Shown: positions 1-64,000 of the stretch, piece after piece
How positions within the stretch are numbered: the stretch's first letter is position 1
Layout: each line of letters starts with the position of its first letter
NCBI GenBank assembly: GCA_020201525.1
Contig: JAIVGO010000105.1
Span: forward strand, 57 to 64,056
Reading direction: 5' to 3'
Source of the DNA: Actinomycetota bacterium
Lineage (GTDB): Bacteria; Actinomycetota; AC-67
DNA length: 64,000 nt
Notes under the pieces: generated by a model
The model's database searches: none
Seen by the model: the letters and a program-made list of their open reading frames with translations, nothing else
What the model was told of the DNA's origin: nothing
Program-made: the position numbers and the translations under genes

Positions 1-660
1 CGGCTGCCGCCCGGTCACCGTCCAGTACAACGTCCGCGTCACGCTCCGGCGAATGTGATCCGTGCGGATTCCCCAGAACTCGAAGCCGTACCGGTGTGAG
101 GCGACATGCGCGAGCAACGACACGATCGTTGCCGCCTGCGCGGTCGGGTCGAGATCGGACGGATGCTGCGAGCGAAACGTCTCGACGACGTCGCGAAGCG
201 CCTCCGTCACTTGGTTCAGCAAATGCGTACGGATGTTCTGGAAACGCAAGTCGCCTTCCAGCGTCGCCAAGTCGACCACGCGCAGCAGCGAACGGTGCTC
301 CTCCCACAATTCCAGGAACCCATTGACGAGCTCACCGGCGGTGTCGAAGCCGGCTTTTCCTTTCCAGTTCGCTTCGCGGATGAGTGTCGCGAGGGCGGCG
401 CCGTGGCCGGCCATCGCACGCGCAAGCATCAAGATCGCTGCCTCGACGTCGGAGAAGTACTGGTAGAACGTGGCCGGCGACGTTCCCGCGCACCGTGCAA
501 TCTCGATAACGGTGAGATCGCGGTAGGACGTTTTCTCCAAAAGATCCGCGGTGCACTTCAGCAACCGCTCACGCGTCGCCCGCCCGCGATTGCCCGGCGT
601 CCGCCCGTCCGCTGCACGCGCGCCGTCCGTGCGACGCTTTCCGGCCTTGACCGGGCTCAC
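1..660 (-). CDS. TetR-family transcriptional regulator, C-terminus runs off the window start; GTG start at 660 overlaps the upstream stop (GTGA)
   Basis: Reverse-strand translation gives VSPVKAGKRRTDG...LTVIEIARCAGTSPATFYQYFSDVEAA, a TetR helix-turn-helix. No stop codon before position 1. The ORF track omits it because it is open-ended. Confidence 0.8.
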   Translation of the reverse strand, partial: MSPVKAGKRRTDGARAADGRTPGNRGRATRERLLKCTADLLEKTSYRDLTVIEIARCAGTSPATFYQYFSDVEAAILMLARAMAGHGAALATLIREANWKGKAGFDTAGELVNGFLELWEEHRSLLRVVDLATLEGDLRFQNIRTHLLNQVTEALRDVVETFRSQHPSDLDPTAQAATIVSLLAHVASHRYGFEFWGIRTDHIRRSVTRTLYWTVTGRQP

Positions 661-1274
661 GACCACACCTCGATGACGTCTTCTGTCCGCACGAGTGTCG
701 TGATGAGCGACAGCGTGTTTTCGATAACGGCGTTTGCGTATTCCTCTGGCACGCCGGCGACCGCGTCGCGCGGCAGCACGAAGTCGTAGCCGAGATTGAC
801 GGCGTCCATCGCAAAGTTCGTCATGCCGACGTTGACCGACACACCGACGCCGACGATTGTGCGAACACCGAGATTGCGCAACACCGAATCGAGATCCGTT
901 CCGGCCATCGGTCCGAGCCCGTGCAACCTCGAGAGGACGACGTCGTCGGCTTCCACGCCGATCTCGGAAACGACCTGCGCAGCTTCGCTCCCCGGCAGCA
1001 ACGTCACCGGCGACTTCCGCACCGCCATGAACAACCGGGCATTCGTGCTGGATCCCTTTCCGTCTGCACGGCGCACTGCGGTGCAATGAATGACCGACAC
1101 GCCGGCCGCGCGCGCCGCCTTCACGAGACGAGACACATTTGGAATCATCTCCTTGCGCGCGGCGTCGGCGAGTAGGGGCAGGACCGCTTGCTCGCCGATG
1201 ACGCCGTTCTGACACTCCTGGGTGACGAGCGCCGTGTGCGCCGGAGCTATGACGTCGGACAGCGCGCGTGCCAT
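657..1274 (-). CDS. Isochorismatase-family (cysteine) hydrolase; start re-set to the internal Met (MARALSDVIAP...)
   Basis: The conserved isochorismatase-like core lies in the C-terminal 206 aa of the 302-aa ORF. The ATG at 1274 overlaps the upstream stop (TGATG). The N-terminal 97 aa of the tool ORF is arginine-rich junk. Confidence 0.8.
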   Translation of the reverse strand: MARALSDVIAPAHTALVTQECQNGVIGEQAVLPLLADAARKEMIPNVSRLVKAARAAGVSVIHCTAVRRADGKGSSTNARLFMAVRKSPVTLLPGSEAAQVVSEIGVEADDVVLSRLHGLGPMAGTDLDSVLRNLGVRTIVGVGVSVNVGMTNFAMDAVNLGYDFVLPRDAVAGVPEEYANAVIENTLSLITTLVRTEDVIEVWS

Positions 1275-2260
1275 CAGGCGGGACGAATCCTCGGAAGGAC
1301 TTTCGAGCGAAACAGCTCGAGACTTTCCCAGCCGAGCTCGACGGGAATGCCCGACATCAGCGGATGCAACGTGATGACCCCGAACGCCCCGAGCTCTTCG
1401 GCGAGCGCCACACATTCGTCCGGCGTGACGACGCGATAGATGCCCTCGCTCTTCAGCTCCTCGACGTTTCCGGCCTTCGTCGCAACCTCCGATCGGTTGC
1501 CACCCGTCTGCCACGATCGATACGTGTCCGCGTCGTACCACGCGTACTTCGCGATCTCGCTCCACACCTTTTCGGGGTCCTCGGTGACGAGCACAAACCC
1601 CGGCCCGCCGGGCAGCACGCAGAAGCCCGCATAGCCAACCGCCTCACATTCCTCTTTGTACATCCGCATCAGCTCGACGTCGGCGATCGAGGGGAAGAAC
1701 CACAAATTGAGGCGTGCGGCCCGCCGCGCGGCTTTCTCGCTCGATCCGCCCATGAAGATCGGCGGGTGCGGCTTCGACATCGGCTTCGGCGTCACGCGAA
1801 TCGTCCGCCCTTTGTAGTCGAACGGCTCGCCGGTCCACGCCTGCTTCATGACTCCGAGGTATTCCTCGAGCAGCGCTCCGCGCTTCTTCCGGTCCACCCC
1901 TGCCATCTCGAATTCGTGCGTCGCGTACCCCGCGCCGGCGACGATCGATACGCGCCCGCCGCTCGCAAGGTCCAGAACGGCCAGCTGTTCGGCCAGCCGG
2001 ACGGGATCGTGCAGCGGAATGAGCGCCGCTGCGACGGAGATCGGGATTCGTTTGGTTCGGCCGGCAATCGCCGCAGCAAGCGTTAGCGGTGCCGGCAGAA
2101 AGCCGTCCTCCATGCCGTGGTGCTCCGACAGAACGACCATGTCGATGCCGTTCTCATCCGCCCACGCGCATTGATCGAGCGTGGTTGCATACGCTTCGGC
2201 ATGAGAGGTTGCCGCCCACTCGGGTGAACGAAGGTCGTAACGAAGCGCGATCGTGACCAT
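1274..2260 (-). CDS. LLM-class (luciferase-like) flavin-dependent oxidoreductase, probably F420/FMN dependent
   Basis: 328-aa ORF whose residue pattern matches a luciferase-like monooxygenase TIM barrel (MVTIALRYDLRSPEW...GGRVSIVAGAGY). High GC3. Confidence 0.85.
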   Translation of the reverse strand: MVTIALRYDLRSPEWAATSHAEAYATTLDQCAWADENGIDMVVLSEHHGMEDGFLPAPLTLAAAIAGRTKRIPISVAAALIPLHDPVRLAEQLAVLDLASGGRVSIVAGAGYATHEFEMAGVDRKKRGALLEEYLGVMKQAWTGEPFDYKGRTIRVTPKPMSKPHPPIFMGGSSEKAARRAARLNLWFFPSIADVELMRMYKEECEAVGYAGFCVLPGGPGFVLVTEDPEKVWSEIAKYAWYDADTYRSWQTGGNRSEVATKAGNVEELKSEGIYRVVTPDECVALAEELGAFGVITLHPLMSGIPVELGWESLELFRSKVLPRIRPA

Positions 2261-2263
2261 TGT

Positions 2264-3190
2264 TTATTTGATCGCGACTGGGTTGACCGGGCTCCCGAGA
2301 CCGCGAATGAACGGCTGCGGCGAGGCATCGAGGAAGAACTCGTACACGCCGTCGGCCGCACAGTCGGCTGCGAGCTCGTCGAGGTCGAAGTTTTGCCCCT
2401 GCGTCATGCCCATCTCGACGAGATGCAACAGGTGCACCGGATAGCGCAGACCCTTCATCTCGGCGGGATACACCTCGAACGTCAAGTTGTCGGTGGCGAC
2501 CGCTGCGACGTCGCGATCGTGGAACCACTCCGCGGCCGCCATGCCCGGCCCCGGGGCGGGCGCTGTGTACGCTTGCTTGTCGCCGCCCTTCAGCAGTTGC
2601 ATCTGTCCGGTGCGCAGGAGAACGATGTCTCCTTCGCCGACCCGCACCGACGCCTCAGCTTCCGCCCCGCTCAAGTCCTCCGGCGTGATCGCGTACCCGG
2701 GCTCGAGCCGGTCCACGCCTTTCACTCGGGCAACGTCGAGCAACACCCCCCGCGTCACGAGCGTCTTGTACTTGTCGACGCCACACCGCGCGGCGCCGTC
2801 TTCGTCGATGGACGACGCCGGGAATTCGTTGTAGAGCACCCCGCGGTAGCTCATGTGCGCCAGGGAGTCCCAATGAGTCGCGCATTGCAGGCCCATGTAG
2901 ACGACGTCGTCGCTCGTCCGTGCGCCGTCGGGGTCGCGCGACAGCTGCCGGTTGAGCGACACCATCGTTCGCGACGGATTGACCCGCCCCGGAATCGCGC
3001 CGATTTGAGGCCCGTCTGAGGACAGCGGAAGCGCGAGCGAAAAACGCTTCCCCTTCTTGATACAATCGCGGGCGCGCAGCACGACGTCGTCGGTGATGAA
3101 ATTCAGCGTTCCGATCTCGTCCTCATGGCCCCAGCGTCCCCAGTTGTTGACCTTCTTCGCCAGCGCGAGGAACTCTTCCGGCATCGCCAT
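2264..3190 (-). CDS. Putative cyclase-family protein (kynurenine-formamidase-like metal hydrolase)
   Basis: HWDSLAH-type motif and overall cyclase-family pattern. 308 aa. Confidence 0.8.
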   Translation of the reverse strand: MAMPEEFLALAKKVNNWGRWGHEDEIGTLNFITDDVVLRARDCIKKGKRFSLALPLSSDGPQIGAIPGRVNPSRTMVSLNRQLSRDPDGARTSDDVVYMGLQCATHWDSLAHMSYRGVLYNEFPASSIDEDGAARCGVDKYKTLVTRGVLLDVARVKGVDRLEPGYAITPEDLSGAEAEASVRVGEGDIVLLRTGQMQLLKGGDKQAYTAPAPGPGMAAAEWFHDRDVAAVATDNLTFEVYPAEMKGLRYPVHLLHLVEMGMTQGQNFDLDELAADCAADGVYEFFLDASPQPFIRGLGSPVNPVAIK

Positions 3191-3193
3191 GCG

Positions 3194-4640
3194 TTACGGC
3201 TCCACCGACGTCGTTTCCGGCAGCGTGATGGTGCGATTCGCCGCTTCGGCTGCCTTGCGAAGTTCCGCGATTGAGTCTCCGACGGCCGCGGCGAGATTCC
3301 ACAAGCCCGGCACCGTCTCTCGGCAGCTGATAAAGCCCCAGTTCATCGCGTCCATGTAGCTGAGAACGGTGATGTTGAGCGCCGCGCCGTCGAAGATCGG
3401 GCCGAGCGGGTACAGCGCGACGAGCTTCGCACCCCCGAAATACAGCGGTAAATTCGGCCCCGGGACGTTCGAGATCACGAGGTTGTGAATGACCGGGTGG
3501 CGTTCGGCAAGCCGCATCGACGAATACAGCCGCGCGGCGAGAGAAAACGTCGTCGGCGCGGCGAACTCCGCCCAGTTTTGGAGCATGTCGGCGCCGATCG
3601 CTTTGTGCTCTTCTTTCGCTCCTTTGTTGGCCTCGTGAATGTGCATGAGCCGCTCGACGGGATCTTCGATGTCGGTGGCGAGCGATGAAAACATCGCCGA
3701 CACGCGATTGGCGCTCGTGCTTTTGTCGCCGTCGTCGGGACGAACCGACACAGGGACTACGGCGAGAAGCGATTTGTCGGGCAACTCTTTGTTCTCCTCG
3801 AGATACCGCCTGAGCGCGCCTGCGGTGACCGCAAGCACAACGTCGTTCACCGTCGTGCCGAAAGCGTTCTTCACCATCTTCACGTCGTCGAGCGAGATGC
3901 GCGCGTAGGCGACTTTGCGGTGCGGCGTGATCGTCGTGTTGAAGGACGTGCGCGGAGCGGTGAGCGGCGTCGCCATGCCCGGTCGCGTCAAGCTCATTCG
4001 CGTTCGCACGAACTTCACGACCGAACCGATCGTTTGCGCGGCGACGCGAACCCCGGCCACCGGTTTCGTCAAACGATGCACGAGCGCCTTTCCGACGAGC
4101 TCGACGTCGGACGGCTTGCGTTCCGGCGTCCATTCATCCGGCTCAGGTCGCGGCGCCGGGTTCGGTTCGAGATCCAGAAGATGCACGAGCATGTTCGCGC
4201 CGGACACACCGTCGATCGTTGCGTGATGCATCTTGGCGACGATCGCTATGTAGCCGTTCTCCAAACCTTCCACGACCCACATCTCCCACAGCGGCTTCGT
4301 GCGGTCGAGCGGGCGGCTTGCCACGTCGCCTGCGAGCTCTGCGAGCTGGTCTTCGCTTCCCGGGGCCGGGCACCCGATGCGGCGCACGTGGTAGTCGAGG
4401 TCAAAGTGCGCATCCTCGACCCACACCGGATGTGCCAAGTTGAACGGCACGTGCGCCAGCCGGCGGCGGAACGGCGGAACGAGATGCAGCCGGCCCGCGA
4501 TGTGTCCCTTGAGCGTCTCAAATGAGTAGCCGCCCGGCATCGTCGACGGATCGACGACGATCGTCGCACACACGTGCATGTGCATCGTCGGCGTTTCGAA
4601 ATACAGAAACGAAGCGTCGAGTCCGCTGAGTCGCTGCATA
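3194..4640 (-). CDS. WS/DGAT-family acyltransferase (wax-ester synthase / diacylglycerol acyltransferase); start re-set to MQRLSGLDASFLYFE
   Basis: HHATIDGVSG (the HHxxxDG catalytic motif) and the N-terminal LDASFLYFE signature. GGAGG RBS 8 nt upstream of the ATG at 4640. Confidence 0.85.
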
Positions 4641-4714
4641 TGCCCCTCCTCAGGCCGCTTCGCCGGCTTGTTCGAGCGCGTCCCGAGTTGGCATTCACCC
4701 GGCCGGTTGGCAAA

Positions 4715-4728
4715 CTGACGGTGTGTCA
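4715..4728. promoter_or_regulatory. 14-bp palindromic motif CTGACGGTGTGTCA (TGAC-N5-GTCA) in the WS/DGAT-lipase divergent promoter; candidate TetR operator
   Basis: Identical 14-mer recurs at 17763-17776. Inverted repeat TGAC/GTCA. Overlaps the GTG start of the lipase. Confidence 0.5.
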
Positions 4729-5985
4729 CAAACCTATCTGATCCTCAGCATCATTGCTCTGGCGTCGACCGTCAATGCCCTCCGCCCGCTTCCGTGGACG
4801 TTCCTGTCGGTCCCCAGCTTCTTCGTCGCGTGGCTGACGACCGAGCTCGCCCCGCACCACCTCGCCGCGAATGTGGCCGTGAGCGCAGTGCTGATTTCGA
4901 TGGGAGCTCTGCACGGGCTCAAGGGCTGGCTGGCGCTCGGTTTTTCCCTCGTGACGGCAGCCGGGCTCATCGCGTTGATCGTCGAGTCGCAGCGAACCCG
5001 TGAGGTTGTCGAGCACGCGCTGCAAAAGGACTTGCGGGCCGACTATTTGTCGTGCATCGTGCCGGAGCGGGCGTCGCGATACGACTTGCGTGTGCCGTGG
5101 CGGCAGCTACTCCTTCCGTTCTATATGCGCCATCCCGACGTCGAACGCACCAAGAACGTGCCGTACGGCGAAGTTCGCCGACGAAACTTGCTCGACGTCT
5201 ACCGGCACAAGTCCCATCCCACCGGCGCGCCGACGCTGCTGCAGATCCACGGCGGGGGCTGGGTGATTTCGAACAAGAACCAGCAAGGGAAACCGATCAT
5301 GCTCCATCTCGCGTCGCGAGGCTGGGTGTGCTTCGCACCCAACTACCGGTTGTCGCCGCGTGCGATATGGCCGGCGCACATCGTCGACGTGAAGCGGGCC
5401 CTCGCGTGGATCCGTGAGCACGGCGCGGCCTACGGGGCCGATCCGGGGTTTGTCGTGGTGACCGGGGGATCGGCCGGCGGACACTTGGCGGCGCTGATGG
5501 CGCTGACGGCGAATGATCCCGCGTATCAGCCGGGATTCGAAACCGCCGACACGTCGGTACAAGCCGCAGTGCCGCATTACGGCGTGTACGACATCGCGAA
5601 CGAGACCGGCTTGAAAGGTCTCGCGCAGCGGCTCAAGATGCTAGAGGTCGTCGTGTGGAAGAAGAAGTACGCGGATGCGCAGGATGAGTTCCACCAGGCG
5701 TCGCCGCTGTTCCGCGTGCACGAGGGCGCGCCGCCGATGTTCGTGATTCACGGCGCGCACGACTCGCTCGTCCCGGTCGAAGAGGCGCGGCATTTCGTCG
5801 AGCGGTTGCGCGCCGTGTCGAAAGCACCGGTCGTGTACGCCGAGCTACCGGGAACGCAACATGCCTTCGATGTATTTCCGTCGATTCGGACCGCACACGT
5901 CGTCCGCGCGTTCGAGCGCTTCGTCGATTACGTCTATTGCACACGAAACGAGGCCGCTACCGCCGCTCCTCAGGTGCAACCGTAA
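4723..5985 (+). CDS. Membrane-anchored alpha/beta-hydrolase, HSL-family (HGGG) esterase/lipase
   Basis: HGGGW oxyanion motif, GGSAGG (GxSxG nucleophile) and HGAHDSLVP (catalytic His). N-terminal ~100 aa has predicted TM helices. GTG start at 4723, divergent from WS/DGAT. Confidence 0.85.
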   Translation: MSQTYLILSIIALASTVNALRPLPWTFLSVPSFFVAWLTTELAPHHLAANVAVSAVLISMGALHGLKGWLALGFSLVTAAGLIALIVESQRTREVVEHALQKDLRADYLSCIVPERASRYDLRVPWRQLLLPFYMRHPDVERTKNVPYGEVRRRNLLDVYRHKSHPTGAPTLLQIHGGGWVISNKNQQGKPIMLHLASRGWVCFAPNYRLSPRAIWPAHIVDVKRALAWIREHGAAYGADPGFVVVTGGSAGGHLAALMALTANDPAYQPGFETADTSVQAAVPHYGVYDIANETGLKGLAQRLKMLEVVVWKKKYADAQDEFHQASPLFRVHEGAPPMFVIHGAHDSLVPVEEARHFVERLRAVSKAPVVYAELPGTQHAFDVFPSIRTAHVVRAFERFVDYVYCTRNEAATAAPQVQP

Positions 5986-7531
5986 TGCCAAGCGCGTCGA
6001 AATCCCAGGTTTCTGCGGACACGCCGCGATCTCTGAGCAGATGCTTCATCACCCGCATCGTCGCATTGCGTGGTAGCTCGGGGAGAAGCTCGACGTAACG
6101 CGGGATCGCAAAGTACGGCAGCGCGTCTTTGAAGAAAAAGAAGAGCTCCTCCGGTGAAATCTCTTCCCCGGCAACGAGCACGATGCACGCTTTGATGTCA
6201 TCTTCCGTCATCGCGCTCGGGATGCCGTGCACGGCAGCTTCCGCGATCTTTGGGTGCGCGATGATGGCCATTTCGAGCTCCACGCTCGAAATGTTCTCCC
6301 CCCGCCGGCGAAGCGCGTCCTTCTTGCGGTCGACGAAGGTGATCGAGCCATCCTCGTTTGCGCGACCGTAGTCGCCGGTGTGGTGCCACAAATTGCGCCA
6401 GGCCTTCAGCGTCTCCTCGGGTTTACGCCAGTACCCCTTGAAGATCGTGTTCGGCTTCTTCGGACGAACCACGATTTCTCCGAGTGCTCCGACCGGCACT
6501 TTCATATCGTCGTCATCGACGAGGCGGACGTCCAAGTAATACGCCGGCGAGCCGACGCTGTTGAGATTGCGCGGCCCGGAGAGAACGCTGTACGCGATCG
6601 CACCGCATTCGGTCTGCCCGTAGAGCTGGCTGAGCACCGTCGCGCCGAAGCGCTTCATGAATTCGTGCTGCTGCTGCTCCGAAAAAGGGATCATGAGCGC
6701 GACGCGCAATTTGTGCGCGCGGTCTTTCTCGCTCGGCGGCACCCCGAGCATCGCCATGCCCATCGCACCGACGCCGGCGAAGACGGTCGCACCGGTCTCA
6801 ATGCTTCGCTCGAGAAGCCGTCCGACCGAGAAAATTGGATCGACGACCGCCGGCAGCTTGTGCACGAGAGCGCCCATCACCATTCCCTGCGCCCACGCGT
6901 GAAAAAGCGGCAAAGCCGTGAAGAGCACATCGTCGGCTATGTACTCGCACATCTCGCTCGCCATCGTCGCACCGGTCAGGTAATAGCCGTTGGGCAGCAT
7001 GCACCCCTTCGGCATCCCCGTTGTTCCCGACGTGTAGAGGATCGAGAGAACGTCCGACGGCTCGATCTCCACGTCGGGGACCGCTGCCTCCGTGTGGTGC
7101 AGCGTGGCGTACGGGATCGCTCCCTCCGTATGGTCGAACGCGATGATGCGCTTCAAGACCGGCAGGTCGCTCAGAATGCCCGCGGCTGCTTGGTATCCGG
7201 CTTCGTCGACGATGAGCGTCTCCGCCCGTGAGTCGTCGAGCTGGTACCGAAGAAAGTCGCCCTTCAGGAAAATATTGAGCGGCACTTGGATCGCACCCAA
7301 CTTTGCGCACGCAAAGAACACTTCGAGCATTTCGATGCGGTTCGAAGAAATGATGGCGACACGATCGCCCTTTCGTACGCCGAGCTCCGCGAGCCCTGCC
7401 GCGACCCGCTCGGAGCGATCGTTTGTCTGAGCAAACGTCAATTGATCGTCGGCGCACCACAGGAACAAATCGTCGGGAATCTCATTTGCGCGCTCGCGCA
7501 AGAGCGCCCCAACCACCATCGTGGACGTCAT
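5957..7531 (-). CDS. AMP-dependent acyl-CoA synthetase (FadD-like)
   Basis: YTSGTTGMPKG AMP-binding motif and ...GDYG... core. 524 aa. Confidence 0.9.
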   Translation of the reverse strand: MTSTMVVGALLRERANEIPDDLFLWCADDQLTFAQTNDRSERVAAGLAELGVRKGDRVAIISSNRIEMLEVFFACAKLGAIQVPLNIFLKGDFLRYQLDDSRAETLIVDEAGYQAAAGILSDLPVLKRIIAFDHTEGAIPYATLHHTEAAVPDVEIEPSDVLSILYTSGTTGMPKGCMLPNGYYLTGATMASEMCEYIADDVLFTALPLFHAWAQGMVMGALVHKLPAVVDPIFSVGRLLERSIETGATVFAGVGAMGMAMLGVPPSEKDRAHKLRVALMIPFSEQQQHEFMKRFGATVLSQLYGQTECGAIAYSVLSGPRNLNSVGSPAYYLDVRLVDDDDMKVPVGALGEIVVRPKKPNTIFKGYWRKPEETLKAWRNLWHHTGDYGRANEDGSITFVDRKKDALRRRGENISSVELEMAIIAHPKIAEAAVHGIPSAMTEDDIKACIVLVAGEEISPEELFFFFKDALPYFAIPRYVELLPELPRNATMRVMKHLLRDRGVSAETWDFDALGITVAPEERR

Positions 7532-7569
7532 CGCGGTGCTCCGGTGTCGTTCGGCCGTTGCAGTACGCG

Positions 7570-7581
7570 GATGCTAGCATC
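7570..7581. promoter_or_regulatory. Perfect 12-bp palindrome GATGCTAGCATC in the divergent fadD / NDP-forming-ACS intergenic region
   Basis: Self-complementary 12-mer centred in a 77-bp divergent promoter region. Confidence 0.4.
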
Positions 7582-7608
7582 GCACCGTTTCGGAGGCAGA
7601 AAGGAATC

Positions 7609-9708
7609 TTGTTGGCAACGACCGACGTTACCGGTCGCCCCGTTGCGTCACGCAACATCGACCTCGAACGGCTTCTGCGTCCCAAAGTGATCGCAGTCGT
7701 CGGTGCGTCAGATTCGCCGGGCAGCCAGAGCGCGCTGAATTACCGGATGATTCACGGGTGGTCGGATACGCTCGGACGAAAGGTCGTTCCGATCAACCCC
7801 AATCGAGACTCGGTCGGCGGCGAGAAGTGCTACGCATCTCTGAAGGATGCGCCGGACGAGATCGACGTTGCCGTGGTGATCACGTCCGACGCCGCAGGTG
7901 CCCTTCGCGATGCCGCAGACGCTGCCATCCCCTTCGTCGTCATCTTTACCGCTGGATTTTCCGAGACGGGCGATGAAGGAGTGGCGCGGCAACAGGAAAT
8001 CGAAGAGATCATCGCGTCGAGCGGAGTCCACGTCCTCGGTCCCAACACACCGCTGAACAGCTTTCAGCCGTTCCGCGAGGATCTTCCCGGCAAGCGCATT
8101 GGCCTGATCACGCAGTCGGGACACCAAGGCCGTCCGATTTATCAAGCGCAAGAGCTCGGCGTCGCGTTGGACGGGTGGGCGCCGACCGGGAACGAATCGG
8201 ATCTCGAGTCCGCCGATTTCATCCGCTACTTCGCCGATCGCTCCGAGGTGGGTGCGATCGCGTGCTACCTCGAGGGCTTCAAGGACGGTCGCACCTTGAT
8301 GCTCGCGCTTGATCACGCCGCGCAGAAACGGGTGCCTGTGACGATGATCAAGGTCGGACGCAGCGACATCGGCCGCTCGTGGGCAAAGTCCCATTCCGGC
8401 CATCTCGCGGGGAGCGATGCGGTGACGTCCGCAGTCTTGCGCCAATACGGCGTGACACGTGTCGACGGCCTCGACGAATTGCTCGACGTATCGAAGATGT
8501 TCGCGCGTTCGGCGTCGCCGGCGGGAGACGGCGTGGCGATTTACTCGATCTCGGGCGGGACGAGCGCGCACATGGCCGACTGGGCTGCCTCGATGGGTCT
8601 GCGTATGCCGGAGCTCACGATGGAAACACAGAGGACGTTGCGCGAGTGGATTCCAGGATTCTTGCGCGTCTCGAACCCGATCGACAGCGGCGGCATCGCG
8701 ACCGGCGACGAGCGCGGCCCGAAGATCCTCGATGCGATTCTCGCCGACCCTCATGTAGATGTGCTCATCGCGCCGGTGGCCGGCTCGTTCTCGCCGATCA
8801 GCGACAAGCTTGCACGGGACCTTGTTGCCGCTGCTGAAAAGGCCGACAAGCCCGTGTGCGTGATTTGGGGGTCGCCCACGGCCGACGAAGAAGGATACCG
8901 TGAGGTTTTGGTTCGCTCCCAGGTCCCGTTGTTCCGCAGCGCGCGGAACTGCTTGGTCGCGGTGAAAGCGTACCTCGATTACCACGCATTTCTTTCCTCC
9001 TACAAGTCCCCGTATGCCAAACCGGTTGTTCGCCCATTACCCGCCGCACGCACTGCACGAGCTTTGCTGAGAGACGGCGCTTCGCTATCGGAGCATCGAT
9101 CGAAAGAGTTGCTCGCGGCATACGGAATCCCGGTGACAAAGGAATCATTGGCGGTGAGCGCCAAGGAAGCCGTGCGCGCTGCGGAGCTGATCGGATATCC
9201 GGTCGTCATGAAAGGTTCCTCGCAGTCCCTGCTGCACAAGTCGGATCTCGGCCTCGTTCGATTGAACGTTCCGAACGCGCACGAAGTTCGTACAACCTTT
9301 ACCGACTTGATGAAGATCGACCGGGTCGACGCCGTTCTGGTGTCGGAAATGATCTCGGGTGGCATAGAAACAGTAGTCGGCGTGTCCCGGGACGAGATCT
9401 TCGGCCCGGTGATCATGTTCGGTCTCGGCGGGATCGCCGTCGAAGTATTCAAGGACGTGACGTTCCGGGTGCCGCCGTTTGACAAACGCGGGGCGCGGTT
9501 GATGCTCCAAGAGATCAAGGCGTTTCCTTTGCTGCAAGGCGCTCGAGGCCGGCCGAAGGCAGATCTCAGGGCAATCGTTGACGTGATCATGAAGGTGCAG
9601 CGCCTCGCGATGGATCTATCCGACGACATGGACGAGCTCGACATCAATCCGCTGGTCGCGCTCCCGGACCGCGCCGTCGCACTCGACGCGCTCGTCGTCG
9701 CTCGCTGA
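7609..9708 (+). CDS. NDP-forming acyl-CoA synthetase (ACD-type, fused alpha/beta: CoA-binding + succinyl-CoA-synthetase-like + ATP-grasp); TTG start at 7609 or 7612
   Basis: KVIAVVGASDSPGS CoA-binding N-terminus, and the ligase-CoA and ATP-grasp halves align to ADP-forming acetyl-CoA synthetase. The tool's 7423 start would overlap the divergent fadD. GGAGG..AAAGGAA RBS lies before the TTG. Confidence 0.8.
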   Translation: MLATTDVTGRPVASRNIDLERLLRPKVIAVVGASDSPGSQSALNYRMIHGWSDTLGRKVVPINPNRDSVGGEKCYASLKDAPDEIDVAVVITSDAAGALRDAADAAIPFVVIFTAGFSETGDEGVARQQEIEEIIASSGVHVLGPNTPLNSFQPFREDLPGKRIGLITQSGHQGRPIYQAQELGVALDGWAPTGNESDLESADFIRYFADRSEVGAIACYLEGFKDGRTLMLALDHAAQKRVPVTMIKVGRSDIGRSWAKSHSGHLAGSDAVTSAVLRQYGVTRVDGLDELLDVSKMFARSASPAGDGVAIYSISGGTSAHMADWAASMGLRMPELTMETQRTLREWIPGFLRVSNPIDSGGIATGDERGPKILDAILADPHVDVLIAPVAGSFSPISDKLARDLVAAAEKADKPVCVIWGSPTADEEGYREVLVRSQVPLFRSARNCLVAVKAYLDYHAFLSSYKSPYAKPVVRPLPAARTARALLRDGASLSEHRSKELLAAYGIPVTKESLAVSAKEAVRAAELIGYPVVMKGSSQSLLHKSDLGLVRLNVPNAHEVRTTFTDLMKIDRVDAVLVSEMISGGIETVVGVSRDEIFGPVIMFGLGGIAVEVFKDVTFRVPPFDKRGARLMLQEIKAFPLLQGARGRPKADLRAIVDVIMKVQRLAMDLSDDMDELDINPLVALPDRAVALDALVVAR

Positions 9709-10586
9709 TGGCCGGGCTACCATCTCCGCCACCCGACGGCAGCACCGTCCTGGCCGAGGGCGCATTCGCAGGGTCCGTTGTGTTGATCACCGGGGGTGGA
9801 ACAGGGCTCGGGAAAGCGATCGCGATGGAGTTCGCACGTCTGGGCGCAGCGATCGCGATCGTCAGTCGCAACGAGGAGCATTTGTCGGCCGGCCGCCTGG
9901 CCGTGGAGCAACTCGGGGCAAAGTCGTGCGCGGCCGCCTGTGATATCCGCGATCCCGCGCTCGTGGCGTCGGCGTTCGACGTGGTTTCCGACGAGCTCGG
10001 CCTACCCGACATCCTGATCAACAACGCAGCCGGAAACTTTCCGGTTCCGGCCGAAGACATGAGCGCGAACGCGTGGCGTTCCGTCACGCAAATCGTCTTG
10101 GACGGAACGTTCTTCTGCTCGCGGGAATTCGCGCGCCGGCACATTGCGGCCGGCATCCCGGGCTCGGTGGTCAATATCGGTGCCTCCTACGCCTGGACCG
10201 GCGGACCCGGCTTCGCCCACTCCGCCGCGGCGAAAGCCGGCGTGAAGAACCTCACAGAAACGCTGGCCGTCGAATGGGCGCCCTACGGCATCCGCGTGAA
10301 CATGATCGTCCCCGGATTGGTCCCGCATGCCGATGAAACAGCCGACATCAAGGCGGTTCCGTCTCGCGGCCAAAACGAGGACGCGCGATCGCCGGCGATG
10401 CGCGTCGGTCAACCGCGAGAGATCGGCTGGGCTGCGACGTTTCTTTGTTCGCCCTATGCGTCGTATATCACCGGCGCAACGCTGACGGTCGACGGGGCGA
10501 ATTGGCAACGACGTGCAATGCTGCAGCCCGAATTCCGCGCGATCCGCGAACAGCTCGGCAAAGAGCCCTTCGCGTTGGAGGACTAA
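9708..10586 (+). CDS. SDR-family oxidoreductase (2,4-dienoyl-CoA-reductase-like)
   Basis: TGGGTGLG Rossmann motif and YAWTGGPGFAHSAAAKAG (YxxxK-like) active-site region. ATG overlaps the upstream stop (TGATG). Confidence 0.85.
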   Translation: MAGLPSPPPDGSTVLAEGAFAGSVVLITGGGTGLGKAIAMEFARLGAAIAIVSRNEEHLSAGRLAVEQLGAKSCAAACDIRDPALVASAFDVVSDELGLPDILINNAAGNFPVPAEDMSANAWRSVTQIVLDGTFFCSREFARRHIAAGIPGSVVNIGASYAWTGGPGFAHSAAAKAGVKNLTETLAVEWAPYGIRVNMIVPGLVPHADETADIKAVPSRGQNEDARSPAMRVGQPREIGWAATFLCSPYASYITGATLTVDGANWQRRAMLQPEFRAIREQLGKEPFALED

Positions 10587-10588
10587 TT

Positions 10589-11425
10589 ATGCAGGACAAG
10601 GTTGTCGTCATAACCGGCGCGAATTCGGGAATCGGCAAGGAAACCGCGCGCGGGCTGGCGCAAAAGGGAGCGCGCGTCGTCATGGTGTGCCGTAACCCCG
10701 AAAAGGGCGCGCGCGCCGCTGAAGAGATTCGAAAAGATGCGCCCGGGGGAGTCGACCTCGTCGTCGGAGATCTCGGGACGCTCGGATCCACGCGCGATCT
10801 TGCAAAGATCCTGATCGATTCGTATCCCAAGATCGACGTTCTGGTGAACAACGCCGGCGTGTACAGGCTCCGTCGCACGCCAACGGCCGACGGCTTCGAA
10901 GAGACGTTTGCAGTGAATCATTTGGCGCCGTTTCTGCTCACGAACCTTCTGCTCGATACCGTGCGCGCAAGTGCGCCGTCACGCATCGTTGTTGTTGCGT
11001 CGGATGCGCACCGCGGTATGAGGATGGAATTCGACGACCTGCAAAGCGAACAGCGCTACAAGGCGCAGACTGCGTACGGGCGCTCGAAGATGGCCAACAT
11101 CATGTTCACGTATGCGCTGGCGAGACGACTCGAAGGCACGGGTGTCACCGTCAACGCACTGCATCCCGGATTCGTCGCGAGCAATTTCGGCAGTGGGAAC
11201 AAAGTCCCGGTAAAGCCGGTCATGATGATCCTCGGTCTTTTCGTCCTGAGCCCGAAACAGGGCGCAGAGACACCGATCTACCTCGCGTCCTCGCCCGACG
11301 TGGACGGAGTGAGCGGAAAGTACTTCTACAAAAGCCGTCCCAAGGAGTCGACCGAGCCCACGTACGACGTCGCGGCGCAAGAGCGCTTATGGATGATCAG
11401 CGAGCAGCTCACCGGCCTCGCCTAG
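10589..11425 (+). CDS. SDR-family oxidoreductase (retinol-dehydrogenase/WWOX-like); start re-set to MQDKVVVITGANSGIGKE
   Basis: TGANSGIG motif and YGRSK (catalytic YxxxK). GGAGGA RBS before the ATG at 10589. The tool's N-terminal extension overlaps the previous gene. Confidence 0.85.
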   Translation: MQDKVVVITGANSGIGKETARGLAQKGARVVMVCRNPEKGARAAEEIRKDAPGGVDLVVGDLGTLGSTRDLAKILIDSYPKIDVLVNNAGVYRLRRTPTADGFEETFAVNHLAPFLLTNLLLDTVRASAPSRIVVVASDAHRGMRMEFDDLQSEQRYKAQTAYGRSKMANIMFTYALARRLEGTGVTVNALHPGFVASNFGSGNKVPVKPVMMILGLFVLSPKQGAETPIYLASSPDVDGVSGKYFYKSRPKESTEPTYDVAAQERLWMISEQLTGLA

Positions 11426-11432
11426 CGCGGCA

Positions 11433-11723
11433 TCACTCGCCGACGAACAATCCGTTCGGCGCGATGGTGAAATCCTCGGTCACCGGCACGTACCCGCGCA
11501 GCCCGTTTCCGTCGTCGACGGCAACCAGCACGCGCAGATTTTCGCCCTCCCGGTCGTCCCAGAAGGCTTCGATCTCCACTCGGTAGAGCGTTCCGCTGTC
11601 CGGTCCCTCGATTTCTCGCGCGTGCGGGTCGTCGAGAAACGTCTCGACAAGCTCGTCGTAGGACATGTCGCGCAGCTCGTCGAGGACGGCACCGATCACG
11701 CGCTGCGCTTCCGCCCGGTTCAT
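11433..11723 (-). CDS. Small acidic hypothetical protein (96 aa), translationally coupled to the upstream enoyl-CoA hydratase (ATGA overlap)
   Basis: ATGA start/stop overlap with the ech gene, and protein-like composition. No recognisable family. Confidence 0.55.
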   Translation of the reverse strand: MNRAEAQRVIGAVLDELRDMSYDELVETFLDDPHAREIEGPDSGTLYRVEIEAFWDDREGENLRVLVAVDDGNGLRGYVPVTEDFTIAPNGLFVGE

Positions 11724-12499
11724 CGACCGCGGAATTTCGGCTCTCGTCCTTCGGCTCGGGCAGCCTTTCCTTCGGCGTAATCCTCCGAGCCGAACACGAT
11801 CGTCTGACCAAGCATCTCTTCATGCATGGACCGCTCGACTTCAGCTGTAGCAAGGGAGGAAATGATGCTGCGTGCCATGCGCACCGCGAGCGGCGCGCGT
11901 TTTGCGATCTCGTGCGCGAGCGCCAGGGCTTCCTCGTCGAGAGCGTCGAGCGGCACGACTTTCGACACGATGCCGTGCCGGTGAGCCTCTTCGGCCCCGA
12001 TGATGCGCCCGGTAAGCGCGAGCTCCGTCGCGACTCCGTGACCGGCCATTTGGAACAGGCGCGCCATGCCGCCGGAGTCGGGAATGACACCGTGGCCGGT
12101 TTCCGGCAATCCCATGCGTACGTCCTCGGCGGCGATTCGCAGATCGCAAAGCAGCGCGCGCTCGAACGATCCGCCGAGAGCCCAGCCTTTCAGGGCTGCG
12201 ATGATCGGCACCGGCATCGTGAAGAGCAGCTTCGTCTTGGCGTGACCCGCCGCAATGAACTCGAGGTCACTCTCCCCTTTCGCGCGCACTCCCAACTCCG
12301 CTGTGTCCCGGCCGGAAGAGAACGACTTCCCTTCGCCGCGCCAGACGACCGCGCGGACATCCGGCCGCTCGTGAAGCTCGGCGAGAACGTCGAAAAATCG
12401 AGCGTCCATTTCGTCGTTGAAGGCGTTGTGTCGCTCCGGCCGGTTGAGGCTGACGACCGCAACCGCGCCGTCAAAAGTGAGGCGAACCGTGTCGCTCAT
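11720..12499 (-). CDS. Enoyl-CoA hydratase/isomerase (crotonase family)
   Basis: LNRPERHNAF and ...GGSFERALLCDLRIA crotonase motifs. 259 aa. Confidence 0.9.
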   Translation of the reverse strand: MSDTVRLTFDGAVAVVSLNRPERHNAFNDEMDARFFDVLAELHERPDVRAVVWRGEGKSFSSGRDTAELGVRAKGESDLEFIAAGHAKTKLLFTMPVPIIAALKGWALGGSFERALLCDLRIAAEDVRMGLPETGHGVIPDSGGMARLFQMAGHGVATELALTGRIIGAEEAHRHGIVSKVVPLDALDEEALALAHEIAKRAPLAVRMARSIISSLATAEVERSMHEEMLGQTIVFGSEDYAEGKAARAEGREPKFRGR

Positions 12500-14028
12500 A
12501 CGCCGAACCTCGTGCGCAACTCCATCTTCACGACTTTTCCGGCCGGGTTCCGCGGCAATGCGTCGACGATCTCGAGCTGCTCCGGCAGCTTTTGGATGAT
12601 GAGGCCTTTGCCCTTGAGGAATGAAACCATCTCGTCGAATGTCAGCGCATTGCCGGCGTCCTTACAGACGACGACGGCGCATGCGCGCTCGCCGGACTCG
12701 GCGTCCGGTAACCCGATGACCGCGACGTCGGCCACTTTTTCATGCGTGAATAAGAAGTCCTCGAGCTCCTTCGCGCTGATGTTCTCGCCCTTACGAATTA
12801 TGATGTCTTTCAAGCGCCCGGTGATCGCGAGGAAGCCGTTTTCGTCGAGGCGGCCGAGGTCGCCGGTTCGGAAATACCCGTCTTCATCGAACGCTTCCAC
12901 GTCCAGCGACGAGTCAAGATATCCCTTCATCATCTGCGGGGCTTTCGCCCGCACTTCGCCTTCTTCGTTCGGACCGGCTATGCGGCCGTCGAGCGTGACG
13001 AGCTTCAGCTCGACGCCGGCCATCGGGCGCCCTTCCGACAACGCAAGCGCGTCGTCGGGATCGTCGACGCTCGCCATCGTGAGGATCGGGGATTCGGTCA
13101 GTCCGTACCCCGATACCACGCCCGCACCTCCGAGCTCTTTCTTCACGTCGTAGTGAATCTGTGGCGGCTTCGTTGCGCCGCCGCCCGGGTAGCAGCGCGC
13201 CTTGGGAAACAGCTTTTGGGATGGATTCTCACGCTGCGCCTTTAGGTAGGCGAGGTGGAAGAACGTCCCCGAGCCGGCGATCGTAACGTTTTCGCGTTGC
13301 AACATCTCGACGGTCTTCACCGGATCGAACGCTTCGTCGAGAAGATTGGTGAAACCGATCAGCAGGCTCGCGACCATCCACGTGATGCCGCCGATGTGGG
13401 TGAACGGAAAGACGAGCGCGCTGCGATCCTGGGAAACGAGCGCGAGTCGCTCCGACATCCCCGCGGCGGTGACGACGAGATTCTTGTCGGTGTGTTGCGC
13501 GCCCTTGGGGTCCGCCGTCGTGCCCGACGTGTAGAACAGCCAGCGCACCGCATCGCTCGCCGGCGATGCGTCGAGCAGCGTCGACGGATCCTCGGCCGGA
13601 AGCTCCCGATCACAAACAAGAACGTCCAGGCCATCGGTGTTCTTGGCAATGCCGCGCGCCATCGCTTCGAATTCGAAGCCGCGCCACTCGGACGGAACGA
13701 TGAGAAGCCGCGTTGCCGCCTGCTTGGCGATGAATCCGACCTCGCGCTCGCGGTAAATCGGAAGGATCGGGTTCTGCAACGCCCCGAGCCGGCAGAGTGC
13801 GCCGACCAGCACAACTGAATCGATCCACGTCGGCAACTGCCACGACACCACCGTTCCCTTACCGACACCCATGGCAGCGAGCCCCGCGGCGGTTTCCTCG
13901 GCGCGCTGTTGCAATGCAGCGAAGGTCAGCGATTCGCCGCGCTCATCCACCGCGGTCGTCGCGTCCGGCGTTTCCGCAGCCCTCTTCTCGATCAGCCGCC
14001 AGATCGTGTCTGCCGCCAGCATCGACAT
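12496..14028 (-). CDS. AMP-dependent acyl-CoA synthetase; start re-set to the internal MSMLAADTIW
   Basis: YTSGTTADPKG motif. The tool's N-terminal 32 aa is junk and would overlap the DUF35 gene. Stop overlaps the ech start (ATGA). Confidence 0.85.
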   Translation of the reverse strand: MSMLAADTIWRLIEKRAAETPDATTAVDERGESLTFAALQQRAEETAAGLAAMGVGKGTVVSWQLPTWIDSVVLVGALCRLGALQNPILPIYREREVGFIAKQAATRLLIVPSEWRGFEFEAMARGIAKNTDGLDVLVCDRELPAEDPSTLLDASPASDAVRWLFYTSGTTADPKGAQHTDKNLVVTAAGMSERLALVSQDRSALVFPFTHIGGITWMVASLLIGFTNLLDEAFDPVKTVEMLQRENVTIAGSGTFFHLAYLKAQRENPSQKLFPKARCYPGGGATKPPQIHYDVKKELGGAGVVSGYGLTESPILTMASVDDPDDALALSEGRPMAGVELKLVTLDGRIAGPNEEGEVRAKAPQMMKGYLDSSLDVEAFDEDGYFRTGDLGRLDENGFLAITGRLKDIIIRKGENISAKELEDFLFTHEKVADVAVIGLPDAESGERACAVVVCKDAGNALTFDEMVSFLKGKGLIIQKLPEQLEIVDALPRNPAGKVVKMELRTRFGV

Positions 14029-14050
14029 CCCCCTCCGCGTGATCGTTGCA

Positions 14051-14494
14051 TCAGTCCCCCACCAGCGTCCAAGCAGGCAGTGTAATGTCGGCTTCTTTCC
14101 GCCAGCGAAGCGCGACGCGCGCACCCATCGCTAAGCCTTCCGCGGTCCCATCGGTCTGCAGCAACGTGCCCTCGTCGTCGACGAGCTGGCCGACCATGCG
14201 AATGCCTTCGTCCAGCTCGACCAGCAGGACGACGAGCGGTAGTCGATCCGCCCATACCGGAAGGACCGGTGGGTGCAGAACCGTCCACGACGCGACGCGC
14301 CCGTTGCCGCTCACTTGCGTCCACACCGGATTGGTTGCCCGGCACCGGTAGCACACCGGACGCGGCTGCCAGATCCACTGCCCGCAACTCGCGCAACGCG
14401 GAACGATGAGCATGCGTTCGGCGACCCCGTCCCAAAATGGCAGCGTGTCTTGATCCGGAACGGGTCGCGGTGGAAGCGGTGGGGCGGCGCTCAT
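14051..14494 (-). CDS. DUF35-family OB-fold/Zn-ribbon protein (ChsH2 C-terminal-domain-like partner of an SCP-x thiolase/aldolase)
   Basis: CASCGQ...CYRC zinc ribbon followed by an OB-fold pattern. 4-bp overlap with the upstream Ltp2-like gene. Confidence 0.85.
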   Translation of the reverse strand: MSAAPPLPPRPVPDQDTLPFWDGVAERMLIVPRCASCGQWIWQPRPVCYRCRATNPVWTQVSGNGRVASWTVLHPPVLPVWADRLPLVVLLVELDEGIRMVGQLVDDEGTLLQTDGTAEGLAMGARVALRWRKEADITLPAWTLVGD

Positions 14495-15618
14495 GCCGGC
14501 TCCTTCGAAAAGACGATCGCCCCCGTCGGCACGACGGCCCCGCTCGTCACAAGGCAGTGATTCACGCTCTCGACTTGTGTCGTCGATGTGCCCCGAACCT
14601 GGCGCACCCCTTCGACCAACAGATTGAATCCGTGCACGTATGCCTCCGACAGCCCGCCGCCGCTCGTGTTGTAAGGCGGCGCTTCACCCGACGCGATGTA
14701 CGCGGGGGCGTCGCCTTCATCGCAAAAACCGTACTCGTGGTAGGACAGCAAAACCTGCGGCGTGAATGCGTCGTAGAACTGGACGACATCGATGTCGTCG
14801 GGTTTCAAGCCGGTGTTGCGCCACAACTCCGGCGCAACGTAGGACGCCGGGGTCACCCCCAACTCGTCGCCGTAGTAGAACGTCATCGCATACCCCTGCG
14901 GGCCGCTTCCCAGCGCGTAGCCCCTGACGTACACCGGCGTGACGTCGAGATCTCGCGCCCGCTCCTCGCTCGTCAGCACCATCGCGAGCGCCCCGTCGGT
15001 CTCCAAGCAGTTATCGAACAGACAGAGCGGTTCGGCGACCCAACGAGAGCTCAGATACTCCTCCATCGTCAGATCCTTGCGCATCATCGCCATCGGGTTC
15101 GCCTGCGCGTGACGGCGTTGCGTGATCGCAACGTTGCCGAAGTCTTCGCGCTTCCACCCGTATTTGTGCATCCAGACGCGAGTGTGCAACGCCATGCCGT
15201 CGGCGGGACGCACGAGACCATGCGGACGCTCGAACTGATCTTGTCCTTCCGCCATGATTTGCCCGACCCAGGGACGCCCTCCCGACGAGCGATTACGCGA
15301 GCGCCACACGACGACGACTTCGGCGAGACCGAGCTCGATCGCCATAGACGCGAGTGCCATAGTCGGGGCACCCGCTCCCCCGCCGTAATCTTGCGCGCCG
15401 AAGAATCTGAGGTTCTGGACGCCGATCACGCGCGCCATCTCCATCTCGGTCGTCGGCTGCCACACATACCGGCACATGCCGTCGACGTCGGCGACCGTCA
15501 AGCCCGCGTCTTTCAACGCCCCGAGAATGGCGAGGGCGCCCGAGTGTCGCTCGGTCATTCCGATGTTCTTCGAGAACGGCAGGCCGTGCAGGCCGACGAC
15601 GACCGCTTTGCGGCTCAT
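14491..15618 (-). CDS. SCP-x/Ltp2-type thiolase-fold protein (candidate steroid side-chain retro-aldolase/thiolase)
   Basis: Thiolase-like fold lacking canonical FadA motifs, with a C-terminal ...GGGLSEAYVHGFN... pattern typical of Ltp2/SCPx. Followed by a DUF35 gene. Confidence 0.85.
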   Translation of the reverse strand: MSRKAVVVGLHGLPFSKNIGMTERHSGALAILGALKDAGLTVADVDGMCRYVWQPTTEMEMARVIGVQNLRFFGAQDYGGGAGAPTMALASMAIELGLAEVVVVWRSRNRSSGGRPWVGQIMAEGQDQFERPHGLVRPADGMALHTRVWMHKYGWKREDFGNVAITQRRHAQANPMAMMRKDLTMEEYLSSRWVAEPLCLFDNCLETDGALAMVLTSEERARDLDVTPVYVRGYALGSGPQGYAMTFYYGDELGVTPASYVAPELWRNTGLKPDDIDVVQFYDAFTPQVLLSYHEYGFCDEGDAPAYIASGEAPPYNTSGGGLSEAYVHGFNLLVEGVRQVRGTSTTQVESVNHCLVTSGAVVPTGAIVFSKEPA

Positions 15619-16556
15619 AGGAATGCTGCCATCGTTTCGGCTCGCTCATCGTTGCTTCCGAAGTGCGTCGCCAGGAGAGCCGCGCGCTTCAGAAAAAGAT
15701 GCACGTCTACCTCCCACGTGAATCCCATGCCGCCGTGCACCTGCACGCACGCTTTGCCGTTCGCGACGGCTGCTTCGTTCGCGAGCAGTTGCGCCGCGAC
15801 GACTGCGCGCGTTTCGTCCCCAGCGGACGGGTCGTCGAGAATCACGCCCGCGGCGTAGACGGCCGCGCGTGCCACCTCGGCGCGGACGAGCATGTCCGCG
15901 CAGATGTGCTTCACGGCCTGAAACGATCCGATCGGGCGGTCGAACTGCCGCCTCTCTTTCGCGTACGCGACGGCGCGCTCGGTAACGGCGGTCGCGATGC
16001 CGACTTGATATGCAGCGGTCAGCGCCGCGCCGCGCAACTTCATTCCCGCACCATCCGATGCAAGAAGCTGACCCTTCGGGAGAGACGCAGCCGCATAAAG
16101 TGGCGTCAGGGGATCAAGAAACGCATCAACCTGCCCGCCCTGAACGTCGTCCGCATCACAAACCCAAACACCGTCTGGCGCCAGGATCAGCAGGCGATCT
16201 AACGAATCGAGGTGCTCCACAAGGAGAGGCGACACGTCGCGATCAACCATCCCAACAATTCCCGTCAGCCCGAAATCGGCACCAAGATGCGTCGCGACGA
16301 GCGGCCCCGGAACAAGTGCGCGGCCGAGCTGCTCGAAGACGAGCACCGCTTGCGTGCAGCCGAGACCGACGCCGCCTTCGTCCTCCGGTAGGCGCAACGA
16401 GAAAACGCCGGCGTCCACGAGCTCTGACCACATCTCTTGATCTAGCGCTCCCGTCTCTTCGCTGGCGCGGATCCGGTCCATCGTGAAACGGCCCCGGCAC
16501 AGCTCGACGATCCCGCTTTGCAGAGCGAGATCGTCGGCGCTCAACTCGAAATCCAC
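15615..16556 (-). CDS. Acyl-CoA dehydrogenase, small (beta-type) subunit of a likely heteromeric alpha2beta2 ACAD
   Basis: 313-aa ACAD fold (...GSFQAVKH...). Lies immediately after a 393-aa ACAD with no gap, as in ChsE/FadE28-29-type pairs. Confidence 0.8.
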   Translation of the reverse strand: MDFELSADDLALQSGIVELCRGRFTMDRIRASEETGALDQEMWSELVDAGVFSLRLPEDEGGVGLGCTQAVLVFEQLGRALVPGPLVATHLGADFGLTGIVGMVDRDVSPLLVEHLDSLDRLLILAPDGVWVCDADDVQGGQVDAFLDPLTPLYAAASLPKGQLLASDGAGMKLRGAALTAAYQVGIATAVTERAVAYAKERRQFDRPIGSFQAVKHICADMLVRAEVARAAVYAAGVILDDPSAGDETRAVVAAQLLANEAAVANGKACVQVHGGMGFTWEVDVHLFLKRAALLATHFGSNDERAETMAAFL

Positions 16557-17738
16557 TCAGCGCTCCTTCGGCAATCCAAGAATGCGCTCGCCCACGATGT
16601 TGCGTTGCACTTGCGACGTTCCGGCCGCGATCGTCATCGACATCGCGTGAAGCCAGCCGCGGACATGTTCGGCTGTCTCCTGATCCTCCAGCGATAGCGA
16701 CGAGCGATCGAGGAGGCGCATCGCGAGGTCCCCCATCCGGTGACGAGCCTCTGTGTAGTGGAGCTTGAACACCGACCCTCCGAGGCCCGGGACGCCCGTC
16801 CCGCGCGCGGCTTGCGTTACATTGCGCTTCGTCAGCGCCCACAGCGCATCGAAGTCGGCCGCCAGGTGTCCCAAGTCCCTGCGGATGCCGGCGTCGTCCC
16901 ACGCGGTTCCGTCTGCGCGTGGAATCTTTCGTGCGAGATCGGCGAGACGTTCGAGCATCCGCAAGGACGAAAGCAGCTCGCTCACAAATGCGGTTCCACG
17001 CTCGAAGCTGAACGTCACCATCGCGATGCGCCAGCCGTCGTTTTCGTCCCCAACGCGATTCGCCACCGGCACCCGCACGTCGTTGAAGAACACTTCGCTG
17101 AATTCGCGAGAGCCGGCGATCGTCCGCATCGGCCGCACCTCGATGCCCGGCGCGTCCATCGGCAGGATGAGCCATGTAATGCCCTCGTGCTTCGGAGCAT
17201 CCGCGTCGGTACGCACCAACAGCTCCCCGTAATCGGCAACGTGCGCAAATGAGGTCCAAATCTTTTGGCCGTTGACGACGTAGTGATCTCCGTCTCGGAC
17301 CGCCTTCGTCTGCAACGAGGCGAGGTCCGAGCCGGCGTTCGGCTCCGAGAAACATTGGCACCAAACTTCCTCGCCGCGCAGGATCTTCGGCAAGAATCGA
17401 GCCTTTTGCTCGTCACTACCTTCCGCGACGAGCGTAGGCCCGGCGTGCAACAGGCCGACGAAATTCACGCCGACGTACGGCGCGCCGGCTCGTTCGGTCT
17501 CTTCGAGAAAGATCAACTGCTCCGCAGGCGTTGCTTCGCGCCCGCCGACGGCACGCGGCCAATCGATGCCGGCGTAACCTGCCTCGAACAGCATCCGCTG
17601 CCACGTCGTGTCGTAGGTGCGCCGTGCGTGCCACTCCTCCCCCGAAGGCTTCGGCGGCAATGCCGGAAGCACATTCAGGAGCCACGCACGCAACTCCGCG
17701 CGAAAGCGTTCTTCTGATTCCGAGTACCTGAGATCCAC
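16557..17738 (-). CDS. Acyl-CoA dehydrogenase, large (alpha-type) subunit; start re-set to GTG (VDLRYSESEERF...)
   Basis: The ACAD N-terminus consensus begins at DLRYSESEERFRAELRAWL. The tool's 82-aa N-terminal extension is Arg-rich junk and overlaps the NTF2 gene. The CTGACGGTGTGTCA motif lies 25 bp upstream. Confidence 0.8.
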   Translation of the reverse strand: MDLRYSESEERFRAELRAWLLNVLPALPPKPSGEEWHARRTYDTTWQRMLFEAGYAGIDWPRAVGGREATPAEQLIFLEETERAGAPYVGVNFVGLLHAGPTLVAEGSDEQKARFLPKILRGEEVWCQCFSEPNAGSDLASLQTKAVRDGDHYVVNGQKIWTSFAHVADYGELLVRTDADAPKHEGITWLILPMDAPGIEVRPMRTIAGSREFSEVFFNDVRVPVANRVGDENDGWRIAMVTFSFERGTAFVSELLSSLRMLERLADLARKIPRADGTAWDDAGIRRDLGHLAADFDALWALTKRNVTQAARGTGVPGLGGSVFKLHYTEARHRMGDLAMRLLDRSSLSLEDQETAEHVRGWLHAMSMTIAAGTSQVQRNIVGERILGLPKER

Positions 17739-17762
17739 CGGGCGACCAGTATAAATAGGAAT

Positions 17763-17776
17763 CTGACGGTGTGTCA
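17763..17776. promoter_or_regulatory. Second copy of CTGACGGTGTGTCA, 25 bp upstream of the ACAD alpha-subunit start (internal promoter within the long minus-strand array)
   Basis: 14/14 identical to the site at 4715-4728. Confidence 0.5.
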
Positions 17777-17815
17777 GGCGCCGTCGGAAGGACTCTCTGA
17801 TGACCGTCCAGCTGC

Positions 17816-18205
17816 CTAGTTGGCACCGGGTAGTTCGCCGGCCGAAATGGGTGTCGAGTGGCGGCGCCACAAAAGCCAGCGTCCACCGCGACGTCTCCAA
17901 ACATCTGAAATCACGAACACACCGCTCCTGTCTTGACCGAGAACCGTGGCGTTCATCCCGGCGCGCTGCAACACCGTGGCGCAATCGCCGTCTACGTCGA
18001 CGCTCAATTCCTCGACCTCGTATGAATGCACAATGTAGTCCGGCAGAACATCGAGCCAGCGCTGTCTTGGCATGACGGCACGGGCCGGATGCGCAAGCAC
18101 GAGCGCAAACTTATCATCCAATAAGTCTTCCGCGGCCTTCGCGTCCCGCTCTTCCACGCACCGTTGAAAGGCGAGCATTCTCTGTTCCAGATCGCTCGAT
18201 GTCAT
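17816..18205 (-). CDS. NTF2-like/SnoaL-like (DUF4440-type) small protein; start re-set to MTSSDLEQ
   Basis: Composition and length fit an NTF2 fold. GGAG RBS 6 nt before the ATG at 18205. Confidence 0.55.
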   Translation of the reverse strand: MTSSDLEQRMLAFQRCVEERDAKAAEDLLDDKFALVLAHPARAVMPRQRWLDVLPDYIVHSYEVEELSVDVDGDCATVLQRAGMNATVLGQDRSGVFVISDVWRRRGGRWLLWRRHSTPISAGELPGAN

Positions 18206-18259
18206 TGTCACTCCAGGTCGATTTTCATGTTGGCATTGCGGCGTCATGTCGGACGAGCG

Positions 18260-19051
18260 TCACCACAACTGGTCGGTGTACGTGTCCGTACCGGGGATCG
18301 TCGGGATGAACGGGGACGCCCACAACAAGTTCGCCAGCCCCATTCGCTCTAGTTCCTTGCCGTGCGCCGCCAGGCGGTCGTTCCACACATCCATCGGGTC
18401 CCGATCCAGAAACCACAACGTCACGAAACGCTGCTTGTCGCCGGCCACGCGCGGCACGTCGGCTGGGGCGTCTTCGGGGATCGGAACGGGTGTGAAGTAC
18501 AAGCACATGGCGACCGCGCTGCCGGCAAGTGTGTTCGGCAAGTATTCGTCGCGATACCACGCGCCGACACGCGCGCGATCCACGCCGGCCGTCGCTTCCC
18601 CGATCACCACCGCAGCACCGCGGAAGGGGTGATCCAGCGCAAGCTCCGCCGGAACGCCGTCGTCGTCACGGAAGGCGCCGAAATCGTAGCGATACATTTT
18701 CGTGTGGACGTGGTCTCGTTCGGCAAACATCCGATTCTCGCGGTGCAGCCGGTGCACCTCCTTCGCCGCCCAGCCGCCCCACTCTTGCGATTGCGCCTTC
18801 GAAATCCAGTACAGCGCGAGGTACGAGCCCACCATCGGATCCGGCGCGATCGGTGAGTCCGCCGGGTACCGAAGCTCCTTGTACGGACGCGTCGCGACGA
18901 AGCGGCGTCCCGCGAGTATTCCGGGCCCGACCATGCAACCCGCGTAAAAGTGGTCGCGCTCATACCAACGGTTGTACGCGACTTGGTGATCCTTCCACGG
19001 CTCGACGATCGTAAGCAGCATCGAGCCGAGCTTCACGGGGTAATCATCCAT
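18260..19051 (-). CDS. Conserved hypothetical protein (263 aa), family not recognised; start re-set to MDDYPVKLGSM
   Basis: High GC3 and Trp/Tyr-rich, protein-like sequence. The tool's N-terminal 68 aa is Arg-rich junk and overlaps the next gene. Confidence 0.6.
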   Translation of the reverse strand: MDDYPVKLGSMLLTIVEPWKDHQVAYNRWYERDHFYAGCMVGPGILAGRRFVATRPYKELRYPADSPIAPDPMVGSYLALYWISKAQSQEWGGWAAKEVHRLHRENRMFAERDHVHTKMYRYDFGAFRDDDGVPAELALDHPFRGAAVVIGEATAGVDRARVGAWYRDEYLPNTLAGSAVAMCLYFTPVPIPEDAPADVPRVAGDKQRFVTLWFLDRDPMDVWNDRLAAHGKELERMGLANLLWASPFIPTIPGTDTYTDQLW

Positions 19052-19053
19052 GT

Positions 19054-19299
19054 CTAGTCGATGATCGAGAACGTCGGCTGCTGGGTGCCGACCTCCCAAA
19101 CCATCGCGGCCTCGAGTACCCGGCCGTTCACGATCAGATCGATGAGCCGGTCCTCTCCTACGAGCACAGAAAGGCGGGTCGTCGTCTGATCCCGCATCGC
19201 TTCTTCGAGCTGCTTCTGAGCGGTCGCAACATCGGTGTCTTCGGCGAGCGTCCACCGCTCTGCGTTCGGATCGGAACCGAGTCTCACGTACTTGCCCAT
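19054..19299 (-). CDS. Small hypothetical protein (81 aa)
   Basis: About 80% GC at third positions. GGAGG RBS (CTGAGGAGGGGAGCGATG) upstream. Sits snugly between fadD and the downstream gene. Confidence 0.6.
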   Translation of the reverse strand: MGKYVRLGSDPNAERWTLAEDTDVATAQKQLEEAMRDQTTTRLSVLVGEDRLIDLIVNGRVLEAAMVWEVGTQQPTFSIID

Positions 19300-19310
19300 C
19301 GCTCCCCTCC

Positions 19311-20873
19311 TCAGATTGATTGCGCTCGTTCGCGCAGCTCGTACTTGAGCACCTTACCGCTTGCGTTCACCGGCAGGGCGTCCACGATCACGACGCGCCG
19401 CGGCACTTTGTAATTGGCCATCTGCTCGCGCGCCCACGCAATGACTTCGGATGCATCGATCGCCTGGCCCGCACGCGGCACCACGAACGCGACACCGACC
19501 TCGCCGAGCCGATCGTCCGGCACACCTACGACGGCCGCCGCTGCAACACGTGGATGACGCAGCAACTCGTTCTCTATCTCCGCCGGATAGGCGTTGAAGC
19601 CGCCGACGATGAACATGTCCTTCTTTCGATCGGTGATCCGGAGATAGCCGCGATGGTCCATCACGCCGATGTCGCCGGTGTGCAACCACCCGCCGGCGTC
19701 GATCACTTCCGCGGTTTGTGCTGGATCTTCGAAATAGCCGCGCATCACGTTGTAGCCGCGAATGACGACCTCGCCGGGATCTCCTCGCGGCACCTCGGCG
19801 CCGGCATCGTCGACGACGCGAACCTCCGTATCCGGGATGGCGCATCCCGACGTGTTCGCAATGGTTTCCTCGTCGTCATTCGGGCGGCACATCGTCGCGG
19901 TGCCTGTGGACTCCGTTAGGCCGTACGCGGTGAGAATCGTCTCGAAGGTCAAGTCTTTCCGCATCTGCTTGATGAGCTCGACCGGCACCACTGCTGCACC
20001 CGTTACGGCCACACGCAAAGACGAAAGGTCGTATGCCGTCCGGTCCGGGTGATTGAGGATCGACTGATACAGCGTCGGCGGGCCCGGCAGGAACGTCACT
20101 CGCTCCTCGGAGATCCGTTGCAAGACCGACGGAACATCGAAGACCGGGTGCGGGATTGTGACCGCGCCACGCATGATCGCCGAGAGGAATCCCGCCTTGT
20201 AGCCGAACGTGTGGAAGAACGGGTTGACGACGAGATAGCGATCGCCTTCGCGGAGCCCGACGATGCGGGACCACACCTCGAACACACGTAACGTCTGCCC
20301 GTGCGTCGTCATGACGCCTTTCGGATGACCAGTCGTGCCCGACGTAAAGATGATGTCGGATAGGTCGTCCGCGCCGACTTCTCGCACTTGGTCAACGGCA
20401 GTCGATAGAAATTCCTTCCACCCGATCGTGCCGTCCGGTTCGTCACCGCGGAGCACAACGATCTTTTCCAACGAGGGAATCGGCCCGACGTCGCGCAGCA
20501 AATGCACATAGTCGGTGTTGAGAAAGCCTGTGACGGTGAACAAGAGCTTTGCACGGCTCTTTTCGAGCACGTAAGCGGCTTCACGTCCCTTGAAGCGAGT
20601 ATTGATCGGTACCACAACACCGCCCGCCGACAGGGCCCCGAGCGCCGCAACGATCCACTCCTGCATGTTCGGGGCCCAGATCGCAACACGGTCGCCGGGA
20701 TCGATTCCCCCGGCGATACACGCGCGCGATGCTTCGCGCACAGCCTGGTACAGGTCGGTGAACGTCAAGCGCACGTCACCGTCCACAACGGCCTCGTTCG
20801 ACCCGAATCGCTCGGCGGACGTGTGTATCACACCGGGGATGCTTCCCCACAACAAGTCTCCGCGCGTCTCCAC
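19311..20873 (-). CDS. AMP-dependent acyl-CoA synthetase
   Basis: FTSGTTGHPKG motif. 520 aa. Confidence 0.9.
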   Translation of the reverse strand: METRGDLLWGSIPGVIHTSAERFGSNEAVVDGDVRLTFTDLYQAVREASRACIAGGIDPGDRVAIWAPNMQEWIVAALGALSAGGVVVPINTRFKGREAAYVLEKSRAKLLFTVTGFLNTDYVHLLRDVGPIPSLEKIVVLRGDEPDGTIGWKEFLSTAVDQVREVGADDLSDIIFTSGTTGHPKGVMTTHGQTLRVFEVWSRIVGLREGDRYLVVNPFFHTFGYKAGFLSAIMRGAVTIPHPVFDVPSVLQRISEERVTFLPGPPTLYQSILNHPDRTAYDLSSLRVAVTGAAVVPVELIKQMRKDLTFETILTAYGLTESTGTATMCRPNDDEETIANTSGCAIPDTEVRVVDDAGAEVPRGDPGEVVIRGYNVMRGYFEDPAQTAEVIDAGGWLHTGDIGVMDHRGYLRITDRKKDMFIVGGFNAYPAEIENELLRHPRVAAAAVVGVPDDRLGEVGVAFVVPRAGQAIDASEVIAWAREQMANYKVPRRVVIVDALPVNASGKVLKYELRERAQSI

Positions 20874-20882
20874 TTGCGAGCC

Positions 20883-21725
20883 CTAGCGGAACGCCGCCAC
20901 GGTCTTCGCGTAGTCGTCGAGCACCGGGAGGATTTCGTCCACGTAGCCTCCCGTGATTCCGACGACAACCTCTGTGACGCCGACCGATTGGAAGTACTCG
21001 AGTTTCTTCGGATCGGGAATGCTCCCGCACGGAACGATTTCGATGTTCGAGGGGTCGCGCCCGGCTTTCTCGAACGCCGCGCGAAGCTCCGGCAGCGCGG
21101 CCGCGACACCGCGCGCGCCGATGGGAATCCACCCATCGGCGTACTCCGCAATGTGGGCGAAGAGCTTCGGTCCCGCGCCGCCGCCGATCAGCACCGGCGG
21201 TCGCGGCTGCTGCACGGGCTTCGGCCACGCCCAGCTCGGCTCGAATCGAACGAACTCACCGTCGAACGACGCCTCGTTTTGCGTCCACAGCGCCTCCATT
21301 GCGAGCATGCATTCCCGCGTGATCTCGCGACGCTGCCGGAAATCAACGCCGTGATCGGTCATTTCCTCGACGTTCCAGCCAAACCCGATACCGAACACGA
21401 AACGCCCGCCCGACACGTGATCGAGCGAAGCCACTTCCTTCGCCGTGACGATCGGATCACGTTCCGCGACGAGGCAGATGCCCGTCCCGAGCCGGATCTT
21501 GGTCGTCGCACATGCCGCGACGGTCAGAGCGACAAAAGGATCCATCGTTCTCCGGTACTGCTCGGGAAGCGGCTCCCCCATCGGCGCCGGTGTCGTGCGG
21601 CTGATCGGAATGTGCGTGTGCTCGGGGAAAAAGATCGAGTCGAAGCCACGATCCTCTGCTTCACGAGCGAGCTCGCCCGGACCCATGGTCGTGTCGGTCA
21701 CGAACATCGTTATGCCGAACCGCAT
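20883..21725 (-). CDS. LLM-class F420-dependent oxidoreductase (TIGR03619-like)
   Basis: 280-aa luciferase-like fold (MRFGITMFVTD...GGRFVFGIGFGW). Confidence 0.8.
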   Translation of the reverse strand: MRFGITMFVTDTTMGPGELAREAEDRGFDSIFFPEHTHIPISRTTPAPMGEPLPEQYRRTMDPFVALTVAACATTKIRLGTGICLVAERDPIVTAKEVASLDHVSGGRFVFGIGFGWNVEEMTDHGVDFRQRREITRECMLAMEALWTQNEASFDGEFVRFEPSWAWPKPVQQPRPPVLIGGGAGPKLFAHIAEYADGWIPIGARGVAAALPELRAAFEKAGRDPSNIEIVPCGSIPDPKKLEYFQSVGVTEVVVGITGGYVDEILPVLDDYAKTVAAFR

Positions 21726-21733
21726 ATGTCCCC

Positions 21734-22147
21734 CTAACGATCGTGGCGCGTCGCCACCAGCAATGCCGACGCAACGACGAGCGTGACGACGATACCGCCC
21801 ATCAGTCCGGCAGCGTCACCCGCCGGCAACAGCGACAGCTTGAAGGATACGAAATAGGCGTGGAGTACCAAGAAAGCAACTTGGCCAATGAGTGCCGCAC
21901 GGATCGCGCCCGAGTCCATCACCAGCGACGCATACGACAACGCAGCGGAAAGCGCGACGTACATCGCCCCAAAATCGCGCACGAGCTCGTCGTTGTACGG
22001 ACCGAGTGGCCGCAGCCAATGCCGGCCGAATCCGGGGAACGACGACCAAAACGCGTGCGGCGATGCCAGCGCCCATAGCCCGGTCGCCCCTTGCGACACA
22101 GCAAGAGCGAGCAGCCCTCCGCGAACCCACGTGGCGCGGGACGTCAT
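21734..22147 (-). CDS. Hypothetical integral membrane protein (137 aa, about 4 TM segments)
   Basis: Hydrophobic segments. ATGA overlap with the upstream ACAD stop. Confidence 0.6.
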   Translation of the reverse strand: MTSRATWVRGGLLALAVSQGATGLWALASPHAFWSSFPGFGRHWLRPLGPYNDELVRDFGAMYVALSAALSYASLVMDSGAIRAALIGQVAFLVLHAYFVSFKLSLLPAGDAAGLMGGIVVTLVVASALLVATRHDR

Positions 22148-23325
22148 CCCGCCGTCCGTGTCTGGCTGAACGGCAAGCCCTTATCGGGACGAGCCTCCCG
22201 CGGCAACCCCAAAACGCGCTCCGCGATAACGTTGCGCTGAATCTCGTCGGTGCCGCCGCCGATGTGGAGCGACCGTTCCCACAAGAAGTGTTGCTGAGGG
22301 CCCTCGCCGGCGAGTGCTCCGTCCGGTCCGAGCAGATGCACGCCGAGCAACGCGGCGTCTGAAGACAGATTCGCTATGGCGAGCTTTAAGATCGACCCTT
22401 CCGCTGTCGGGATCTCGCCTCTTCGAAGCTTCGACAAAATGCGTTTGTTCAGGAAGTCGAGAATCCGTTCTTGGGTATAGACGCGCGCCAGGTTGTCGCG
22501 CACGACGGGGTCGAGTGCGTACCGAGAGCGCGCGATCTCCGCCAGTTTCACGAACGGAAATGTGTACCCACCCGTCGAGGTGCCGATCGACATCCGTTCG
22601 TGCATCAGTGTGGTCGTGGCCACGCGCCATCCGTCACCCGGTTCGCCGATACGATTCGCGTCGGGCACTCGCACGTCGGATAAAAACACTTCGCTGAAGT
22701 GCGCATCTCCGTCGATTTGGCGAAGCGGACGCACCTCGACGCCGGGAGTGTGCATGTCGACGATGAAATACGCGAGCCCTTCGTGCTTCGGCTTGTCTGG
22801 ATCAAACCGCGCCAGAAGGATCCCGTAATCGGCCTCATCGGCTTGCGAGCTCCACACCTTCTGACCGTTGACGATCCACTCGTCGCCGTCCCGGAATGCG
22901 CGCGTCGCGAGCGACGCGAGGTCGGAGCCGGCGCCCGGCTCGGAAAAAAGTTGGCACCAGATCTCGTTGCCGTTGAGCATCGCGCGAATGTGTCGCTGCT
23001 TCTGCTCCTCGGTGCCGTGCGCGATGATCGTCGGTCCGGCCATCCCGAAGCCGACCATGTTGAAAACGATGTTCGCACCCACACGCGCCTTTTCTTCCGC
23101 CCAAATTGCCGACTCGACCGGCCCGTACCCGCGCCCGCCGTACTCAACCGGCCAGTGCGGCGCCCCATAGTCACCGGCAGCCAGCGCACGATGCCACGAC
23201 CGCGCCTGCTCTGTCGTATAAGGCGGGTCGCCGTTTTCCGATCGCCACACCGGGAAGCTCTCTTCGAGCCACGCGCGCGCCTCCGCTCGAACGCGCGCCT
23301 CTTCAGCGGAATCGTTGAAGTCCAT
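22144..23325 (-). CDS. Acyl-CoA dehydrogenase; start re-set to MDFNDSAEEARVRAEARAWL
   Basis: ACAD N-terminal consensus at the internal Met. That ATG overlaps the stop of the upstream thiolase (TAATG). The tool's 114-aa extension is junk. Confidence 0.9.
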   Translation of the reverse strand: MDFNDSAEEARVRAEARAWLEESFPVWRSENGDPPYTTEQARSWHRALAAGDYGAPHWPVEYGGRGYGPVESAIWAEEKARVGANIVFNMVGFGMAGPTIIAHGTEEQKQRHIRAMLNGNEIWCQLFSEPGAGSDLASLATRAFRDGDEWIVNGQKVWSSQADEADYGILLARFDPDKPKHEGLAYFIVDMHTPGVEVRPLRQIDGDAHFSEVFLSDVRVPDANRIGEPGDGWRVATTTLMHERMSIGTSTGGYTFPFVKLAEIARSRYALDPVVRDNLARVYTQERILDFLNKRILSKLRRGEIPTAEGSILKLAIANLSSDAALLGVHLLGPDGALAGEGPQQHFLWERSLHIGGGTDEIQRNVIAERVLGLPREARPDKGLPFSQTRTAG

Positions 23326-24491
23326 TACGGTTTTCCGACAATGAGACCGCTCGTCGGCACGCCAGTGCCGGCCGTCACGAGTACGTTCTGGACGCTGTCG
23401 ACCTGATTCACCGCGGTGCCGCGCACTTGCCGAACCGCTTCGGTTATTCCGTTCATCCCGTGCACGTAGCCCTCGCCGAGCTGCCCTCCGTTCGTGTTGA
23501 CGGGCAACCGGCCGCCGATCTCGATGGCACCGTCGCGAACGAAGTGACGGCCCTCGCCGCGGCCGCAAAAGCCGAACTCTTCGAGCTGCGTCAGTACGAA
23601 CGGCGTGAAGTGATCGTAGATAACGGCGGTTTGGATGTCGTCCGGTCCCAGACCCGATTGGTCCCACATGCGACGCGCTACCAGACCCATCTCCGGCAAG
23701 CCGCTGATGTCGTCGCGGTAGTAGCTCGTCATGCCCTCTTGATCGTCGGCCGAGCCTTGCGCCGCGCCCTTGATCACCGCCGGCGGCTGCTTCAAGTCAC
23801 GGGCGCGCTCCACCGACGTGACGATGACGGCCACAGCGCCGTCCGTTTCCTGACAGCAATCGAGCAGATGCAAAGGCTCGACGATCCACCGCGACGCTTG
23901 ATGCTCGTCGAGCGTGATCGGCTGTTCGTAGAACCAGGCATGTGGATTCGTCGCCGCGTGCTTACGATCCGCGACCGCGACCAAGCCGAAGTCTTCACTC
24001 GTCGCGCCGAATTCGTGCATGTAACGGCGCGCCGCCATCGCCACCCAGCTCGCCGGCGTCACGAGCCCGAACGGCGTGTACCAGCTGTAATGAACGAGCT
24101 CCTGTGTCGGTCCGGCGGGCCGCGTATGAACACCCGAGCCGAACCGCCGCCACGAACGGCCGTTCAACGCGCGGTAGCACACCACGACATTCGCTTCGCC
24201 GGTCGCGACCGCCATCGCGGCCTGCTGAACGACGGCGCACGCAGCGCCGCCCCCGTAGTGGACCCGGCTGAAGAACGTCAAGTCGCCCATGCCGAGGTTC
24301 CGGGCAATCTCGATCTCTTCGGTCGTGTCCATCGTGAACGTGACCATGCCGTCGACTTCTTCCGGAGCAATGCCGGCATCGTCGAGTGCGGCCTTCACTG
24401 ATTCAACCGCCATGCGCAGCTCGGTGCGGCCGGAATCCTTCGAGAATTCCGTGGCGCCGATGCCGGCGATCGCCGCGCGGCCGGAAATCAC
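23325..24491 (-). CDS. SCP-x/Ltp2-type thiolase-fold protein; GTG start (MISGRAAIAGIGATEF) overlapping the hotdog stop (GTGA)
   Basis: Thiolase-like sequence from VVVISGRAAIAGIG onward. The tool's single 590-aa ORF fuses it to upstream hotdog sequence only because the frame has no stop. Confidence 0.85.
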   Translation of the reverse strand: MISGRAAIAGIGATEFSKDSGRTELRMAVESVKAALDDAGIAPEEVDGMVTFTMDTTEEIEIARNLGMGDLTFFSRVHYGGGAACAVVQQAAMAVATGEANVVVCYRALNGRSWRRFGSGVHTRPAGPTQELVHYSWYTPFGLVTPASWVAMAARRYMHEFGATSEDFGLVAVADRKHAATNPHAWFYEQPITLDEHQASRWIVEPLHLLDCCQETDGAVAVIVTSVERARDLKQPPAVIKGAAQGSADDQEGMTSYYRDDISGLPEMGLVARRMWDQSGLGPDDIQTAVIYDHFTPFVLTQLEEFGFCGRGEGRHFVRDGAIEIGGRLPVNTNGGQLGEGYVHGMNGITEAVRQVRGTAVNQVDSVQNVLVTAGTGVPTSGLIVGKP

Positions 24492-24821
24492 GACGACCCT
24501 CGAGGCAGCGTGAGCGTTATGGTCCCGGTCACGTGGTCGCCGAGAGAATTCGCGCCGCGAATCGCAATTTCGACGCGTCCGCTCGCGTCCTTCGACGTCA
24601 CAGTACCGGTCTCGTCCGACGAAGCCGTTGGTTGTGAGGATGTTCATGAAGATGTCCTTCGAGCCGCTTCGCTGTGCGATGTCCTTGTCATGGTGCACGT
24701 CTTGGAAATCTCGCGATGCGAGCGCACCCGCGACGATCAACGTAGGCGTTATAGGGACATCGAGCGGCGGCAACTCGTCGCCGACGGATACCTGGTCCGC
24801 ACGCAACGTCTTCAGTCGCAC
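24488..24821 (-). pseudogene. MaoC-like (R)-hydratase hotdog gene (ChsH1-like small subunit, carrying the D/H hydratase-2 motif) disrupted by an apparent frameshift near 24600-24646
   Basis: The N-terminal part (VRLKTLRADQVSVGDELPPLDVPITPTLIVAGALASRDFQDVHHD...DIFMNILTTNGFVG) reads in one frame. The conserved C-terminus (SKDASGRVEIAIRGANSLGDHVTGTITLTLPRGSS*) reads in the +1 frame and ends with a TGA overlapping the thiolase GTG. Confidence 0.55.
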
Positions 24822-25873
24822 GTCGCCATCACGTCCCCAAGCTTCTCCAACTGCGCGGCTGCCCCGCCGAGCGTCAATTCGATTTGCTTTGCCCAGAGCG
24901 TGTACCGGTGCAGTGGATACGACACATCGACACCGATGCCACCGTGCAAGTGCATCGCGGCCGACAACACTCGCTGTCCTGCCTCGGACGCCCAGAATTT
25001 CGCGATGAGGACCTCCTCCGTTGCTTCGAATCCTTCGGAGACGCGCCAGGCTGCCTGCCACATCGTCCACCGCATCGCTTCGACGTCGATGTAGCAATCA
25101 GCCACACGTTGCTGTACGGCCTGAAAGCTTCCGAGCGGGCGTCCGAACTGCTCGCGCGACGACGTGTACTCGGCTGTGAGGCGAAGCGCCTTCTCGGCTA
25201 CGCCGGTCTGCATCGCGCAAAGCCCGAGCAGACCTCGCTCGCGCAGCCAGGCAATCGCAGTCGCCTCGCCGAGCAATTCCGCAGAAACGCCGCCGAACGA
25301 CACGTCGAAACGCAGCTCATGACTCGTGACAACGTTGCGCGCGGTAGAAACGGATGCCACATCGACGAGAAACAGGGCATTCGACGCGACGACAACAATC
25401 GCAGATGCGAGATGCACGGCAGGCACGCCAAACGCAAGCCCGTCAAGCACCCACGCAGCACCGTCGCGTCGTGCCGTTACGGAGGACTCGTCTTCGGGCA
25501 GTGCGCCCGTCAGAATGATCTTTCCTTCAACGACCCCCGGCAAGTACCGCGTCTTTTGCTCCGGGGTACCGAACTGCGAAAGAGGAAGCGCGCCGAGAAC
25601 GAGTGCTTCGAACGCAGGCACCGGTGCTACCGCCCGACCTACTTCCTCGAGCAACAAGCACAGCTCGATGATCCCATGGCCACTGCCGCCGAATTCCTCC
25701 GAGACTGCGATGCCGAGAAGGTTCGCCCGTGCAAGCTCTTCCCACAGCGCCCGGTCGAACGCGTCTTCCGTCGCCGCGATCTCCTTGAGCCGGTCGGCCG
25801 TCAGCCGGCCGTCGAAGATCTGTCGCGCCAGCCCGCGAACGGCGTCTTGCTCTTCGGTCAGGGCAAGATTCAT
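24812..25873 (-). CDS. Acyl-CoA dehydrogenase, small (beta-type, 353 aa) subunit
   Basis: ACAD fold (...GSFQAVQQ...). ATGA overlap with the upstream ChsH2-like gene. Probably partners the 393-aa ACAD at 26802-27983. Confidence 0.8.
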   Translation of the reverse strand: MNLALTEEQDAVRGLARQIFDGRLTADRLKEIAATEDAFDRALWEELARANLLGIAVSEEFGGSGHGIIELCLLLEEVGRAVAPVPAFEALVLGALPLSQFGTPEQKTRYLPGVVEGKIILTGALPEDESSVTARRDGAAWVLDGLAFGVPAVHLASAIVVVASNALFLVDVASVSTARNVVTSHELRFDVSFGGVSAELLGEATAIAWLRERGLLGLCAMQTGVAEKALRLTAEYTSSREQFGRPLGSFQAVQQRVADCYIDVEAMRWTMWQAAWRVSEGFEATEEVLIAKFWASEAGQRVLSAAMHLHGGIGVDVSYPLHRYTLWAKQIELTLGGAAAQLEKLGDVMATCD

Positions 25874-26805
25874 GATGCCTCCGTCGGGCGAAACAGCGGC
25901 ACCGTCAATGAATCGTCGACCGCTTGAAACGAAACCTGCACCGGCAGCCCGATCGCGACCCCCGACGGCTCGACTCCGATTACGTTCGACACGATCCGAA
26001 CGCCCTCTTCCAGAGCGATAAGCGCAACGACGTAGGGAGTTTCGAATCCCGGAATCGGCGGGTAATGATGCACGACGAAGCTGTACACCTCACCGCGGCC
26101 GCTCGATGTGACGGTGTCCCAGTCCAGCGAACGGCAGGCGCCGCACATCGGTCTCGGGGGGTGGCGTAACGATCCGCAGGACGAACAACGCTGAATCAGC
26201 AGTTTCCCTTGCGCCACGCCGTCCCAGAAAAACTTCGTGTCGTCGTTCATCGACGGATGCGCGCGCACTCCGACAGGGGTGGCGGCGGCGCGTGACGCCG
26301 GGCGGAACTTCAGCATCCGAAATCGCATCATTCCGACGATCTCGCCGTTTTGATCGCGCCACACGGACTCAGTATCGACAAAGTGTCCCGCGCCGAGACC
26401 GGTCTGCTTTTCATTCGACACGCCGGCGATCGACGCTGTGACGGTTACAAGGTCGCCCGGCCGCAAGTACCGCACGTACTCCTGATCGCAATTCGTTGCG
26501 ATCACCGACGTGAACCCTGCATCGTCGAGCTCGGCAAACAACAACGACTGCCCTCCGGTTTCTTCCGGTTTGACACCGAGACGCCGCATCGTCCACGCCT
26601 GCAACATCGTCGGGGGGGCAACGATGCCGTCGTGTACTGATTCAAACGATGGATCCGTGTAAACGGGGTTGGTGTCACCAACGGCGTCGCACCAGTGCTG
26701 GATCATCGCTTCGTTGACCGGCCACGGCGCCGTGCGCGGCGATTCGATCTCGCGGCCGACGTAACCGCGAAGACGCTCGATGAAGGTTTGCTCCGCGACG
26801 CTCAT
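25870..26805 (-). CDS. ChsH2-like protein: N-terminal MaoC-type hotdog domain fused to a C-terminal DUF35 (Zn-ribbon + OB-fold) domain; start re-set to MSVAEQTF (311 aa)
   Basis: N-terminus has a GDTNPVYTD hydratase-2-like motif with Tyr in place of His. C-terminus has CSSCGSLRHPPRPMCGAC and an OB fold. The ATG overlaps the upstream ACAD stop (ATGA). Confidence 0.8.
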   Translation of the reverse strand: MSVAEQTFIERLRGYVGREIESPRTAPWPVNEAMIQHWCDAVGDTNPVYTDPSFESVHDGIVAPPTMLQAWTMRRLGVKPEETGGQSLLFAELDDAGFTSVIATNCDQEYVRYLRPGDLVTVTASIAGVSNEKQTGLGAGHFVDTESVWRDQNGEIVGMMRFRMLKFRPASRAAATPVGVRAHPSMNDDTKFFWDGVAQGKLLIQRCSSCGSLRHPPRPMCGACRSLDWDTVTSSGRGEVYSFVVHHYPPIPGFETPYVVALIALEEGVRIVSNVIGVEPSGVAIGLPVQVSFQAVDDSLTVPLFRPTEAS

Positions 26806-27983
26806 CGTTTCGCCCTCGGCATACCCAGCCCGGCGGTGGCGATGATCTCGCGCTGCACCTCGTTGACGCCACCGCCAAACGTCAGCACGGTCGCCCAGCG
26901 CCATGTGTGCTCGAGTCGGCCGCCGATGATCGCGGCAGGGGACTCTTGCCGCACGGTACCGGCTTCGCCGACGACTTCCATCAAATACTTGTACGCCTCG
27001 ATGAAGAGCTCACTGCCGTACACCTTTGCAGCCGACGCGTCGGCCGGGTTAATCGTGCCGCGCGTCATGCCCCACGCCATCTTCCAGTTCAGAAGCTTGA
27101 GAGCTTCGGTTCGCGCGCGGACGCGCGCGAGATTCATCCGCACCCACGGCCGGTCGATAACCCGTTGGCCGTTCGCGCGTCGGGTTTCGCACGCCCATGC
27201 GCGAACGTCGTCGAGCAAACCGTCGAGGCGGCCCGAGCAAGCGAGCGCGACGCGTTCGTGATTGAGCTGCGTCGTGATGAGCCGCCAGCCTTCGTTTTCG
27301 GCCCCAACGAGCGACGACGCCGGCACGCGGACGTCTTCGAAGAACGTCGCGTTCGTGCGACCGTCGTCGAACGTGTCGATCGGCGTCCAGGAGAAGCCGG
27401 GCACCGACGCATCCACGATGAAGATGCTGATGCCCTTGTGCTTTGGAGCGTCTGGGTCGGTGCGAGCCGCCAGCCAAATGAAATCGGCGTCGTGCCCGCC
27501 CGTCGTGAAGATCTTGTGGCCGTTGATGATGTAGGTATCGCCCTCGCGCACCGCACGTGTGCGCAGCGACGCCAAGTCGGTTCCCGCGCTGGGCTCGGTG
27601 TAGCCGATCGCAAAGTGCACTTCGCCGCGCACGATCGCCGGGACGAATCGCTTTTTCTGTTCGTCGCTTCCGTGTTCGAGCAGCGTCGGGCCGACCGTGT
27701 TCAACGTCACGAGGGGAATCGGCGCGATCGCGCGCCGCGCCTCGTCGAAAAAGATGTACTGCTCGATCGGCGTCGCACCGCGACCGCCGTATTCCTCGGG
27801 ATAGCCGAGCCCGAGCCAGCCGTCCGACCCCATTTGCCTCACCAGGCGACGAAACAGCGGACCCTGATGCTCGCCGGCATTGAGGCCGAGCTCGGCGCGC
27901 ACCTCAGGAGAAATCAGATGTGCGAAGTACGCGCGCAACTCATCACGAAGCGCCTTTTGCTCCGGTGAGTAATCGACGTACAT
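26802..27983 (-). CDS. Acyl-CoA dehydrogenase (alpha-type, 393 aa)
   Basis: Canonical ACAD pattern (...FSEPSAGTDLASL...GGGVNEVQREII). Confidence 0.9.
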   Translation of the reverse strand: MYVDYSPEQKALRDELRAYFAHLISPEVRAELGLNAGEHQGPLFRRLVRQMGSDGWLGLGYPEEYGGRGATPIEQYIFFDEARRAIAPIPLVTLNTVGPTLLEHGSDEQKKRFVPAIVRGEVHFAIGYTEPSAGTDLASLRTRAVREGDTYIINGHKIFTTGGHDADFIWLAARTDPDAPKHKGISIFIVDASVPGFSWTPIDTFDDGRTNATFFEDVRVPASSLVGAENEGWRLITTQLNHERVALACSGRLDGLLDDVRAWACETRRANGQRVIDRPWVRMNLARVRARTEALKLLNWKMAWGMTRGTINPADASAAKVYGSELFIEAYKYLMEVVGEAGTVRQESPAAIIGGRLEHTWRWATVLTFGGGVNEVQREIIATAGLGMPRAKR

Positions 27984-27989
27984 ACCGGC

Positions 27990-28763
27990 CTATCTTGGGC
28001 GCGGAATCGGCCCGCCCCACCCGATGAACGACGTTGCGCCGCCATCAACGATGAACTCGGCGCCGGTGCAGTACGAGCTTTCATCCGACGCGAGAAACAA
28101 TGCCATCTGCGCGATGTCGAGCGGCTTGCCGGCGCGCCGCAATGGAACCGCGCCGAATAACGCATCCAAATCGACGTCCTGAAGACCTTGTGCTCGCAGC
28201 ATGGGCGTGTCGATCGTGCCCGGATGAATCGAGTTCACTCGAACTCCGTGCTTACCGAATTCGGACGCCGCTACCTTCGTCATGCCACGCACCGCAAACT
28301 TCGACGCAGTGTAAGCGGCCAATCCTGCGCTGCCACGCAACCCTTCGACGGATGAAATGTTGATGATCGAACCACCCTGCTTTTTCAGCAGTGGATAGAC
28401 GGCCCGCATCCCCAGAAACACACCTACCTGATTGACGTTGATCACGTCCATGTACTCCTGCAGCGTCGATTGAACGATCTTTCCGAATCGCAGAATCCCC
28501 GCGTTGTTCATCAAGACGTGCAGGCCGCCAAACCTCGAGTGCGCTTCCTCGACGGCCGACGACCAATCGGCCTCATTCGTCACGTCGGTGTGCACATATG
28601 CTGCCGCGTCGCCGAGTTCCTTTGCCGTTGCGATGCCGTCCGCGTCGAGCACGTCTGCCACCACGACCTGTGCGCCTTCCGCCACGAACAAGCGAGCGGT
28701 TTCCGCGCCGCTGCCCCGGGCGCCGCCCGTGATCAGCGCAACTTTTCCGTCGAGTCGGCCCAT
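27990..28763 (-). CDS. SDR-family dehydrogenase (3-hydroxyacyl-CoA / hydroxysteroid-dehydrogenase-like); start re-set to MGRLDGKVALITGG
   Basis: TGGARGSG motif and YTASKFAV (YxxxK). 257 aa. Confidence 0.85.
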   Translation of the reverse strand: MGRLDGKVALITGGARGSGAETARLFVAEGAQVVVADVLDADGIATAKELGDAAAYVHTDVTNEADWSSAVEEAHSRFGGLHVLMNNAGILRFGKIVQSTLQEYMDVINVNQVGVFLGMRAVYPLLKKQGGSIINISSVEGLRGSAGLAAYTASKFAVRGMTKVAASEFGKHGVRVNSIHPGTIDTPMLRAQGLQDVDLDALFGAVPLRRAGKPLDIAQMALFLASDESSYCTGAEFIVDGGATSFIGWGGPIPRPR

Positions 28764-28764
28764 G

Positions 28765-29895
28765 TCAGATTCCGATGCGGTCCGCGAGCAGCGAGCGATG
28801 ATATGTCGGGTCACCGAACAGCAGCTCCGACGACTTCGCCCGCTTGAAGTACAAGTGCGAGTCGTGCTCCCACGTAAAGCCGATTCCGCCGTGCACTTGA
28901 ATGTTTTCTGTTGCGGCGAAGAAGAATGCCTCCGCGCAATACGCCTTGGCGAGAGACGCGACTACGGGCAGCTCCTCATTGTCGTCGGCGGCGGCCCACA
29001 TGGCGTAATACGCAGCGGTTTTCGCCGACTCGACGCGCAGCAGGATGTCGGCGCACTTGTGCTTGATCGCTTGGAATGAGCCGATTGGCCGGCCGAACTG
29101 CACGCGCTCCTTGGCATATTCCACGGCCATGTCCAAACAGCGTGTAGCCCCTCCCGTCATTTCCGCCGACAAACACACAGCGATCTGATCGAGCGTCTTC
29201 GACAACGCCGGCCACGCAGCGCCGGGTTGCCCCAGCGGCGCCGCTCGCACTCCCGAGAATTCGAGGCGAGCCTGTTTCCGCGTCTTGTCGATCGTTTCGA
29301 GCAGCGTGCGGGTCAACCCGTCTGCATCTCCATCGACGACGAACAGCCCGACGCCGTTCGTCCCCGCGGTCCCTTCGAGTCGCGCAGCGACGACGATGAG
29401 ATCGGCGATGTGCCCGTCCAGCACGTACGACTTCGTGCCGTCGAGCGTCCACGCGTCGTCTGAACGTTGCGCGCGAAGAGTGATGGCATCCGCATCCCAC
29501 GCGCCGCCGGGCTCGCCGAGCGCGAGCGTGGCGATCTTCTCGCCGGAGGCAATGCCGGGCAGCAAATTCTCCTTGTCGCGCTCCGACCCGGCATTGAGAA
29601 TGGCATTCGCGCCCGCGCACACCGAGGAAAGAAACGGCGCGCACAACAACACGCGTCCCATTTCCTCCAGGACGATGCCGGTCTCGACGAACGAAAAACC
29701 CTGTCCGCCGTACTCTTCGGGAATCGCGAGCCCTTGCAGGCCGAGCTCCTGCGCCATTTGCTTCCATACCGCAGGCTCGTAGCCCTCGTCGGTTTCCATC
29801 AGCCGGCGCACCTCCGCCGACGGCGATTTGTCTTCGAGGAAACGACGGATTGTTCGGCGAAGCTCTTCCTGTTCGTCGCTGAAGGTGAAATTCAC
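28765..29895 (-). CDS. Acyl-CoA dehydrogenase
   Basis: ACAD pattern (...GSFQAIKH...IQVHGGIGFTWE). 376 aa. Confidence 0.9.
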   Translation of the reverse strand: MNFTFSDEQEELRRTIRRFLEDKSPSAEVRRLMETDEGYEPAVWKQMAQELGLQGLAIPEEYGGQGFSFVETGIVLEEMGRVLLCAPFLSSVCAGANAILNAGSERDKENLLPGIASGEKIATLALGEPGGAWDADAITLRAQRSDDAWTLDGTKSYVLDGHIADLIVVAARLEGTAGTNGVGLFVVDGDADGLTRTLLETIDKTRKQARLEFSGVRAAPLGQPGAAWPALSKTLDQIAVCLSAEMTGGATRCLDMAVEYAKERVQFGRPIGSFQAIKHKCADILLRVESAKTAAYYAMWAAADDNEELPVVASLAKAYCAEAFFFAATENIQVHGGIGFTWEHDSHLYFKRAKSSELLFGDPTYHRSLLADRIGI

Positions 29896-29904
29896 ACGAG
29901 CCTC

Positions 29905-31053
29905 CTACGGCTTCTCGCCCGAAACAACCCACATCGCGAAGAACTGCGATCCGCCGCCGTATGCGTGTCCCAGGCCGATCCGCGCCCCGTCTACTTGATG
30001 TTCGCCTGCTCGGCCACGCACTTGCAACGCCGCCTCGGCGAAACGCAGCATGCCGGAAGCACCGATCGGGTTCGAGGAAAGGACGCCGCCGGACATATTG
30101 ACTGGGAGATCCCCGTCGAGTGCGGTAACGCCGTCTTCGGTCAGCCTCCAGCCGGTGCCGATCTCGGTGAAGCCCAGGTTTTCGAGCCACATCGGCTCGT
30201 ACCAACTGAAGGGCACATACATCTCGACGCAATCGATGTCGTTCCGCGGATCCTTGATGCCGGCCTGTGCGTACACCGCCTCCGCGCAGTCGCGGCCGGC
30301 CCTCGGGTTGATCTCGTCTCGGCCGGCCATGCCGAGCGGTTCGCTGCGCACGGCGGTACCAAGCACCCACGCCGGCTCATTTCTGGTTGCGACATCTTCA
30401 GACGCAAGCACCATCGCACAGGCGCCGTCGGAGGACGGGCAGCATTCCAGAAATCGGATCGGATCCCAGAGCACGGGCGACGCGGCAACCTGCTCGAGCG
30501 TGATCCCTTCCATTCGCAGGTGCGCGAACGGATTCTTCAGCGCGTTGAGCCGGTCCTTCAGCGCGACCTTGATGCCGATATCGCTCGGCGCTCCGGATCG
30601 GCGAATGTATTCGCGGATGTGCGGCGCAAAGTAGCCTCCGGCGCCGGCGACGATCGGCTGCTGGAACGGGATCTTCGGCGCCAGCGCCCACATCGCGTTG
30701 GATTCGGACTGCTTTTCGTACGCGACGGTGAGGACGCGCTTGAAGCGGCCGCTCTGCACATGATGCGCTGCGACAACCGCGGTGGACCCGCCGACGCTGC
30801 CGGCCGTGTGGACGCGAAGGAGCGGCTTGCCCACGGCCCCGAGCGCATCGGCGAGATAGAGCTCGGGCATCATCATGCCTTCGAACATGTCCGGTGCCTT
30901 GCCGAGAACTACCGCTTCGATGTCGCTCCACGTCAGCCCCGCATCTTCCAAGGCACGCAGAGCAGCTTCTCGTACGAGACCGGCTATCGACACATCGGTC
31001 CGCGCCGTGTCGTGCTTCGTTTGTCCGATGCCGATGACGCCGCAGAGCTCCAT
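29905..31053 (-). CDS. SCP-x/Ltp3-Ltp4-type thiolase-fold lipid-transfer protein
   Basis: Thiolase-like sequence, non-FadA type. 382 aa. Adjacent to a second paralogue. Confidence 0.85.
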   Translation of the reverse strand: MELCGVIGIGQTKHDTARTDVSIAGLVREAALRALEDAGLTWSDIEAVVLGKAPDMFEGMMMPELYLADALGAVGKPLLRVHTAGSVGGSTAVVAAHHVQSGRFKRVLTVAYEKQSESNAMWALAPKIPFQQPIVAGAGGYFAPHIREYIRRSGAPSDIGIKVALKDRLNALKNPFAHLRMEGITLEQVAASPVLWDPIRFLECCPSSDGACAMVLASEDVATRNEPAWVLGTAVRSEPLGMAGRDEINPRAGRDCAEAVYAQAGIKDPRNDIDCVEMYVPFSWYEPMWLENLGFTEIGTGWRLTEDGVTALDGDLPVNMSGGVLSSNPIGASGMLRFAEAALQVRGRAGEHQVDGARIGLGHAYGGGSQFFAMWVVSGEKP

Positions 31054-32109
31054 CTACTCGCCCTCCAGCACGCACACGAGGTTTTGCTGCAAGCACGGAC
31101 CGGACGTGGCATGTGCGAGCGCGCGTGCGGCTGAGCCGTCCATGATGCGTTGGGCAGCTTCACCAATGCGTATGAGCCCGGCCGCCATCATCGGGTTAGC
31201 GCCGAGCGCGCCTCCGGATGGATTCACACGAGCGCCGTTCGAAAGCGATAGCGCGTCGAGGAGAATCAGCTCCTGGTGCGTGAACGGTGCGTGAAGCTCG
31301 ACCACATCAAATGCTCCGCCGCGACCTCCCGCCTGTTCCGCCGCGAGCGCCGTGGAGGACGATACAGTCAGGTCACGCGACCCCAACTGGTGCGCCTCAA
31401 CACGGTGATCAATCCCGCGGATCCACGCCGGCCGCTCACAGATCTCGCGCGCCTTGTCTCCGGCAACGAGAACGATTGCCGCCGCCCCGTCAGAGATCGG
31501 CGGGCAATCGTGCTTGCGCAACGGCGACACAAGGTACGGCTCCTTCAACAAAACGTCCACGTCGAAGTCGCCACTCAGATGCGCGTTCGGGTTCGATGCG
31601 GCGTCGCGCCGGCTTCGCGCCGCGACCGATGCCATTTCACGCTCGTCATGGCTTCCGAAATCGAGCATTGCTCGTGCCTGCAGCGCCGCCATGCTGATCG
31701 CATCCGGCCACAGCGGCGTGAGGTAATACGGATCGAGCTGCATTGACATCACTTCCGGCAGCTCGCCCATCGACGACTTTCCGAAGCAATAAATCAGCGC
31801 GGAATCGATGTCGCCTTCCTGCAACCGGATCCATGCTTCGTACAGAGCCCACGCGCCGTCCATCTCGACGTGCGACTCCTCGATCGGCGGCCAGGCACCA
31901 ATTGCATCTAGCCCCATGACGAACGCAAACGGTTGTCCGGCGAGATAGTCGCAGCTTCCCGAGACGGTAAAGCCGATGTCTCGAAGCGGGATGCCCGATT
32001 GCTCTAGTGCCGCGGACACCACCGGCATGAGGATCTCGACCTCGTTTCGCGCCGGATCCCGCCGGACCGACGGCGCCTGCACGAAGGAAACCACGGCGAC
32101 GTCACGCAT
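31054..32109 (-). CDS. SCP-x/Ltp-type thiolase-fold protein (paired with the previous gene); start re-set to MRDVAVVSFVQAP
   Basis: Thiolase-like sequence. The tool's 28-aa extension is junk. 8-bp overlap with the upstream DUF35 gene. Confidence 0.8.
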   Translation of the reverse strand: MRDVAVVSFVQAPSVRRDPARNEVEILMPVVSAALEQSGIPLRDIGFTVSGSCDYLAGQPFAFVMGLDAIGAWPPIEESHVEMDGAWALYEAWIRLQEGDIDSALIYCFGKSSMGELPEVMSMQLDPYYLTPLWPDAISMAALQARAMLDFGSHDEREMASVAARSRRDAASNPNAHLSGDFDVDVLLKEPYLVSPLRKHDCPPISDGAAAIVLVAGDKAREICERPAWIRGIDHRVEAHQLGSRDLTVSSSTALAAEQAGGRGGAFDVVELHAPFTHQELILLDALSLSNGARVNPSGGALGANPMMAAGLIRIGEAAQRIMDGSAARALAHATSGPCLQQNLVCVLEGE

Positions 32110-32593
32110 CGCGGTACTCCATGATCTTTTCAATTGGGACGTCGGGCTCGCCGGTGGGCGTGAAGTACTTAATGCTGAGCAACGTCGGCGCAAGCTCTTC
32201 GTCCGGCACCCACACGGCCTTCACCCGCATACCCATCCTCACGTCTTCAGCCGCGACTTCCTGTAGGAGGCCCACCAAAGGAATATCGGAACCGTCCAGG
32301 AGAATGTGCGCGGAGACATACGGCACAGGCACGGATCCGGCGAACGGAATGTTCACGATGCAGAATGTCGTCACCGTCCCGCTGTCTGCCACGGTAACTT
32401 CCTCTTCCGTCGGCACGCCGCACTTCGGACAGGAACCACGCGGGGGAACGTACACCTTGGCGCATCGCGGGCATTTTTGGCCGACGATCTCCTTCGAAGC
32501 GATCCGCTTCAAGAAGCGCGAGGCCGCGACACCCGGCGTATAGGTGTACTCCAGGCGGACCGGCGTGATGATTCCGGTGACCGGGTCGCTCAT
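32102..32593 (-). CDS. DUF35-family Zn-ribbon/OB-fold protein; start re-set to MSDPVTGIITP
   Basis: CPRCAKVYVPPRGSCPKC zinc ribbon plus OB fold. ATGA overlap with the upstream gene. The tool's 71-aa extension is Arg-rich junk. Confidence 0.8.
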   Translation of the reverse strand: MSDPVTGIITPVRLEYTYTPGVAASRFLKRIASKEIVGQKCPRCAKVYVPPRGSCPKCGVPTEEEVTVADSGTVTTFCIVNIPFAGSVPVPYVSAHILLDGSDIPLVGLLQEVAAEDVRMGMRVKAVWVPDEELAPTLLSIKYFTPTGEPDVPIEKIMEYRDA

Positions 32594-33045
32594 GGTTCCG
32601 GCTCGAAGCATTCGATGTCGGTGATGAAGCCGACGCGCTCCTTGCGCCAGCGCGGGCGCACGCGCATGCCGGTCTTCATTGCTTCTTCGGACCCGGCGTC
32701 GACGGCGTGCAGGATCGCGGTGTCGGCGCCGTCGGGCTTGATGAGGGCGAACGCAAAGGGCTTCTGCAAAGGATGCTTCGCACGCGGTTGCGACACCCAC
32801 GCCCACGTCGTCACGACGCCGGCGGGACCGACCGGAGCGAATTCGATCAGCGTCTCCGCCGTCTCCGGGTCGTACTCGACCGGGGGGAATATCACTTTGC
32901 CGGATGAAGATTTGATGCCGAGCAGCTCGCCGTCGCGGAGTCCTGTCAGAAAGCGTCCGATAACAGGACCGACGCTGCGCGTGTAGTTGTATTCAAGGAC
33001 ATGCAGCGCCGACAGCGCCTCAGTCTCTTCTGCCATAGGACCCAA
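32590..33045 (-). CDS. DUF35-related OB-fold protein (no Zn ribbon); first gene behind a KstR-type operator
   Basis: OB-fold-like DUF35 pattern. TTG start at 33045 or ATG at 33036. TAGAACACGTTCCT sits immediately upstream. Confidence 0.7.
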   Translation of the reverse strand: MGPMAEETEALSALHVLEYNYTRSVGPVIGRFLTGLRDGELLGIKSSSGKVIFPPVEYDPETAETLIEFAPVGPAGVVTTWAWVSQPRAKHPLQKPFAFALIKPDGADTAILHAVDAGSEEAMKTGMRVRPRWRKERVGFITDIECFEPEP

Positions 33046-33047
33046 AG

Positions 33048-33061
33048 TAGAACACGTTCCT
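33048..33061. promoter_or_regulatory. KstR-type operator (TAGAACACGTTCCT) between fadD stop and the DUF35/thiolase operon
   Basis: Match to the KstR consensus TnnAACnnGTTnnA (13/14). Confidence 0.7.
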
Positions 33062-33081
33062 ATTTTTTGTGCAAGGCGGCT

Positions 33082-34626
33082 TTAGATGGCGCGTTCGCGG
33101 CCTTGCCAGTAGGGATCGCGTAGCGCTCGCTTGTAGAGCTTGCCGTTCGGATCACGCGGCAGCACATCGACGAAATCGTACGTACGCGGGCACTTGTACT
33201 TCGCAAGGCGCTCGCGACAGAATGCATCGAGATCCCCCGTCAATGCGTCACCGGGCGCAACGCCGGCGGCAGGCTCGATCACCGCTTTCACTTCCTCGCC
33301 CCAATCGTCGTGTGGAATGCCAAAGACCGCTGCGTCGCCGACTTTGGGATGCGACAGAAGCACGCCTTCGATTTCGGCGGGGTAGATGTTCACGCCGCCG
33401 GAGATGATCATATCGATCTTGCGATCGCACAAGAAGAGATAGCCGTCTTCATCGAGATAGCCGATATCACCGACCGTGAAGAAGCCTTCTTTCCACGACT
33501 TGTCGGTCTTCTCTTTGTCCTTGTGGTACTCGAAGCCGTAGTCGCCCATCTTGATGTACACCGTTCCCGGCTGGCCGGCGGGTGCCGGTTGTTCTGCATC
33601 GTCGAGAATGCTGATTTCGGAGATCGGCCACGGCTTGCCGACCGTTCCCGGTTTCTTCATCCACTCCTCCGGCGTTACGAGTGTTCCGCCGCCTTCCGTC
33701 GCCGCGTAGTACTCGTAAATGACGTTGCCCCACCACTCGATCATCCGTCGCTTCACGTCCGGCGGACACGGTGCCGCGCTGTGCACCATGACCCGCAGAG
33801 ACGACACATCGGCCTTCTTCTTCACGTCGTCGGGGAGTTGCAGAAGCCGGTGGAACTGCGTCGGCACCATGTGCGACGTGGTCACGCGATAACGCTCGAT
33901 GAGCCGCAGGGTTTCCTCCGGCGTCCACTTGTCCATCAATACGACACTGTGCCCGAGGTGCAATGAATCGAGCGTGAAGTTGACGACGGCGGTGTGGTAC
34001 AGCGGCGACACTGTCAGGTGCACGTTGTCATCGAGCGGCTGAATGCCGAACAGCGTCAGGAAGAGCCCGTTCAGCATGCCGTTTGTGTCGGGGTCGACCG
34101 ACGGTGTCGGCCGGCGCACGCCTTTCGGCTTGCCGGTCGTACCTGCCGTGTAGGTCATGACGGCCCCCGTCGAGCGATCTTCGGGAAGATCGGTCGGCTG
34201 TCCCTCCTTGAGTTCCGCGTACGGACGGAAACCCGGCAACGTTCCGACGGAGAACCGCGCCTTCTCGTGGAACTTCGTCTCGCCGACGGCACCGAGACAC
34301 GCGTCGGCAAGCGCCTCATGACCCACGAATGCCTTCGCGTCGGAGTCCGCCAGAATGTACGCAACCTCCGGCGCCGTCAGGTGATAGTTGATCGGAACGA
34401 TGTACCAGCCCGCCTGTAATGCTGCGAGGTACAGCTCGATGATCGCAGCGCCGTTCGGCAACATCGCCGCCACCGTGTCGCCGGGATCGAAACCAAGCGC
34501 ACGCAACCCGTGCACAACTTGGTTACAGCTCGCGAGCAAACGAGCGGCGGAGTGCTCGGTCCCGTCCGGCTCGACGAGCGCGAGGTGCTCCGGATCGGTC
34601 TGCGCCGCGACCCAAAATCCCGACAT
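33082..34626 (-). CDS. AMP-dependent acyl-CoA synthetase; start re-set to MSGFWVAAQTDP
   Basis: YTAGTTGKPKG motif. The tool's 164-aa N-terminal extension is junk. A KstR-type operator lies about 10 bp upstream of the ATG at 34626. Confidence 0.85.
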   Translation of the reverse strand: MSGFWVAAQTDPEHLALVEPDGTEHSAARLLASCNQVVHGLRALGFDPGDTVAAMLPNGAAIIELYLAALQAGWYIVPINYHLTAPEVAYILADSDAKAFVGHEALADACLGAVGETKFHEKARFSVGTLPGFRPYAELKEGQPTDLPEDRSTGAVMTYTAGTTGKPKGVRRPTPSVDPDTNGMLNGLFLTLFGIQPLDDNVHLTVSPLYHTAVVNFTLDSLHLGHSVVLMDKWTPEETLRLIERYRVTTSHMVPTQFHRLLQLPDDVKKKADVSSLRVMVHSAAPCPPDVKRRMIEWWGNVIYEYYAATEGGGTLVTPEEWMKKPGTVGKPWPISEISILDDAEQPAPAGQPGTVYIKMGDYGFEYHKDKEKTDKSWKEGFFTVGDIGYLDEDGYLFLCDRKIDMIISGGVNIYPAEIEGVLLSHPKVGDAAVFGIPHDDWGEEVKAVIEPAAGVAPGDALTGDLDAFCRERLAKYKCPRTYDFVDVLPRDPNGKLYKRALRDPYWQGRERAI

Positions 34627-34635
34627 GGGCGAAAT

Positions 34636-34649
34636 TAGAACACGTTCTC
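34636..34649. promoter_or_regulatory. KstR-type operator (TAGAACACGTTCTC), 10 bp upstream of the fadD ATG at 34626
   Basis: Consensus match (13/14), positioned over the promoter/RBS. Confidence 0.7.
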
Positions 34650-34791
34650 GTTGGACATCGCAACCGCGTGTGTGAGCAATCCCACAGCTCGGCCGAAAGA
34701 ACCGACACAGGTGAAACACCACCCGGCGGCGAATATGGGATGACGCGGCCGGGACGGCCGAGGTCACGTCCATTGCCCGGGAGGTGGCGCC

Positions 34792-35268
34792 ATGCGCCGG
34801 AGAACGAAACTGCTGCTCGCGTCGAGCGTGCTCGGCCTGCTCATCCCCATCCGAGCGAACGCCATAGTTATCGTCGGCGGCTTCGAAGGAGCCGGCGTTC
34901 AAGGAACGCACGGGATCATCGTCAACTGGCACTCCAGCCGTGCGGGGACGGCGGGGATCATCATCGTTGGGGGGACGCCCCTTGCGGCGCCGGTAGAGGC
35001 AAGCCTTTCCTGTGCCTATTTCGCCCCCGCGCCGAGCACCTCTGCCACACCCGTGAAGGTGGGCGGCACGTTCTATGGCTTCGGCATGGGCAGCGATGGG
35101 CACTACTATGCAGTGCAAGCGTTCGACGGTGGTCCCGGCGGCGCCGACACGGTCGGTATCATCATTGTCGGCGGCCAGCCAAGCCCAACGGATCCGTACT
35201 GCGGCGCATCCGCCGTCCCGATGTCACCGTTTAATGGCGACGTCAACGGCTTCATCATCTACGACTGA
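34792..35268 (+). CDS. Secreted glycine-rich repeat protein of unknown function (signal peptide; repeated GIIIVGG/AIVIVGG motifs)
   Basis: GGAGGTG RBS, an N-terminal Sec signal (MRRRTKLLLASSVLGLLIPIRANA), and four copies of an (A/G)I(V/I)IVGG-like motif. Confidence 0.65.
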   Translation: MRRRTKLLLASSVLGLLIPIRANAIVIVGGFEGAGVQGTHGIIVNWHSSRAGTAGIIIVGGTPLAAPVEASLSCAYFAPAPSTSATPVKVGGTFYGFGMGSDGHYYAVQAFDGGPGGADTVGIIIVGGQPSPTDPYCGASAVPMSPFNGDVNGFIIYD

Positions 35269-35368
35269 TATTACGCACCGGCGACCTCGATGGGCAGCCT
35301 CTGACAGGCGACGCGCACGGATTGAAATTCGCTTTCGACAGGCGAGGCATCCGCTTGAAGTCCTGAAT

Positions 35369-35382
35369 CAGAACGTGTTCTA
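35369..35382. promoter_or_regulatory. KstR-type operator (CAGAACGTGTTCTA) upstream of adh
   Basis: Palindromic core AGAACGTGTTCT. Confidence 0.7.
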
Positions 35383-35414
35383 ATGCCTCTCCAGACTGAA
35401 CACGGGAGGTTCCG

Positions 35415-36494
35415 ATGCGGGCCGCAGTGTTGCCGGGTCTCAATGAAACGCTTCAAATCCGCGACGACGTCGAGGTGAACGGGCCCGGTCCCGGTGAGGT
35501 TCGCGTGCGCATCGCAGCAAGCGGCGTGTGCCATTCGGACCTGTCGCTGCAGAATGGAACGCTCCCGCATCCGTTCCCCGTCATACCCGGACACGAGGGA
35601 GCCGGCGAAGTCCTCTCCGTCGGCGACGGCGTCACATCGGTCAAAGAAGGCGACCACGTCATCATGGCTTTTTGTGCGCCGTGCGGCGACTGCCCATCGT
35701 GCCTTCGCGGTCAGCCGAACCTCTGCAACGTGATCATGACCGACTCGCTCACGAATCCGCGTTTCGTCGTCGACGGTATGCCGCACTGGGGTTACGCCGG
35801 CAACGGGTCTTTTTCCGAGGAAATCGTCGTTCGCGCCGAGGCGGCCATCCCGATTCCCGAGGACGTGCCTCTCGATGTCGCGTCGCTCATCGGCTGCGGC
35901 GTCATGACCGGCGTCGGCGCGTCACTCAACACCGCGAAAGTGACCCCGGGATCATCGGTGGCGGTGTTCGGATGCGGGGGCGTCGGCCTCAGCGTCATTC
36001 AAGGCGCGCGCATTTGCGGCGCTGCAGAGATCATCGCCGTGGACCTGCTCGAATCGAAGCGCGAGAACGCCAAGAAATTCGGCGCGACGTATGCGGTTTC
36101 TCCGAACGATCTTGCCGGTCTCAGCATGCAGCTGACCGGGGGCGAAGGGTTCGACTACGCATTCGAAGTGGTCGGATTATCGAGCACGATTCGTGCGGCG
36201 TGGGATGCAACGCGCCGGGGCGGCACGACATGCATCGTCGGCGCCGGAAAGATCGACGACATGGTGATGTTCTCCGCGTTCGAGATCTTTTACATGGAGC
36301 GCAATTTGATCGGCTCCTGGTACGGATCCGCAGACGTGCGCCGCGACTTTCCTCGCTTGCTGCGCCTCTGGCGCGAAGGCCGGCTCGATCTCGAGGGCTT
36401 GATCTCGCAGCGCATCGACCTCTCGGAGATCAATGAAGCTTTCGAAGCCCTGAAGAACGGCGAAGTGATCCGCTCCGTAGTTCAATTCAAATAA
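35415..36494 (+). CDS. Zn-dependent alcohol dehydrogenase (MDR family)
   Basis: GHEGAGEV Zn-binding motif, CxxCxxC structural-zinc motif, and GCGGVGLS NAD-binding motif. KstR-type operator 30 bp upstream. Confidence 0.9.
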   Translation: MRAAVLPGLNETLQIRDDVEVNGPGPGEVRVRIAASGVCHSDLSLQNGTLPHPFPVIPGHEGAGEVLSVGDGVTSVKEGDHVIMAFCAPCGDCPSCLRGQPNLCNVIMTDSLTNPRFVVDGMPHWGYAGNGSFSEEIVVRAEAAIPIPEDVPLDVASLIGCGVMTGVGASLNTAKVTPGSSVAVFGCGGVGLSVIQGARICGAAEIIAVDLLESKRENAKKFGATYAVSPNDLAGLSMQLTGGEGFDYAFEVVGLSSTIRAAWDATRRGGTTCIVGAGKIDDMVMFSAFEIFYMERNLIGSWYGSADVRRDFPRLLRLWREGRLDLEGLISQRIDLSEINEAFEALKNGEVIRSVVQFK

Positions 36495-36552
36495 TCAACT
36501 CGGCATCGTGGTATGCATCTACTATCGCGGGTGATTGCCGGTGCATGCCACG

Positions 36553-36565
36553 ACGGACCGTCCGT
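36553..36565. repeat. Perfect 13-nt palindrome ACGGACCGTCCGT between convergent adh and P450 genes
   Basis: Self-complementary sequence in an 87-bp convergent intergenic region. Could be a protein-binding site or part of a bidirectional terminator. Confidence 0.3.
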
Positions 36566-36581
36566 TTCCGCGGCCGGATAA

Positions 36582-37793
36582 CTACCTCTCGGGTGTGAAC
36601 TTCACCGGCATGTGCTTGATGCCGTTGATGAAGTTCGACCGCATATGGGACACCGGACCCGCAAGCTCCATGTCGGGAAGTCTCGTCAGAAGCTCCTCGA
36701 ACATACATTTGATCTCGAGCTGCGCAAGGCTGAAGCCGAGACAAAAATGCGGACCGCCGCCGCCGAACGCCAAGTGTTCGTTCGGGGTGCGGTCGACCTT
36801 GAACGAATGGGGCTCCGGAAACTTCGCTTCATCGCGGTTGGCGGAGATGTACCACAAAAGAACCTTGTCGCCTGCGGCGATCTTCTGTTCACCGATCTCG
36901 GTGTCGCACGTCGCCGTTCGCCGAAAGTGCATGACCGGCGTGACGTACCGCAGCATCTCTTCGACTGCCGGCGCGAACAGCGAGGGATCGTCGCGGAGCT
37001 TCTCGCGCTCCTCGGGATGCTCGAAAAGCGCGAGCATGCCGCCCGAGATGAGATTGCGCGTCGTCTCGTTTCCGGCGACGGCGAGGAGGAGGAAAAAGAC
37101 CGCGAGCTCCATCTCGCTCATCGTCTCGCCGTCGACTTCGGCGTGCGCAAGGATGGAAACAAGATCGTCCCGCTTTTCGGCCTTGCGTTCCGCTGCCAAC
37201 TCTCCTGCGTACGCGAACATCTCGAGAGCCGCCGTGCGGGCGCCTTCCATGCTGGTTCCATACTCGGGATCTTCCAGGCCTATCATCGTGTTGCTCCAGG
37301 TGAAGACCTTGTGCCGTTCTTCGTGCGGGACACCGAGGAGCTCGGCAATGACTTGCAGCGGCAACTCCGCCGAAACCTCGGTCACGAAGTCGCATTCGCC
37401 TTTCGTCGCAACGGCGTCGACGATCTTGCGCGTGATATCGCGCACGTGCGGCTCGATGCGCGTGATCATCTTCGGGAGAAAGCCCTTATTGACGAGCGTG
37501 CGGAGGCGCGTATGCGCCGGAGGATCCTGGTTTACCATCGCAAGCTCGTATCCGCCTTCGGGATCGATGATGTTCGTGCCCTTAGCCGACGTGAACGACA
37601 TCCAATCCTTCGATGCGTGGGCCACGTCCTCATAGCGAGTGAGATTCCAAAAACCTGGGCCGTCGGGCTCAGGATTGAAGTAGACCGGCTCATTCACGCG
37701 CAGCCAATCGAAGACGTCGTGGGGCACGCCCGTGACGAACTGATCCATGTCGTAGAGATCAACTTTCACGTCGTGAACCCCCTCCCGGATCAT
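36582..37793 (-). CDS. Cytochrome P450 (steroid-hydroxylase-like, CYP125/CYP142-type context); start re-set to MIREGVHDV
   Basis: FGGGPHFCLG heme-binding loop and EEMLRY (ExxR). A KstR-type operator lies 12 bp upstream of the ATG at 37793. The tool's start at 37835 would place the operator inside the CDS. Confidence 0.85.
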   Translation of the reverse strand: MIREGVHDVKVDLYDMDQFVTGVPHDVFDWLRVNEPVYFNPEPDGPGFWNLTRYEDVAHASKDWMSFTSAKGTNIIDPEGGYELAMVNQDPPAHTRLRTLVNKGFLPKMITRIEPHVRDITRKIVDAVATKGECDFVTEVSAELPLQVIAELLGVPHEERHKVFTWSNTMIGLEDPEYGTSMEGARTAALEMFAYAGELAAERKAEKRDDLVSILAHAEVDGETMSEMELAVFFLLLAVAGNETTRNLISGGMLALFEHPEEREKLRDDPSLFAPAVEEMLRYVTPVMHFRRTATCDTEIGEQKIAAGDKVLLWYISANRDEAKFPEPHSFKVDRTPNEHLAFGGGGPHFCLGFSLAQLEIKCMFEELLTRLPDMELAGPVSHMRSNFINGIKHMPVKFTPER

Positions 37794-37805
37794 CCGGCAA
37801 GCCAG

Positions 37806-37819
37806 TAGAACACGTTCTT
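37806..37819. promoter_or_regulatory. KstR-type operator (TAGAACACGTTCTT) upstream of the P450 gene
   Basis: Consensus match (13/14). Confidence 0.7.
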
Positions 37820-37886
37820 TTTTCGAGTGCAACACCCGGCAAAATCAACGTTCCATAGAGCGAACAGTTCCGGTTGCCCGAAGAAC

Positions 37887-37900
37887 TAGAATGTGTTCTA
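37887..37900. promoter_or_regulatory. KstR-type operator variant (TAGAATGTGTTCTA) upstream of echA
   Basis: One half-site is AAT instead of AAC. It overlaps the tool-predicted ATG of ech. Confidence 0.6.
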
Positions 37901-37908
37901 CTTTTGCC

Positions 37909-38706
37909 GTGAGCGACCGGCCGCACCTTCTCATCGACCGAGACGGGCACATCGTCACGCTGACGATGAACCGTCCCGATGCGCGCAACGCATTGTCGTC
38001 GGAAATGATCGTCCGGCTCGCCGATGCGTGGGTGATGATCGACGAGGATCCGGAGATACGTGTCGCAATCTTGACGGGCGCGGCCGGACATTTTTGCGCC
38101 GGCGCCGACCTGAAGTCGATGGCCGGCGGCTACGGCAAAGACGAATGGACCGCGCGCACGGCGGAAGACCCGTTCCTCCCATGGAAAGCGCTCCTGCGAA
38201 ACCATCGTTTGCGGAAACCCCTCGTCGCCGCCGTCGAAGGCTACGCCGTGGCCGGCGGCACAGAAATCTTGCAAGGAACCGACATTCGCGTTGCGGCAGA
38301 AACAGCGACGTTCGGCATCGCGGAGGCAAAGCGCGGCTTGTTTCCGCTCGGCGGCTCGACGGTGAGGTTGCGCCGCCAGATCCCGTATACAAAGGCAATG
38401 GAGATCATGCTCACCGGTGAGTTCCTCAGCGCGCGCGATGCGCTCGAGATCGGCCTGATCGGACGCGTGGTGCCCGAAGGCGAAGCGTTGAACGAAGCGA
38501 AGAAGCTCGCCGAGAAGGTCGCGGCGAACGCACCGTTGTCGGTCCAAGCCATCAAGCGTTCCGTGCAGGAAACCGAGGGACTGCCGGAAGAAGAAGCAAT
38601 GAAGATCGAGCTCGAGATCGGCATGCCGATCTTCGGGACGGAAGACGCGCGCGAAGGACCGCGCGCGTTCGCGGAGAAGCGCCCGCCCGAATTCAAGGGA
38701 CGCTGA
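37909..38706 (+). CDS. Enoyl-CoA hydratase (crotonase); start re-set to GTG (VSDRPHLLIDRDGHIVTLTMNRP)
   Basis: Crotonase motifs. The tool's ATG at 37891 lies inside the KstR-type operator TAGAATGTGTTCTA. Confidence 0.8.
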   Translation: MSDRPHLLIDRDGHIVTLTMNRPDARNALSSEMIVRLADAWVMIDEDPEIRVAILTGAAGHFCAGADLKSMAGGYGKDEWTARTAEDPFLPWKALLRNHRLRKPLVAAVEGYAVAGGTEILQGTDIRVAAETATFGIAEAKRGLFPLGGSTVRLRRQIPYTKAMEIMLTGEFLSARDALEIGLIGRVVPEGEALNEAKKLAEKVAANAPLSVQAIKRSVQETEGLPEEEAMKIELEIGMPIFGTEDAREGPRAFAEKRPPEFKGR

Positions 38707-39306
38707 GTGCGGCCTCGCATCGCAGCGGCGATCCGCGCATTGGTCGAGCACGCGGTCACCGCCGACGTCCCGGACGAACAAGCAGAACGAGTTGCCGCCG
38801 ACATCGAAAAGCTGGACGCGCACTTCCAGTCATTTCCGAGACGAGCCCCGCGAAGCCCGGCGCTGCCGGATCTCACAGATATCCAAGCTTCGTTCTCGGG
38901 TGACCCGATCATCGGCGAGGCGAACCCGATGGCTCCACCGGTCCACGTCCTCGTCGACGGAGAACTCATTCGGGGAGCCGTGCGCCTCGGCGACCCGTAC
39001 GAAGGCCCGCCCGGATACGTGCACGGCGCCGTGGTGGCGGGAATCTTCGACATGCTCCTCGGCCTCGCGAATATCGCGAGCGGCAACCCGGGGATGACGG
39101 GAACGCTCACGATCCGGTACCTGCTCCCGACACCGCTTCATACCGATCTCGCGTTCGAAGCGAAGACGAAGAGCGTCGACGGGCGCAAGATCTACACCGC
39201 CGGAGCGCTCTATGCAGGCGAGACGCTTACGGCCGAAGCCGACGGGTTGTTCGTCAGCGTCACCGGTTCACGGTCTGAATCGATCTTTTCCGAACGGCTC
39301 GGGTAG
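38707..39306 (+). CDS. Hotdog-fold thioesterase-like protein (PaaI/4HBT-type)
   Basis: YVHGAVVAGIFDMLLG resembles the PaaI-type active-site helix. GTG start directly after the ech stop. Confidence 0.6.
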   Translation: MRPRIAAAIRALVEHAVTADVPDEQAERVAADIEKLDAHFQSFPRRAPRSPALPDLTDIQASFSGDPIIGEANPMAPPVHVLVDGELIRGAVRLGDPYEGPPGYVHGAVVAGIFDMLLGLANIASGNPGMTGTLTIRYLLPTPLHTDLAFEAKTKSVDGRKIYTAGALYAGETLTAEADGLFVSVTGSRSESIFSERLG

Positions 39307-39342
39307 CAAGGAATCCCCGCCTTCGCGGCGAATCAGTGCAAC

Positions 39343-40845
39343 GTGACAAAGCGATACTCACTCGTCCTCGCACTCCTTACGGCGCTGTCGTCCCTCGGCG
39401 CCCAGATGGTGTCGCGCGCGACGCCGGAGAATTGCGGGCCGCTCGCGGCGCACCGAAGCGCCCCGGCGAGCGGAGTGCCCCGGACGGATACCGCCGACCG
39501 CCGCGGCATCCGCGCGTTCGCCGTGCAGTTCAAACAAGACCTGCGCTTCGTGGAAAGCTACGCGACGTACCGGCAAAAGATGCGGTGCATGATGGAGACA
39601 TACGTCGTGCCGAATCTCTCCCCCGACGTCCCGAACCTCGTGGTGTTCAACGAGGACATCGGGCTCATGACGCTTGCGATCGGCTCGCGCGGGAAGGCCG
39701 TTCGCGAATTCGCGAAGAGCCGAGCAGGAAAGGCGGGTGGCGACCAAAGTGGAGCGCCGGCGGGTGCGGCCGGAGCACTCGGGCTGGCGAATGGCGCGTA
39801 CGCAAGCCAAGTCGCGTACTACCAAGCCAAGTTCCCGGGGATCGACCCGCGCAAGCAAGTGTTCCTCGCTGCGACCGACACCTTCGCGCGAGCATTCTCC
39901 CAAACGTTCAGCGATATCGCGCGCGACTACGGCGTCTACGTGGTCGCGTCCAACAACCAAGGCCTTTTCGAAGAATCGACCGACCCGGCAGACGTTGCAG
40001 CACTCGGAGATCCCGATCTCCTTCCCGGCGTTTCAAGTGTGTACGTGGCGACGGGTCCGGAGGTGTGGAATCAAGTGTTCTTGTGGGGGCCGGAGGACAC
40101 TGCTCCTGATGCGCCGGCGCCGGAGCGGAATGTGCTTTTCCGAAACAAGAAGGTTCCGCTGACGGCAATTGAAAAGGATTTCATCGCGCTCGATGAAGGA
40201 CCGTCGACGGGTCCGGGTGCCGCAGCGAACATCGGCGCAGCAGCCATTCCCGGCAGCGACGCAAAGCTCGGATTCGCGACGAGCCTTCCCGCGTTCGTGT
40301 ACGGCTACAACATAGGTTCGCCTCGTCCCGCGGTCAACGCTTGCAGCAACACTGCCGTCTACTACATGCCGTGCATGAGCGATCTCGGCGTCAACGTCGT
40401 CGTCCAAGCAGAAGCGAACCCAGGACGATGGGCGTCCCTCGGCGGGCAAGCGGAGTGGCAACCGTTCGAGTGGATGGGTTCCACGTGGCGTGCCGTCGCC
40501 GATCCCACGGTGAACTTCCGGTACAACATCACACCGCACATGGTTGGGAACTTGCTCGACCTGGCCTTCGACGGACAGACGGCAATAACATCGCGCGACG
40601 GCGGCTACCCCGCTGCCCACTACGTGGGAAACGTTTCTTCGGAAGCCGAGAGCGAACAGGGAGATCCCGAATACAGCTTCTACATCGGCGACAAGGATCA
40701 GTTCGTCACGCTGGCGCCGTGGGTGAACAACACCGACGACCGCGAACTGTTGCGAGCGACATCGACCCGGCTCGCGCCGGCATCCGACGACCCACTGGAA
40801 AACGACTACCTGGAGACGGTGCTATGGGCAGATCTCGTGTTCTGA
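39343..40845 (+). CDS. Secreted protein with possible carbon-nitrogen hydrolase (nitrilase-superfamily) fold
   Basis: N-terminal signal peptide. Motifs VVFNEDIGL (Glu), LFRNKKVPL (Lys) and MPCMSD (Cys) are reminiscent of the nitrilase E-K-C triad, but the Cys motif is degenerate. Confidence 0.6.
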   Translation: MTKRYSLVLALLTALSSLGAQMVSRATPENCGPLAAHRSAPASGVPRTDTADRRGIRAFAVQFKQDLRFVESYATYRQKMRCMMETYVVPNLSPDVPNLVVFNEDIGLMTLAIGSRGKAVREFAKSRAGKAGGDQSGAPAGAAGALGLANGAYASQVAYYQAKFPGIDPRKQVFLAATDTFARAFSQTFSDIARDYGVYVVASNNQGLFEESTDPADVAALGDPDLLPGVSSVYVATGPEVWNQVFLWGPEDTAPDAPAPERNVLFRNKKVPLTAIEKDFIALDEGPSTGPGAAANIGAAAIPGSDAKLGFATSLPAFVYGYNIGSPRPAVNACSNTAVYYMPCMSDLGVNVVVQAEANPGRWASLGGQAEWQPFEWMGSTWRAVADPTVNFRYNITPHMVGNLLDLAFDGQTAITSRDGGYPAAHYVGNVSSEAESEQGDPEYSFYIGDKDQFVTLAPWVNNTDDRELLRATSTRLAPASDDPLENDYLETVLWADLVF

Positions 40846-42047
40846 CAATTCTCTTCGCAGCCGGCCTTCTGGCAACCGGTATGAGTGCGCGCGCGGCAAC
40901 GCCATCGAGCGGGATTGTGAGCTCGTCAAACGACGCATTGAGCTGGTCGGGCTCATTCGATGCGATCGTGACGCCGGGCATCCTCGCGGAGTGCAGCCTT
41001 GGCATCTGCGACAAGTTCACGTACACGGTGAACCTTGCTGAGAGCGCGACCGAGGAGATCGAAGTGGCAGTGCGCTGGCTGAGCGAATCCACCGACACGG
41101 ACCTCGACCTGTTCGTCACCGATGAAGAAGGCGCGGTGGTCGGCCAGTCGACGGGTCTCGATTCCTCGGCGGAAGTCGCGCACATTCCCGTGTCCAACGG
41201 CACGTTCGACGTGTGGGTAGCGCCGGTCACGCTCGACGAGCCCTTGCAATACAGCGGCCGCATCGAAGTCGAGTCGCCGCCGGCCGTCGAACCCGTGCGC
41301 GATCTGCTGCCGAACATGACGACGCTCGAGCCGCACACACTCATGATCGCCACCGGCGAGTACTACATCGATCCGGTCCACAACGAAGCCGTCAGCTGCT
41401 ATCCCGAAGAGATCACCGATCCAGACGAGCAAACGCCGACGCGCTGCTTACGCTTCGATCAAATCGCCTACAACCAAGGCGCGGGCCCGCTCGAGCTTCG
41501 GTTCAATCCGATCGATCCGAGCAATGCCGGATCACCCCGGTTGCGCCAGCGGATTTATTCGAGCGACGGCACGTATCGTGAAGTCACCGCCGAAGACGCG
41601 ATGGAGTTTCACCCCATCCACGGGCACTGGCATTACTCGGGATTCGGTCTCGGGCGTTTGTACGTCGACGGCAACCCGACGCCGGTCCGTCAGAGCAACA
41701 AGAAAGGCTTCTGCTTGATCGACGTCGACTTCGAAGGATGGGGCGCAAAGGGAAACGGGCCACGCAGCTATTCAGCGCCGGGCTGCCTCGTTCCCGATCC
41801 GGATGAAGGCGGCGACGTGGTCATGGGAATCGATAACGGCTGGGCCGATGTCTACAACTGGTTCCTCGCCGACCAATTCATCGACATCACAGGACTCGCG
41901 GACGGGGTCTACCGCCTTGAAATCATCGCGGACCCGGGCAACACGCTCGTTGAATCTGATTACACGGACAACGCGCGGTCGACGTGGATCTGTATCAGCG
42001 GCACGACGGTGAACAAGGTGGCGGGTCCGGACGCAGCGTGTGTGTGA
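40824..42047 (+). CDS. Secreted lysyl-oxidase (LOX) family protein (copper amine oxidase with LTQ-cofactor-type catalytic domain); start re-set to MGRSRVLTILFAAGL
   Basis: Signal peptide; HPIHGHWHY (the HxHxH copper site, compare LOX WHSCHQHYH); KKGFCLIDVD (compare KASFCLEDT); QFIDITGLADGVYRLEIIADPGNTLVESDYTDNARSTWICI (compare [39 protein letters not shown]). 22-bp overlap with the previous gene. Confidence 0.75.
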   Translation: MGRSRVLTILFAAGLLATGMSARAATPSSGIVSSSNDALSWSGSFDAIVTPGILAECSLGICDKFTYTVNLAESATEEIEVAVRWLSESTDTDLDLFVTDEEGAVVGQSTGLDSSAEVAHIPVSNGTFDVWVAPVTLDEPLQYSGRIEVESPPAVEPVRDLLPNMTTLEPHTLMIATGEYYIDPVHNEAVSCYPEEITDPDEQTPTRCLRFDQIAYNQGAGPLELRFNPIDPSNAGSPRLRQRIYSSDGTYREVTAEDAMEFHPIHGHWHYSGFGLGRLYVDGNPTPVRQSNKKGFCLIDVDFEGWGAKGNGPRSYSAPGCLVPDPDEGGDVVMGIDNGWADVYNWFLADQFIDITGLADGVYRLEIIADPGNTLVESDYTDNARSTWICISGTTVNKVAGPDAACV

Positions 42048-45023
42048 TCACACAGCGGCCGGCTGCTCCTCGGACGAGCCGAGATACGCCGCGATGACGA
42101 CATCGTCCCGCTGAACGTGCGCGGGTAGCCCTTCGGACAGAAGCTTGCCGCGGTTGACGACGTACATGTAATCCGAAACCGACGTCACCATGTGCACGTC
42201 GTGCTCGATGAGCAGGATCGACGTGCCGAGGTTGTCACGCACGTGATACAGGTGCTCGGCAAGCTTCGCGGTCTCGGTGTTGTCGAGACCAGACGCCGGC
42301 TCGTCAAGCATAACCAGCTTCGCGCCGCTGACGAGCGCGCGCGCGAGCTCGACCATGCGCAGCGTTCCGAGCGGCAATCCTGCGACCGGCCGGTCGGCGA
42401 TGTCGTCGAGGTCGAGCAAGTGGATGACGCCGGCCACTTTCTCGCGCGCGGCGCGCTCACCGCGAAGTGCGGCCGACGTGACGGCGACGTGTGCGAGCAC
42501 ACCGGTGGGATTTTGCAAATGCGTAGCGACGAGCAGGTTCTCGAAGATCGAGAGCTGATGAAAGAGTTGGACGACTTGGAACGTGCGGCCGACACCGAGC
42601 CCGGCGCGCTTGTGCACCGGCCAGTCGGTGACGTCATGGTCGAAGATCCGCACGCGCCCACCCGTCGGCACCACGAGACCGGAGATCGCATTGAACGTCG
42701 TCGTTTTCCCAGCGCCGTTCGGGCCGATGAGACCGACGATTTCCCCTTCCCGAACCGACAACGACACATCGTCGACTGCAACGAGCCCGCCGAAGCGAAC
42801 CGTTAAGCCCTCGACGTCGAGGACGGCGAGGTTTTCAGTGCGCTCCACCGACGGCCGTCGCATCGCCGTTTGTTTCTTCGAAGAACCATTGGTCGGCGCA
42901 TCGATGTGTGGAGCGAAGGCCGGACCGATACGAGCCCGGGTGCGTCGGCGCGGCGAGAGATTCATCCGTCGGGCGAGAGCCTGTGGAATGCCGGCAAGAC
43001 CACCGGGGTACATCAGCAAAACTCCGGCGAGCAGCCCGGCACTCACGAGCTCCAGGCCGCCGGGAACGGTGACGCGATAAAAGAGCTCGCCCAAGCCGGC
43101 GAACAAGATCGCTGCGCCGATTGCTCCGCCAAGACTGCTCACTCCGCCGACGACCGCAACGGCGAGATAGAACAGCGATTTGTCGAACCCGAATTGTGCC
43201 TCGGCATTTACCGATCCTGCTCCGGTGATCAACAAGTTGCCGGCGATTCCGGCGAGCATTCCCGAAATGGCGAACGCCAGGAGCTTGTACCGAGTGACGT
43301 CGATACCGAGTGAGGCTGCCGCCGTCTCGGAGCCGCGGACCGCGAAGAACGCACGGCCGGTTTTCGAGTCTCGCACATTGAAGAGCGCCCACAGCACGGC
43401 TGCGGCAACGGCAAGCGCAACGTAATAGAACGTCCTTCGCTCGGCGAAATCGAAGAATGGAAATGCGCCCGATCGCCCGATCGCTTTCACGCTGATCGAA
43501 GTGCTTCCTCCCGCGCCCCCGACCAACCAGGGTGACTTGAACAGATATTCGTTCGACATCCAGAGCACGATCAGCGTCGCCACGGCGAGATACAGGCCGC
43601 GCACCCTCAGCGCGACGAGCCCAACAACGGCGGCAAATCCTGCCGACGCCACCGAGACGAGTGGAAGGTTGAGCGGAAACTGCAAACCGGCGCGATTGCT
43701 CAAAAGCGCAGTAGTGAATGCACCGATGCCCAGCAGCGCCGCCTGCGCGAGTGAGATCTGACCGACCCATCCCGTGAGGAGAACGAGCGAGGCGGCGATA
43801 AGCAAGATGATGCACGCTTGAATCGCGTCGCCGAGCAATGAAAACGGTGCGCCGATAAACGGGCCGATGATAAGGCCGGCAAGAACGATCAGGATGAGAA
43901 CCGCTTTCGCAAGCCGCATGCGGAACAGCCGAACGACCAAACGAGCTACAGCACGACCGGCCCTTCCGGCGCTCGGCAGTAAGGCCCCAACCACAACCAA
44001 CGACATCGCGACCCATGCGCGGTGAAAAAGGAGCGCACCGACCACGGCGCCGGCGCCGGTAAGGCGGGCGAGAGTGCGGCGAAAGCTTGATCCGAGGTGC
44101 AGTCGGGATTGGGCCGGCTCGTCCAACGCCGGCGAGGCGCTGCTTCCGACGAAACGTTCGCCGCGGAGTGCCATGACGACAAGCGCAACAAGCGTCAAGA
44201 CAAGCTGCGGCGCGCCGAGCTGCGTCGCGAATCCGCCGATGCCCGGTATAAGGGCGATCGCCGGCACCATGCCGAGCACGATCCCGACGACGGCAGATCC
44301 AGTCGCCGCACCCGGAAGGCTGCTGAGTCCGCCGAGCAACGCCGCAACAAACGCCGGCAAAACGATGAGGGTCAAGTTGATCGGCTCGAGCACCGTGACG
44401 GGCGCGAGAAGAATGCCCGCCAACGCGGCAAGTGCTCCTCCGAGCGCCCACGCAAGTCGCGTCGTCGCGTCGGGATCGATTCCCATCAACGACGCAGCCC
44501 GGCGGTTGTCGGCCGCCGATCGCATCGCAAGCCCCACCTCGGTGAACCGGAAGAGAGCGAACAGCAAAGCGACGCACGTAAAAGCGACCGCCAAAAGACC
44601 GATCTGCCCGAAACGAAGGATCGACGCGCCGACGTGAATGCCGCCCTCCGGAAAGAGCCGGACGGCCCCCCGTGGTGTCGTGCCCCACAATTTCACCGCC
44701 AGGCTGAGCAAGATGCCGAGCGCGGCAATTGTGCCTACTGTTTGGGCCGTCGGCCCTTGACGCCGCAATGCGCGTACAAACACTCGCTCGATGATGATCC
44801 CGATCAGGGCACCGAACGCGACTCCAAGGACGAGCGCTGCCACAGCCGGCACGTGGTGCTGCACCAGTGAGTACGTCACAAACGCGGGAACCATCGCCAT
44901 CGTGCCGTGCGCGAGATTCAACACGCGCGACGATTGGTGAATGACGACGATGCCAACCGCGAATAACGCAAAGGCCCCGACGAGCGGTAGCGAAAGAAGG
45001 AAGTAGACCGGAACCTGGCTCAT
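42048..45023 (-). CDS. Branched-chain-amino-acid-type ABC importer, triple fusion LivH-like permease + LivM-like permease + LivG-like ATPase (991 aa)
   Basis: Two successive permease domains (about 1-290 and 330-640) followed by Walker A GPNGAGKTT, a signature-like LGTLRMVELARAL, and Walker B LVMLDEP. Confidence 0.85.
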   Translation of the reverse strand: MSQVPVYFLLSLPLVGAFALFAVGIVVIHQSSRVLNLAHGTMAMVPAFVTYSLVQHHVPAVAALVLGVAFGALIGIIIERVFVRALRRQGPTAQTVGTIAALGILLSLAVKLWGTTPRGAVRLFPEGGIHVGASILRFGQIGLLAVAFTCVALLFALFRFTEVGLAMRSAADNRRAASLMGIDPDATTRLAWALGGALAALAGILLAPVTVLEPINLTLIVLPAFVAALLGGLSSLPGAATGSAVVGIVLGMVPAIALIPGIGGFATQLGAPQLVLTLVALVVMALRGERFVGSSASPALDEPAQSRLHLGSSFRRTLARLTGAGAVVGALLFHRAWVAMSLVVVGALLPSAGRAGRAVARLVVRLFRMRLAKAVLILIVLAGLIIGPFIGAPFSLLGDAIQACIILLIAASLVLLTGWVGQISLAQAALLGIGAFTTALLSNRAGLQFPLNLPLVSVASAGFAAVVGLVALRVRGLYLAVATLIVLWMSNEYLFKSPWLVGGAGGSTSISVKAIGRSGAFPFFDFAERRTFYYVALAVAAAVLWALFNVRDSKTGRAFFAVRGSETAAASLGIDVTRYKLLAFAISGMLAGIAGNLLITGAGSVNAEAQFGFDKSLFYLAVAVVGGVSSLGGAIGAAILFAGLGELFYRVTVPGGLELVSAGLLAGVLLMYPGGLAGIPQALARRMNLSPRRRTRARIGPAFAPHIDAPTNGSSKKQTAMRRPSVERTENLAVLDVEGLTVRFGGLVAVDDVSLSVREGEIVGLIGPNGAGKTTTFNAISGLVVPTGGRVRIFDHDVTDWPVHKRAGLGVGRTFQVVQLFHQLSIFENLLVATHLQNPTGVLAHVAVTSAALRGERAAREKVAGVIHLLDLDDIADRPVAGLPLGTLRMVELARALVSGAKLVMLDEPASGLDNTETAKLAEHLYHVRDNLGTSILLIEHDVHMVTSVSDYMYVVNRGKLLSEGLPAHVQRDDVVIAAYLGSSEEQPAAV

Positions 45024-45029
45024 GCGCCG

Positions 45030-46517
45030 CTACGTCGGAATGTCCTTGCCGGCATCTAGATCCTCGAGCTCGACGCGTTCGTCGCGCCATCCGGAGAACC
45101 GGTCTTTGTACTGGATCGACCACGCTTGCATGCGCGTATTGGCGAAGTGATCCCCGGCTCGCCACGACAGTGGGGGCGTCAGTCCCGTATCCAGTGTCAT
45201 GTTGTTCAAGACGGCAATCAGCCGTTCGCGGGTGAGTTGCGGCCCGACGTCTTGAAGCGCCTTCACCATCATTGTCATACCGAGATATGCGCCTTCCACG
45301 AACGTGTTGGTGAAGTCGGCGCTGCTCCCAGTTTGCATAGCGTTGACATAATCGCTGACTGCGCGCCTGCCAAGATTCGCACCGATGGGCGGGTTGTACC
45401 CGGTCCACAGCCACAGCCCGTTGCACCGCGTCCCGCATTGCTGCGCAAAGCTACGCGTGAACAGCGGTTGGGGCCCGCCCATCCGGATGCCATCGGAAGG
45501 GCTCAGCGCGCCGGCCGTCAGCCAGCTGATCGCCGTCGCCGGCTCGAGCAACAGAGCGACGAAGTCGCACTTCGGCGCGCTCAAACACGCATTATTGAAA
45601 ACCTGGATTTGCGGACCATAGCTCACCTGCGAATTCGCAATCCCACAGAAACGCTCTTTGCACTGTGCGTTCTTGAACGGGTTGGAAAAGCCGGGAACCT
45701 CTGCGTGTGTCACGCGCTTCACTGCGGCGTTGAACGCGACCGCTCCCTCGAGGCCGAAGTGATACGTGCTCTCATACACAATGCCGAAGTGCCGCGCCCC
45801 GGCGTCGTACGCCTGCTGCACCATGATGTGCATCGCCGACATGGTCGACGCTGCTACCGGCCAGATATACGGATCAAGGTACTGGTGGATGAGCATCCCA
45901 TCAGAGCCGACGACAGGAACGCCCTTCTTCTTGAGATAGCCCGCGTTGGAGACGTTCTGCAGACCCTCAGACGAGGGAACGACCGCGAGGGCGAAGACCT
46001 TCTTGTCCTCGACCAGATTCCGGATGTAGTCACCGCCGAGGTCGAACTTCCATCCGTCGTCTTTCAAGAGAAGACTAAGCTTGCGTCCGCACACGCCGCC
46101 GGTGCGGTTCACTGCGTTCGCGACGGCCGTCATACCGTATCGCGCGTCGTGGAGGAAGCTCGCGCCGATTCCCGTATTGACGATCGTCGCGCCGAGCTTG
46201 ATCTCGCTTCCCGTGACGCCGACGTCCGTTGCCCCCCCGTTTCGACCGGCTGCGCATTGAAAGGAAGCCGGCGCCGGCGGCAACACCGACGTCTTCTGCA
46301 GGTCGTTCGGCGAAGACGAGTCGACCGGCGCGACGGATCCGAGCTTTCCACCTGATTGCGTAACTTCTCGAACCACGGAGCTCGTCGGCTTCTTCGGGGG
46401 AGCAACGACGACGGCAGAGGCAGCGATGGCTACCCCGGACAGCACCGCTAACGTCAGCCACGCGGGCGAAATGCGGTAATGATCACCCGATCGACGGAAC
46501 GGCAGCCGTACCTTCAC
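45030..46517 (-). CDS. ABC transporter substrate-binding protein (Liv/amide-urea family) with N-terminal membrane anchor; GTG start overlapping the upstream stop (GTGA)
   Basis: Periplasmic-binding-protein type I pattern. The GTG at 46517 shares GTGA with the stop of the 848-aa surface-protein gene. The tool's ATG start at 46586 is 23 codons further upstream, inside that gene. Confidence 0.8.
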   Translation of the reverse strand: MKVRLPFRRSGDHYRISPAWLTLAVLSGVAIAASAVVVAPPKKPTSSVVREVTQSGGKLGSVAPVDSSSPNDLQKTSVLPPAPASFQCAAGRNGGATDVGVTGSEIKLGATIVNTGIGASFLHDARYGMTAVANAVNRTGGVCGRKLSLLLKDDGWKFDLGGDYIRNLVEDKKVFALAVVPSSEGLQNVSNAGYLKKKGVPVVGSDGMLIHQYLDPYIWPVAASTMSAMHIMVQQAYDAGARHFGIVYESTYHFGLEGAVAFNAAVKRVTHAEVPGFSNPFKNAQCKERFCGIANSQVSYGPQIQVFNNACLSAPKCDFVALLLEPATAISWLTAGALSPSDGIRMGGPQPLFTRSFAQQCGTRCNGLWLWTGYNPPIGANLGRRAVSDYVNAMQTGSSADFTNTFVEGAYLGMTMMVKALQDVGPQLTRERLIAVLNNMTLDTGLTPPLSWRAGDHFANTRMQAWSIQYKDRFSGWRDERVELEDLDAGKDIPT

Positions 46518-49060
46518 GACTGCGTCAGCCTTCGCAAGACCCGGCGCCGGGCCGCGAAAAAGACGGGCGCGACAAACAAAACCCAAAGCCCAACCGATCG
46601 CGCGAACATTCCTCCTTCACCGGCGACGAGAACCTTCCATCCATGTCCGATCGTCCGGACGACGCGCTCAACGATGCTTTCCTTCGGCGGCGTCACAACC
46701 GGCCGCTCCAGTTGAGGCACCTCAATCTTCGGCACAACCACCGGCGGCAGTGGTACTGCGGGCGGCTCGACAACGGCCGGCACGATCCGAATCGACGTCG
46801 CGTCACCCTTCGTCGCCGCGAAGTCGAAAATGAGACGGGAGGCGAGCGCGCGGTCGTTCACGAATGTCAGGCGCAGCGCCGGCACTTGGGTCTCGGTCTT
46901 CTCTTGATTGTTGATCACAATGTCTTCTTGCTGTTGCCAAGGGTCGCGAATCGCGTGACCATGTGCGCCACCTTTGGTCTTCAGCACATCGGCTGAGGGC
47001 AACTCGACCCGAACTTGCGCGCCGAGCTGCGATGAGATTCCCTCGGCGACTTTAGACGCGTCGCACGATTCGGCTCCGCCGCAACTGTAGGTGTCCGTCT
47101 CCACGCCTTCGAAAATACGCTCGTACGTCGCCGACGATCCGCCGGGCTTACCGGTCGCGCCGACGTTGATCTCCGATCGCACAAAAGCAATGGAGACTCC
47201 ACCGGTGATACGTATGTTGCGCGCCTCGGCAAAGACGGTTCCGACGAGCTTGCCTGTCGCGTCGCGGTGCAGCTCCGTTCCGCTCAGCGATGATCCGATC
47301 GAAATGAGGTTCGGGATCGAAACGCCGCCGAATTCGGCACTCGACCTCGCCAGAGACTTCTCGAGAGAACACGCCCCTGTCGCATCGCCGTCGCCCTGCG
47401 GCGCTTCGCCGTCGAGCGCGCGTGCGTGCACGTGCGGGCTCGAAGGCGTGCCGCCGAAGTCGCCGCACTGGGCTTCCTCGTATCGCCAATCAGGAAGCGA
47501 CACGGATTTCTTTATCGTGTCGTAATCGGAGACGGTGTTCGCGTCGCGATCCACGGCAACGGCTTCCGTGCTCGACTCGTCGTTGCTCAAATGGGTTCGC
47601 CGGATCCGCGCGAAATACAAGTTGCGGTCTCCGTCCTTCAATCCGGTGGCGTTGCCGAAGGCACCCCAGTAATCGCCCCCAAACGAGAAGACGTTTTGCA
47701 ACGCGGCATTCACGCCGCCGATGCGTTCGATGCGCAGCCCGAACGCTTGCGCGTCGGCGGCAAATTGCGGTTCTTCGGTCGTGAGTGAATCCAGCCGGGT
47801 GAAATCCGTGGTTCCTCCCGGCGCAAACTCGTCGTCCGAAAGCGTGTCGCGGAAGACCGTGTAGACCCACGTGGAGTTCGGTCCCCGGATGGGCACGACG
47901 ATCGAAGAGTTGAACGGGACGGTGACGACCGCCCCGAGGTTCGGACCGTATCCGAAGCTCGTGGCTTGCGGTATCTCGTAACCTCTGTCCCCGCTCACGA
48001 GCACGGCACCGTCGATGTCCACGTACATCCTTCCGTTCTCCGCGTTGAGCCCTGCTCCCAGAACGTTGAGGTTTCCAGCCGCGATCTGACCGACGAACAC
48101 TTTGTGAATGCCGTCGAAAACCCACACCGATTGCGCCGGGGAATTTGGATCGGATGCCACCAACACGAGGCGCTTCGCTTTTTGATCTGCGTACACGTCG
48201 CCTCGCGCGTAGCTCCCGGGGAGGAAATAGAGCTGTTGGACGCTCGTGTCCTTGCGTTCGACCGCAGCGACGGCTTGGACGCCCGGAGCGACAACCGACT
48301 GCGCTTGCGTCGCGCCACATCCAACGATGACGGAGTCCGGCGTTGTAAGTGCTTCCGCTTGCGTAAAGTAGGTGATTGCCGACTGGCATCCGCGCAGAAC
48401 AACCGGTCCCCAGGTCGCATCTCCCCCGACCCGGTCAATCTCCACGACGAACACGCCGGTCATCCGAGGCACGTCGGCCGACGGGAGTACACGAGCCTTC
48501 AGCCCCGGAACAGCCTGTCCGATCAGGAGGATCCGGTTTTGACTTGGAATCGTCATCCCGAGAGGGCGAAGCCCAGGCGGGAACACCGTTGCCAGCGGCA
48601 GTTCCGACGCAACGTCGAACGAGTCCAAATTGATCGTTACGAGCGTCGGCAACGTCGTGTTGTCCATGGATTCCGATGTCGGATACGTGACGAGAAGCAA
48701 ACGGCGCGCGGCTTCGTCGATTGCGAGAACGCGCGGCTTTCCCCCGCCACCACTTTGTTGCCAGTAGGACGGGTACGTCACGCTGCGAACCTTACGAAGA
48801 TCATTGCCGTCGTACGCCGTGATCCATAGAGGGCGATCGAGGTCGCCGCCGACTTCGAGCAAGCGCCGCGCATGGTTGTCCACGACGAGCTGGCTTCCCG
48901 AGGTGAGAGGAATCGTACCGACGGCATGCAGTCCGGGTTGGGCGGCATTCGCCGCTACGGGAAAGACGGGAATCAGTGCAAGAACAGCGATGACCGCCGC
49001 GAGACGAATCCCGCGGCAGCTTCGCCGTTGCGCAAGCCACGCCGAGCGCAACTCACGCAT
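46514..49060 (-). CDS. Large secreted/cell-surface protein (848 aa): signal peptide, beta-propeller-like N-terminal region, Pro-rich stalk, C-terminal TM anchor with basic tail
   Basis: Signal peptide MREL...PVFPVAANA. Repeated YVTN-like segments. PAVVEPPAVPLPPVVVPKIEVPQLERPVVTPP linker. C-terminal VGLWVLFVAPVFFAARRRVLRR. Confidence 0.7.
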   Translation of the reverse strand: MRELRSAWLAQRRSCRGIRLAAVIAVLALIPVFPVAANAAQPGLHAVGTIPLTSGSQLVVDNHARRLLEVGGDLDRPLWITAYDGNDLRKVRSVTYPSYWQQSGGGGKPRVLAIDEAARRLLLVTYPTSESMDNTTLPTLVTINLDSFDVASELPLATVFPPGLRPLGMTIPSQNRILLIGQAVPGLKARVLPSADVPRMTGVFVVEIDRVGGDATWGPVVLRGCQSAITYFTQAEALTTPDSVIVGCGATQAQSVVAPGVQAVAAVERKDTSVQQLYFLPGSYARGDVYADQKAKRLVLVASDPNSPAQSVWVFDGIHKVFVGQIAAGNLNVLGAGLNAENGRMYVDIDGAVLVSGDRGYEIPQATSFGYGPNLGAVVTVPFNSSIVVPIRGPNSTWVYTVFRDTLSDDEFAPGGTTDFTRLDSLTTEEPQFAADAQAFGLRIERIGGVNAALQNVFSFGGDYWGAFGNATGLKDGDRNLYFARIRRTHLSNDESSTEAVAVDRDANTVSDYDTIKKSVSLPDWRYEEAQCGDFGGTPSSPHVHARALDGEAPQGDGDATGACSLEKSLARSSAEFGGVSIPNLISIGSSLSGTELHRDATGKLVGTVFAEARNIRITGGVSIAFVRSEINVGATGKPGGSSATYERIFEGVETDTYSCGGAESCDASKVAEGISSQLGAQVRVELPSADVLKTKGGAHGHAIRDPWQQQEDIVINNQEKTETQVPALRLTFVNDRALASRLIFDFAATKGDATSIRIVPAVVEPPAVPLPPVVVPKIEVPQLERPVVTPPKESIVERVVRTIGHGWKVLVAGEGGMFARSVGLWVLFVAPVFFAARRRVLRRLTQS

Positions 49061-49132
49061 ACATCTCCTTCACGCGCTTCCACGCGCCTCTCGCCAGCGC
49101 CACAACAAAAACCTCGCCTTTTTTCGGTGTTG

Positions 49133-49759
49133 TTACTGGACGGCCTCGATGCCACCGACGATCGCGAGCTGGTTGAAGCAAGCCTTCAATCCGCCGGGAC
49201 CGGCGGTACAGTCGATACCCGGCACGACACCACCGGGAATGATGACCGGCGCAGCGGTCGCCTCTGCACGTGCCGTCGGATAGGAAATCCCGTTGCACTT
49301 GAAAGAATCGAGGCGAAGATCGGCAACGACCCCGAGCGAATGGCCCTGGAGGTTCCAGCTGCAGCTGTTACTGCCGCTCGTGATGCTCATGTTGCCGACG
49401 ATGTCGGTCACGATGGGCGTTGCAGCCAAAGCGTTGTACGCGGGCTCGAGCGGCGAGGTTCCCGTCAGCGGCGTCGAAGAGCATCCCGAGTGCGTCGCGT
49501 CGCCGTGCTTGCAGAACGAGAACGCGCCACTTAACGGGAACGTTCCGGCCACAGAACCCTCACAAGCCACGTTTCCGGAGACCGTTCCGAAGCCGCCATT
49601 GACGAGAATCAGGTTCTCGTAGCCGCCGCCGTTGTCGAGCAGGACCGTGCCCTCGACTTGACAGACAACGCCACCGGCTGCATGCGCGGGCGCGAATCCG
49701 AAGACCATCGCCAGCACGACACCGATCAGAAGAACGATTCGAATCTTGCGCTTGTCCAC
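49133..49759 (-). CDS. Secreted Cys/Gly-rich hypothetical protein (208 aa)
   Basis: GGAGGTG RBS and GTG start, followed by a signal peptide. 10 Cys in a 180-aa mature region. Confidence 0.6.
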   Translation of the reverse strand: MDKRKIRIVLLIGVVLAMVFGFAPAHAAGGVVCQVEGTVLLDNGGGYENLILVNGGFGTVSGNVACEGSVAGTFPLSGAFSFCKHGDATHSGCSSTPLTGTSPLEPAYNALAATPIVTDIVGNMSITSGSNSCSWNLQGHSLGVVADLRLDSFKCNGISYPTARAEATAAPVIIPGGVVPGIDCTAGPGGLKACFNQLAIVGGIEAVQ

Positions 49760-49912
49760 CGAAGCACCTCCACTCTTGGGACCCCGAGCCGGGCCCTCAC
49801 CCTCTGGCTTTTGTGACGCGGTGTCAGGATTCGCTTCGCCGGGGGTTCATTCCTGCCGCAATCGGGTGGAATTCGGACGGCGAATATAGCCGTTTGCCTG
49901 GCGGAACGTCTA

Positions 49913-51022
49913 CTAGTCGGTCACGAGACCGTTCAGGCGCTCGAGTGTGTCGGCGCACTCGGTCACCATGTCGAAAATGACGTCCCGCGCGCTGCGCACC
50001 GACTTCATCGAGCCCACGATCTGCCCGACCGGCATCCCGATCAACTCTTCCGGCTGGTAGCGGTAGATTCGGTGGTAGGCCTCGCTCGTGAGCATCCACT
50101 GCAGCGGCATCGGCAGCGGATCCGGGTTCTTCGGGTCATCCCACTCCTCCGTCCATTTCGTGCGCAGCATGCGGGCAGGCTTGCCGCTCATGACTCGTGA
50201 CCGGACGGTATCCCGTGACGAGGCATCGAACAGCTTTTGGACGACGACCGGCGGCGTATCCGCCTCCGCAACCGTCAGCCAGATCGATCCCGTCCAGACG
50301 CCTTGCGCTCCGAGCGCAAGCCCGGCCGCCATCTGACGCCCCGATCCGATGCCGCCCGCTGCGAGCACCGGAGTGGGCGCCACCGCGTCGACCACTTCCG
50401 GGACGAGGACCATCGTTGCTACCTCGGCGGTGTGACCGCCGGCCTCGGTGCCTTGCGCCACGATGAAGTCGACGCCGGCTTCCTTCTGCGCGATCGCTTG
50501 CTCGATGCGGCCGACGAGCGCGGCAACCTTGACGCCGCGCCGGCGCGCCTCGTCGACTACGTCCTTCGGCGGGGCTCCCAATGCGTTCACCAGCAACGCG
50601 ATTGGGTGCTCCCAGCAAACGTCGAGCTGCGGACGCGCCGTCTGGTCGGTCCAACCGAGCAGCTGGTGCGGCGCCGGCTCGTCGGCAGGCAGCTTCGGGA
50701 CGTTGTACTTGTCGAGGATGGCTTCGACGAACTTCTTGTGCTCTTCGGGGATCGACTTTTGAAGCTCCTCCATCAACGACCCGGCGTCGATTTCGGCGCC
50801 CACGTACTTGGCCGGCATGACGACGTCGACGCCGTACGGCTTGCCGTCGACATGGTCGTCGATCCACCTCAGCTCGATCTCGAGCTCGTCCGGCGTGAAG
50901 TACAGGGCGCCGAGGACGCCCATCCCTCCGGCGCGGCTGACGGCTGCGACGACGTCGCGACAGTGGCTGAACGCGAAGATCGGAAACTCGATGCCAAACA
51001 TGTCGCAGATTGGCGTACGCAT
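49913..51022 (-). CDS. Nitronate monooxygenase (NMO / 2-nitropropane-dioxygenase-like FMN enzyme); start re-set to MRTPICDMFGIEFPIFAFSH
   Basis: GIEFPIFA...GGMGVLG and ...AQGTEAGGH NMO motifs. GGAG RBS. The tool's 65-aa extension is junk. Confidence 0.85.
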   Translation of the reverse strand: MRTPICDMFGIEFPIFAFSHCRDVVAAVSRAGGMGVLGALYFTPDELEIELRWIDDHVDGKPYGVDVVMPAKYVGAEIDAGSLMEELQKSIPEEHKKFVEAILDKYNVPKLPADEPAPHQLLGWTDQTARPQLDVCWEHPIALLVNALGAPPKDVVDEARRRGVKVAALVGRIEQAIAQKEAGVDFIVAQGTEAGGHTAEVATMVLVPEVVDAVAPTPVLAAGGIGSGRQMAAGLALGAQGVWTGSIWLTVAEADTPPVVVQKLFDASSRDTVRSRVMSGKPARMLRTKWTEEWDDPKNPDPLPMPLQWMLTSEAYHRIYRYQPEELIGMPVGQIVGSMKSVRSARDVIFDMVTECADTLERLNGLVTD

Positions 51023-51032
51023 TCCAGGCTCC

Positions 51033-52598
51033 TTACGCAGATGTGGCGACGGCCTTCGCCCACGGGTAGTCGGGCTTGCCGCTCGGTTGCCGCTGAACTT
51101 GATCGACGAGGTGAATTTCGCGCGGCACCTTGTAGCGGGCGATGAGCGGGCTGCAAAAGTCCTGGATCGCTTCGAGCGTGGGACTCTTTCCGGGACGCGG
51201 CTGTACGACGGCCGCAACTCGCTCGCCCCACCGGTCGTCCGGCACGCCGACGATCACGACGTCGTATACATCGGGGTGACCCTTCACCGCCGACTCGACT
51301 TCTTCGGGATAGATCTTCTCGCCGCCGGAGTTGATGCAGACCGACCCACGCCCGAGCACGGTCACAATCCCGTCGGCTTCGACGACTGCCATGTCCCCGG
51401 GGATAACCCAGCGCTCGCCGTTTACTTCCACGAACGTCGCGGCGGTCTTTTCCGGATCCTTGTAATACCCGAGCGGGATGTAGCGTTTCAGCGCGAGCCT
51501 GCCGACGGCGCCAGATCCCGGCACGACCGGCTTCAAATCCTCGTCGAGCACCGCGGTGCGCTCGTTCATCATGTAATGCCGGGACCCAGCGCCGAACGCT
51601 TCCCCGCCTTGAAATCCCGTTTCGGTCGCGCCGAAGTTCTCCGCGATGATGGAGTTCGGCAGCAGCGTTCGGAGCTGTTCCTTGACAGCTTCCGAAAGCA
51701 CCGCACCGGTCGAGCCGAAGTACATCAGCGTGGACGTGTCGTACTGCTTTTCCTCGAGCGCGTCGGCGAGCGGACGCGCCATCGCGTCTCCGACGATCGT
51801 CATCGTGTTCACCTTGTTGTCTTCAACCGCGCGCCACGCCGCATGCGCGTCGAAACGCGGAATGAGCGTCACTGTGTCGCCCCAGTTGAAGCCGATGAGA
51901 ACGGCGAGCTGTGCGGCTCCGTGAATGAGCGGGGGAACGGGAAACTGCGACAGCGCGTAGCGCTGGCGGGCGATCTCCGCTTGCTCTTCCGGCTTGGAGA
52001 TCGGATCCATGGTCGGGTTACCGCCGCCCAGCGCCGCGAAGAAGAGATCTTCGTGCCGCCACATGACGCCTTTCGGCATACCTGTGGTGCCTCCGGTGAA
52101 GATGATGAACAAGTCGTCTTGCGAGCGGGGCGCGAAGTCGCGATCCGGTGATCCTGCGTTCAGCGCCTCCTCGTATTCGACGGACCCCTCGAACGGAACG
52201 TCGCTTTCGTCATCCACCACGACCAGCGTGTGCATCTTCGGCGACCGAACCGCAACAACACGTTGCGAAAACTCGCGCTGATGAAAGAGCGCTACGAGAT
52301 CGGCTTCGTCGAATATGTATTTCAGCTCGCCTTCGACGTAGCGATAGTTGACGTTGATGGGAATCGCGCGAATCTTCAAGCACGCCAACAGACCCTCGAC
52401 GTACGGAAAACCGTTGTAGAGGTACATTCCGACGTGGTTGCCGGCCTTCACGCCGGAAGCGAGCAGGTGGTGCGCGATCCGGTTCGAACGGGCGTCGATC
52501 TCGGAGTACGTGAGGCTGCGGTCTCCGACCACGAGCGCAGTGCGGTCGGCAACGGCGTCTACGACCGATTCAAAGATGTCGGCGAGATTGAAGTCCAT
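51033..52598 (-). CDS. AMP-dependent acyl-CoA synthetase (FadD3/FadD17-like context)
   Basis: FTGGTTGMPKG motif. A KstR-type operator lies 10 bp upstream of the ATG at 52598. Confidence 0.9.
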   Translation of the reverse strand: MDFNLADIFESVVDAVADRTALVVGDRSLTYSEIDARSNRIAHHLLASGVKAGNHVGMYLYNGFPYVEGLLACLKIRAIPINVNYRYVEGELKYIFDEADLVALFHQREFSQRVVAVRSPKMHTLVVVDDESDVPFEGSVEYEEALNAGSPDRDFAPRSQDDLFIIFTGGTTGMPKGVMWRHEDLFFAALGGGNPTMDPISKPEEQAEIARQRYALSQFPVPPLIHGAAQLAVLIGFNWGDTVTLIPRFDAHAAWRAVEDNKVNTMTIVGDAMARPLADALEEKQYDTSTLMYFGSTGAVLSEAVKEQLRTLLPNSIIAENFGATETGFQGGEAFGAGSRHYMMNERTAVLDEDLKPVVPGSGAVGRLALKRYIPLGYYKDPEKTAATFVEVNGERWVIPGDMAVVEADGIVTVLGRGSVCINSGGEKIYPEEVESAVKGHPDVYDVVIVGVPDDRWGERVAAVVQPRPGKSPTLEAIQDFCSPLIARYKVPREIHLVDQVQRQPSGKPDYPWAKAVATSA

Positions 52599-52607
52599 CC
52601 GGCGTAG

Positions 52608-52621
52608 TAGAACACGTTCTC
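52608..52621. promoter_or_regulatory. KstR-type operator (TAGAACACGTTCTC) upstream of the fadD-NMO operon
   Basis: Consensus match (13/14), 10 bp from the ATG at 52598. Confidence 0.7.
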
Positions 52622-52637
52622 GTTTCTGAATGCAAGG

Positions 52638-53207
52638 TCAGTTCTGACCGGCCTTCTCTCGCGGGTTTGTGTCGCCGAGTGGATCGCAGATTCGGCACGG
52701 TTCCAGCTTTGCCTCGGTGCCCTCGGGAACGGCTTTCACGCCACTTCGCCCGGAGACGACGACACAGTCGGGACGGTGGAACATCGTGCCGGTCGGCGTC
52801 ATCACAAAGCCATTCGACCCGTGAGTGGCTTGAGATCCCCCGGCCACCCCGGTCGCCAGCAAGGTCTCGATGCGACGGAGCGAGGATTGCAACTCGTCGG
52901 ACTGACGCCGCGATTCCTGGCCTTGACGCGCCATCCAATACGCGAAGTAGCACAGGCCGCCGACCACCGCGATCGCAAGGCCGAACACGCCACCGGAAAT
53001 AAGGTACGGAATTTGCTCGAACACGTACGGCGTGCGCGACGCGCCCCACCAACCCAGAAGGATCACCGGCAGCCCGATCCCGATCAGAGCGGCGCCGGCA
53101 ATCATCAACCAGCGATCTGCTCTGCGTCTCCCATCCCCGCGGACGCGAAGCTTTCCGATTGCGTCACGAAGCCTCGCGTTGCGCTCCTCGCCAGACGATT
53201 CCATCAA
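52638..53207 (-). CDS. Hypothetical membrane protein (2 TM) with C-terminal Cys-x-n-CxxC putative zinc-ribbon domain
   Basis: Two hydrophobic helices, then HRPDC...EPCRIC. 4-bp overlap with the upstream surface-protein gene. Confidence 0.55.
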   Translation of the reverse strand: MMESSGEERNARLRDAIGKLRVRGDGRRRADRWLMIAGAALIGIGLPVILLGWWGASRTPYVFEQIPYLISGGVFGLAIAVVGGLCYFAYWMARQGQESRRQSDELQSSLRRIETLLATGVAGGSQATHGSNGFVMTPTGTMFHRPDCVVVSGRSGVKAVPEGTEAKLEPCRICDPLGDTNPREKAGQN

Positions 53208-54733
53208 CGCGCCGTTTCCAGCGGACAGACCTCAGCCACCGTCGTTGCAGTCGCACCGTCGGCAAAGCGACGGAGCACAAAAGCCGCGAGCACGCCGAGC
53301 AGCAGCGCCAATGCGGCGGCCGAGCCCGGCAGTCCTTTCACCCCAACGGGCACCGCATCGATGATCAATTGCCCTCCACCAGAAGCAAGCGGGGTCGTGC
53401 CGCCGGTGAAGCCGCCCCCGGCGAATCCGCCAGGTGCAACCGGGATGCCGACCCCGCCGTTGTCGATCGGAATGTCGATGACGGGCTCTTCGTCGGGGTT
53501 GTACATGGGTGCGGCTGCAGCATCGACGGCCGCATCACCGAGGACGATCGAAAACGTCTGGTCGGCCTGCGTCATGCTCGTCACGTAACCGGCGATCGTC
53601 GGCGAGAACACCTTGAAAACTTCATACAGCGGGCTGCTCTTGGAGCTGGGGCTCCGAATCCAATTGCGCACGTTCTCATCCGGAATCGCATCGATAAGCT
53701 TGTTCATGCCTTTGGAGTTCATTCGGATGATCAAACCGTCGACGGTGCCGAATCCGTAGGCGGATTCCTTCTCCACGCGTTTGGATGCGGGCGTGAGAAT
53801 CACATCGAACCCGTTCTCACGCAATTGATCGAGGAGTGGCTTCGCGTATTGTCCGAGCGGATCCTGGCTCGCGTTCGACGCGTGAAAGCCGTTCCCGTCG
53901 ACATAGATCGGAACATGGCATGTCTTCTGATCGGCGTTCGGCTGCTGACACTGCGCGTCAAAGCTCATGCCCGTGATCTTCGTCGCCGTCGTGGGCGTTG
54001 CGGTGACTCCGTCGCTCGTCACCCGAGCGACCGTGTCGATCGAAGCGAAGGACACGAGCCCGAGCAGCGACACATCCTCGAGATGAGTGATCGCAGATGA
54101 AATCGCGACCCCGCGGCGCACCTCGGTGACGGTGCGCGAGCTCATCGCCCCGATGAAGAAACCATTCACGGGGCCGACTTCCTTCGTAACCGTGGTCCCG
54201 TCGGAACGACCCTCACGCGCGTTCGCGATCATGTCCACGACACCACCGCTCGCGTATTGCGACGACGAAGGATGGCCTTCGGCTTCCGGATAAAAAGCTT
54301 CCGCGCGGAGCGGATACGTGCAACTGTTCGTTTCACAGCCGCCTGCGATCCCGGACTTGAGCGCCTCGCGAAGATCGTCAATCTGCGGAACGGATCCGGC
54401 GCGTGTGGGGTCGAACATCACCAAGTCGAGAAGGAGCGCCGGGTCGGCGTTACCGGCAGCGTCGCCCGGCCACGCAACGCTCGCGAGGGCACGGCCACTC
54501 GGCCCCGAGTCCGTATTGGAAATGCTGTGCACCTTGCGAAGCTCAAACGTCGGATCGGTCGGCAATCCAAATGAGGGCTGGTTGTAGATGACCGAGATCG
54601 CCGTCGCCGACGCCGACATTTGGTAGCCACCGAGATCCGTTTCTTCACCCGATGCACGCATCGCGAGCGGCAACGCCGACAGGATCGCGACGGCTATCGC
54701 GACAAATGCGTATCTGTGTGGCTTGCGCATCAT
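53204..54733 (-). CDS. Secreted/cell-surface protein (509 aa) with signal peptide, Gly-rich linker and C-terminal TM anchor
   Basis: Signal peptide MMRKPHRYAFVAIAVAILSALPLAMRA. Gly-rich GGFAGGGFTGGTTPLASGGG linker. ...LPGSAAALALLLGVLAAFVLRR anchor. Confidence 0.65.
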   Translation of the reverse strand: MMRKPHRYAFVAIAVAILSALPLAMRASGEETDLGGYQMSASATAISVIYNQPSFGLPTDPTFELRKVHSISNTDSGPSGRALASVAWPGDAAGNADPALLLDLVMFDPTRAGSVPQIDDLREALKSGIAGGCETNSCTYPLRAEAFYPEAEGHPSSSQYASGGVVDMIANAREGRSDGTTVTKEVGPVNGFFIGAMSSRTVTEVRRGVAISSAITHLEDVSLLGLVSFASIDTVARVTSDGVTATPTTATKITGMSFDAQCQQPNADQKTCHVPIYVDGNGFHASNASQDPLGQYAKPLLDQLRENGFDVILTPASKRVEKESAYGFGTVDGLIIRMNSKGMNKLIDAIPDENVRNWIRSPSSKSSPLYEVFKVFSPTIAGYVTSMTQADQTFSIVLGDAAVDAAAAPMYNPDEEPVIDIPIDNGGVGIPVAPGGFAGGGFTGGTTPLASGGGQLIIDAVPVGVKGLPGSAAALALLLGVLAAFVLRRFADGATATTVAEVCPLETAR

Positions 54734-54748
54734 CCGGTCTTTCCAAGG

Positions 54749-55273
54749 TTAGAGCTCGCCCACGATGATCGGCGCCAAGCCGAGAGACAGCTCGTCGAGC
54801 ATCAACAACGCCGGATCCGTAGCCAGCGCCCGGGCGATCGCCAGCATCTGCTGCTCTCCGCCCGACATCGTCCCTGCGAGCTGGTTACGACGCTCCTTCA
54901 GCCGCGGGAACTGATCGAATGTGCGCTCCTCAACTTGCTGGAGAGGCACTTTCGAATACGTCGCCATGCGCAAGTTCTCGTCGACAGTGAGGTTCGGAAA
55001 GATCCCGCGGCCTTCCGGAATTGCGCAGACGCCGGCGCGCGCCAGCTCATCCGCAGTCGCGCCGTTGACATGGCGGCCGGCAACGTGGACACACCCGGAT
55101 TTCGCTTGCATTTGGCCGGAAGCGACTTTGAGCGTGGTCGTTTTCCCGGCGCCGTTCGGGCCGAGAAGCGCCATCACGCTCCGTTCCGGCACCACGAGAT
55201 CAACGCCGTGCAAGACCTCGATCCGTCCATAGGCGGCGTGGACGTCCCGCAGCTCCAAAACGGGCGCGCTCAT
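54749..55273 (-). CDS. LivF-like ABC ATPase, C-terminally truncated (about 174 aa; ends right after the Walker B/D-loop region); start re-set to MSAPVLELRDV
   Basis: Walker A GPNGAGKTT, signature SGGEQQM, and Walker B LLMLDELSLGLAP are followed directly by a TAA. Only 15 bp separate it from the next gene. Normal LivF continues about 55 aa further, through the H-loop. Confidence 0.7.
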   Translation of the reverse strand: MSAPVLELRDVHAAYGRIEVLHGVDLVVPERSVMALLGPNGAGKTTTLKVASGQMQAKSGCVHVAGRHVNGATADELARAGVCAIPEGRGIFPNLTVDENLRMATYSKVPLQQVEERTFDQFPRLKERRNQLAGTMSGGEQQMLAIARALATDPALLMLDELSLGLAPIIVGEL

Positions 55274-56004
55274 GCCGCGTCTCCATCCTGGCCGAGGTAC
55301 GCCACTTGGACCTCCTTGTTCGCCTGAACCTCGGCCGGGGATCCGTGTGCAATGAGCCTGCCGAAGTCCAAGACGTAGATGTCGCTGCACAGCCCCATTA
55401 CGAACTCGATGTCATGTTCAACGAGCAAGACGGCTAAACCTTGTGCGGCCAAACGTTTGAGGAGTTCGGCCATAAAGTCCGTTTCGCTCTCAGTGAGGCC
55501 GCTGGAAGCTTCGTCGAGCAGCATGAGCCGCGGCGCCGTCGCGAGAGCGCGCCCCAGCTCAACGAGACGGAGAAGCCCGGTCGACATCGTGTCGGCGCGC
55601 TGATCGGCGACGTGGCCGATGCCGACGGTCTCGAGAATCTCACCGGCGATCGCGCGCGGATCGATCTTTTCTTTGGACCATCCTTGGCGAATCTCCGCAG
55701 CGACGAGAATGTTCTCGCGCGCGGTGAGCGAGCCGAAGACTTCGAGACGCTGGAACGTGCGGGCGATCCCGAGCCGGGCGCGCTCGTGCGGTTCCAGACC
55801 GGTCATGTCGCGATCCTCGAACCGCACACGGCCGTTCGTCGGATCGATGAGTCCCGAAATGACGTTGAACATCGTCGTCTTGCCGGCCCCGTTTGGCCCG
55901 ATGAGCCCGGTGACCGTTCCGGGTTCCACGGCCAGCTCCACGTCATGGAGCGCGCGCAAGCCTCCGAACGAGACGCCGACGGCTTCAGCCTGCAGTAGCG
56001 GCAA
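55270..56004 (-). CDS. LivG-like ABC transporter ATPase
   Basis: GPNGAGKTT and LLDEASSGL motifs. 244 aa. Confidence 0.9.
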   Translation of the reverse strand: MPLLQAEAVGVSFGGLRALHDVELAVEPGTVTGLIGPNGAGKTTMFNVISGLIDPTNGRVRFEDRDMTGLEPHERARLGIARTFQRLEVFGSLTARENILVAAEIRQGWSKEKIDPRAIAGEILETVGIGHVADQRADTMSTGLLRLVELGRALATAPRLMLLDEASSGLTESETDFMAELLKRLAAQGLAVLLVEHDIEFVMGLCSDIYVLDFGRLIAHGSPAEVQANKEVQVAYLGQDGDAA

Positions 56005-57904
56005 TACCGCTCACCTCCTCCATGATGGGCGGCGGTGCGGCTGCCGGCGGATTTGCCGGCTCCTTGGGAAGAACCCTGCGCACCTGTTGCGTGATGAAGA
56101 ACGACAGGCCGTTCGGGTTGCGCCCGAGGCTGAGCGCGCCTGCTCCGACGATCATGAAGACCAATCCGTTGAGAGCAGGGAACTTCGATTGCATGTAAAG
56201 CAGCAGCGCGTAAAGCACGCCGCCGATCAGCGATCCGAACACCGTTGTAATGCCGCCGACGACGGCGAGGAGAATCACGGGCAAGCTTTGAAACATCAAA
56301 AAGTCGACCCCGCCGGCACTTCCTGCGAGCCCGCCGTACAGTGCTCCGGCAACGCCGGCCATCGCGGCGGAGATCATGAACACGGTGAGCTTGGTACGAG
56401 CGAGGCTCAGTCCCAGGGTCGCGCATGCAACCTGCGAGTCGCGCATCGCCGCGAGGCGGCGGCCGAAACGGCCCCGCCTTATGGCAATGACAATCGTGCC
56501 GAACACGCCGAACATGATTGAGAGCAAAATCATGTACGCACGCTCGCCGTCGAACGAAACACCGAGCAGGTCCAGTCGAGGAATGTTCAATGCTCCGAGA
56601 TTGCCAAACACATGCTCGTTCGAGAACACCATCTTGTCCATCAGCACCGCAAATGCCATCGTGCTGAGAGCGAGATACAGACCCTGGAGGCGCAACGACG
56701 GCAACGCGACGATCGCGCCGACGGCGCCGGCGAGAACGAGCGCGGCAACGATCCCGATCAAATTGCCGTCGGCCCCCATACGCGCCATCGCGAAAGCGCC
56801 GAGACCGGCGAACGTCATCTGGCACAGCGAGACTTGCCCCGCGAATCCGACGAGCGGAATGAGTGAAAGCATGATGAGCCCGTACGCAAGACCGAGGGCC
56901 GTCCGCGAGATGTCTGCCGGTTGAAGCATTCCCGAGACGATCACCGTGACAGCAATGAGCACGCCAAAACCCGCAAAAGCTTTCCGGTATGTCGGAAGCC
57001 GGGGACCGACCGCACCCGCGAGGCGCGCCGTTCGAAGCCGTGCTTCGGGCAGCGTCAGCAGCGCAACGAACAAGAAAAGCGTAGGGAGTGCTTCGCGCAA
57101 GCCGAGCAGCGGCCCACTGAGATTGATGTATCCGATGACATATGCCTCGATGAGCCCGAGCGTAAAACCACCCACGAACGTCATGGGAAGACTGCTCAAC
57201 CGCCCGACCATCGCGGCCGCATACGCATTGACGACGAGCAGCGTCAAAATGAGAACGTTCATTTGGAGTACCGGCGCGAGCAAAATGCCGGCAATCGAGG
57301 CCAGCGATGCGCCGATCGCCCAGGAAAGCATGCTGACGCGGTTCGGCTGCGCTCCGTTCATCGCGAGCAAGTTCCGATCGTCGACCACTGCTCGCATGGC
57401 TATCCCCACACGGGTACGCGACAGAAGCGCATAGAGGAACGCCGCGACGACTCCGCCGGCAAGAACCGTGATGATTTCGTGCCACGTTACAAGGATGCCC
57501 CCGAGCTGAACTCCGCTGGGCTCAAAGAATCCGGGTAGCTCGCGGGCGACGGTCGGATCCCACAAAATATTTGCAACACCGACGAGGAACACCATGATCG
57601 CGACGGTGATCACGAGCGAGGTCGCGACCGACGCCCCGCGAAGTCCCCGGATCACGCCACGTTCGAGCCCCGCGCCGAACAGAGGCGCGAGGACGAAGAC
57701 GACGAGGATCATCGCGAGTGGCGCGGGCCAATGCCATCCCACGCGCAGTTGCCAATAAAGAAACGCCATCAGCATGCCGATACCGCCGTGCGCGATGTTG
57801 AAGATTCCCGACGTCGTGTACGTGACGACCAAGCCGGTCGCTGCCACCGAGTAGACCGACCCGGTGACGATTCCTGCGATGGTGAACGAGAGAAACTCGC
57901 CCAC
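55985..57904 (-). CDS. Fused LivH-LivM-type ABC permease (639 aa)
   Basis: Two branched-chain-amino-acid permease domains in tandem. Confidence 0.9.
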   Translation of the reverse strand: MGEFLSFTIAGIVTGSVYSVAATGLVVTYTTSGIFNIAHGGIGMLMAFLYWQLRVGWHWPAPLAMILVVFVLAPLFGAGLERGVIRGLRGASVATSLVITVAIMVFLVGVANILWDPTVARELPGFFEPSGVQLGGILVTWHEIITVLAGGVVAAFLYALLSRTRVGIAMRAVVDDRNLLAMNGAQPNRVSMLSWAIGASLASIAGILLAPVLQMNVLILTLLVVNAYAAAMVGRLSSLPMTFVGGFTLGLIEAYVIGYINLSGPLLGLREALPTLFLFVALLTLPEARLRTARLAGAVGPRLPTYRKAFAGFGVLIAVTVIVSGMLQPADISRTALGLAYGLIMLSLIPLVGFAGQVSLCQMTFAGLGAFAMARMGADGNLIGIVAALVLAGAVGAIVALPSLRLQGLYLALSTMAFAVLMDKMVFSNEHVFGNLGALNIPRLDLLGVSFDGERAYMILLSIMFGVFGTIVIAIRRGRFGRRLAAMRDSQVACATLGLSLARTKLTVFMISAAMAGVAGALYGGLAGSAGGVDFLMFQSLPVILLAVVGGITTVFGSLIGGVLYALLLYMQSKFPALNGLVFMIVGAGALSLGRNPNGLSFFITQQVRRVLPKEPANPPAAAPPPIMEEVSGIAATAG

Positions 57905-57919
57905 GCCGCGATCTCCTTT

Positions 57920-59356
57920 CTACGCCCTGGCTGGTATGAGGGGGAACCGGCAGTCCCAACCGCTCGCCGGCGTCAGCCGCGAAAATTTGTTGTTCTTCAC
58001 GATCGCATAGAGAAAACAATTCGTCGGGGTCTTCAGCCCCGTGTCGTGCGCGGCGTGCAATCCGAAACCCGTCCACTGGTGAATCTTTTTCAGTTCCTCG
58101 AACACCTTCTTGCGCGTCAGATCGGGACCGGCCGATGTCGCCGCTTGAGCAAACAGGCGCCCGGCCGACCATGCATACAGACCGAAGTAGTCGGGCTTCG
58201 CACCGGGCTGAACGCGAGCCAGCCATTGCCGGTACAACATCATCTCCGGACTCGACGGCTCTTCCCCGTAAATGCCGAGAGCATTGTTGAGAAATACGAG
58301 CGATCCTTCAACGCTCGGCCCTCCAAGGGAGAGATAGCCTGAGGAGTACGCCACCGAGTCCCAATCGCGAACTTTCGGGAACCATTTTTGTTGACGCATT
58401 GCGTCTTGAATCTTCACCAGAGTTCGATAATCGCCGACAAAGTTGACGTACTCGATGCCCAGGTCCTTCATGTCGAGCACAAAAGGGTTGTAATTCGGTT
58501 CCGACACGTTGAGCTGCTGCCTGTAATCAAAGTGGTACCCGATTGACTCCAAGGCGTTGATACGCTGCGCCATCGAATTCTTGGAAACGGCCACATTGAG
58601 CCACAATGCGGCCGCGTGCTTGTAGACCGCCGGACCGTACGTCTGCTTGATGTACTGCTCCGGGCCGATCATGTACTTGTCGTTGCGCACAGGGTACGCG
58701 GGATAATTGTTCGTCGCGTTCGTGCGGGCGGCGTTCACGGTGATTGCACTGATATCGGGAATGCCGCAGTCTTGTCCGGCCTGCGCACCTCCGTTGTCGA
58801 GCGCCGACATCGAGCCCACGAGCGCGAATGCTTTCTGGCATGCCTCGAGCACGGCATTGCGATTCGCGCCGGCATCGATGCGGGTATCGAGCAGCAACGG
58901 CTTCATCGCTCGGCCGCAGATCCCTCCTTGGCTGTTGACGAATGCCGACAGCGCCTGCATCGCTTGATGTGTCGACTTGAACAGCCCGGATTGCACACCG
59001 CTGACATCCGACGCGACAGCGACCGTGATTTGGCTTGGGGTGACACCAACGTCCGTGGCCTTGTTGCCGCCGGCCGACGGCTCGCAACGCTGCACCGGGG
59101 TGACGCCGGGCGGTACGGCGCCGCCGGGCGGAAGCACACCGCCACTGGGTCCTACGCTCGGAAAAACGCCACCGGATGGTTGCGCACCGGGCACTTCACC
59201 CGGATTAGCCGACACGGCATTCCCACCGCGACCGGCGCCGATTCCCGCGGCGCGTTGCTCCGCCGTCAGACGCGCACCGCACGCCGTCGCAATCAGGGCG
59301 ACTGCCCCAAGAAACGCAGCCGTGCGCAAACTCAAACGAGTGCGGCGTTGCGGCAT
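57920..59356 (-). CDS. ABC transporter substrate-binding lipoprotein (Liv/amide family)
   Basis: Lipobox LIATAC, a Pro/Gly-rich linker, and a type I periplasmic-binding fold. Confidence 0.85.
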   Translation of the reverse strand: MPQRRTRLSLRTAAFLGAVALIATACGARLTAEQRAAGIGAGRGGNAVSANPGEVPGAQPSGGVFPSVGPSGGVLPPGGAVPPGVTPVQRCEPSAGGNKATDVGVTPSQITVAVASDVSGVQSGLFKSTHQAMQALSAFVNSQGGICGRAMKPLLLDTRIDAGANRNAVLEACQKAFALVGSMSALDNGGAQAGQDCGIPDISAITVNAARTNATNNYPAYPVRNDKYMIGPEQYIKQTYGPAVYKHAAALWLNVAVSKNSMAQRINALESIGYHFDYRQQLNVSEPNYNPFVLDMKDLGIEYVNFVGDYRTLVKIQDAMRQQKWFPKVRDWDSVAYSSGYLSLGGPSVEGSLVFLNNALGIYGEEPSSPEMMLYRQWLARVQPGAKPDYFGLYAWSAGRLFAQAATSAGPDLTRKKVFEELKKIHQWTGFGLHAAHDTGLKTPTNCFLYAIVKNNKFSRLTPASGWDCRFPLIPARA

Positions 59357-59366
59357 GCCAAGCCTC

Positions 59367-60521
59367 CTACCGTCGCCGAGTCTCGGACCAGGGCTTGTTT
59401 GCGTCGGGCTCTAGTTCGCGAGGAAGCCCCAGAATGCGCTCCCCGATGACATTACGCAATATCTCCGACGTCCCGCCACCGATCGTCAATGCCGGCGAAA
59501 AGACAAAACCTTGCGCCCACCATCCTGCATCCGCACCGATCGGTCCCGAATCGGCCAGCATTCCCGCGGGTCCCGCCAAATCTTTTGCAATACGGAAAAT
59601 GTCGCGACCGTGCGGATCGGCGAGCGCTTTGCGCACCGACGCAGCCGGCGCGGATCCGCCGGTGATAGCCGCGCCGACCATGCGCAAGCCGTGCACGCGA
59701 AGGATTTCGCCCTCGATGTACAGTTGCGCGAGCTTCTGACGCATCACGAGATCCGGCGCACCGCCGCGGTCTCGTACAAGATCGATGAGATCTTGCGCGG
59801 TCGGCCCCCAACCCCATTGCGCGCCGCCGCGCGACAACGTGACACGCTCGTTCGCAAGCGTGTCTTTCGCAAGCTCCCAGCCGCCGTTCTCCGGACCGAT
59901 GAGGTTACTTGCAGGCACGCGCACATCGGTAAAGAACACGTTGTTGAAGTTATGCCACCCGCTCGCGTCGACGATCGGCTGGATCTCGACACCGGGCGAC
60001 TTCATGTCGACGATGAAGTACGAGATACCTGCGTGCTTCGGCACATCGGCATTCGTTCGCGCAAGCAATATCCCGAACGCAGCGTCGTGCGCCAACGACG
60101 TCCACGTTTTCTGGCCGTTGACGATGTACACGTCGCCTTCCCCGACGGCGCGAGTCGATGCATTCGCGAGATCTGATCCTGCTTCAGGCTCACTGAACAG
60201 CTGGCACCAGATTTCCTCGCCGCTCAGCATCGGCGGGATATAGCGATTCTTCTGCTGATCGGTGCCGTGAGCGACGAGGATCGGACCGCAATGTCCCGTG
60301 CCGATCGGGTTGATGGGGCGCTGCACGCCGGCCTTCTTCAGCTCGTCGTCGATGATGAGCTGCTGCATCGGCTCGGCGTCGAGACCCCACGGCCGCGGCC
60401 AGTGCGGCACCACGTACCCCGCTCCGGCAAGATCCTTGCCGCTTGGATTCGGATGCGCCGCGAGCCAGGCTCGAACCTCCAGCCGTCTGGAATCGTCCTG
60501 AGGAGGAAGCTCGAGATCCAT
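59367..60521 (-). CDS. Acyl-CoA dehydrogenase divergent from kstR (FadE34-like context); start re-set to MDLELPPQDD
   Basis: ACAD pattern. Divergent arrangement with the kstR ortholog and a shared operator. Confidence 0.85.
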   Translation of the reverse strand: MDLELPPQDDSRRLEVRAWLAAHPNPSGKDLAGAGYVVPHWPRPWGLDAEPMQQLIIDDELKKAGVQRPINPIGTGHCGPILVAHGTDQQKNRYIPPMLSGEEIWCQLFSEPEAGSDLANASTRAVGEGDVYIVNGQKTWTSLAHDAAFGILLARTNADVPKHAGISYFIVDMKSPGVEIQPIVDASGWHNFNNVFFTDVRVPASNLIGPENGGWELAKDTLANERVTLSRGGAQWGWGPTAQDLIDLVRDRGGAPDLVMRQKLAQLYIEGEILRVHGLRMVGAAITGGSAPAASVRKALADPHGRDIFRIAKDLAGPAGMLADSGPIGADAGWWAQGFVFSPALTIGGGTSEILRNVIGERILGLPRELEPDANKPWSETRRR

Positions 60522-60555
60522 ATGAACCTCTTTATACGTCGTGCTGCAGAAAAAT

Positions 60556-60569
60556 TGCAACAGGTTCTA
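60556..60569. promoter_or_regulatory. KstR operator (TGCAACAGGTTCTA) in the fadE-kstR divergent region (autoregulation site)
   Basis: Perfect TnnAACnnGTTnnA match, 14 bp upstream of the kstR start. Confidence 0.75.
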
Positions 60570-60582
60570 GAATGGCGCTACC

Positions 60583-61173
60583 GTGGCGACCCAAGTGGAA
60601 ACGCTCCTGACGGAGAAACAATCCGCGAGGCGCCGGCGCGTGATCAAGGCGGCAATGGTCCTTGCCGCAGAAGGCGGGTACGACGCCGTGCAAATGCGCG
60701 ACGTCGCGGCGCGGGCGCGCGTGGCACTCGGCACGCTCTACCGCTACTTCCCCTCGAAAGATCAACTTCTGGTCGCTGCGCTCGGAGAATGGACGGGCGA
60801 GTTGCAGCAGCGACTCGTTACGCGGCCGCCGCGCGGCAGTACTCCGGTCGAGCGCGTGACGGACGTCTTGCGCCGGGCCACTCGTGCGCTCGAACGAGAG
60901 CCGCAGCTGACGGCGGCACTCGTCACGGCGCTGTCGTCGCTCACATCTGAAGATCCGAAAGCGCTCGAGGATGCGTCCAGCGTGTATCTCGTGATGAGCG
61001 AGATCATCGGGCACGCGATGGACGACGGCGACGTGCACGACCGAGAAGCAACGGTACGCGTGCTCGGCCAAGTGTGGTTTTCGGCGCTCGTCGCTTGGGT
61101 GCGCGGCTGGGGTCCCGACGGGCAGATGTTCAAGGACCTCGAAGCGGCAGTGCGCTTGTTGCTCCCGCACTGA
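60583..61173 (+). CDS. kstR: TetR-family repressor KstR ortholog (master regulator of sterol uptake and side-chain/ring A-B catabolism)
   Basis: GGYDAVQMRDVAARARVALGTLYRYFPSKDQLLVAAL and ...VWFSALVAWVRG...AVRLLL closely parallel M. tuberculosis KstR (GGYEAVQMRAVADRADVAVGTLYRYFPSK...). A perfect TnnAACnnGTTnnA site lies in its own upstream region. Confidence 0.9.
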   Translation: MATQVETLLTEKQSARRRRVIKAAMVLAAEGGYDAVQMRDVAARARVALGTLYRYFPSKDQLLVAALGEWTGELQQRLVTRPPRGSTPVERVTDVLRRATRALEREPQLTAALVTALSSLTSEDPKALEDASSVYLVMSEIIGHAMDDGDVHDREATVRVLGQVWFSALVAWVRGWGPDGQMFKDLEAAVRLLLPH

Positions 61174-61223
61174 TCGAGCGTACTCGTGCACACAGGTTCA
61201 CGTTGCCGCAATTCGGAGCCGTA

Positions 61224-61745
61224 ATGCGCTTCGTGCCGATGACGATGAGGGACTTGGCGATGTTCGCCGAATGGCTGCGCCGGCCGCACGTCGCCGAATG
61301 GTGGACGTCTCCTGCGTCGGAGGACGAGGTACGGGCCGAATACAGCGCCGAAATCGAAGGAGGCTCGACGTCATCGTTTTACATCGCGCACGTCGATGAC
61401 GTTCCGATCGGATTCATACAGTCTTATGTTGCGGCGGGATCCGGCGACGGCTGGTGGAGCGAGGAGACGGATCCAGGCGTGCGCGGGATCGATCAATTCA
61501 TCGCCGATCCCACGAGGCTGAGCCAAGGCCTCGGAACGCAAATGATCAAGGAGTTCACCGAAATGTTGTTCGCCGAGCCAGGCGTGACGAGGATTCAGGC
61601 CGACCCCGATCCGAGGAACACTCGAGCGATACGAAGCTATGGGAAAGCCGGGTTCCGTCCAACAGTCGTCGTCGCGACGCCCGACGGCGATGCACTACTG
61701 ATGATCCTGGACCGCCCGGCTCCGGGTGATGTGGCTTATCGTTGA
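61224..61745 (+). CDS. GNAT-family N-acetyltransferase; start re-set to MRFVPMTMRDL
   Basis: GNAT pattern (...RIQADPDPRNTRAIRSYGKAGF). GGAG RBS 7 nt upstream of the ATG at 61224. Confidence 0.8.
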   Translation: MRFVPMTMRDLAMFAEWLRRPHVAEWWTSPASEDEVRAEYSAEIEGGSTSSFYIAHVDDVPIGFIQSYVAAGSGDGWWSEETDPGVRGIDQFIADPTRLSQGLGTQMIKEFTEMLFAEPGVTRIQADPDPRNTRAIRSYGKAGFRPTVVVATPDGDALLMILDRPAPGDVAYR

Positions 61746-62230
61746 GACGAGGGGGGACGATGAAGGAATCCGATAGCTTCATTCGTGAGCTGGCTGCCGC
61801 GTTCTCGCTCGCGCACGCGCAAATCGCGAAGCAGATTCGGGATCTGAGCGACGACGCGCTCGCCTGGACGCCGGCAGTTGAGACGAATTCCATCTCCACC
61901 CTCGTTGTCCATGTTCTCGGGTCCGAAGCAGAGCTGCTGCGACTGATCAAAGGGCTACCCGCCCCGCGCGACCGGCCCGCCGAGTTTTCCGGACCTCCCA
62001 AAGACGCGGCAACCCTGCTCGCGAAGATCGACGTCGCCGAAGATCTGCTGAACGACATCGGATCGCAGATCGGCGAAGCCGACTTGCGCCGATCGTTTCT
62101 CCGACCCAGTGCCGTTCGAATCAAAGAACCGGGGTCGGGCTTGTTCTGGATCATCAACGGCTACGGCCATGCGCGCGAGCATCTCGCGCACATCGAGCTC
62201 ACGCGGCAGCTGTATGAGCGTTCAAAATAA
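61742..62230 (+). CDS. DinB/YfiT-like (DinB_2) family protein
   Basis: His-rich four-helix-bundle-like pattern (HVLGSEAELL...HAREHLAH). Start could be 61742 or the ATG at 61760. Confidence 0.65.
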   Translation: MRRGGTMKESDSFIRELAAAFSLAHAQIAKQIRDLSDDALAWTPAVETNSISTLVVHVLGSEAELLRLIKGLPAPRDRPAEFSGPPKDAATLLAKIDVAEDLLNDIGSQIGEADLRRSFLRPSAVRIKEPGSGLFWIINGYGHAREHLAHIELTRQLYERSK

Positions 62231-62241
62231 GGGGGAAGACG

Positions 62242-62628
62242 ATGACCAACCCCATCTTTTACGTCGACTCCTCGGCGATTCGCGAAGGAAAGATCGACGA
62301 GGTGAAGGTGAACATGAAAGAGCTCGCAGACTTCGCGCGCGCCAACGAACCGCAATTGATTTCCTACAACTTCTTCATAGACGAGCTCGGCGCGAGAATG
62401 AGTACGGTGGCGATTCACGCGGATGCCGTCTCCATGGAATTTCATATTGAGGTTGGAACGCCGTACTTTCGGAAGTTCACGGACCTGATCAACCTTGAAT
62501 CCATCGACGTATACGGGGAGCCGAGTGAAACTGTCCTCGCGCAGCTCCGGCAGAAAGCCGCGATGCTGGGTGCCGGCGGGGTAACCATTCACGAGCTTCA
62601 ATCGGGGTTCTCGCGCATTCGGGTCTGA
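62242..62628 (+). CDS. Small hypothetical protein (128 aa), possibly ABM/Dabb-like
   Basis: ORF with coding-like composition. No confident family. Confidence 0.5.
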   Translation: MTNPIFYVDSSAIREGKIDEVKVNMKELADFARANEPQLISYNFFIDELGARMSTVAIHADAVSMEFHIEVGTPYFRKFTDLINLESIDVYGEPSETVLAQLRQKAAMLGAGGVTIHELQSGFSRIRV

Positions 62629-62729
62629 CCTGAAGTCGAGCTCTCCGCGTTGGCGGGTCACGGTGGCGTGAGTTCTCCGTGCGTCTATACACGTAGGACG
62701 TGTATAGACAACAAAGTTAGCGTTGCTAA

Positions 62730-63956
<1,227 letters not shown>

Positions 63957-63958
63957 CC

Positions 63959-64000
63959 GGTGCTCGACGGTGCAGTCGCGATCGTTACCGGCGCCGGTCA
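63959..64000 (+). CDS. Start of an SDR-family oxidoreductase (VLDGAVAIVTGAG...), truncated by the window end
   Basis: GTG start followed by the typical SDR N-terminus AIVTGAG. Only 14 codons are visible. Confidence 0.4.

What the first reader, a model, noticed from the sequence alone, without database searches (positions are those of the whole stretch)
42048..49060. 848-aa surface beta-propeller-like protein translationally coupled (GTGA) to the SBP of a LivH-LivM-LivG triple-fusion ABC importer
The stop of the surface-protein gene overlaps the GTG start of the substrate-binding protein (..CAGTCGTGAAGG..). The SBP is followed 6 bp later by a single 991-aa polypeptide that fuses two permease domains and one ATPase domain. 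The architecture implies that a large secreted, membrane-anchored protein, possibly a substrate-capturing or processing factor, is made stoichiometrically with the importer. The fusion is an unusual, compact importer design with only one NBD type.
Basis: seen in the sequence. Interest (0 to 1): 0.6.

Follow-up and report, generated by a model that had tools for sequence, protein, structure and literature searches.

The report
Conserved surface partner of an ABC importer
An unannotated 848-residue membrane-tethered surface protein (a seven-bladed propeller plus a second conserved domain) lies directly upstream of the binding protein of one lineage of Liv-type nutrient importers in every actinobacterial locus examined, so it is probably an undescribed accessory subunit, while the fused permease/ATPase itself is real but common.

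Summary
On the minus strand, an 848-aa ORF (46514-49060) ends in GTGA, which overlaps the GTG start of a 495-aa Peripla_BP_6 binding protein (45030-46517). Six bases later comes a 991-aa LivH-LivM-LivG single chain (42048-45023).

The fusion is not an artefact. It is one ORF in every complete related locus, and more than 1,200 similar proteins of 816-1069 aa exist. NCBI already names them "permease/ATP-binding protein".

The 848-aa protein is the interesting part.
- It matches no Pfam or NCBIfam family.
- It belongs to a family of 689 clusters (50% identity).
- All members listed have a signal peptide, six invariant cysteines and a conserved C-terminal membrane helix with an RR tail.
- AlphaFold (pLDDT 90) gives a YncE-like seven-bladed propeller plus a 350-residue beta-rich domain that had no visible PDB match.
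- In every locus examined (found from the big-protein side or from the fusion side, down to 22% identity) it sits directly upstream of the orthologous binding protein and fusion. The NTGA overlap is present in 17 of the 21 loci.

"Only one NBD type" applies to the window's clade only. Other clades encode LivF right after the fusion. The window's one LivF-like gene is truncated.

My best reading is a dedicated extracytoplasmic accessory subunit that captures or relays ligand. The partnership is well supported; the mechanism is inferred.

The parts
49133..49759 (-). First gene of the operon: a 208-aa secreted, Cys-rich small protein with no Pfam hit.
   Evidence: The translation shows a signal peptide (..FAPAHA/AGG). 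A GGAGG lies upstream of the GTG start. No Pfam hit. Homologues sit directly upstream of the big gene in L001, L002, L006, L007 and L009. Homology to the small secreted proteins of other clades is not shown; only the signal peptide aligns.
46514..49060 (-). 848-aa accessory protein ('big848'), the founding observation. GAAGGAG lies 5 nt before the ATG.
   Evidence: No Pfam or NCBIfam family matches. The family has 689 clusters at E<=1e-3. AlphaFold2 model with an 82-sequence alignment: mean pLDDT 90.1, pTM 0.85.
48941..49060 (-). Signal peptide of big848 (aa 1-40). The likely cleavage site is ANA/AQ, read by eye.
   Evidence: Sequence. Hydrophobic segment at residues 18-36. N-terminal hydrophobic segments appear in nearly all family members printed.
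47846..48931 (-). Seven-bladed beta-propeller of the YncE / amine-dehydrogenase heavy-chain type (aa 44-405). It contains invariant C225 and C248.
   Evidence: AF2 strands. Foldseek against PDB gives YncE 3vgz (E 1.5e-10, TM-target 0.64) and aromatic amine dehydrogenase 2h47 as top hits. Two of 42 family members weakly hit NCBIfam 7_blade_YncE.
46781..47836 (-). Second extracytoplasmic domain (aa 409-760). It has long antiparallel strands plus about six helices and contains invariant C532, C564, C660 and C666. It is the most conserved part of the family, and its fold was not identified.
   Evidence: AF2 pLDDT is mostly above 90 here. Conservation map. No PDB sequence match. Nothing but propeller hits appear in the top 50 of the Foldseek PDB and BFVD lists.
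46676..46780 (-). Pro/Val-rich, low-confidence stalk (aa 761-795).
   Evidence: Sequence. pLDDT is 47-74 in this stretch. The region is variable in the alignments.
46517..46675 (-). Amphipathic helix (aa 796-813), then a strongly conserved TM helix with an ARRR cytoplasmic tail (aa 816-848).
   Evidence: R838 and R839 are invariant. An RR tail is present in 135 of 136 family members, and an LPXTG-like motif in only 1 of 136.
46514..46517 (-). GTGA: the stop codon of big848 overlaps the GTG start of the binding protein.
   Evidence: The equivalent in-frame NTGA overlap is present in 17 of the 21 loci examined.
45030..46517 (-). 495-aa Peripla_BP_6 substrate-binding protein. It has an N-terminal TM segment (about aa 16-40), a low-complexity linker of roughly 60 aa, and then the binding domain (aa 105-465). 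There is no lipobox.
   Evidence: It is not a LivJ/K equivalog (15 bits against a cut-off of 477). Only weak PDB relatives were found, 3lop and 4n03.
42048..45023 (-). 991-aa single-chain LivH-like (aa 1-295) / LivM-like (aa ~320-700) / LivG-like NBD (aa 733-991). The NBD has Walker A GPNGAGKTT, signature region LPLGTLR, Walker B MLDEPASGLD and H-loop LLIEHD.
   Evidence: It is a single ORF in all complete related loci. More than 1,286 similar proteins exist, the best 120 of them 816-1069 aa.

Best explanation
The region is a four-gene operon on the minus strand (49759 to 42048). It encodes, in order:
1. a small secreted Cys-rich protein;
2. the 848-aa protein;
3. a membrane-tethered substrate-binding protein (SBP);
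4. a single-chain LivH-LivM-LivG permease/ATPase of the HAAT (Liv/Bra/Urt) family of ABC importers.

The 848-aa protein is a dedicated extracytoplasmic accessory subunit of this particular importer lineage. It is exported by its signal peptide, and its six invariant cysteines probably form three disulfides. It is held at the membrane by a conserved C-terminal helix below a Pro-rich stalk. Its propeller and its conserved second domain sit next to the SBP, which is likewise tethered by a long linker.

The most likely mechanism is that it captures the ligand in the cell wall, or holds a ligand-bearing macromolecule, and hands it to the SBP. Its conserved TM helix would dock it on the permease. 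This is what the C-terminally tethered HtaA/ChtA proteins do for the HmuTUV haem importer of Corynebacterium.

The importer needs a second ATPase (LivF type). Other clades encode it right after the fusion. In this clade it must come from elsewhere in the genome.

Shown: gene content, topology features, fold of the N-terminal half, family size, strict synteny and conservation of the overlap.
Inferred: physical association, ligand relay, disulfides, LivF supplied in trans, and the substrate (unknown; nothing shows it to be a branched-chain amino acid).
For: Partnership:
- Every homologue of the 848-aa protein examined is followed by an orthologous SBP (41-69% identity) and the triple fusion (47-70% identity). 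This holds for the close clade L001-L009 and for a distant clade, L010-L018, at 23-27% identity. In L007 and L015 the contig ends within the SBP gene, so only the SBP is seen there.
- The converse also holds. All five carry an 852-916-aa family member directly upstream of the SBP.
- The spacing between the big gene and the SBP gene is -4 nt in 17 of 21 loci and 4-52 nt in the rest. GGAGG-type Shine-Dalgarno motifs lie inside the 3' end of the big gene.

Location:
- Signal peptide and C-terminal TM helix.
- Six Cys are invariant across 42 diverse sequences, five of them also across 82 and 135 sequences with C666 at >=90%. They are the only Cys in the mature protein.
- No LPXTG motif.

Docking idea: the TM helix is among the most conserved segments of the family, more conserved than the propeller.

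Binding rather than catalysis: across 82 sequences the invariant residues are only five Cys, one Gly and two Arg. The GGAHGHA histidines of the window's clade are not conserved in other clades.

Analogy: C-terminally tethered actinobacterial surface proteins that deliver haem to HmuTUV are described in PMC12494546.
Against: - No experiment and no complex prediction links the proteins physically.
- Several nearly invariant Asp/Arg residues (D292, R297, D316, D405, R479, D506, D736, R742) could form an active site.
- The window's clade lacks LivF in the operon. The only LivF-like gene in the 64-kb window is truncated, so it is not even certain that this copy of the importer is functional.
- Synteny was sampled in about 20 loci, not censused.
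Confidence: 0.55

Rival explanations
1. The 848-aa protein is an extracellular enzyme (hydrolase, lyase or oxidoreductase). It releases or modifies the transported compound from a polymer or conjugate at the cell surface, and the SBP then picks up the product.
For: - Seven-bladed propellers of this type include enzymes. Aromatic amine dehydrogenase heavy chains are among the best fold matches.
- Several acidic and basic residues are nearly invariant.
- In the window's clade the operon sits among catabolic genes: acyl-CoA synthetases, enoyl-CoA hydratase, thioesterase, P450, ADH, nitronate monooxygenase and acyl-CoA dehydrogenase.
Against: - No catalytic family matches by sequence in Pfam, NCBIfam or PDB.
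- Only Cys, Gly and Arg are strictly invariant.
- The His-rich motif is clade-specific.
- The catabolic neighbourhood is not conserved in other clades.
- Nothing explains why an enzyme would need such a conserved TM helix.
Confidence: 0.2
2. The protein is a structural, assembly or regulatory subunit rather than a ligand handler. It could be a scaffold that keeps the tethered SBP at the permease, a gate, or a sensor that reports transporter activity to the GAF-histidine kinase / LuxR pair encoded next to the module in some clades.
For: - The conserved TM helix and juxtamembrane helix.
- Both the SBP and the big protein are tethered by long linkers.
- A GAF-HisKA_3 kinase and a LuxR-type regulator lie upstream in L019-L021.
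Against: - The two-component system is absent from the window, from L001/L002 and from L022/L023.
- A 700-residue, disulfide-bonded two-domain ectodomain is large for a mere tether.
Confidence: 0.17
3. The adjacency and overlap are coincidental. The 848-aa gene is an unrelated surface protein that happens to precede a Liv-type operon.
For: A 4-nt overlap alone is common in bacterial operons (general knowledge). No functional data exist.
Against: The order big gene, SBP, fusion is kept in every locus examined, from both search directions, down to 22-27% identity of the big protein and across several actinobacterial orders.
Confidence: 0.03
4. The 991-aa triple fusion is an assembly or frameshift artefact of separate livH, livM and livG genes.
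For: None was found. The window's own protein appears in one NCBI record as an 886-aa 'partial' entry, which reflects a contig end.
Against: It is a single uninterrupted ORF in the window and in every complete related locus from independent assemblies. The best 120 hits are all 816-1069 aa and carry BPD_transp_2 and ABC_tran domains.
Confidence: 0.01

Closest known systems
HAAT-family ABC importers (TC 3.A.1.4: LivJ/K-HMGF, BraCDEFG, UrtABCDE)
   Same: Two BPD_transp_2 permease domains in LivH-then-LivM order. A LivG-type ATPase with the BCA_ABC_TP_C tail. A Peripla_BP_6 binding protein. In most clades, a LivF-type second ATPase.
   Different: - H, M and G are one polypeptide.
- The SBP is TM-tethered with a long linker and is not a LivJ/K equivalog (15 bits against a cut-off of 477).
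- A large accessory protein and several small secreted proteins are constant operon members.
- I found no description of accessory surface subunits for HAAT systems in the paper library.
- LivF is missing from the operon in the window's clade.
LivM-LivG double fusions ('branched-chain amino acid ABC transporter permease/ATP-binding protein')
   Same: Fusion of the second permease to the LivG ATPase, under the same NCBI product name.
   Different: In the plasmid collection, matches cover only about 43-51% of the query (the M-G part). No record covers 80% or more. The triple fusion seen here carries taxonomic labels only from Actinomycetota MAGs, with many further copies on unlabelled metagenome contigs.
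HtaA/HtaB/ChtA-C plus HmuTUV haem uptake of Corynebacterium diphtheriae
   Same: Actinobacterial surface proteins with a signal peptide and a C-terminal TM tether. They bind the ligand outside the cell and deliver it to an SBP-dependent ABC importer (PMC12494546). From my own knowledge, not checked here, htaA lies directly upstream of hmuTUV.
   Different: No sequence or domain relationship: there is no CR/HtaA domain, and Pfam gives no hit. The transporter family is different, and the ligand here is unknown.
E. coli YncE and the heavy chains of methylamine / aromatic amine dehydrogenases (YVTN-type seven-bladed propellers)
   Same: These are the best fold matches to aa 44-405. There are weak NCBIfam 7_blade_YncE hits in 2 of 42 family members.
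   Different: About 12% identity. The window protein itself scores nothing against the YncE model. It also carries a second domain of about 350 aa, a stalk and a TM anchor that those proteins lack.

Membership tests
HAAT (Liv/Bra/Urt-type) ABC importer | Two BPD_transp_2 permease domains (LivH-like and LivM-like) | tested here: met
   PF02653 E 2.5e-60 with two stretches. UrtB model matches residues 11-253.
HAAT (Liv/Bra/Urt-type) ABC importer | LivG-type ATPase with the BCA_ABC_TP_C C-terminal extension | tested here: met
   ABC_tran E 2e-28 and PF12399 E 1.4e-06. LivG NF008449 gives E 2e-73, but its 246.8 bits are below the equivalog cut-off of 362. Walker A, Walker B and H-loop are present.
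HAAT (Liv/Bra/Urt-type) ABC importer | A second, LivF-type ATPase encoded with the system | tested here: not met
   - No LivF follows the fusion in the window, L001, L002, L004 or L009.
- The only LivF-like gene in the window (54749-55390) stops 11 residues after Walker B.
- The feature is met in other clades, L010-L014 and L018-L023.
HAAT (Liv/Bra/Urt-type) ABC importer | Peripla_BP_6 (LivJ/AmiC-like) substrate-binding protein | tested here: met
   PF13458 E 1.7e-34 over residues 105-465.
Branched-chain amino acid transporter LivJ/K-HMGF in the strict sense (equivalog) | SBP and ATPase reach the curated equivalog scores, and the substrate is Leu/Ile/Val | tested here: not met
   The SBP scores 15.2 bits against a cut-off of 477. 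LivG scores 246.8 against 362. The substrate cannot be tested with these tools.
YncE/YVTN-type seven-bladed beta-propeller | Seven-bladed propeller fold | tested here: met
   AF2 pLDDT is above 90 over most of aa 44-405. Foldseek top hits are YncE and AADH heavy chain at E about 1e-10, TM-target 0.5-0.65.
YncE/YVTN-type seven-bladed beta-propeller | Sequence-level match to the family model | tested here: inconclusive
   The window protein has no hit. Two of 42 relatives hit NF052280, best E 2.1e-05. The PDB profile search gives AADH at E 0.33 only.
HtaA/CR-domain haem-relay proteins | CR (HtaA) haem-binding domain | tested here: not met
   No Pfam family matches at E<=0.01 in the window protein or in 42 relatives. 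This is a functional analogy only.
HtaA/CR-domain haem-relay proteins | Signal peptide plus C-terminal TM tether, encoded next to an SBP-dependent ABC importer | tested here: met
   The description of the Hta/Cht proteins is in PMC12494546.
Sortase-anchored (LPXTG) surface proteins | LPXTG motif before the C-terminal hydrophobic segment and basic tail | tested here: not met
   An LP.T[GAS] motif occurs in the last 70 residues of only 1 of 136 family members, and not in the window protein.

The most novel reading that the evidence does not exclude
The 848-aa protein and its variable set of small secreted and membrane proteins form, with the tethered SBP and LivHMG(-LivF), a multi-protein cell-envelope uptake apparatus specific to Actinomycetota. 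This would be a new class of accessory machinery for a HAAT-type ABC importer, comparable in concept to the Hta/Cht-HmuTUV or Mce systems. It would use a previously undescribed domain (aa 409-760) to bind or channel a ligand that a free SBP cannot reach.
Probability: 0.3. Interest if true: 0.75.

Novelty: new variant of a known kind. Interest (0 to 1): 0.55.

Why it matters
HAAT/Liv-type importers are textbook five-component systems: a binding protein, two permeases and two ATPases. I found no description of a dedicated surface accessory subunit for them.

Here, a large and well-conserved protein family sits strictly next to one lineage of these importers across several actinobacterial orders. 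The family has 689 clusters at 50% identity, matches no Pfam or NCBIfam model, and gives a confident two-domain AlphaFold model.

If the protein is a true subunit, three things follow:
- It defines a new family and domain worth curating.
- It changes how these "branched-chain amino acid transporter" annotations should be read in soil and sediment Actinomycetota, because the substrate may be something else.
- It gives a concrete, testable case of how monoderm or mycolate bacteria bring ligands through a thick wall to a membrane-tethered binding protein.

The triple fusion itself is already catalogued and adds little.

Tried and rejected
**Ideas tested and rejected**
- Frameshift or assembly artefact for the fusion: rejected, since it is a single ORF in all complete loci and more than 1,286 similar proteins exist.
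- SBP start at the upstream TTG (46586): rejected on comparative grounds.
- Homology between the 848-aa protein and the 509-aa secreted, TM-anchored protein that follows the neighbouring Liv operon: not supported (BLASTP E 0.28; hhalign probability 1.9%).
- Homology of the 208-aa protein to the small secreted proteins of other clades: only the signal peptides align.

**Searches that found nothing**
- Sequence annotation of the 848-aa family: nothing in Pfam, NCBIfam or PDB sequences.
- Annotated plasmids hold no homologue of the big protein and no triple fusion.
- Leader RNA or riboswitch: no Rfam match.
- Promoter-like and terminator-like sites are at chance level.
- The hairpin between the 208-aa and 848-aa genes is no better than shuffles, z = 0.04.
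- Four literature searches found no description of the module.

- The first AlphaFold run, with 6 sequences, was poor (pLDDT 52). The 82-sequence run superseded it.
- The alignment-based homologous-protein search returned only the same six close relatives.
- The genome-contig scan returned two loci because it used a single narrow peptide pattern. It says nothing about true taxonomic spread.
Full report
**1. What is in the sequence**

- 46514-49060, 848 aa;
- 45030-46517, 495 aa when started at the GTG;
- 42048-45023, 991 aa.

The end of the first gene reads CAG TCG TGA. The G of the last sense codon plus the TG of the stop form a GTG that opens the second frame, giving a 4-nt GTGA overlap. The second gene ends in TAG, followed by six bases and then the ATG of the third gene.

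Pfam and NCBIfam confirm the domain calls:
- Middle protein: Peripla_BP_6.
- 991-aa protein: two BPD_transp_2 stretches, ABC_tran and the BCA_ABC_TP_C tail. The LivG model matches residues 733-983 and a UrtB (LivH-like) model matches residues 11-253.

There are two corrections. The alternative upstream start at 46586 is TTG, not ATG. The operon also has a fourth member upstream, a 208-aa secreted Cys-rich protein at 49133-49759 with its own Shine-Dalgarno sequence. Downstream, a convergent gene for a secreted protein with a lysyl-oxidase-like domain ends at 42047, so the two stop codons abut.

**2. The fusion is real but ordinary**

The H-M-G chain is a single ORF in the window and in every complete related locus from independent assemblies. 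A search of 5.8 billion proteins returned 1,286 hits at E<=1e-50. The best 120 are all 816-1069 aa and carry the same domains. NCBI already names some of them 'branched-chain amino acid ABC transporter permease/ATP-binding protein'. Every hit that carries a taxonomic label is a MAG labelled Actinomycetota, Actinomycetes, Acidimicrobiales, Acidimicrobiaceae, Mycobacteriales or Frankiales; many others are unlabelled metagenome contigs. In the plasmid collection only the M-G double fusion occurs. The architecture is therefore catalogued, although I found no paper that discusses it.

**3. 'Only one NBD type' is a clade peculiarity**

A LivF-type gene directly follows the fusion in L010-L014 and L018-L023. 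It is absent after the fusion in the window and in its closer relatives L001, L002, L004 and L009, where a convergent gene follows instead.

The window holds a second, conventional Liv operon 5 kb upstream (59356 to 52638). It encodes an SBP, a LivH-LivM fusion, LivG and LivF, followed by a 509-aa secreted, TM-anchored protein and a 189-aa membrane protein. Its LivF matches the intact L001 orthologue only over residues 3-173 of 234. It stops 11 residues after Walker B, so it has no H-loop, and no remainder is found in another frame. No other LivF-like sequence exists in the 64 kb.

Because one H-M-G chain brings two membrane domains but only one ATPase, a second ATPase must come from elsewhere. 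This follows from the established two-NBD architecture of ABC transporters. Where it comes from in this genome is open.

**4. The 848-aa protein**

*Sequence features*
- Signal peptide, with ..VAANA/AQ as the likely cleavage site.
- Six cysteines in the mature part.
- A Pro/Val-rich stretch.
- A C-terminal hydrophobic helix followed by ARRR.
- No match to any Pfam or NCBIfam model.

*Family size*
- The word-indexed search found only five relatives, at 45-52% identity.
- The exhaustive HMMER search with their alignment found 689 clusters (50% identity) at E<=1e-3 and 262 at E<=1e-30. Most of the 150 listed are 780-1000 aa and match end to end, and they share the same N-terminal and C-terminal features.
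- None of 42 diverse members hits Pfam. Two weakly hit NCBIfam's YncE propeller model.
- The PDB sequence profile search gave nothing better than E 0.33.

*Conservation*
- Six cysteines, one Gly and the two Arg of the tail are among the few invariant residues in 42 sequences. Five of the cysteines remain invariant in 82 and 135 sequences, with C666 at >=90%.
- Those six are exactly the cysteines of the mature window protein.
- An LPXTG-like motif occurs in 1 of 136 members. An RR tail occurs in 135 of 136.

*Structure*

AlphaFold2 with the 82-sequence alignment gave mean pLDDT 90.1 and pTM 0.85:

| Residues | Element |
|---|---|
| 44-405 | seven-bladed propeller |
| 409-760 | second domain of long antiparallel strands with about six helices |
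| 761-795 | low-confidence stalk |
| 796-813 | juxtamembrane helix |
| 816-847 | TM helix |

The conservation map shows that residues 420-760 and the TM helix are the most conserved parts, more so than the propeller.

**5. Is the coupling to the importer conserved?**

Yes, and this is the main result.

*From the big-protein side*
- All five close relatives and a 37%-identity relative (L009) are followed by an SBP at 59-69% identity, and by the triple fusion at 58-70% identity wherever the contig reaches it.
- A metagenome scan seeded with a distant subfamily returned nine loci (L010-L018). That subfamily is 23-27% identical to the window protein. All nine have the orthologous SBP (41-54%), and all whose contig extends far enough have the fusion (47-54%).

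*From the fusion side*
All five loci (L019-L023) carry an 852-916-aa family member directly upstream of the SBP.

*The junction*
- The big gene's stop overlaps an in-frame ATG, GTG or TTG of the SBP (NTGA) in 17 of the 21 loci listed. The other four have gaps of 4-52 nt.
- In L011 and L020 an in-frame stop lies immediately upstream, so the overlapping codon is the first possible start.
- SBP N-termini align from that codon. GGAGG-type motifs lie 6-9 nt upstream in most loci.
- The window's GTG start is therefore preferred over the TTG at 46586.

*The tethered SBP*

In all loci the SBP has the same build: a short charged N-terminus, one hydrophobic segment, a 40-90-residue low-complexity linker, and then a conserved C..NGG.TD.GV motif that opens the binding domain. 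It has no lipobox.

*The fuller module*

Other clades carry additional conserved members:
- a ~205-aa secreted protein;
- one or more ~155-aa secreted proteins;
- LivF;
- a ~185-aa membrane protein after LivF;
- in three loci, a GAF-histidine kinase and a LuxR-type regulator.

None of the unnamed ones has a Pfam hit. None has a homologue in the window. The window's clade therefore carries a reduced version of the module, with its own 208-aa protein.

**6. How it most likely works**

*Shown*
- An exported, membrane-tethered two-domain protein.
- A tethered SBP.
- A single-chain permease/ATPase.
- Strict synteny with frequent start/stop overlap.
- A TM helix conserved as strongly as the best ectodomain segments.

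*Inferred*
- The protein is a dedicated subunit of this importer lineage.
- It docks through its TM helix.
- It uses its ectodomain to capture a ligand in the wall and pass it to the SBP.

The closest functional parallel is the set of C-terminally tethered HtaA/ChtA-type proteins that deliver haem to HmuTUV in Corynebacterium (PMC12494546). There is no sequence relationship to them.

The substrate is unknown:
- The SBP is far below the LivJ/K equivalog score.
- It has only weak PDB relatives.
- The catabolic neighbourhood of the window's clade suggests an organic acid. It includes acyl-CoA ligases, hydratase, thioesterase, P450, ADH, NMO and acyl-CoA dehydrogenase. This context is not conserved elsewhere.

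*Confidence*
- Dedicated partner of this importer lineage: about 0.9.
- Capture/relay mechanism specifically: about 0.35-0.4.
- Rivals: a substrate-releasing enzyme (0.2), a scaffold, gate or sensor (0.17), coincidence (0.03), artefact (0.01).

**7. Comparison with what is known, and verdict**

The transporter is a member of the HAAT family by four of five defining features. The fifth, LivF, is missing locally. It is not a strict LivJ/K-HMGF equivalog. The propeller belongs structurally with YncE/YVTN propellers. The relay analogy with Hta/Cht-HmuTUV concerns how it may work, not membership.

Its interpretation is partly supported:
- Right about the surface protein, the propeller and the coupling.
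- Wrong that the fusion is unusual.
- Wrong that a single NBD type is a design feature.

The new element is a sizeable, uncurated protein family that appears to be a constant accessory of one lineage of Liv-type importers. I rate it a new variant of a known kind, with interest 0.55.

Noticed in passing
window 54749-55390 (-): The LivF-type ATPase of the neighbouring Liv operon is truncated. It matches the intact L001 orthologue over residues 3-173 of 234 (75% identity) and stops 11 residues after Walker B. The H-loop and C-terminus are missing (about 183 nt), and no remainder exists in another frame. This is either a real deletion or an assembly collapse. It is the only LivF-like gene in the window.
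   Followed up: partly
window 52638-59356 (-): A second HAAT operon encodes a TM-tethered SBP (478 aa), a LivH-LivM double fusion (639 aa), LivG and LivF. These are followed by a 509-aa secreted protein with a C-terminal TM anchor (no Pfam hit) and a 189-aa two-TM protein with a weak DUF5671 hit. The same arrangement occurs in L001 and partly in L002. Homology of the 509-aa protein to the 848-aa family was not shown. Even so, it is a second case of a tethered extracytoplasmic protein attached to a Liv-type operon.
   Followed up: partly
window 40824-42047 (+), junction 42045-42050: A convergent gene encodes a secreted protein of about 407 aa with a lysyl-oxidase-like domain (PF01186, E 2.2e-07), which is uncommon in bacteria. 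Its TGA and the fusion's TGA abut as the palindrome TGATCA, leaving no intergenic base. This gene is absent from the syntenic loci L001, L002 and L004, where the fusion meets the thioesterase or enoyl-CoA hydratase gene directly.
   Followed up: partly
L019-L023, L014, L016, L018 (flanks of the module): Outside the window's clade the module carries further conserved genes with no Pfam hit: a ~205-aa secreted protein, one to three ~155-aa secreted paralogues, and a ~185-aa membrane protein after LivF. In L019-L021 there is also a GAF-HisKA_3 histidine kinase with a LuxR-type regulator.
   Followed up: partly
window 42051-42827 (-), NBD of the fusion: The ABC signature region reads LPLGTLR in the window and GLPFG in most of 119 fusion proteins, instead of the canonical LSGGQ-like motif. 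Walker A, Walker B and the H-loop are canonical. The neighbouring LivG has MSTGLLR. Whether this marks a degenerate ATP site was not examined.
   Followed up: no
window 33082-40109 and 49913-52598, 59367-60560: The operon is embedded in fatty-acid or aromatic-acid type catabolic genes: three AMP-binding ligases, enoyl-CoA hydratase, a 4HBT thioesterase, a P450, a Zn-ADH, a nitronate monooxygenase-like protein and an acyl-CoA dehydrogenase. This neighbourhood is shared with L001/L002 but not with other clades.
   Followed up: no

What the first reader, a model, noticed from the sequence alone, without database searches (positions are those of the whole stretch)
52638..55273. Truncated livF abutting an inserted surface-protein / Zn-ribbon membrane-protein gene pair
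The LivF-like ATPase ends 15 bp before the next gene, directly after Walker B and the D-loop (...LLMLDELSLGLAPIIVGEL*). It lacks the roughly 55 C-terminal residues, including the H-loop, that all ABC ATPases need. Immediately downstream and translationally coupled are a 509-aa secreted Gly-rich surface protein and a 189-aa 2-TM protein with a CxxC ribbon. This looks like an insertion or deletion event that clipped livF. Either LivG alone powers this importer, or the truncated LivF is a degenerate or regulatory subunit.
Basis: seen in the sequence. Interest (0 to 1): 0.6.

Follow-up and report, generated by a model that had tools for sequence, protein, structure and literature searches.

The report
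Strain-specific deletion truncating a livF gene
One ATPase gene of an amino-acid-type ABC importer has lost 164 bases in this assembled genome and is almost certainly dead, while the two unknown genes after it were not inserted; they follow an intact copy of the gene in every relative examined, so this is an ordinary pseudogene or assembly variant.

Summary
The LivF-type gene (54749-55273, minus strand) encodes 174 aa. It stops at TAA just after Walker B and the D-loop, 15 nt before a 509-aa gene, which is followed by a 188/189-aa two-TM Zn-motif gene.

The "inserted gene pair" reading is wrong. In 16 related loci, a full-length livF (235-236 aa where both gene ends are on the contig) is followed directly by homologues of the same two genes. 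The conserved block is SBP, fused permease, livG, livF, p509, p189.

The window instead carries an internal frameshifting deletion of about 164 nt. The last six livF codons (NLGKTG*) survive out of frame, and their TGA still overlaps the p509 ATG.

A sister MAG shares 21.4 kb with the window, with only 2 mismatches and no gaps. One of its contigs runs on into intact livF. Another begins at exactly the base where the window's deletion ends. The junction is therefore an assembly-graph branch point. It is most likely a real deletion allele segregating in the population (about 0.68), less likely a misjoin (about 0.25).

NCBI's annotation appears to give the stub no protein. The finding is ordinary and of low interest. 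The conserved, uncharacterised p509/p189 pair attached to this importer subfamily is the only mildly novel element.

The parts
57920..59356 (-). Substrate-binding protein (478 aa) of the LIV/HAAT-type ABC importer
   Evidence: Pfam Peripla_BP_6, E 3e-23. Occupies the same position in the related loci that extend this far upstream.
55985..57904 (-). Fused LivH/LivM-type permease (639 aa)
   Evidence: Pfam BPD_transp_2, two stretches. NCBIfam UrtB/UrtC and LivH/LivM models match the two halves.
55270..56004 (-). LivG-type ATPase (244 aa), intact, with His in the switch (VEHD)
   Evidence: Pfam ABC_tran plus BCA_ABC_TP_C. The exact protein is NCBI MCA1833379.1.
54749..55273 (-). Truncated LivF-type ATPase ORF: 174 codons plus a TAA created at the deletion junction
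   Evidence: Identical to the sister contig L001 up to window 54750, then diverges. The exact 174-aa and 213-aa products are absent from the protein collection, while the flanking genes carry consecutive NCBI accessions.
54749..54750 (-). Deletion junction (GAGCTCTA|ACCTTGG). About 164 nt of livF (nt 525-688 of 708) are missing between these two bases.
   Evidence: L001 matches window 64000-54750 and L013 matches 54749-42638, each with 1 mismatch and no gaps. L013 begins at exactly this base.
54730..54749 (-). Out-of-frame remnant of the livF 3' end. With the preceding A (54750) it reads AAC CTT GGA AAG ACC GGA TGA = NLGKTG*. Its TGA overlaps the p509 start.
   Evidence: Frame translation. Relatives end ...AYLGKTG* or ...AYLGKAG*.
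53204..54733 (-). p509: signal-peptide-like N-terminus, beta-rich body, Gly/Pro-rich linker, C-terminal TM anchor. Member of an uncharacterised family that always follows livF.
   Evidence: No Pfam or NCBIfam hit. Five word-index homologues. The family profile finds 453 cluster representatives at E<=1e-3. Synteny. The AF2 model is poor, pLDDT 44.5.
52638..53204 (-). p189 (188 aa from the ATG): a helical membrane hairpin (two TM segments by my reading) with a conserved connecting loop, a long helix, and a C-terminal H-x3-C-x22-C-x2-C motif
   Evidence: 520 homologues. H143, C147, C170 and C173 are invariant. AF2 model pLDDT 86. Weak, sub-threshold Ada_Zn_binding and 1ADN matches.
51033..52598 (-). 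Acyl-CoA synthetase (521 aa), the next conserved neighbour
   Evidence: Pfam AMP-binding; NCBIfam PRK07798 at 719 bits, above its cut-off. Follows p189 in L003, L007, L010, L017, L018, L019 and L020.

Best explanation
The window carries a recent loss-of-function allele of livF, specific to one population or strain. It sits inside a conserved block: SBP, fused permease, livG, livF, p509, p189.

Shown:
- An internal deletion joins livF nt 524 to nt 689. It is about 164 nt if the gene was 708 nt, as in all relatives.
- The deletion shifts the frame and creates a TAA at the junction. The product is a 174-aa stub.
- The stub keeps Walker A, the Q-loop, the signature motif, Walker B and the D-loop. 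It lacks the last quarter of the nucleotide-binding domain: the switch region, the C-terminal strands and helices, and the AYLG tail.
- The p509 and p189 genes are ancestral operon members, not cargo.

Inferred:
- The stub cannot form a working LivG/LivF ATPase dimer. In cells carrying this allele the importer is therefore inactive unless another LivF-type subunit elsewhere in the genome substitutes.
- Translation of p509 and p189 probably continues, because the new stop lies only 15 nt upstream of the p509 ATG.
- The allele coexists with the intact allele in the sampled population. This would explain why an independent assembly breaks at exactly the 3' breakpoint.
For: (1) Sequence: the stub, the TAA and the 15-nt spacer. 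The out-of-frame remnant reads NLGKTG* and matches relatives' ...YLGKTG*.

(2) Sister MAG GCA_046262895.1. Contig JBHELV010000063 (L001) equals window 64000-54750 with 1 mismatch in 9251 nt and no gaps. It then continues for 149 nt as a normal livF (YDLVRQIAARGVAILVVEQFARMALAVSDYAAIMVHGKIRMVGQPKDVEE). Contig JBHELV010000026 (L013) equals window 54749-42638 with 1 mismatch in 12112 nt. Its first base is the first base after the window's junction.

(3) Sixteen related loci show a full-length livF or its intact C-terminus directly upstream of p509 and p189 homologues. These are L002-L005, L007-L012, L014-L017, L019 and L020, with p509 identity ranging from 64% to below 30%.

(4) None of the 120 best LivF hits is truncated in this way. 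Almost all are 235 aa and the shortest are 215-226 aa.

(5) The missing segment is nowhere else in the 64 kb.

(6) The 20 nt on each side of the junction share no repeat with the deleted segment's ends. A de Bruijn collapse at k>=21 therefore cannot create the join without reads that span it (inference).

(7) The exact stub sequence is absent from the protein collection, although the neighbours are MCA1833378, MCA1833379 and MCA1833380. This fits NCBI annotating it as a pseudogene (inference).

(8) The closest solved structure, 1JI0, aligns over residues 5-233 of the intact relative. The lost part is therefore integral to the domain fold.
Against: - No reads are available, so the deletion allele is supported only by one deposited contig.
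- The exact coincidence of the junction with a contig start in the other assembly is also what some kinds of misjoin or shared assembly problem could give.
- The two MAGs may derive from the same or linked samples, so they may not be independent.
- A 25-mer across the 3' side found no further copy in JGI metagenomes, so there is no third observation.
- No microhomology at the breakpoints points to a deletion mechanism.
- Loss of function is inferred from ABC ATPase architecture and was not measured.
Confidence: 0.68

Rival explanations
1. Assembly artefact. The organism has an intact livF, and the contig behind the window was mis-joined or collapsed across about 164 nt at a spot that is hard to assemble. 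The sister assembly simply broke at the same spot.
For: - The window's junction coincides to the base with the start of contig JBHELV010000026.
- The sister contig carrying livF stops about 15 nt earlier.
- Both are short-contig MAGs.
- No independent third copy of the junction was found.
Against: - No shared k-mer exists between the sequence before the 5' breakpoint and before the 3' breakpoint, or between the sequences after them. A graph assembler needs real junction-spanning reads to make this join.
- A contig that begins exactly at the first base shared by two alternative paths is what a genuine two-allele branch produces (inference about assemblers).
- Outside this site the two assemblies have different contig ends, so they were assembled independently.
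Confidence: 0.25
2. One reading: the short LivF is a working degenerate or regulatory subunit, or LivG alone energises the importer.
For: - The stub keeps Walker A, the signature motif and Walker B.
- Downstream genes stay translatable.
- A second LIV-type system in the window (42048-46586) has a fused permease-LivG and no LivF next to it. LivF-less arrangements may therefore exist in this lineage.
Against: - The truncation is absent from a genome with 2 mismatches in the 21.4 kb it shares with the window, and from all other relatives. There is no evolutionary retention.
- It arises from a frameshift that leaves the old 3' end as an out-of-frame scar. That is the signature of damage, not design.
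- The lost part is core fold in 1JI0.
Confidence: 0.04
3. Insertion of a foreign two-gene cassette (p509 and p189) that clipped livF.
For: Only the appearance in this single window: unknown genes abutting a truncated gene.
Against: - The pair follows an intact livF in all 16 related loci.
- No flanking direct repeats.
- GC is 0.58-0.66 across the pair, the same as the flanks.
- No tRNA gene within 45000-64000.
- No integrase or transposase domain in the ten ORFs scanned between 46514 and 59356.
Confidence: 0.01

Closest known systems
LivF / UrtE-type ATPase subunits of HAAT-family (LIV-type) ABC importers; closest solved structure T. maritima TM1139, PDB 1JI0
   Same: Best NCBIfam hits are UrtE and LivF. 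The intact relative P0002 aligns to 1JI0 end to end at E 8.5e-56, with Gln at the switch position and the AYLG tail. The operon context is SBP, permease and LivG.
   Different: The window's copy stops at residue 174 of 235. Even the intact relatives score far below the equivalog cut-offs (192 against 441 bits for LivF, 197 against 286 for UrtE). The substrate is therefore unknown. The neighbours (acyl-CoA synthetase, acyl-CoA dehydrogenase, thiolase, TetR) suggest an organic or fatty-acid-like substrate rather than branched-chain amino acids (inference).
Ordinary bacterial pseudogenes made by internal frameshifting deletions, which annotation pipelines report as incomplete or 'missing C-terminus' genes, and strain-level indel polymorphism in metagenome populations
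   Same: A frameshift with an immediate stop, an out-of-frame remnant of the old 3' end, an intact allele in a near-identical genome, and apparently no protein record in the NCBI annotation.
   Different: Nothing unusual, except that the breakpoint coincides with a contig boundary in a second assembly. That makes it a candidate for a segregating allele rather than a fixed pseudogene.
N-terminal zinc-binding domain of Ada (Pfam PF02805, PDB 1ADN), as a comparison for the p189 C-terminus
   Same: Similar ligand spacing (x3, about 22-26, x2) and a 'hRP.C ... PC..C.P' motif. Weak matches in 10 of 41 family members (best E 0.0019) and to 1ADN (E 0.45).
   Different: All matches are below threshold. 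The first ligand is His, not Cys. The domain is attached to a two-TM membrane protein. There is no evidence of DNA binding or methyl transfer.

Membership tests
LivF/UrtE-type ABC ATPase (HAAT family) | Walker A, Q-loop, signature LSGGQ-like motif, Walker B and D-loop | tested here: met
   GPNGAGKT, MSGGEQQ, LLMLDE and SLGL are present. Pfam ABC_tran E 5.6e-27 over residues 21-161.
LivF/UrtE-type ABC ATPase (HAAT family) | Complete nucleotide-binding domain: switch region (Gln in LivF), C-terminal strands and helices, AYLG tail | tested here: not met
   The ORF ends at residue 174. The NCBIfam LivF model is covered at positions 3-173 of 237. Relatives and 1JI0 continue for about 60 more residues.
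LivF/UrtE-type ABC ATPase (HAAT family) | Score above the curated equivalog cut-off (LivF 441 bits, UrtE 285.8 bits) | tested here: not met
   The stub scores 159.6 and 164.8 bits. The intact relative P0002 scores 192.5 and 196.6 bits. This is LivF-type by best hit and context only, with substrate unassigned.
LivF/UrtE-type ABC ATPase (HAAT family) | Operon with a LivG-type ATPase, LivH/M permease and Peripla_BP_6 binding protein | tested here: met
   The same order holds in the related loci that extend far enough upstream.
   The pair is present after livF in all 16 loci. No flanking repeats. GC matches the flanks. No tRNA gene. No recombinase domain.
Assembly misjoin | A repeat shared by the two joined ends, long enough to collapse a de Bruijn graph | tested here: not met
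   The ends of A, B and C share no 20-mer. The 15 nt missing from the sister assembly cannot rescue this, because the 5 known bases before them already differ.
Assembly misjoin | Lack of reads spanning the junction | not testable with these tools
   No read data are available. The junction 25-mer is absent from JGI metagenome contigs.
Ada-type zinc-binding domain (p189 C-terminus) | Four conserved metal ligands with Ada-like spacing, and a Pfam PF02805 match above threshold | tested here: inconclusive
   H143, C147, C170 and C173 are invariant in 41 sequences. PF02805 matches are only weak, in 10 of 41 members, best E 0.0019. 1ADN E 0.45. Foldseek found no significant hit.

The most novel reading that the evidence does not exclude
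The p509 surface-anchored protein and the p189 two-TM zinc-motif protein are dedicated accessory subunits of a distinct six-gene LIV-type ABC importer found in uncultured Actinomycetota. Their genes usually overlap or closely abut livF and each other. The livF deletion seen here is a natural knock-out allele segregating in a wild population. It possibly also disables the neighbouring importer, which has a fused permease-LivG and no LivF of its own.
Probability: 0.3. Interest if true: 0.45.

Novelty: new member of a known kind. Interest (0 to 1): 0.17.

Why it matters
As a truncated livF, it matters little. It is a recent null allele or an assembly variant in a metagenome-assembled genome, and NCBI's annotation already appears to treat it as a non-coding remnant.

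Two modest points of value remain.
- It is a worked example of why a clipped gene next to unknown genes should be checked against synteny before an insertion is proposed.
- It draws attention to an uncharacterised, fast-evolving pair of membrane proteins. The p509 family has 453 cluster representatives and no Pfam domain. The p189 family has 520 homologues and an invariant H/C/C/C motif. The pair invariably trails livF in this importer subfamily and may be part of the transporter.

Tried and rejected
- Direct or inverted repeats bounding the gene pair: none at 52630-52640 / 54733-54750.
- An 18-nt perfect inverted repeat (52724-52741 / 53880-53897) looked striking, but 2 of 30 Markov shuffles of the window reach 18 nt. 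It is compatible with chance.
- Composition shift across the pair: none.
- tRNA genes: none.
- Displaced livF C-terminus elsewhere in the window: none. Only the paralogous ATPases match.
- Further copies of the junction: a 25-mer scan of JGI metagenomes gave 0 hits. The species-representative genome scan found only the L002 contig.
- The exact p509 protein has no gene position on record.
- A literature search for the two assembly accessions returned nothing.
- Function of p509: no Pfam or NCBIfam hit in the window copy, no Pfam hit in 41 other family members, and no PDB sequence relative. The AF2 model from a 5-sequence alignment has pLDDT 44.5, so I did not use it for fold search.
- Function of p189: the model is good (pLDDT 86), but the best Foldseek PDB match has E 0.096 and the matches are generic helical hairpins.
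- Relation between p509 and the nearby 848-aa secreted protein: none (BLASTP E 0.28; hhalign probability 3%).
- Direct abutment of the two sister contigs gives an in-frame 230-aa LivF (...DVEEDLGKTG*). I rejected this in favour of a 15-nt gap, because the AYLG tail is conserved from this lineage to Thermotoga.
Full report
**Observation**

On the minus strand the window carries a tight gene series:
- a Peripla_BP_6 binding protein (57920-59356);
- a fused LivH/LivM-type permease (55985-57904);
- a LivG-type ATPase (55270-56004);
- a LivF-type ORF (54749-55273);
- a 509-aa ORF (53204-54733);
- a 188/189-aa ORF (52638-53204/53207);
- an acyl-CoA synthetase (51033-52598).

The LivF-type ORF is 174 aa and ends ...LLMLDELSLGLAPIIVGEL*. 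Its TAA lies 15 nt before the ATG of the 509-aa gene. Pfam ABC_tran covers residues 21-161 only, and the NCBIfam LivF model is matched at positions 3-173 of 237. Two corrections apply. Relatives are 235 aa, so 61 residues are missing. The switch position in this family is Gln (VVEQFA), as in PDB 1JI0.

**What relatives show**

The best 120 LivF homologues are almost all 235 aa. P0002 is 92% identical and sits on a contig (L002) where a full-length livF is followed at once by 519-aa and 198-aa genes without Pfam domains. These are homologues of the window's two downstream genes.

The three other p509 homologues found by the word-index search lie on short contigs. Each has the C-terminal end of a normal livF (...AYLGKAG* or ...VYLGKTG*) overlapping the p509 start by 4 nt. 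A metagenome scan with the p509 alignment gave six more loci with p509 identity of 27-58%. All have a full-length livF directly upstream, and a p189 homologue downstream wherever the contig reaches that far.

More distant p189 homologues (52-59% identity) sit on long contigs and show the same block: SBP, permease, LivG, LivF of 235/236 aa, a 460-507-aa protein, then a 184-190-aa protein. In one lineage this holds even though the flanking genes differ. The most diverged middle protein still matches the p509 family profile at E 1e-56.

The pair is therefore an ancestral, constant appendix of this importer subfamily, not an insertion. Consistent with that, no direct repeats flank it, its GC content matches the flanks, and no tRNA gene is nearby.

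**What happened to livF**

A second MAG (GCA_046262895.1) is essentially the same organism.
- Its contig JBHELV010000063 (L001) equals window 64000-54750, with one mismatch in 9251 nt and no gaps. It then continues for 149 nt as a normal livF before the contig ends.
- Its contig JBHELV010000026 (L013) equals window 54749-42638, with one mismatch in 12112 nt. Its very first base is the base after the window's junction.

In the window, the 20 nt after the junction, together with the preceding A, read AAC CTT GGA AAG ACC GGA TGA. This is NLGKTG*, the end of livF in another frame, and its TGA overlaps the p509 ATG exactly as in relatives.

The window therefore lacks an internal piece of livF. The AYLG tail is conserved as far as Thermotoga. 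For that reason I take the sister contigs to be separated by a 15-nt gap. The deletion is then 164 nt (nt 525-688 of 708). It shifts the frame and makes the TAA at the junction. The missing segment is nowhere else in the window.

**Real allele or artefact**

The junction coincides to the base with a contig start in an independently built assembly. The two assemblies have different contig ends everywhere else. That marks the site as a branch point of the assembly graph.

A contig that starts at the first base common to two alternative upstream paths is what a two-allele mixture produces. The sequences around the two breakpoints share no 20-mer. A de Bruijn assembler therefore could not have made the join without reads spanning it. 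This is inference about assemblers, not a measurement.

I rate a genuine deletion allele, probably coexisting with the intact one, at about 0.68, and a misjoin at about 0.25. Only read mapping or PCR can decide.

The exact stub protein is absent from the 15-billion-protein collection. Its neighbours in the source MAG carry consecutive NCBI accessions: MCA1833378 (p509), MCA1833379 (LivG) and MCA1833380 (permease). This suggests the NCBI annotation already treats livF as a pseudogene (inference).

**Consequence**

The stub lacks about a quarter of the nucleotide-binding domain, a part that is integral to the fold in 1JI0. It is most likely unstable and inactive (inference from ABC ATPase architecture).

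Only three ABC ATPase domains occur in the 64 kb: the stub, LivG, and the LivG-type domain of a 991-aa fused permease-ATPase in a second LIV-type system at 42048-46586. That second system has no LivF partner nearby. No substitute is therefore visible in the window, and the second system might even depend on the same LivF. This last point is speculation.

Expression of p509 and p189 is probably little affected, because the new stop lies 15 nt from the p509 start.

Nothing supports the idea of a functional short LivF. The allele is absent from a genome that differs by 2 mismatches in the 21.4 kb it shares with the window.

**The two downstream genes**

p509 has a signal-peptide-like N-terminus, a beta-rich body, a Gly/Pro-rich linker, a C-terminal TM segment and a short tail with a conserved Cys. 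It evolves fast: 63% identity where LivF is 92% identical. It has no Pfam, NCBIfam or PDB relative, and none of 41 other family members has a Pfam domain. Its profile finds 453 cluster representatives among 1.84 billion. The AF2 model was too poor to use.

p189 has 520 detectable homologues, and those carrying a source name are labelled Actinomycetota or Actinobacteria MAG proteins. The confident model shows a helical hairpin through the membrane with a highly conserved short loop (GWxGASRTPYVFEQxPYLISGG), followed by a long helix. A small C-terminal domain has invariant H143, C147, C170 and C173. It resembles the Ada zinc domain only weakly and below threshold, and the fold search gave nothing significant.

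Their invariable position after livF, with start and stop codons usually overlapping or closely abutting, suggests they work with the importer. What they do is unknown.

**Verdict**

- The feature is an ordinary strain-level pseudogene or assembly variant of a LivF-type gene, of low interest.
- The conserved p509/p189 module is the one element worth a note for future work.

Noticed in passing
window 42048-46586 (minus strand): A second LIV-type importer: a 518-aa Peripla_BP_6 binding protein, plus a 991-aa single polypeptide that fuses two permease domains with a LivG-type ATPase (ABC_tran plus BCA_ABC_TP_C). No LivF-type gene lies beside it or anywhere else in the window. It may share the LivF that is truncated here.
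   Followed up: partly
window 46514-49060 and 49133-49759 (minus strand): An 848-aa protein (signal-like N-terminus, C-terminal TM segment) and a 208-aa secreted-looking protein, both without any Pfam domain, sit between the two importers. In the sister contig the called 848-aa gene ends 4 nt after the second binding-protein gene begins (L013). It is not detectably related to p509 (BLASTP E 0.28; hhalign probability 3%).
   Followed up: partly
window 52724-52741 and 53880-53897: A perfect 18-nt inverted repeat with one arm in p189 and one in p509. It is the longest such repeat in the window for arms within 3 kb, but 2 of 30 Markov shuffles reach 18 nt, so it is compatible with chance.
   Followed up: yes
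window 52638-54733; loci L002-L005, L007-L012, L014-L020: The p509 and p189 pair follows livF in every related locus examined. This includes a lineage where the flanking genes differ (L014: cyclase and multicopper oxidase instead of acyl-CoA synthetase and NMO). p509 diverges much faster than the transporter genes.
   Followed up: partly
window 55056 and 43110: These are the only two differences from the sister MAG over 21.4 kb. One of them lies inside livF itself (Thr73 here, Ser in the sister; relatives have Thr).
   Followed up: yes
window 39343-42047 (plus strand): Two long overlapping plus-strand ORFs in different frames (39343-40845, 500 aa, no Pfam; 40341-42047, 568 aa). They may be one frameshifted gene or a spurious ORF in this high-GC sequence.
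   Followed up: no
window 59367-63956: Upstream of the importer lie an acyl-CoA dehydrogenase, a divergent TetR regulator and a thiolase. The TetR and acyl-CoA dehydrogenase recur upstream of the importer in L001, L002, L017 and L019, and the thiolase in L001 and L002. This points to uptake of an acyl or organic-acid substrate rather than branched-chain amino acids.
   Followed up: partly
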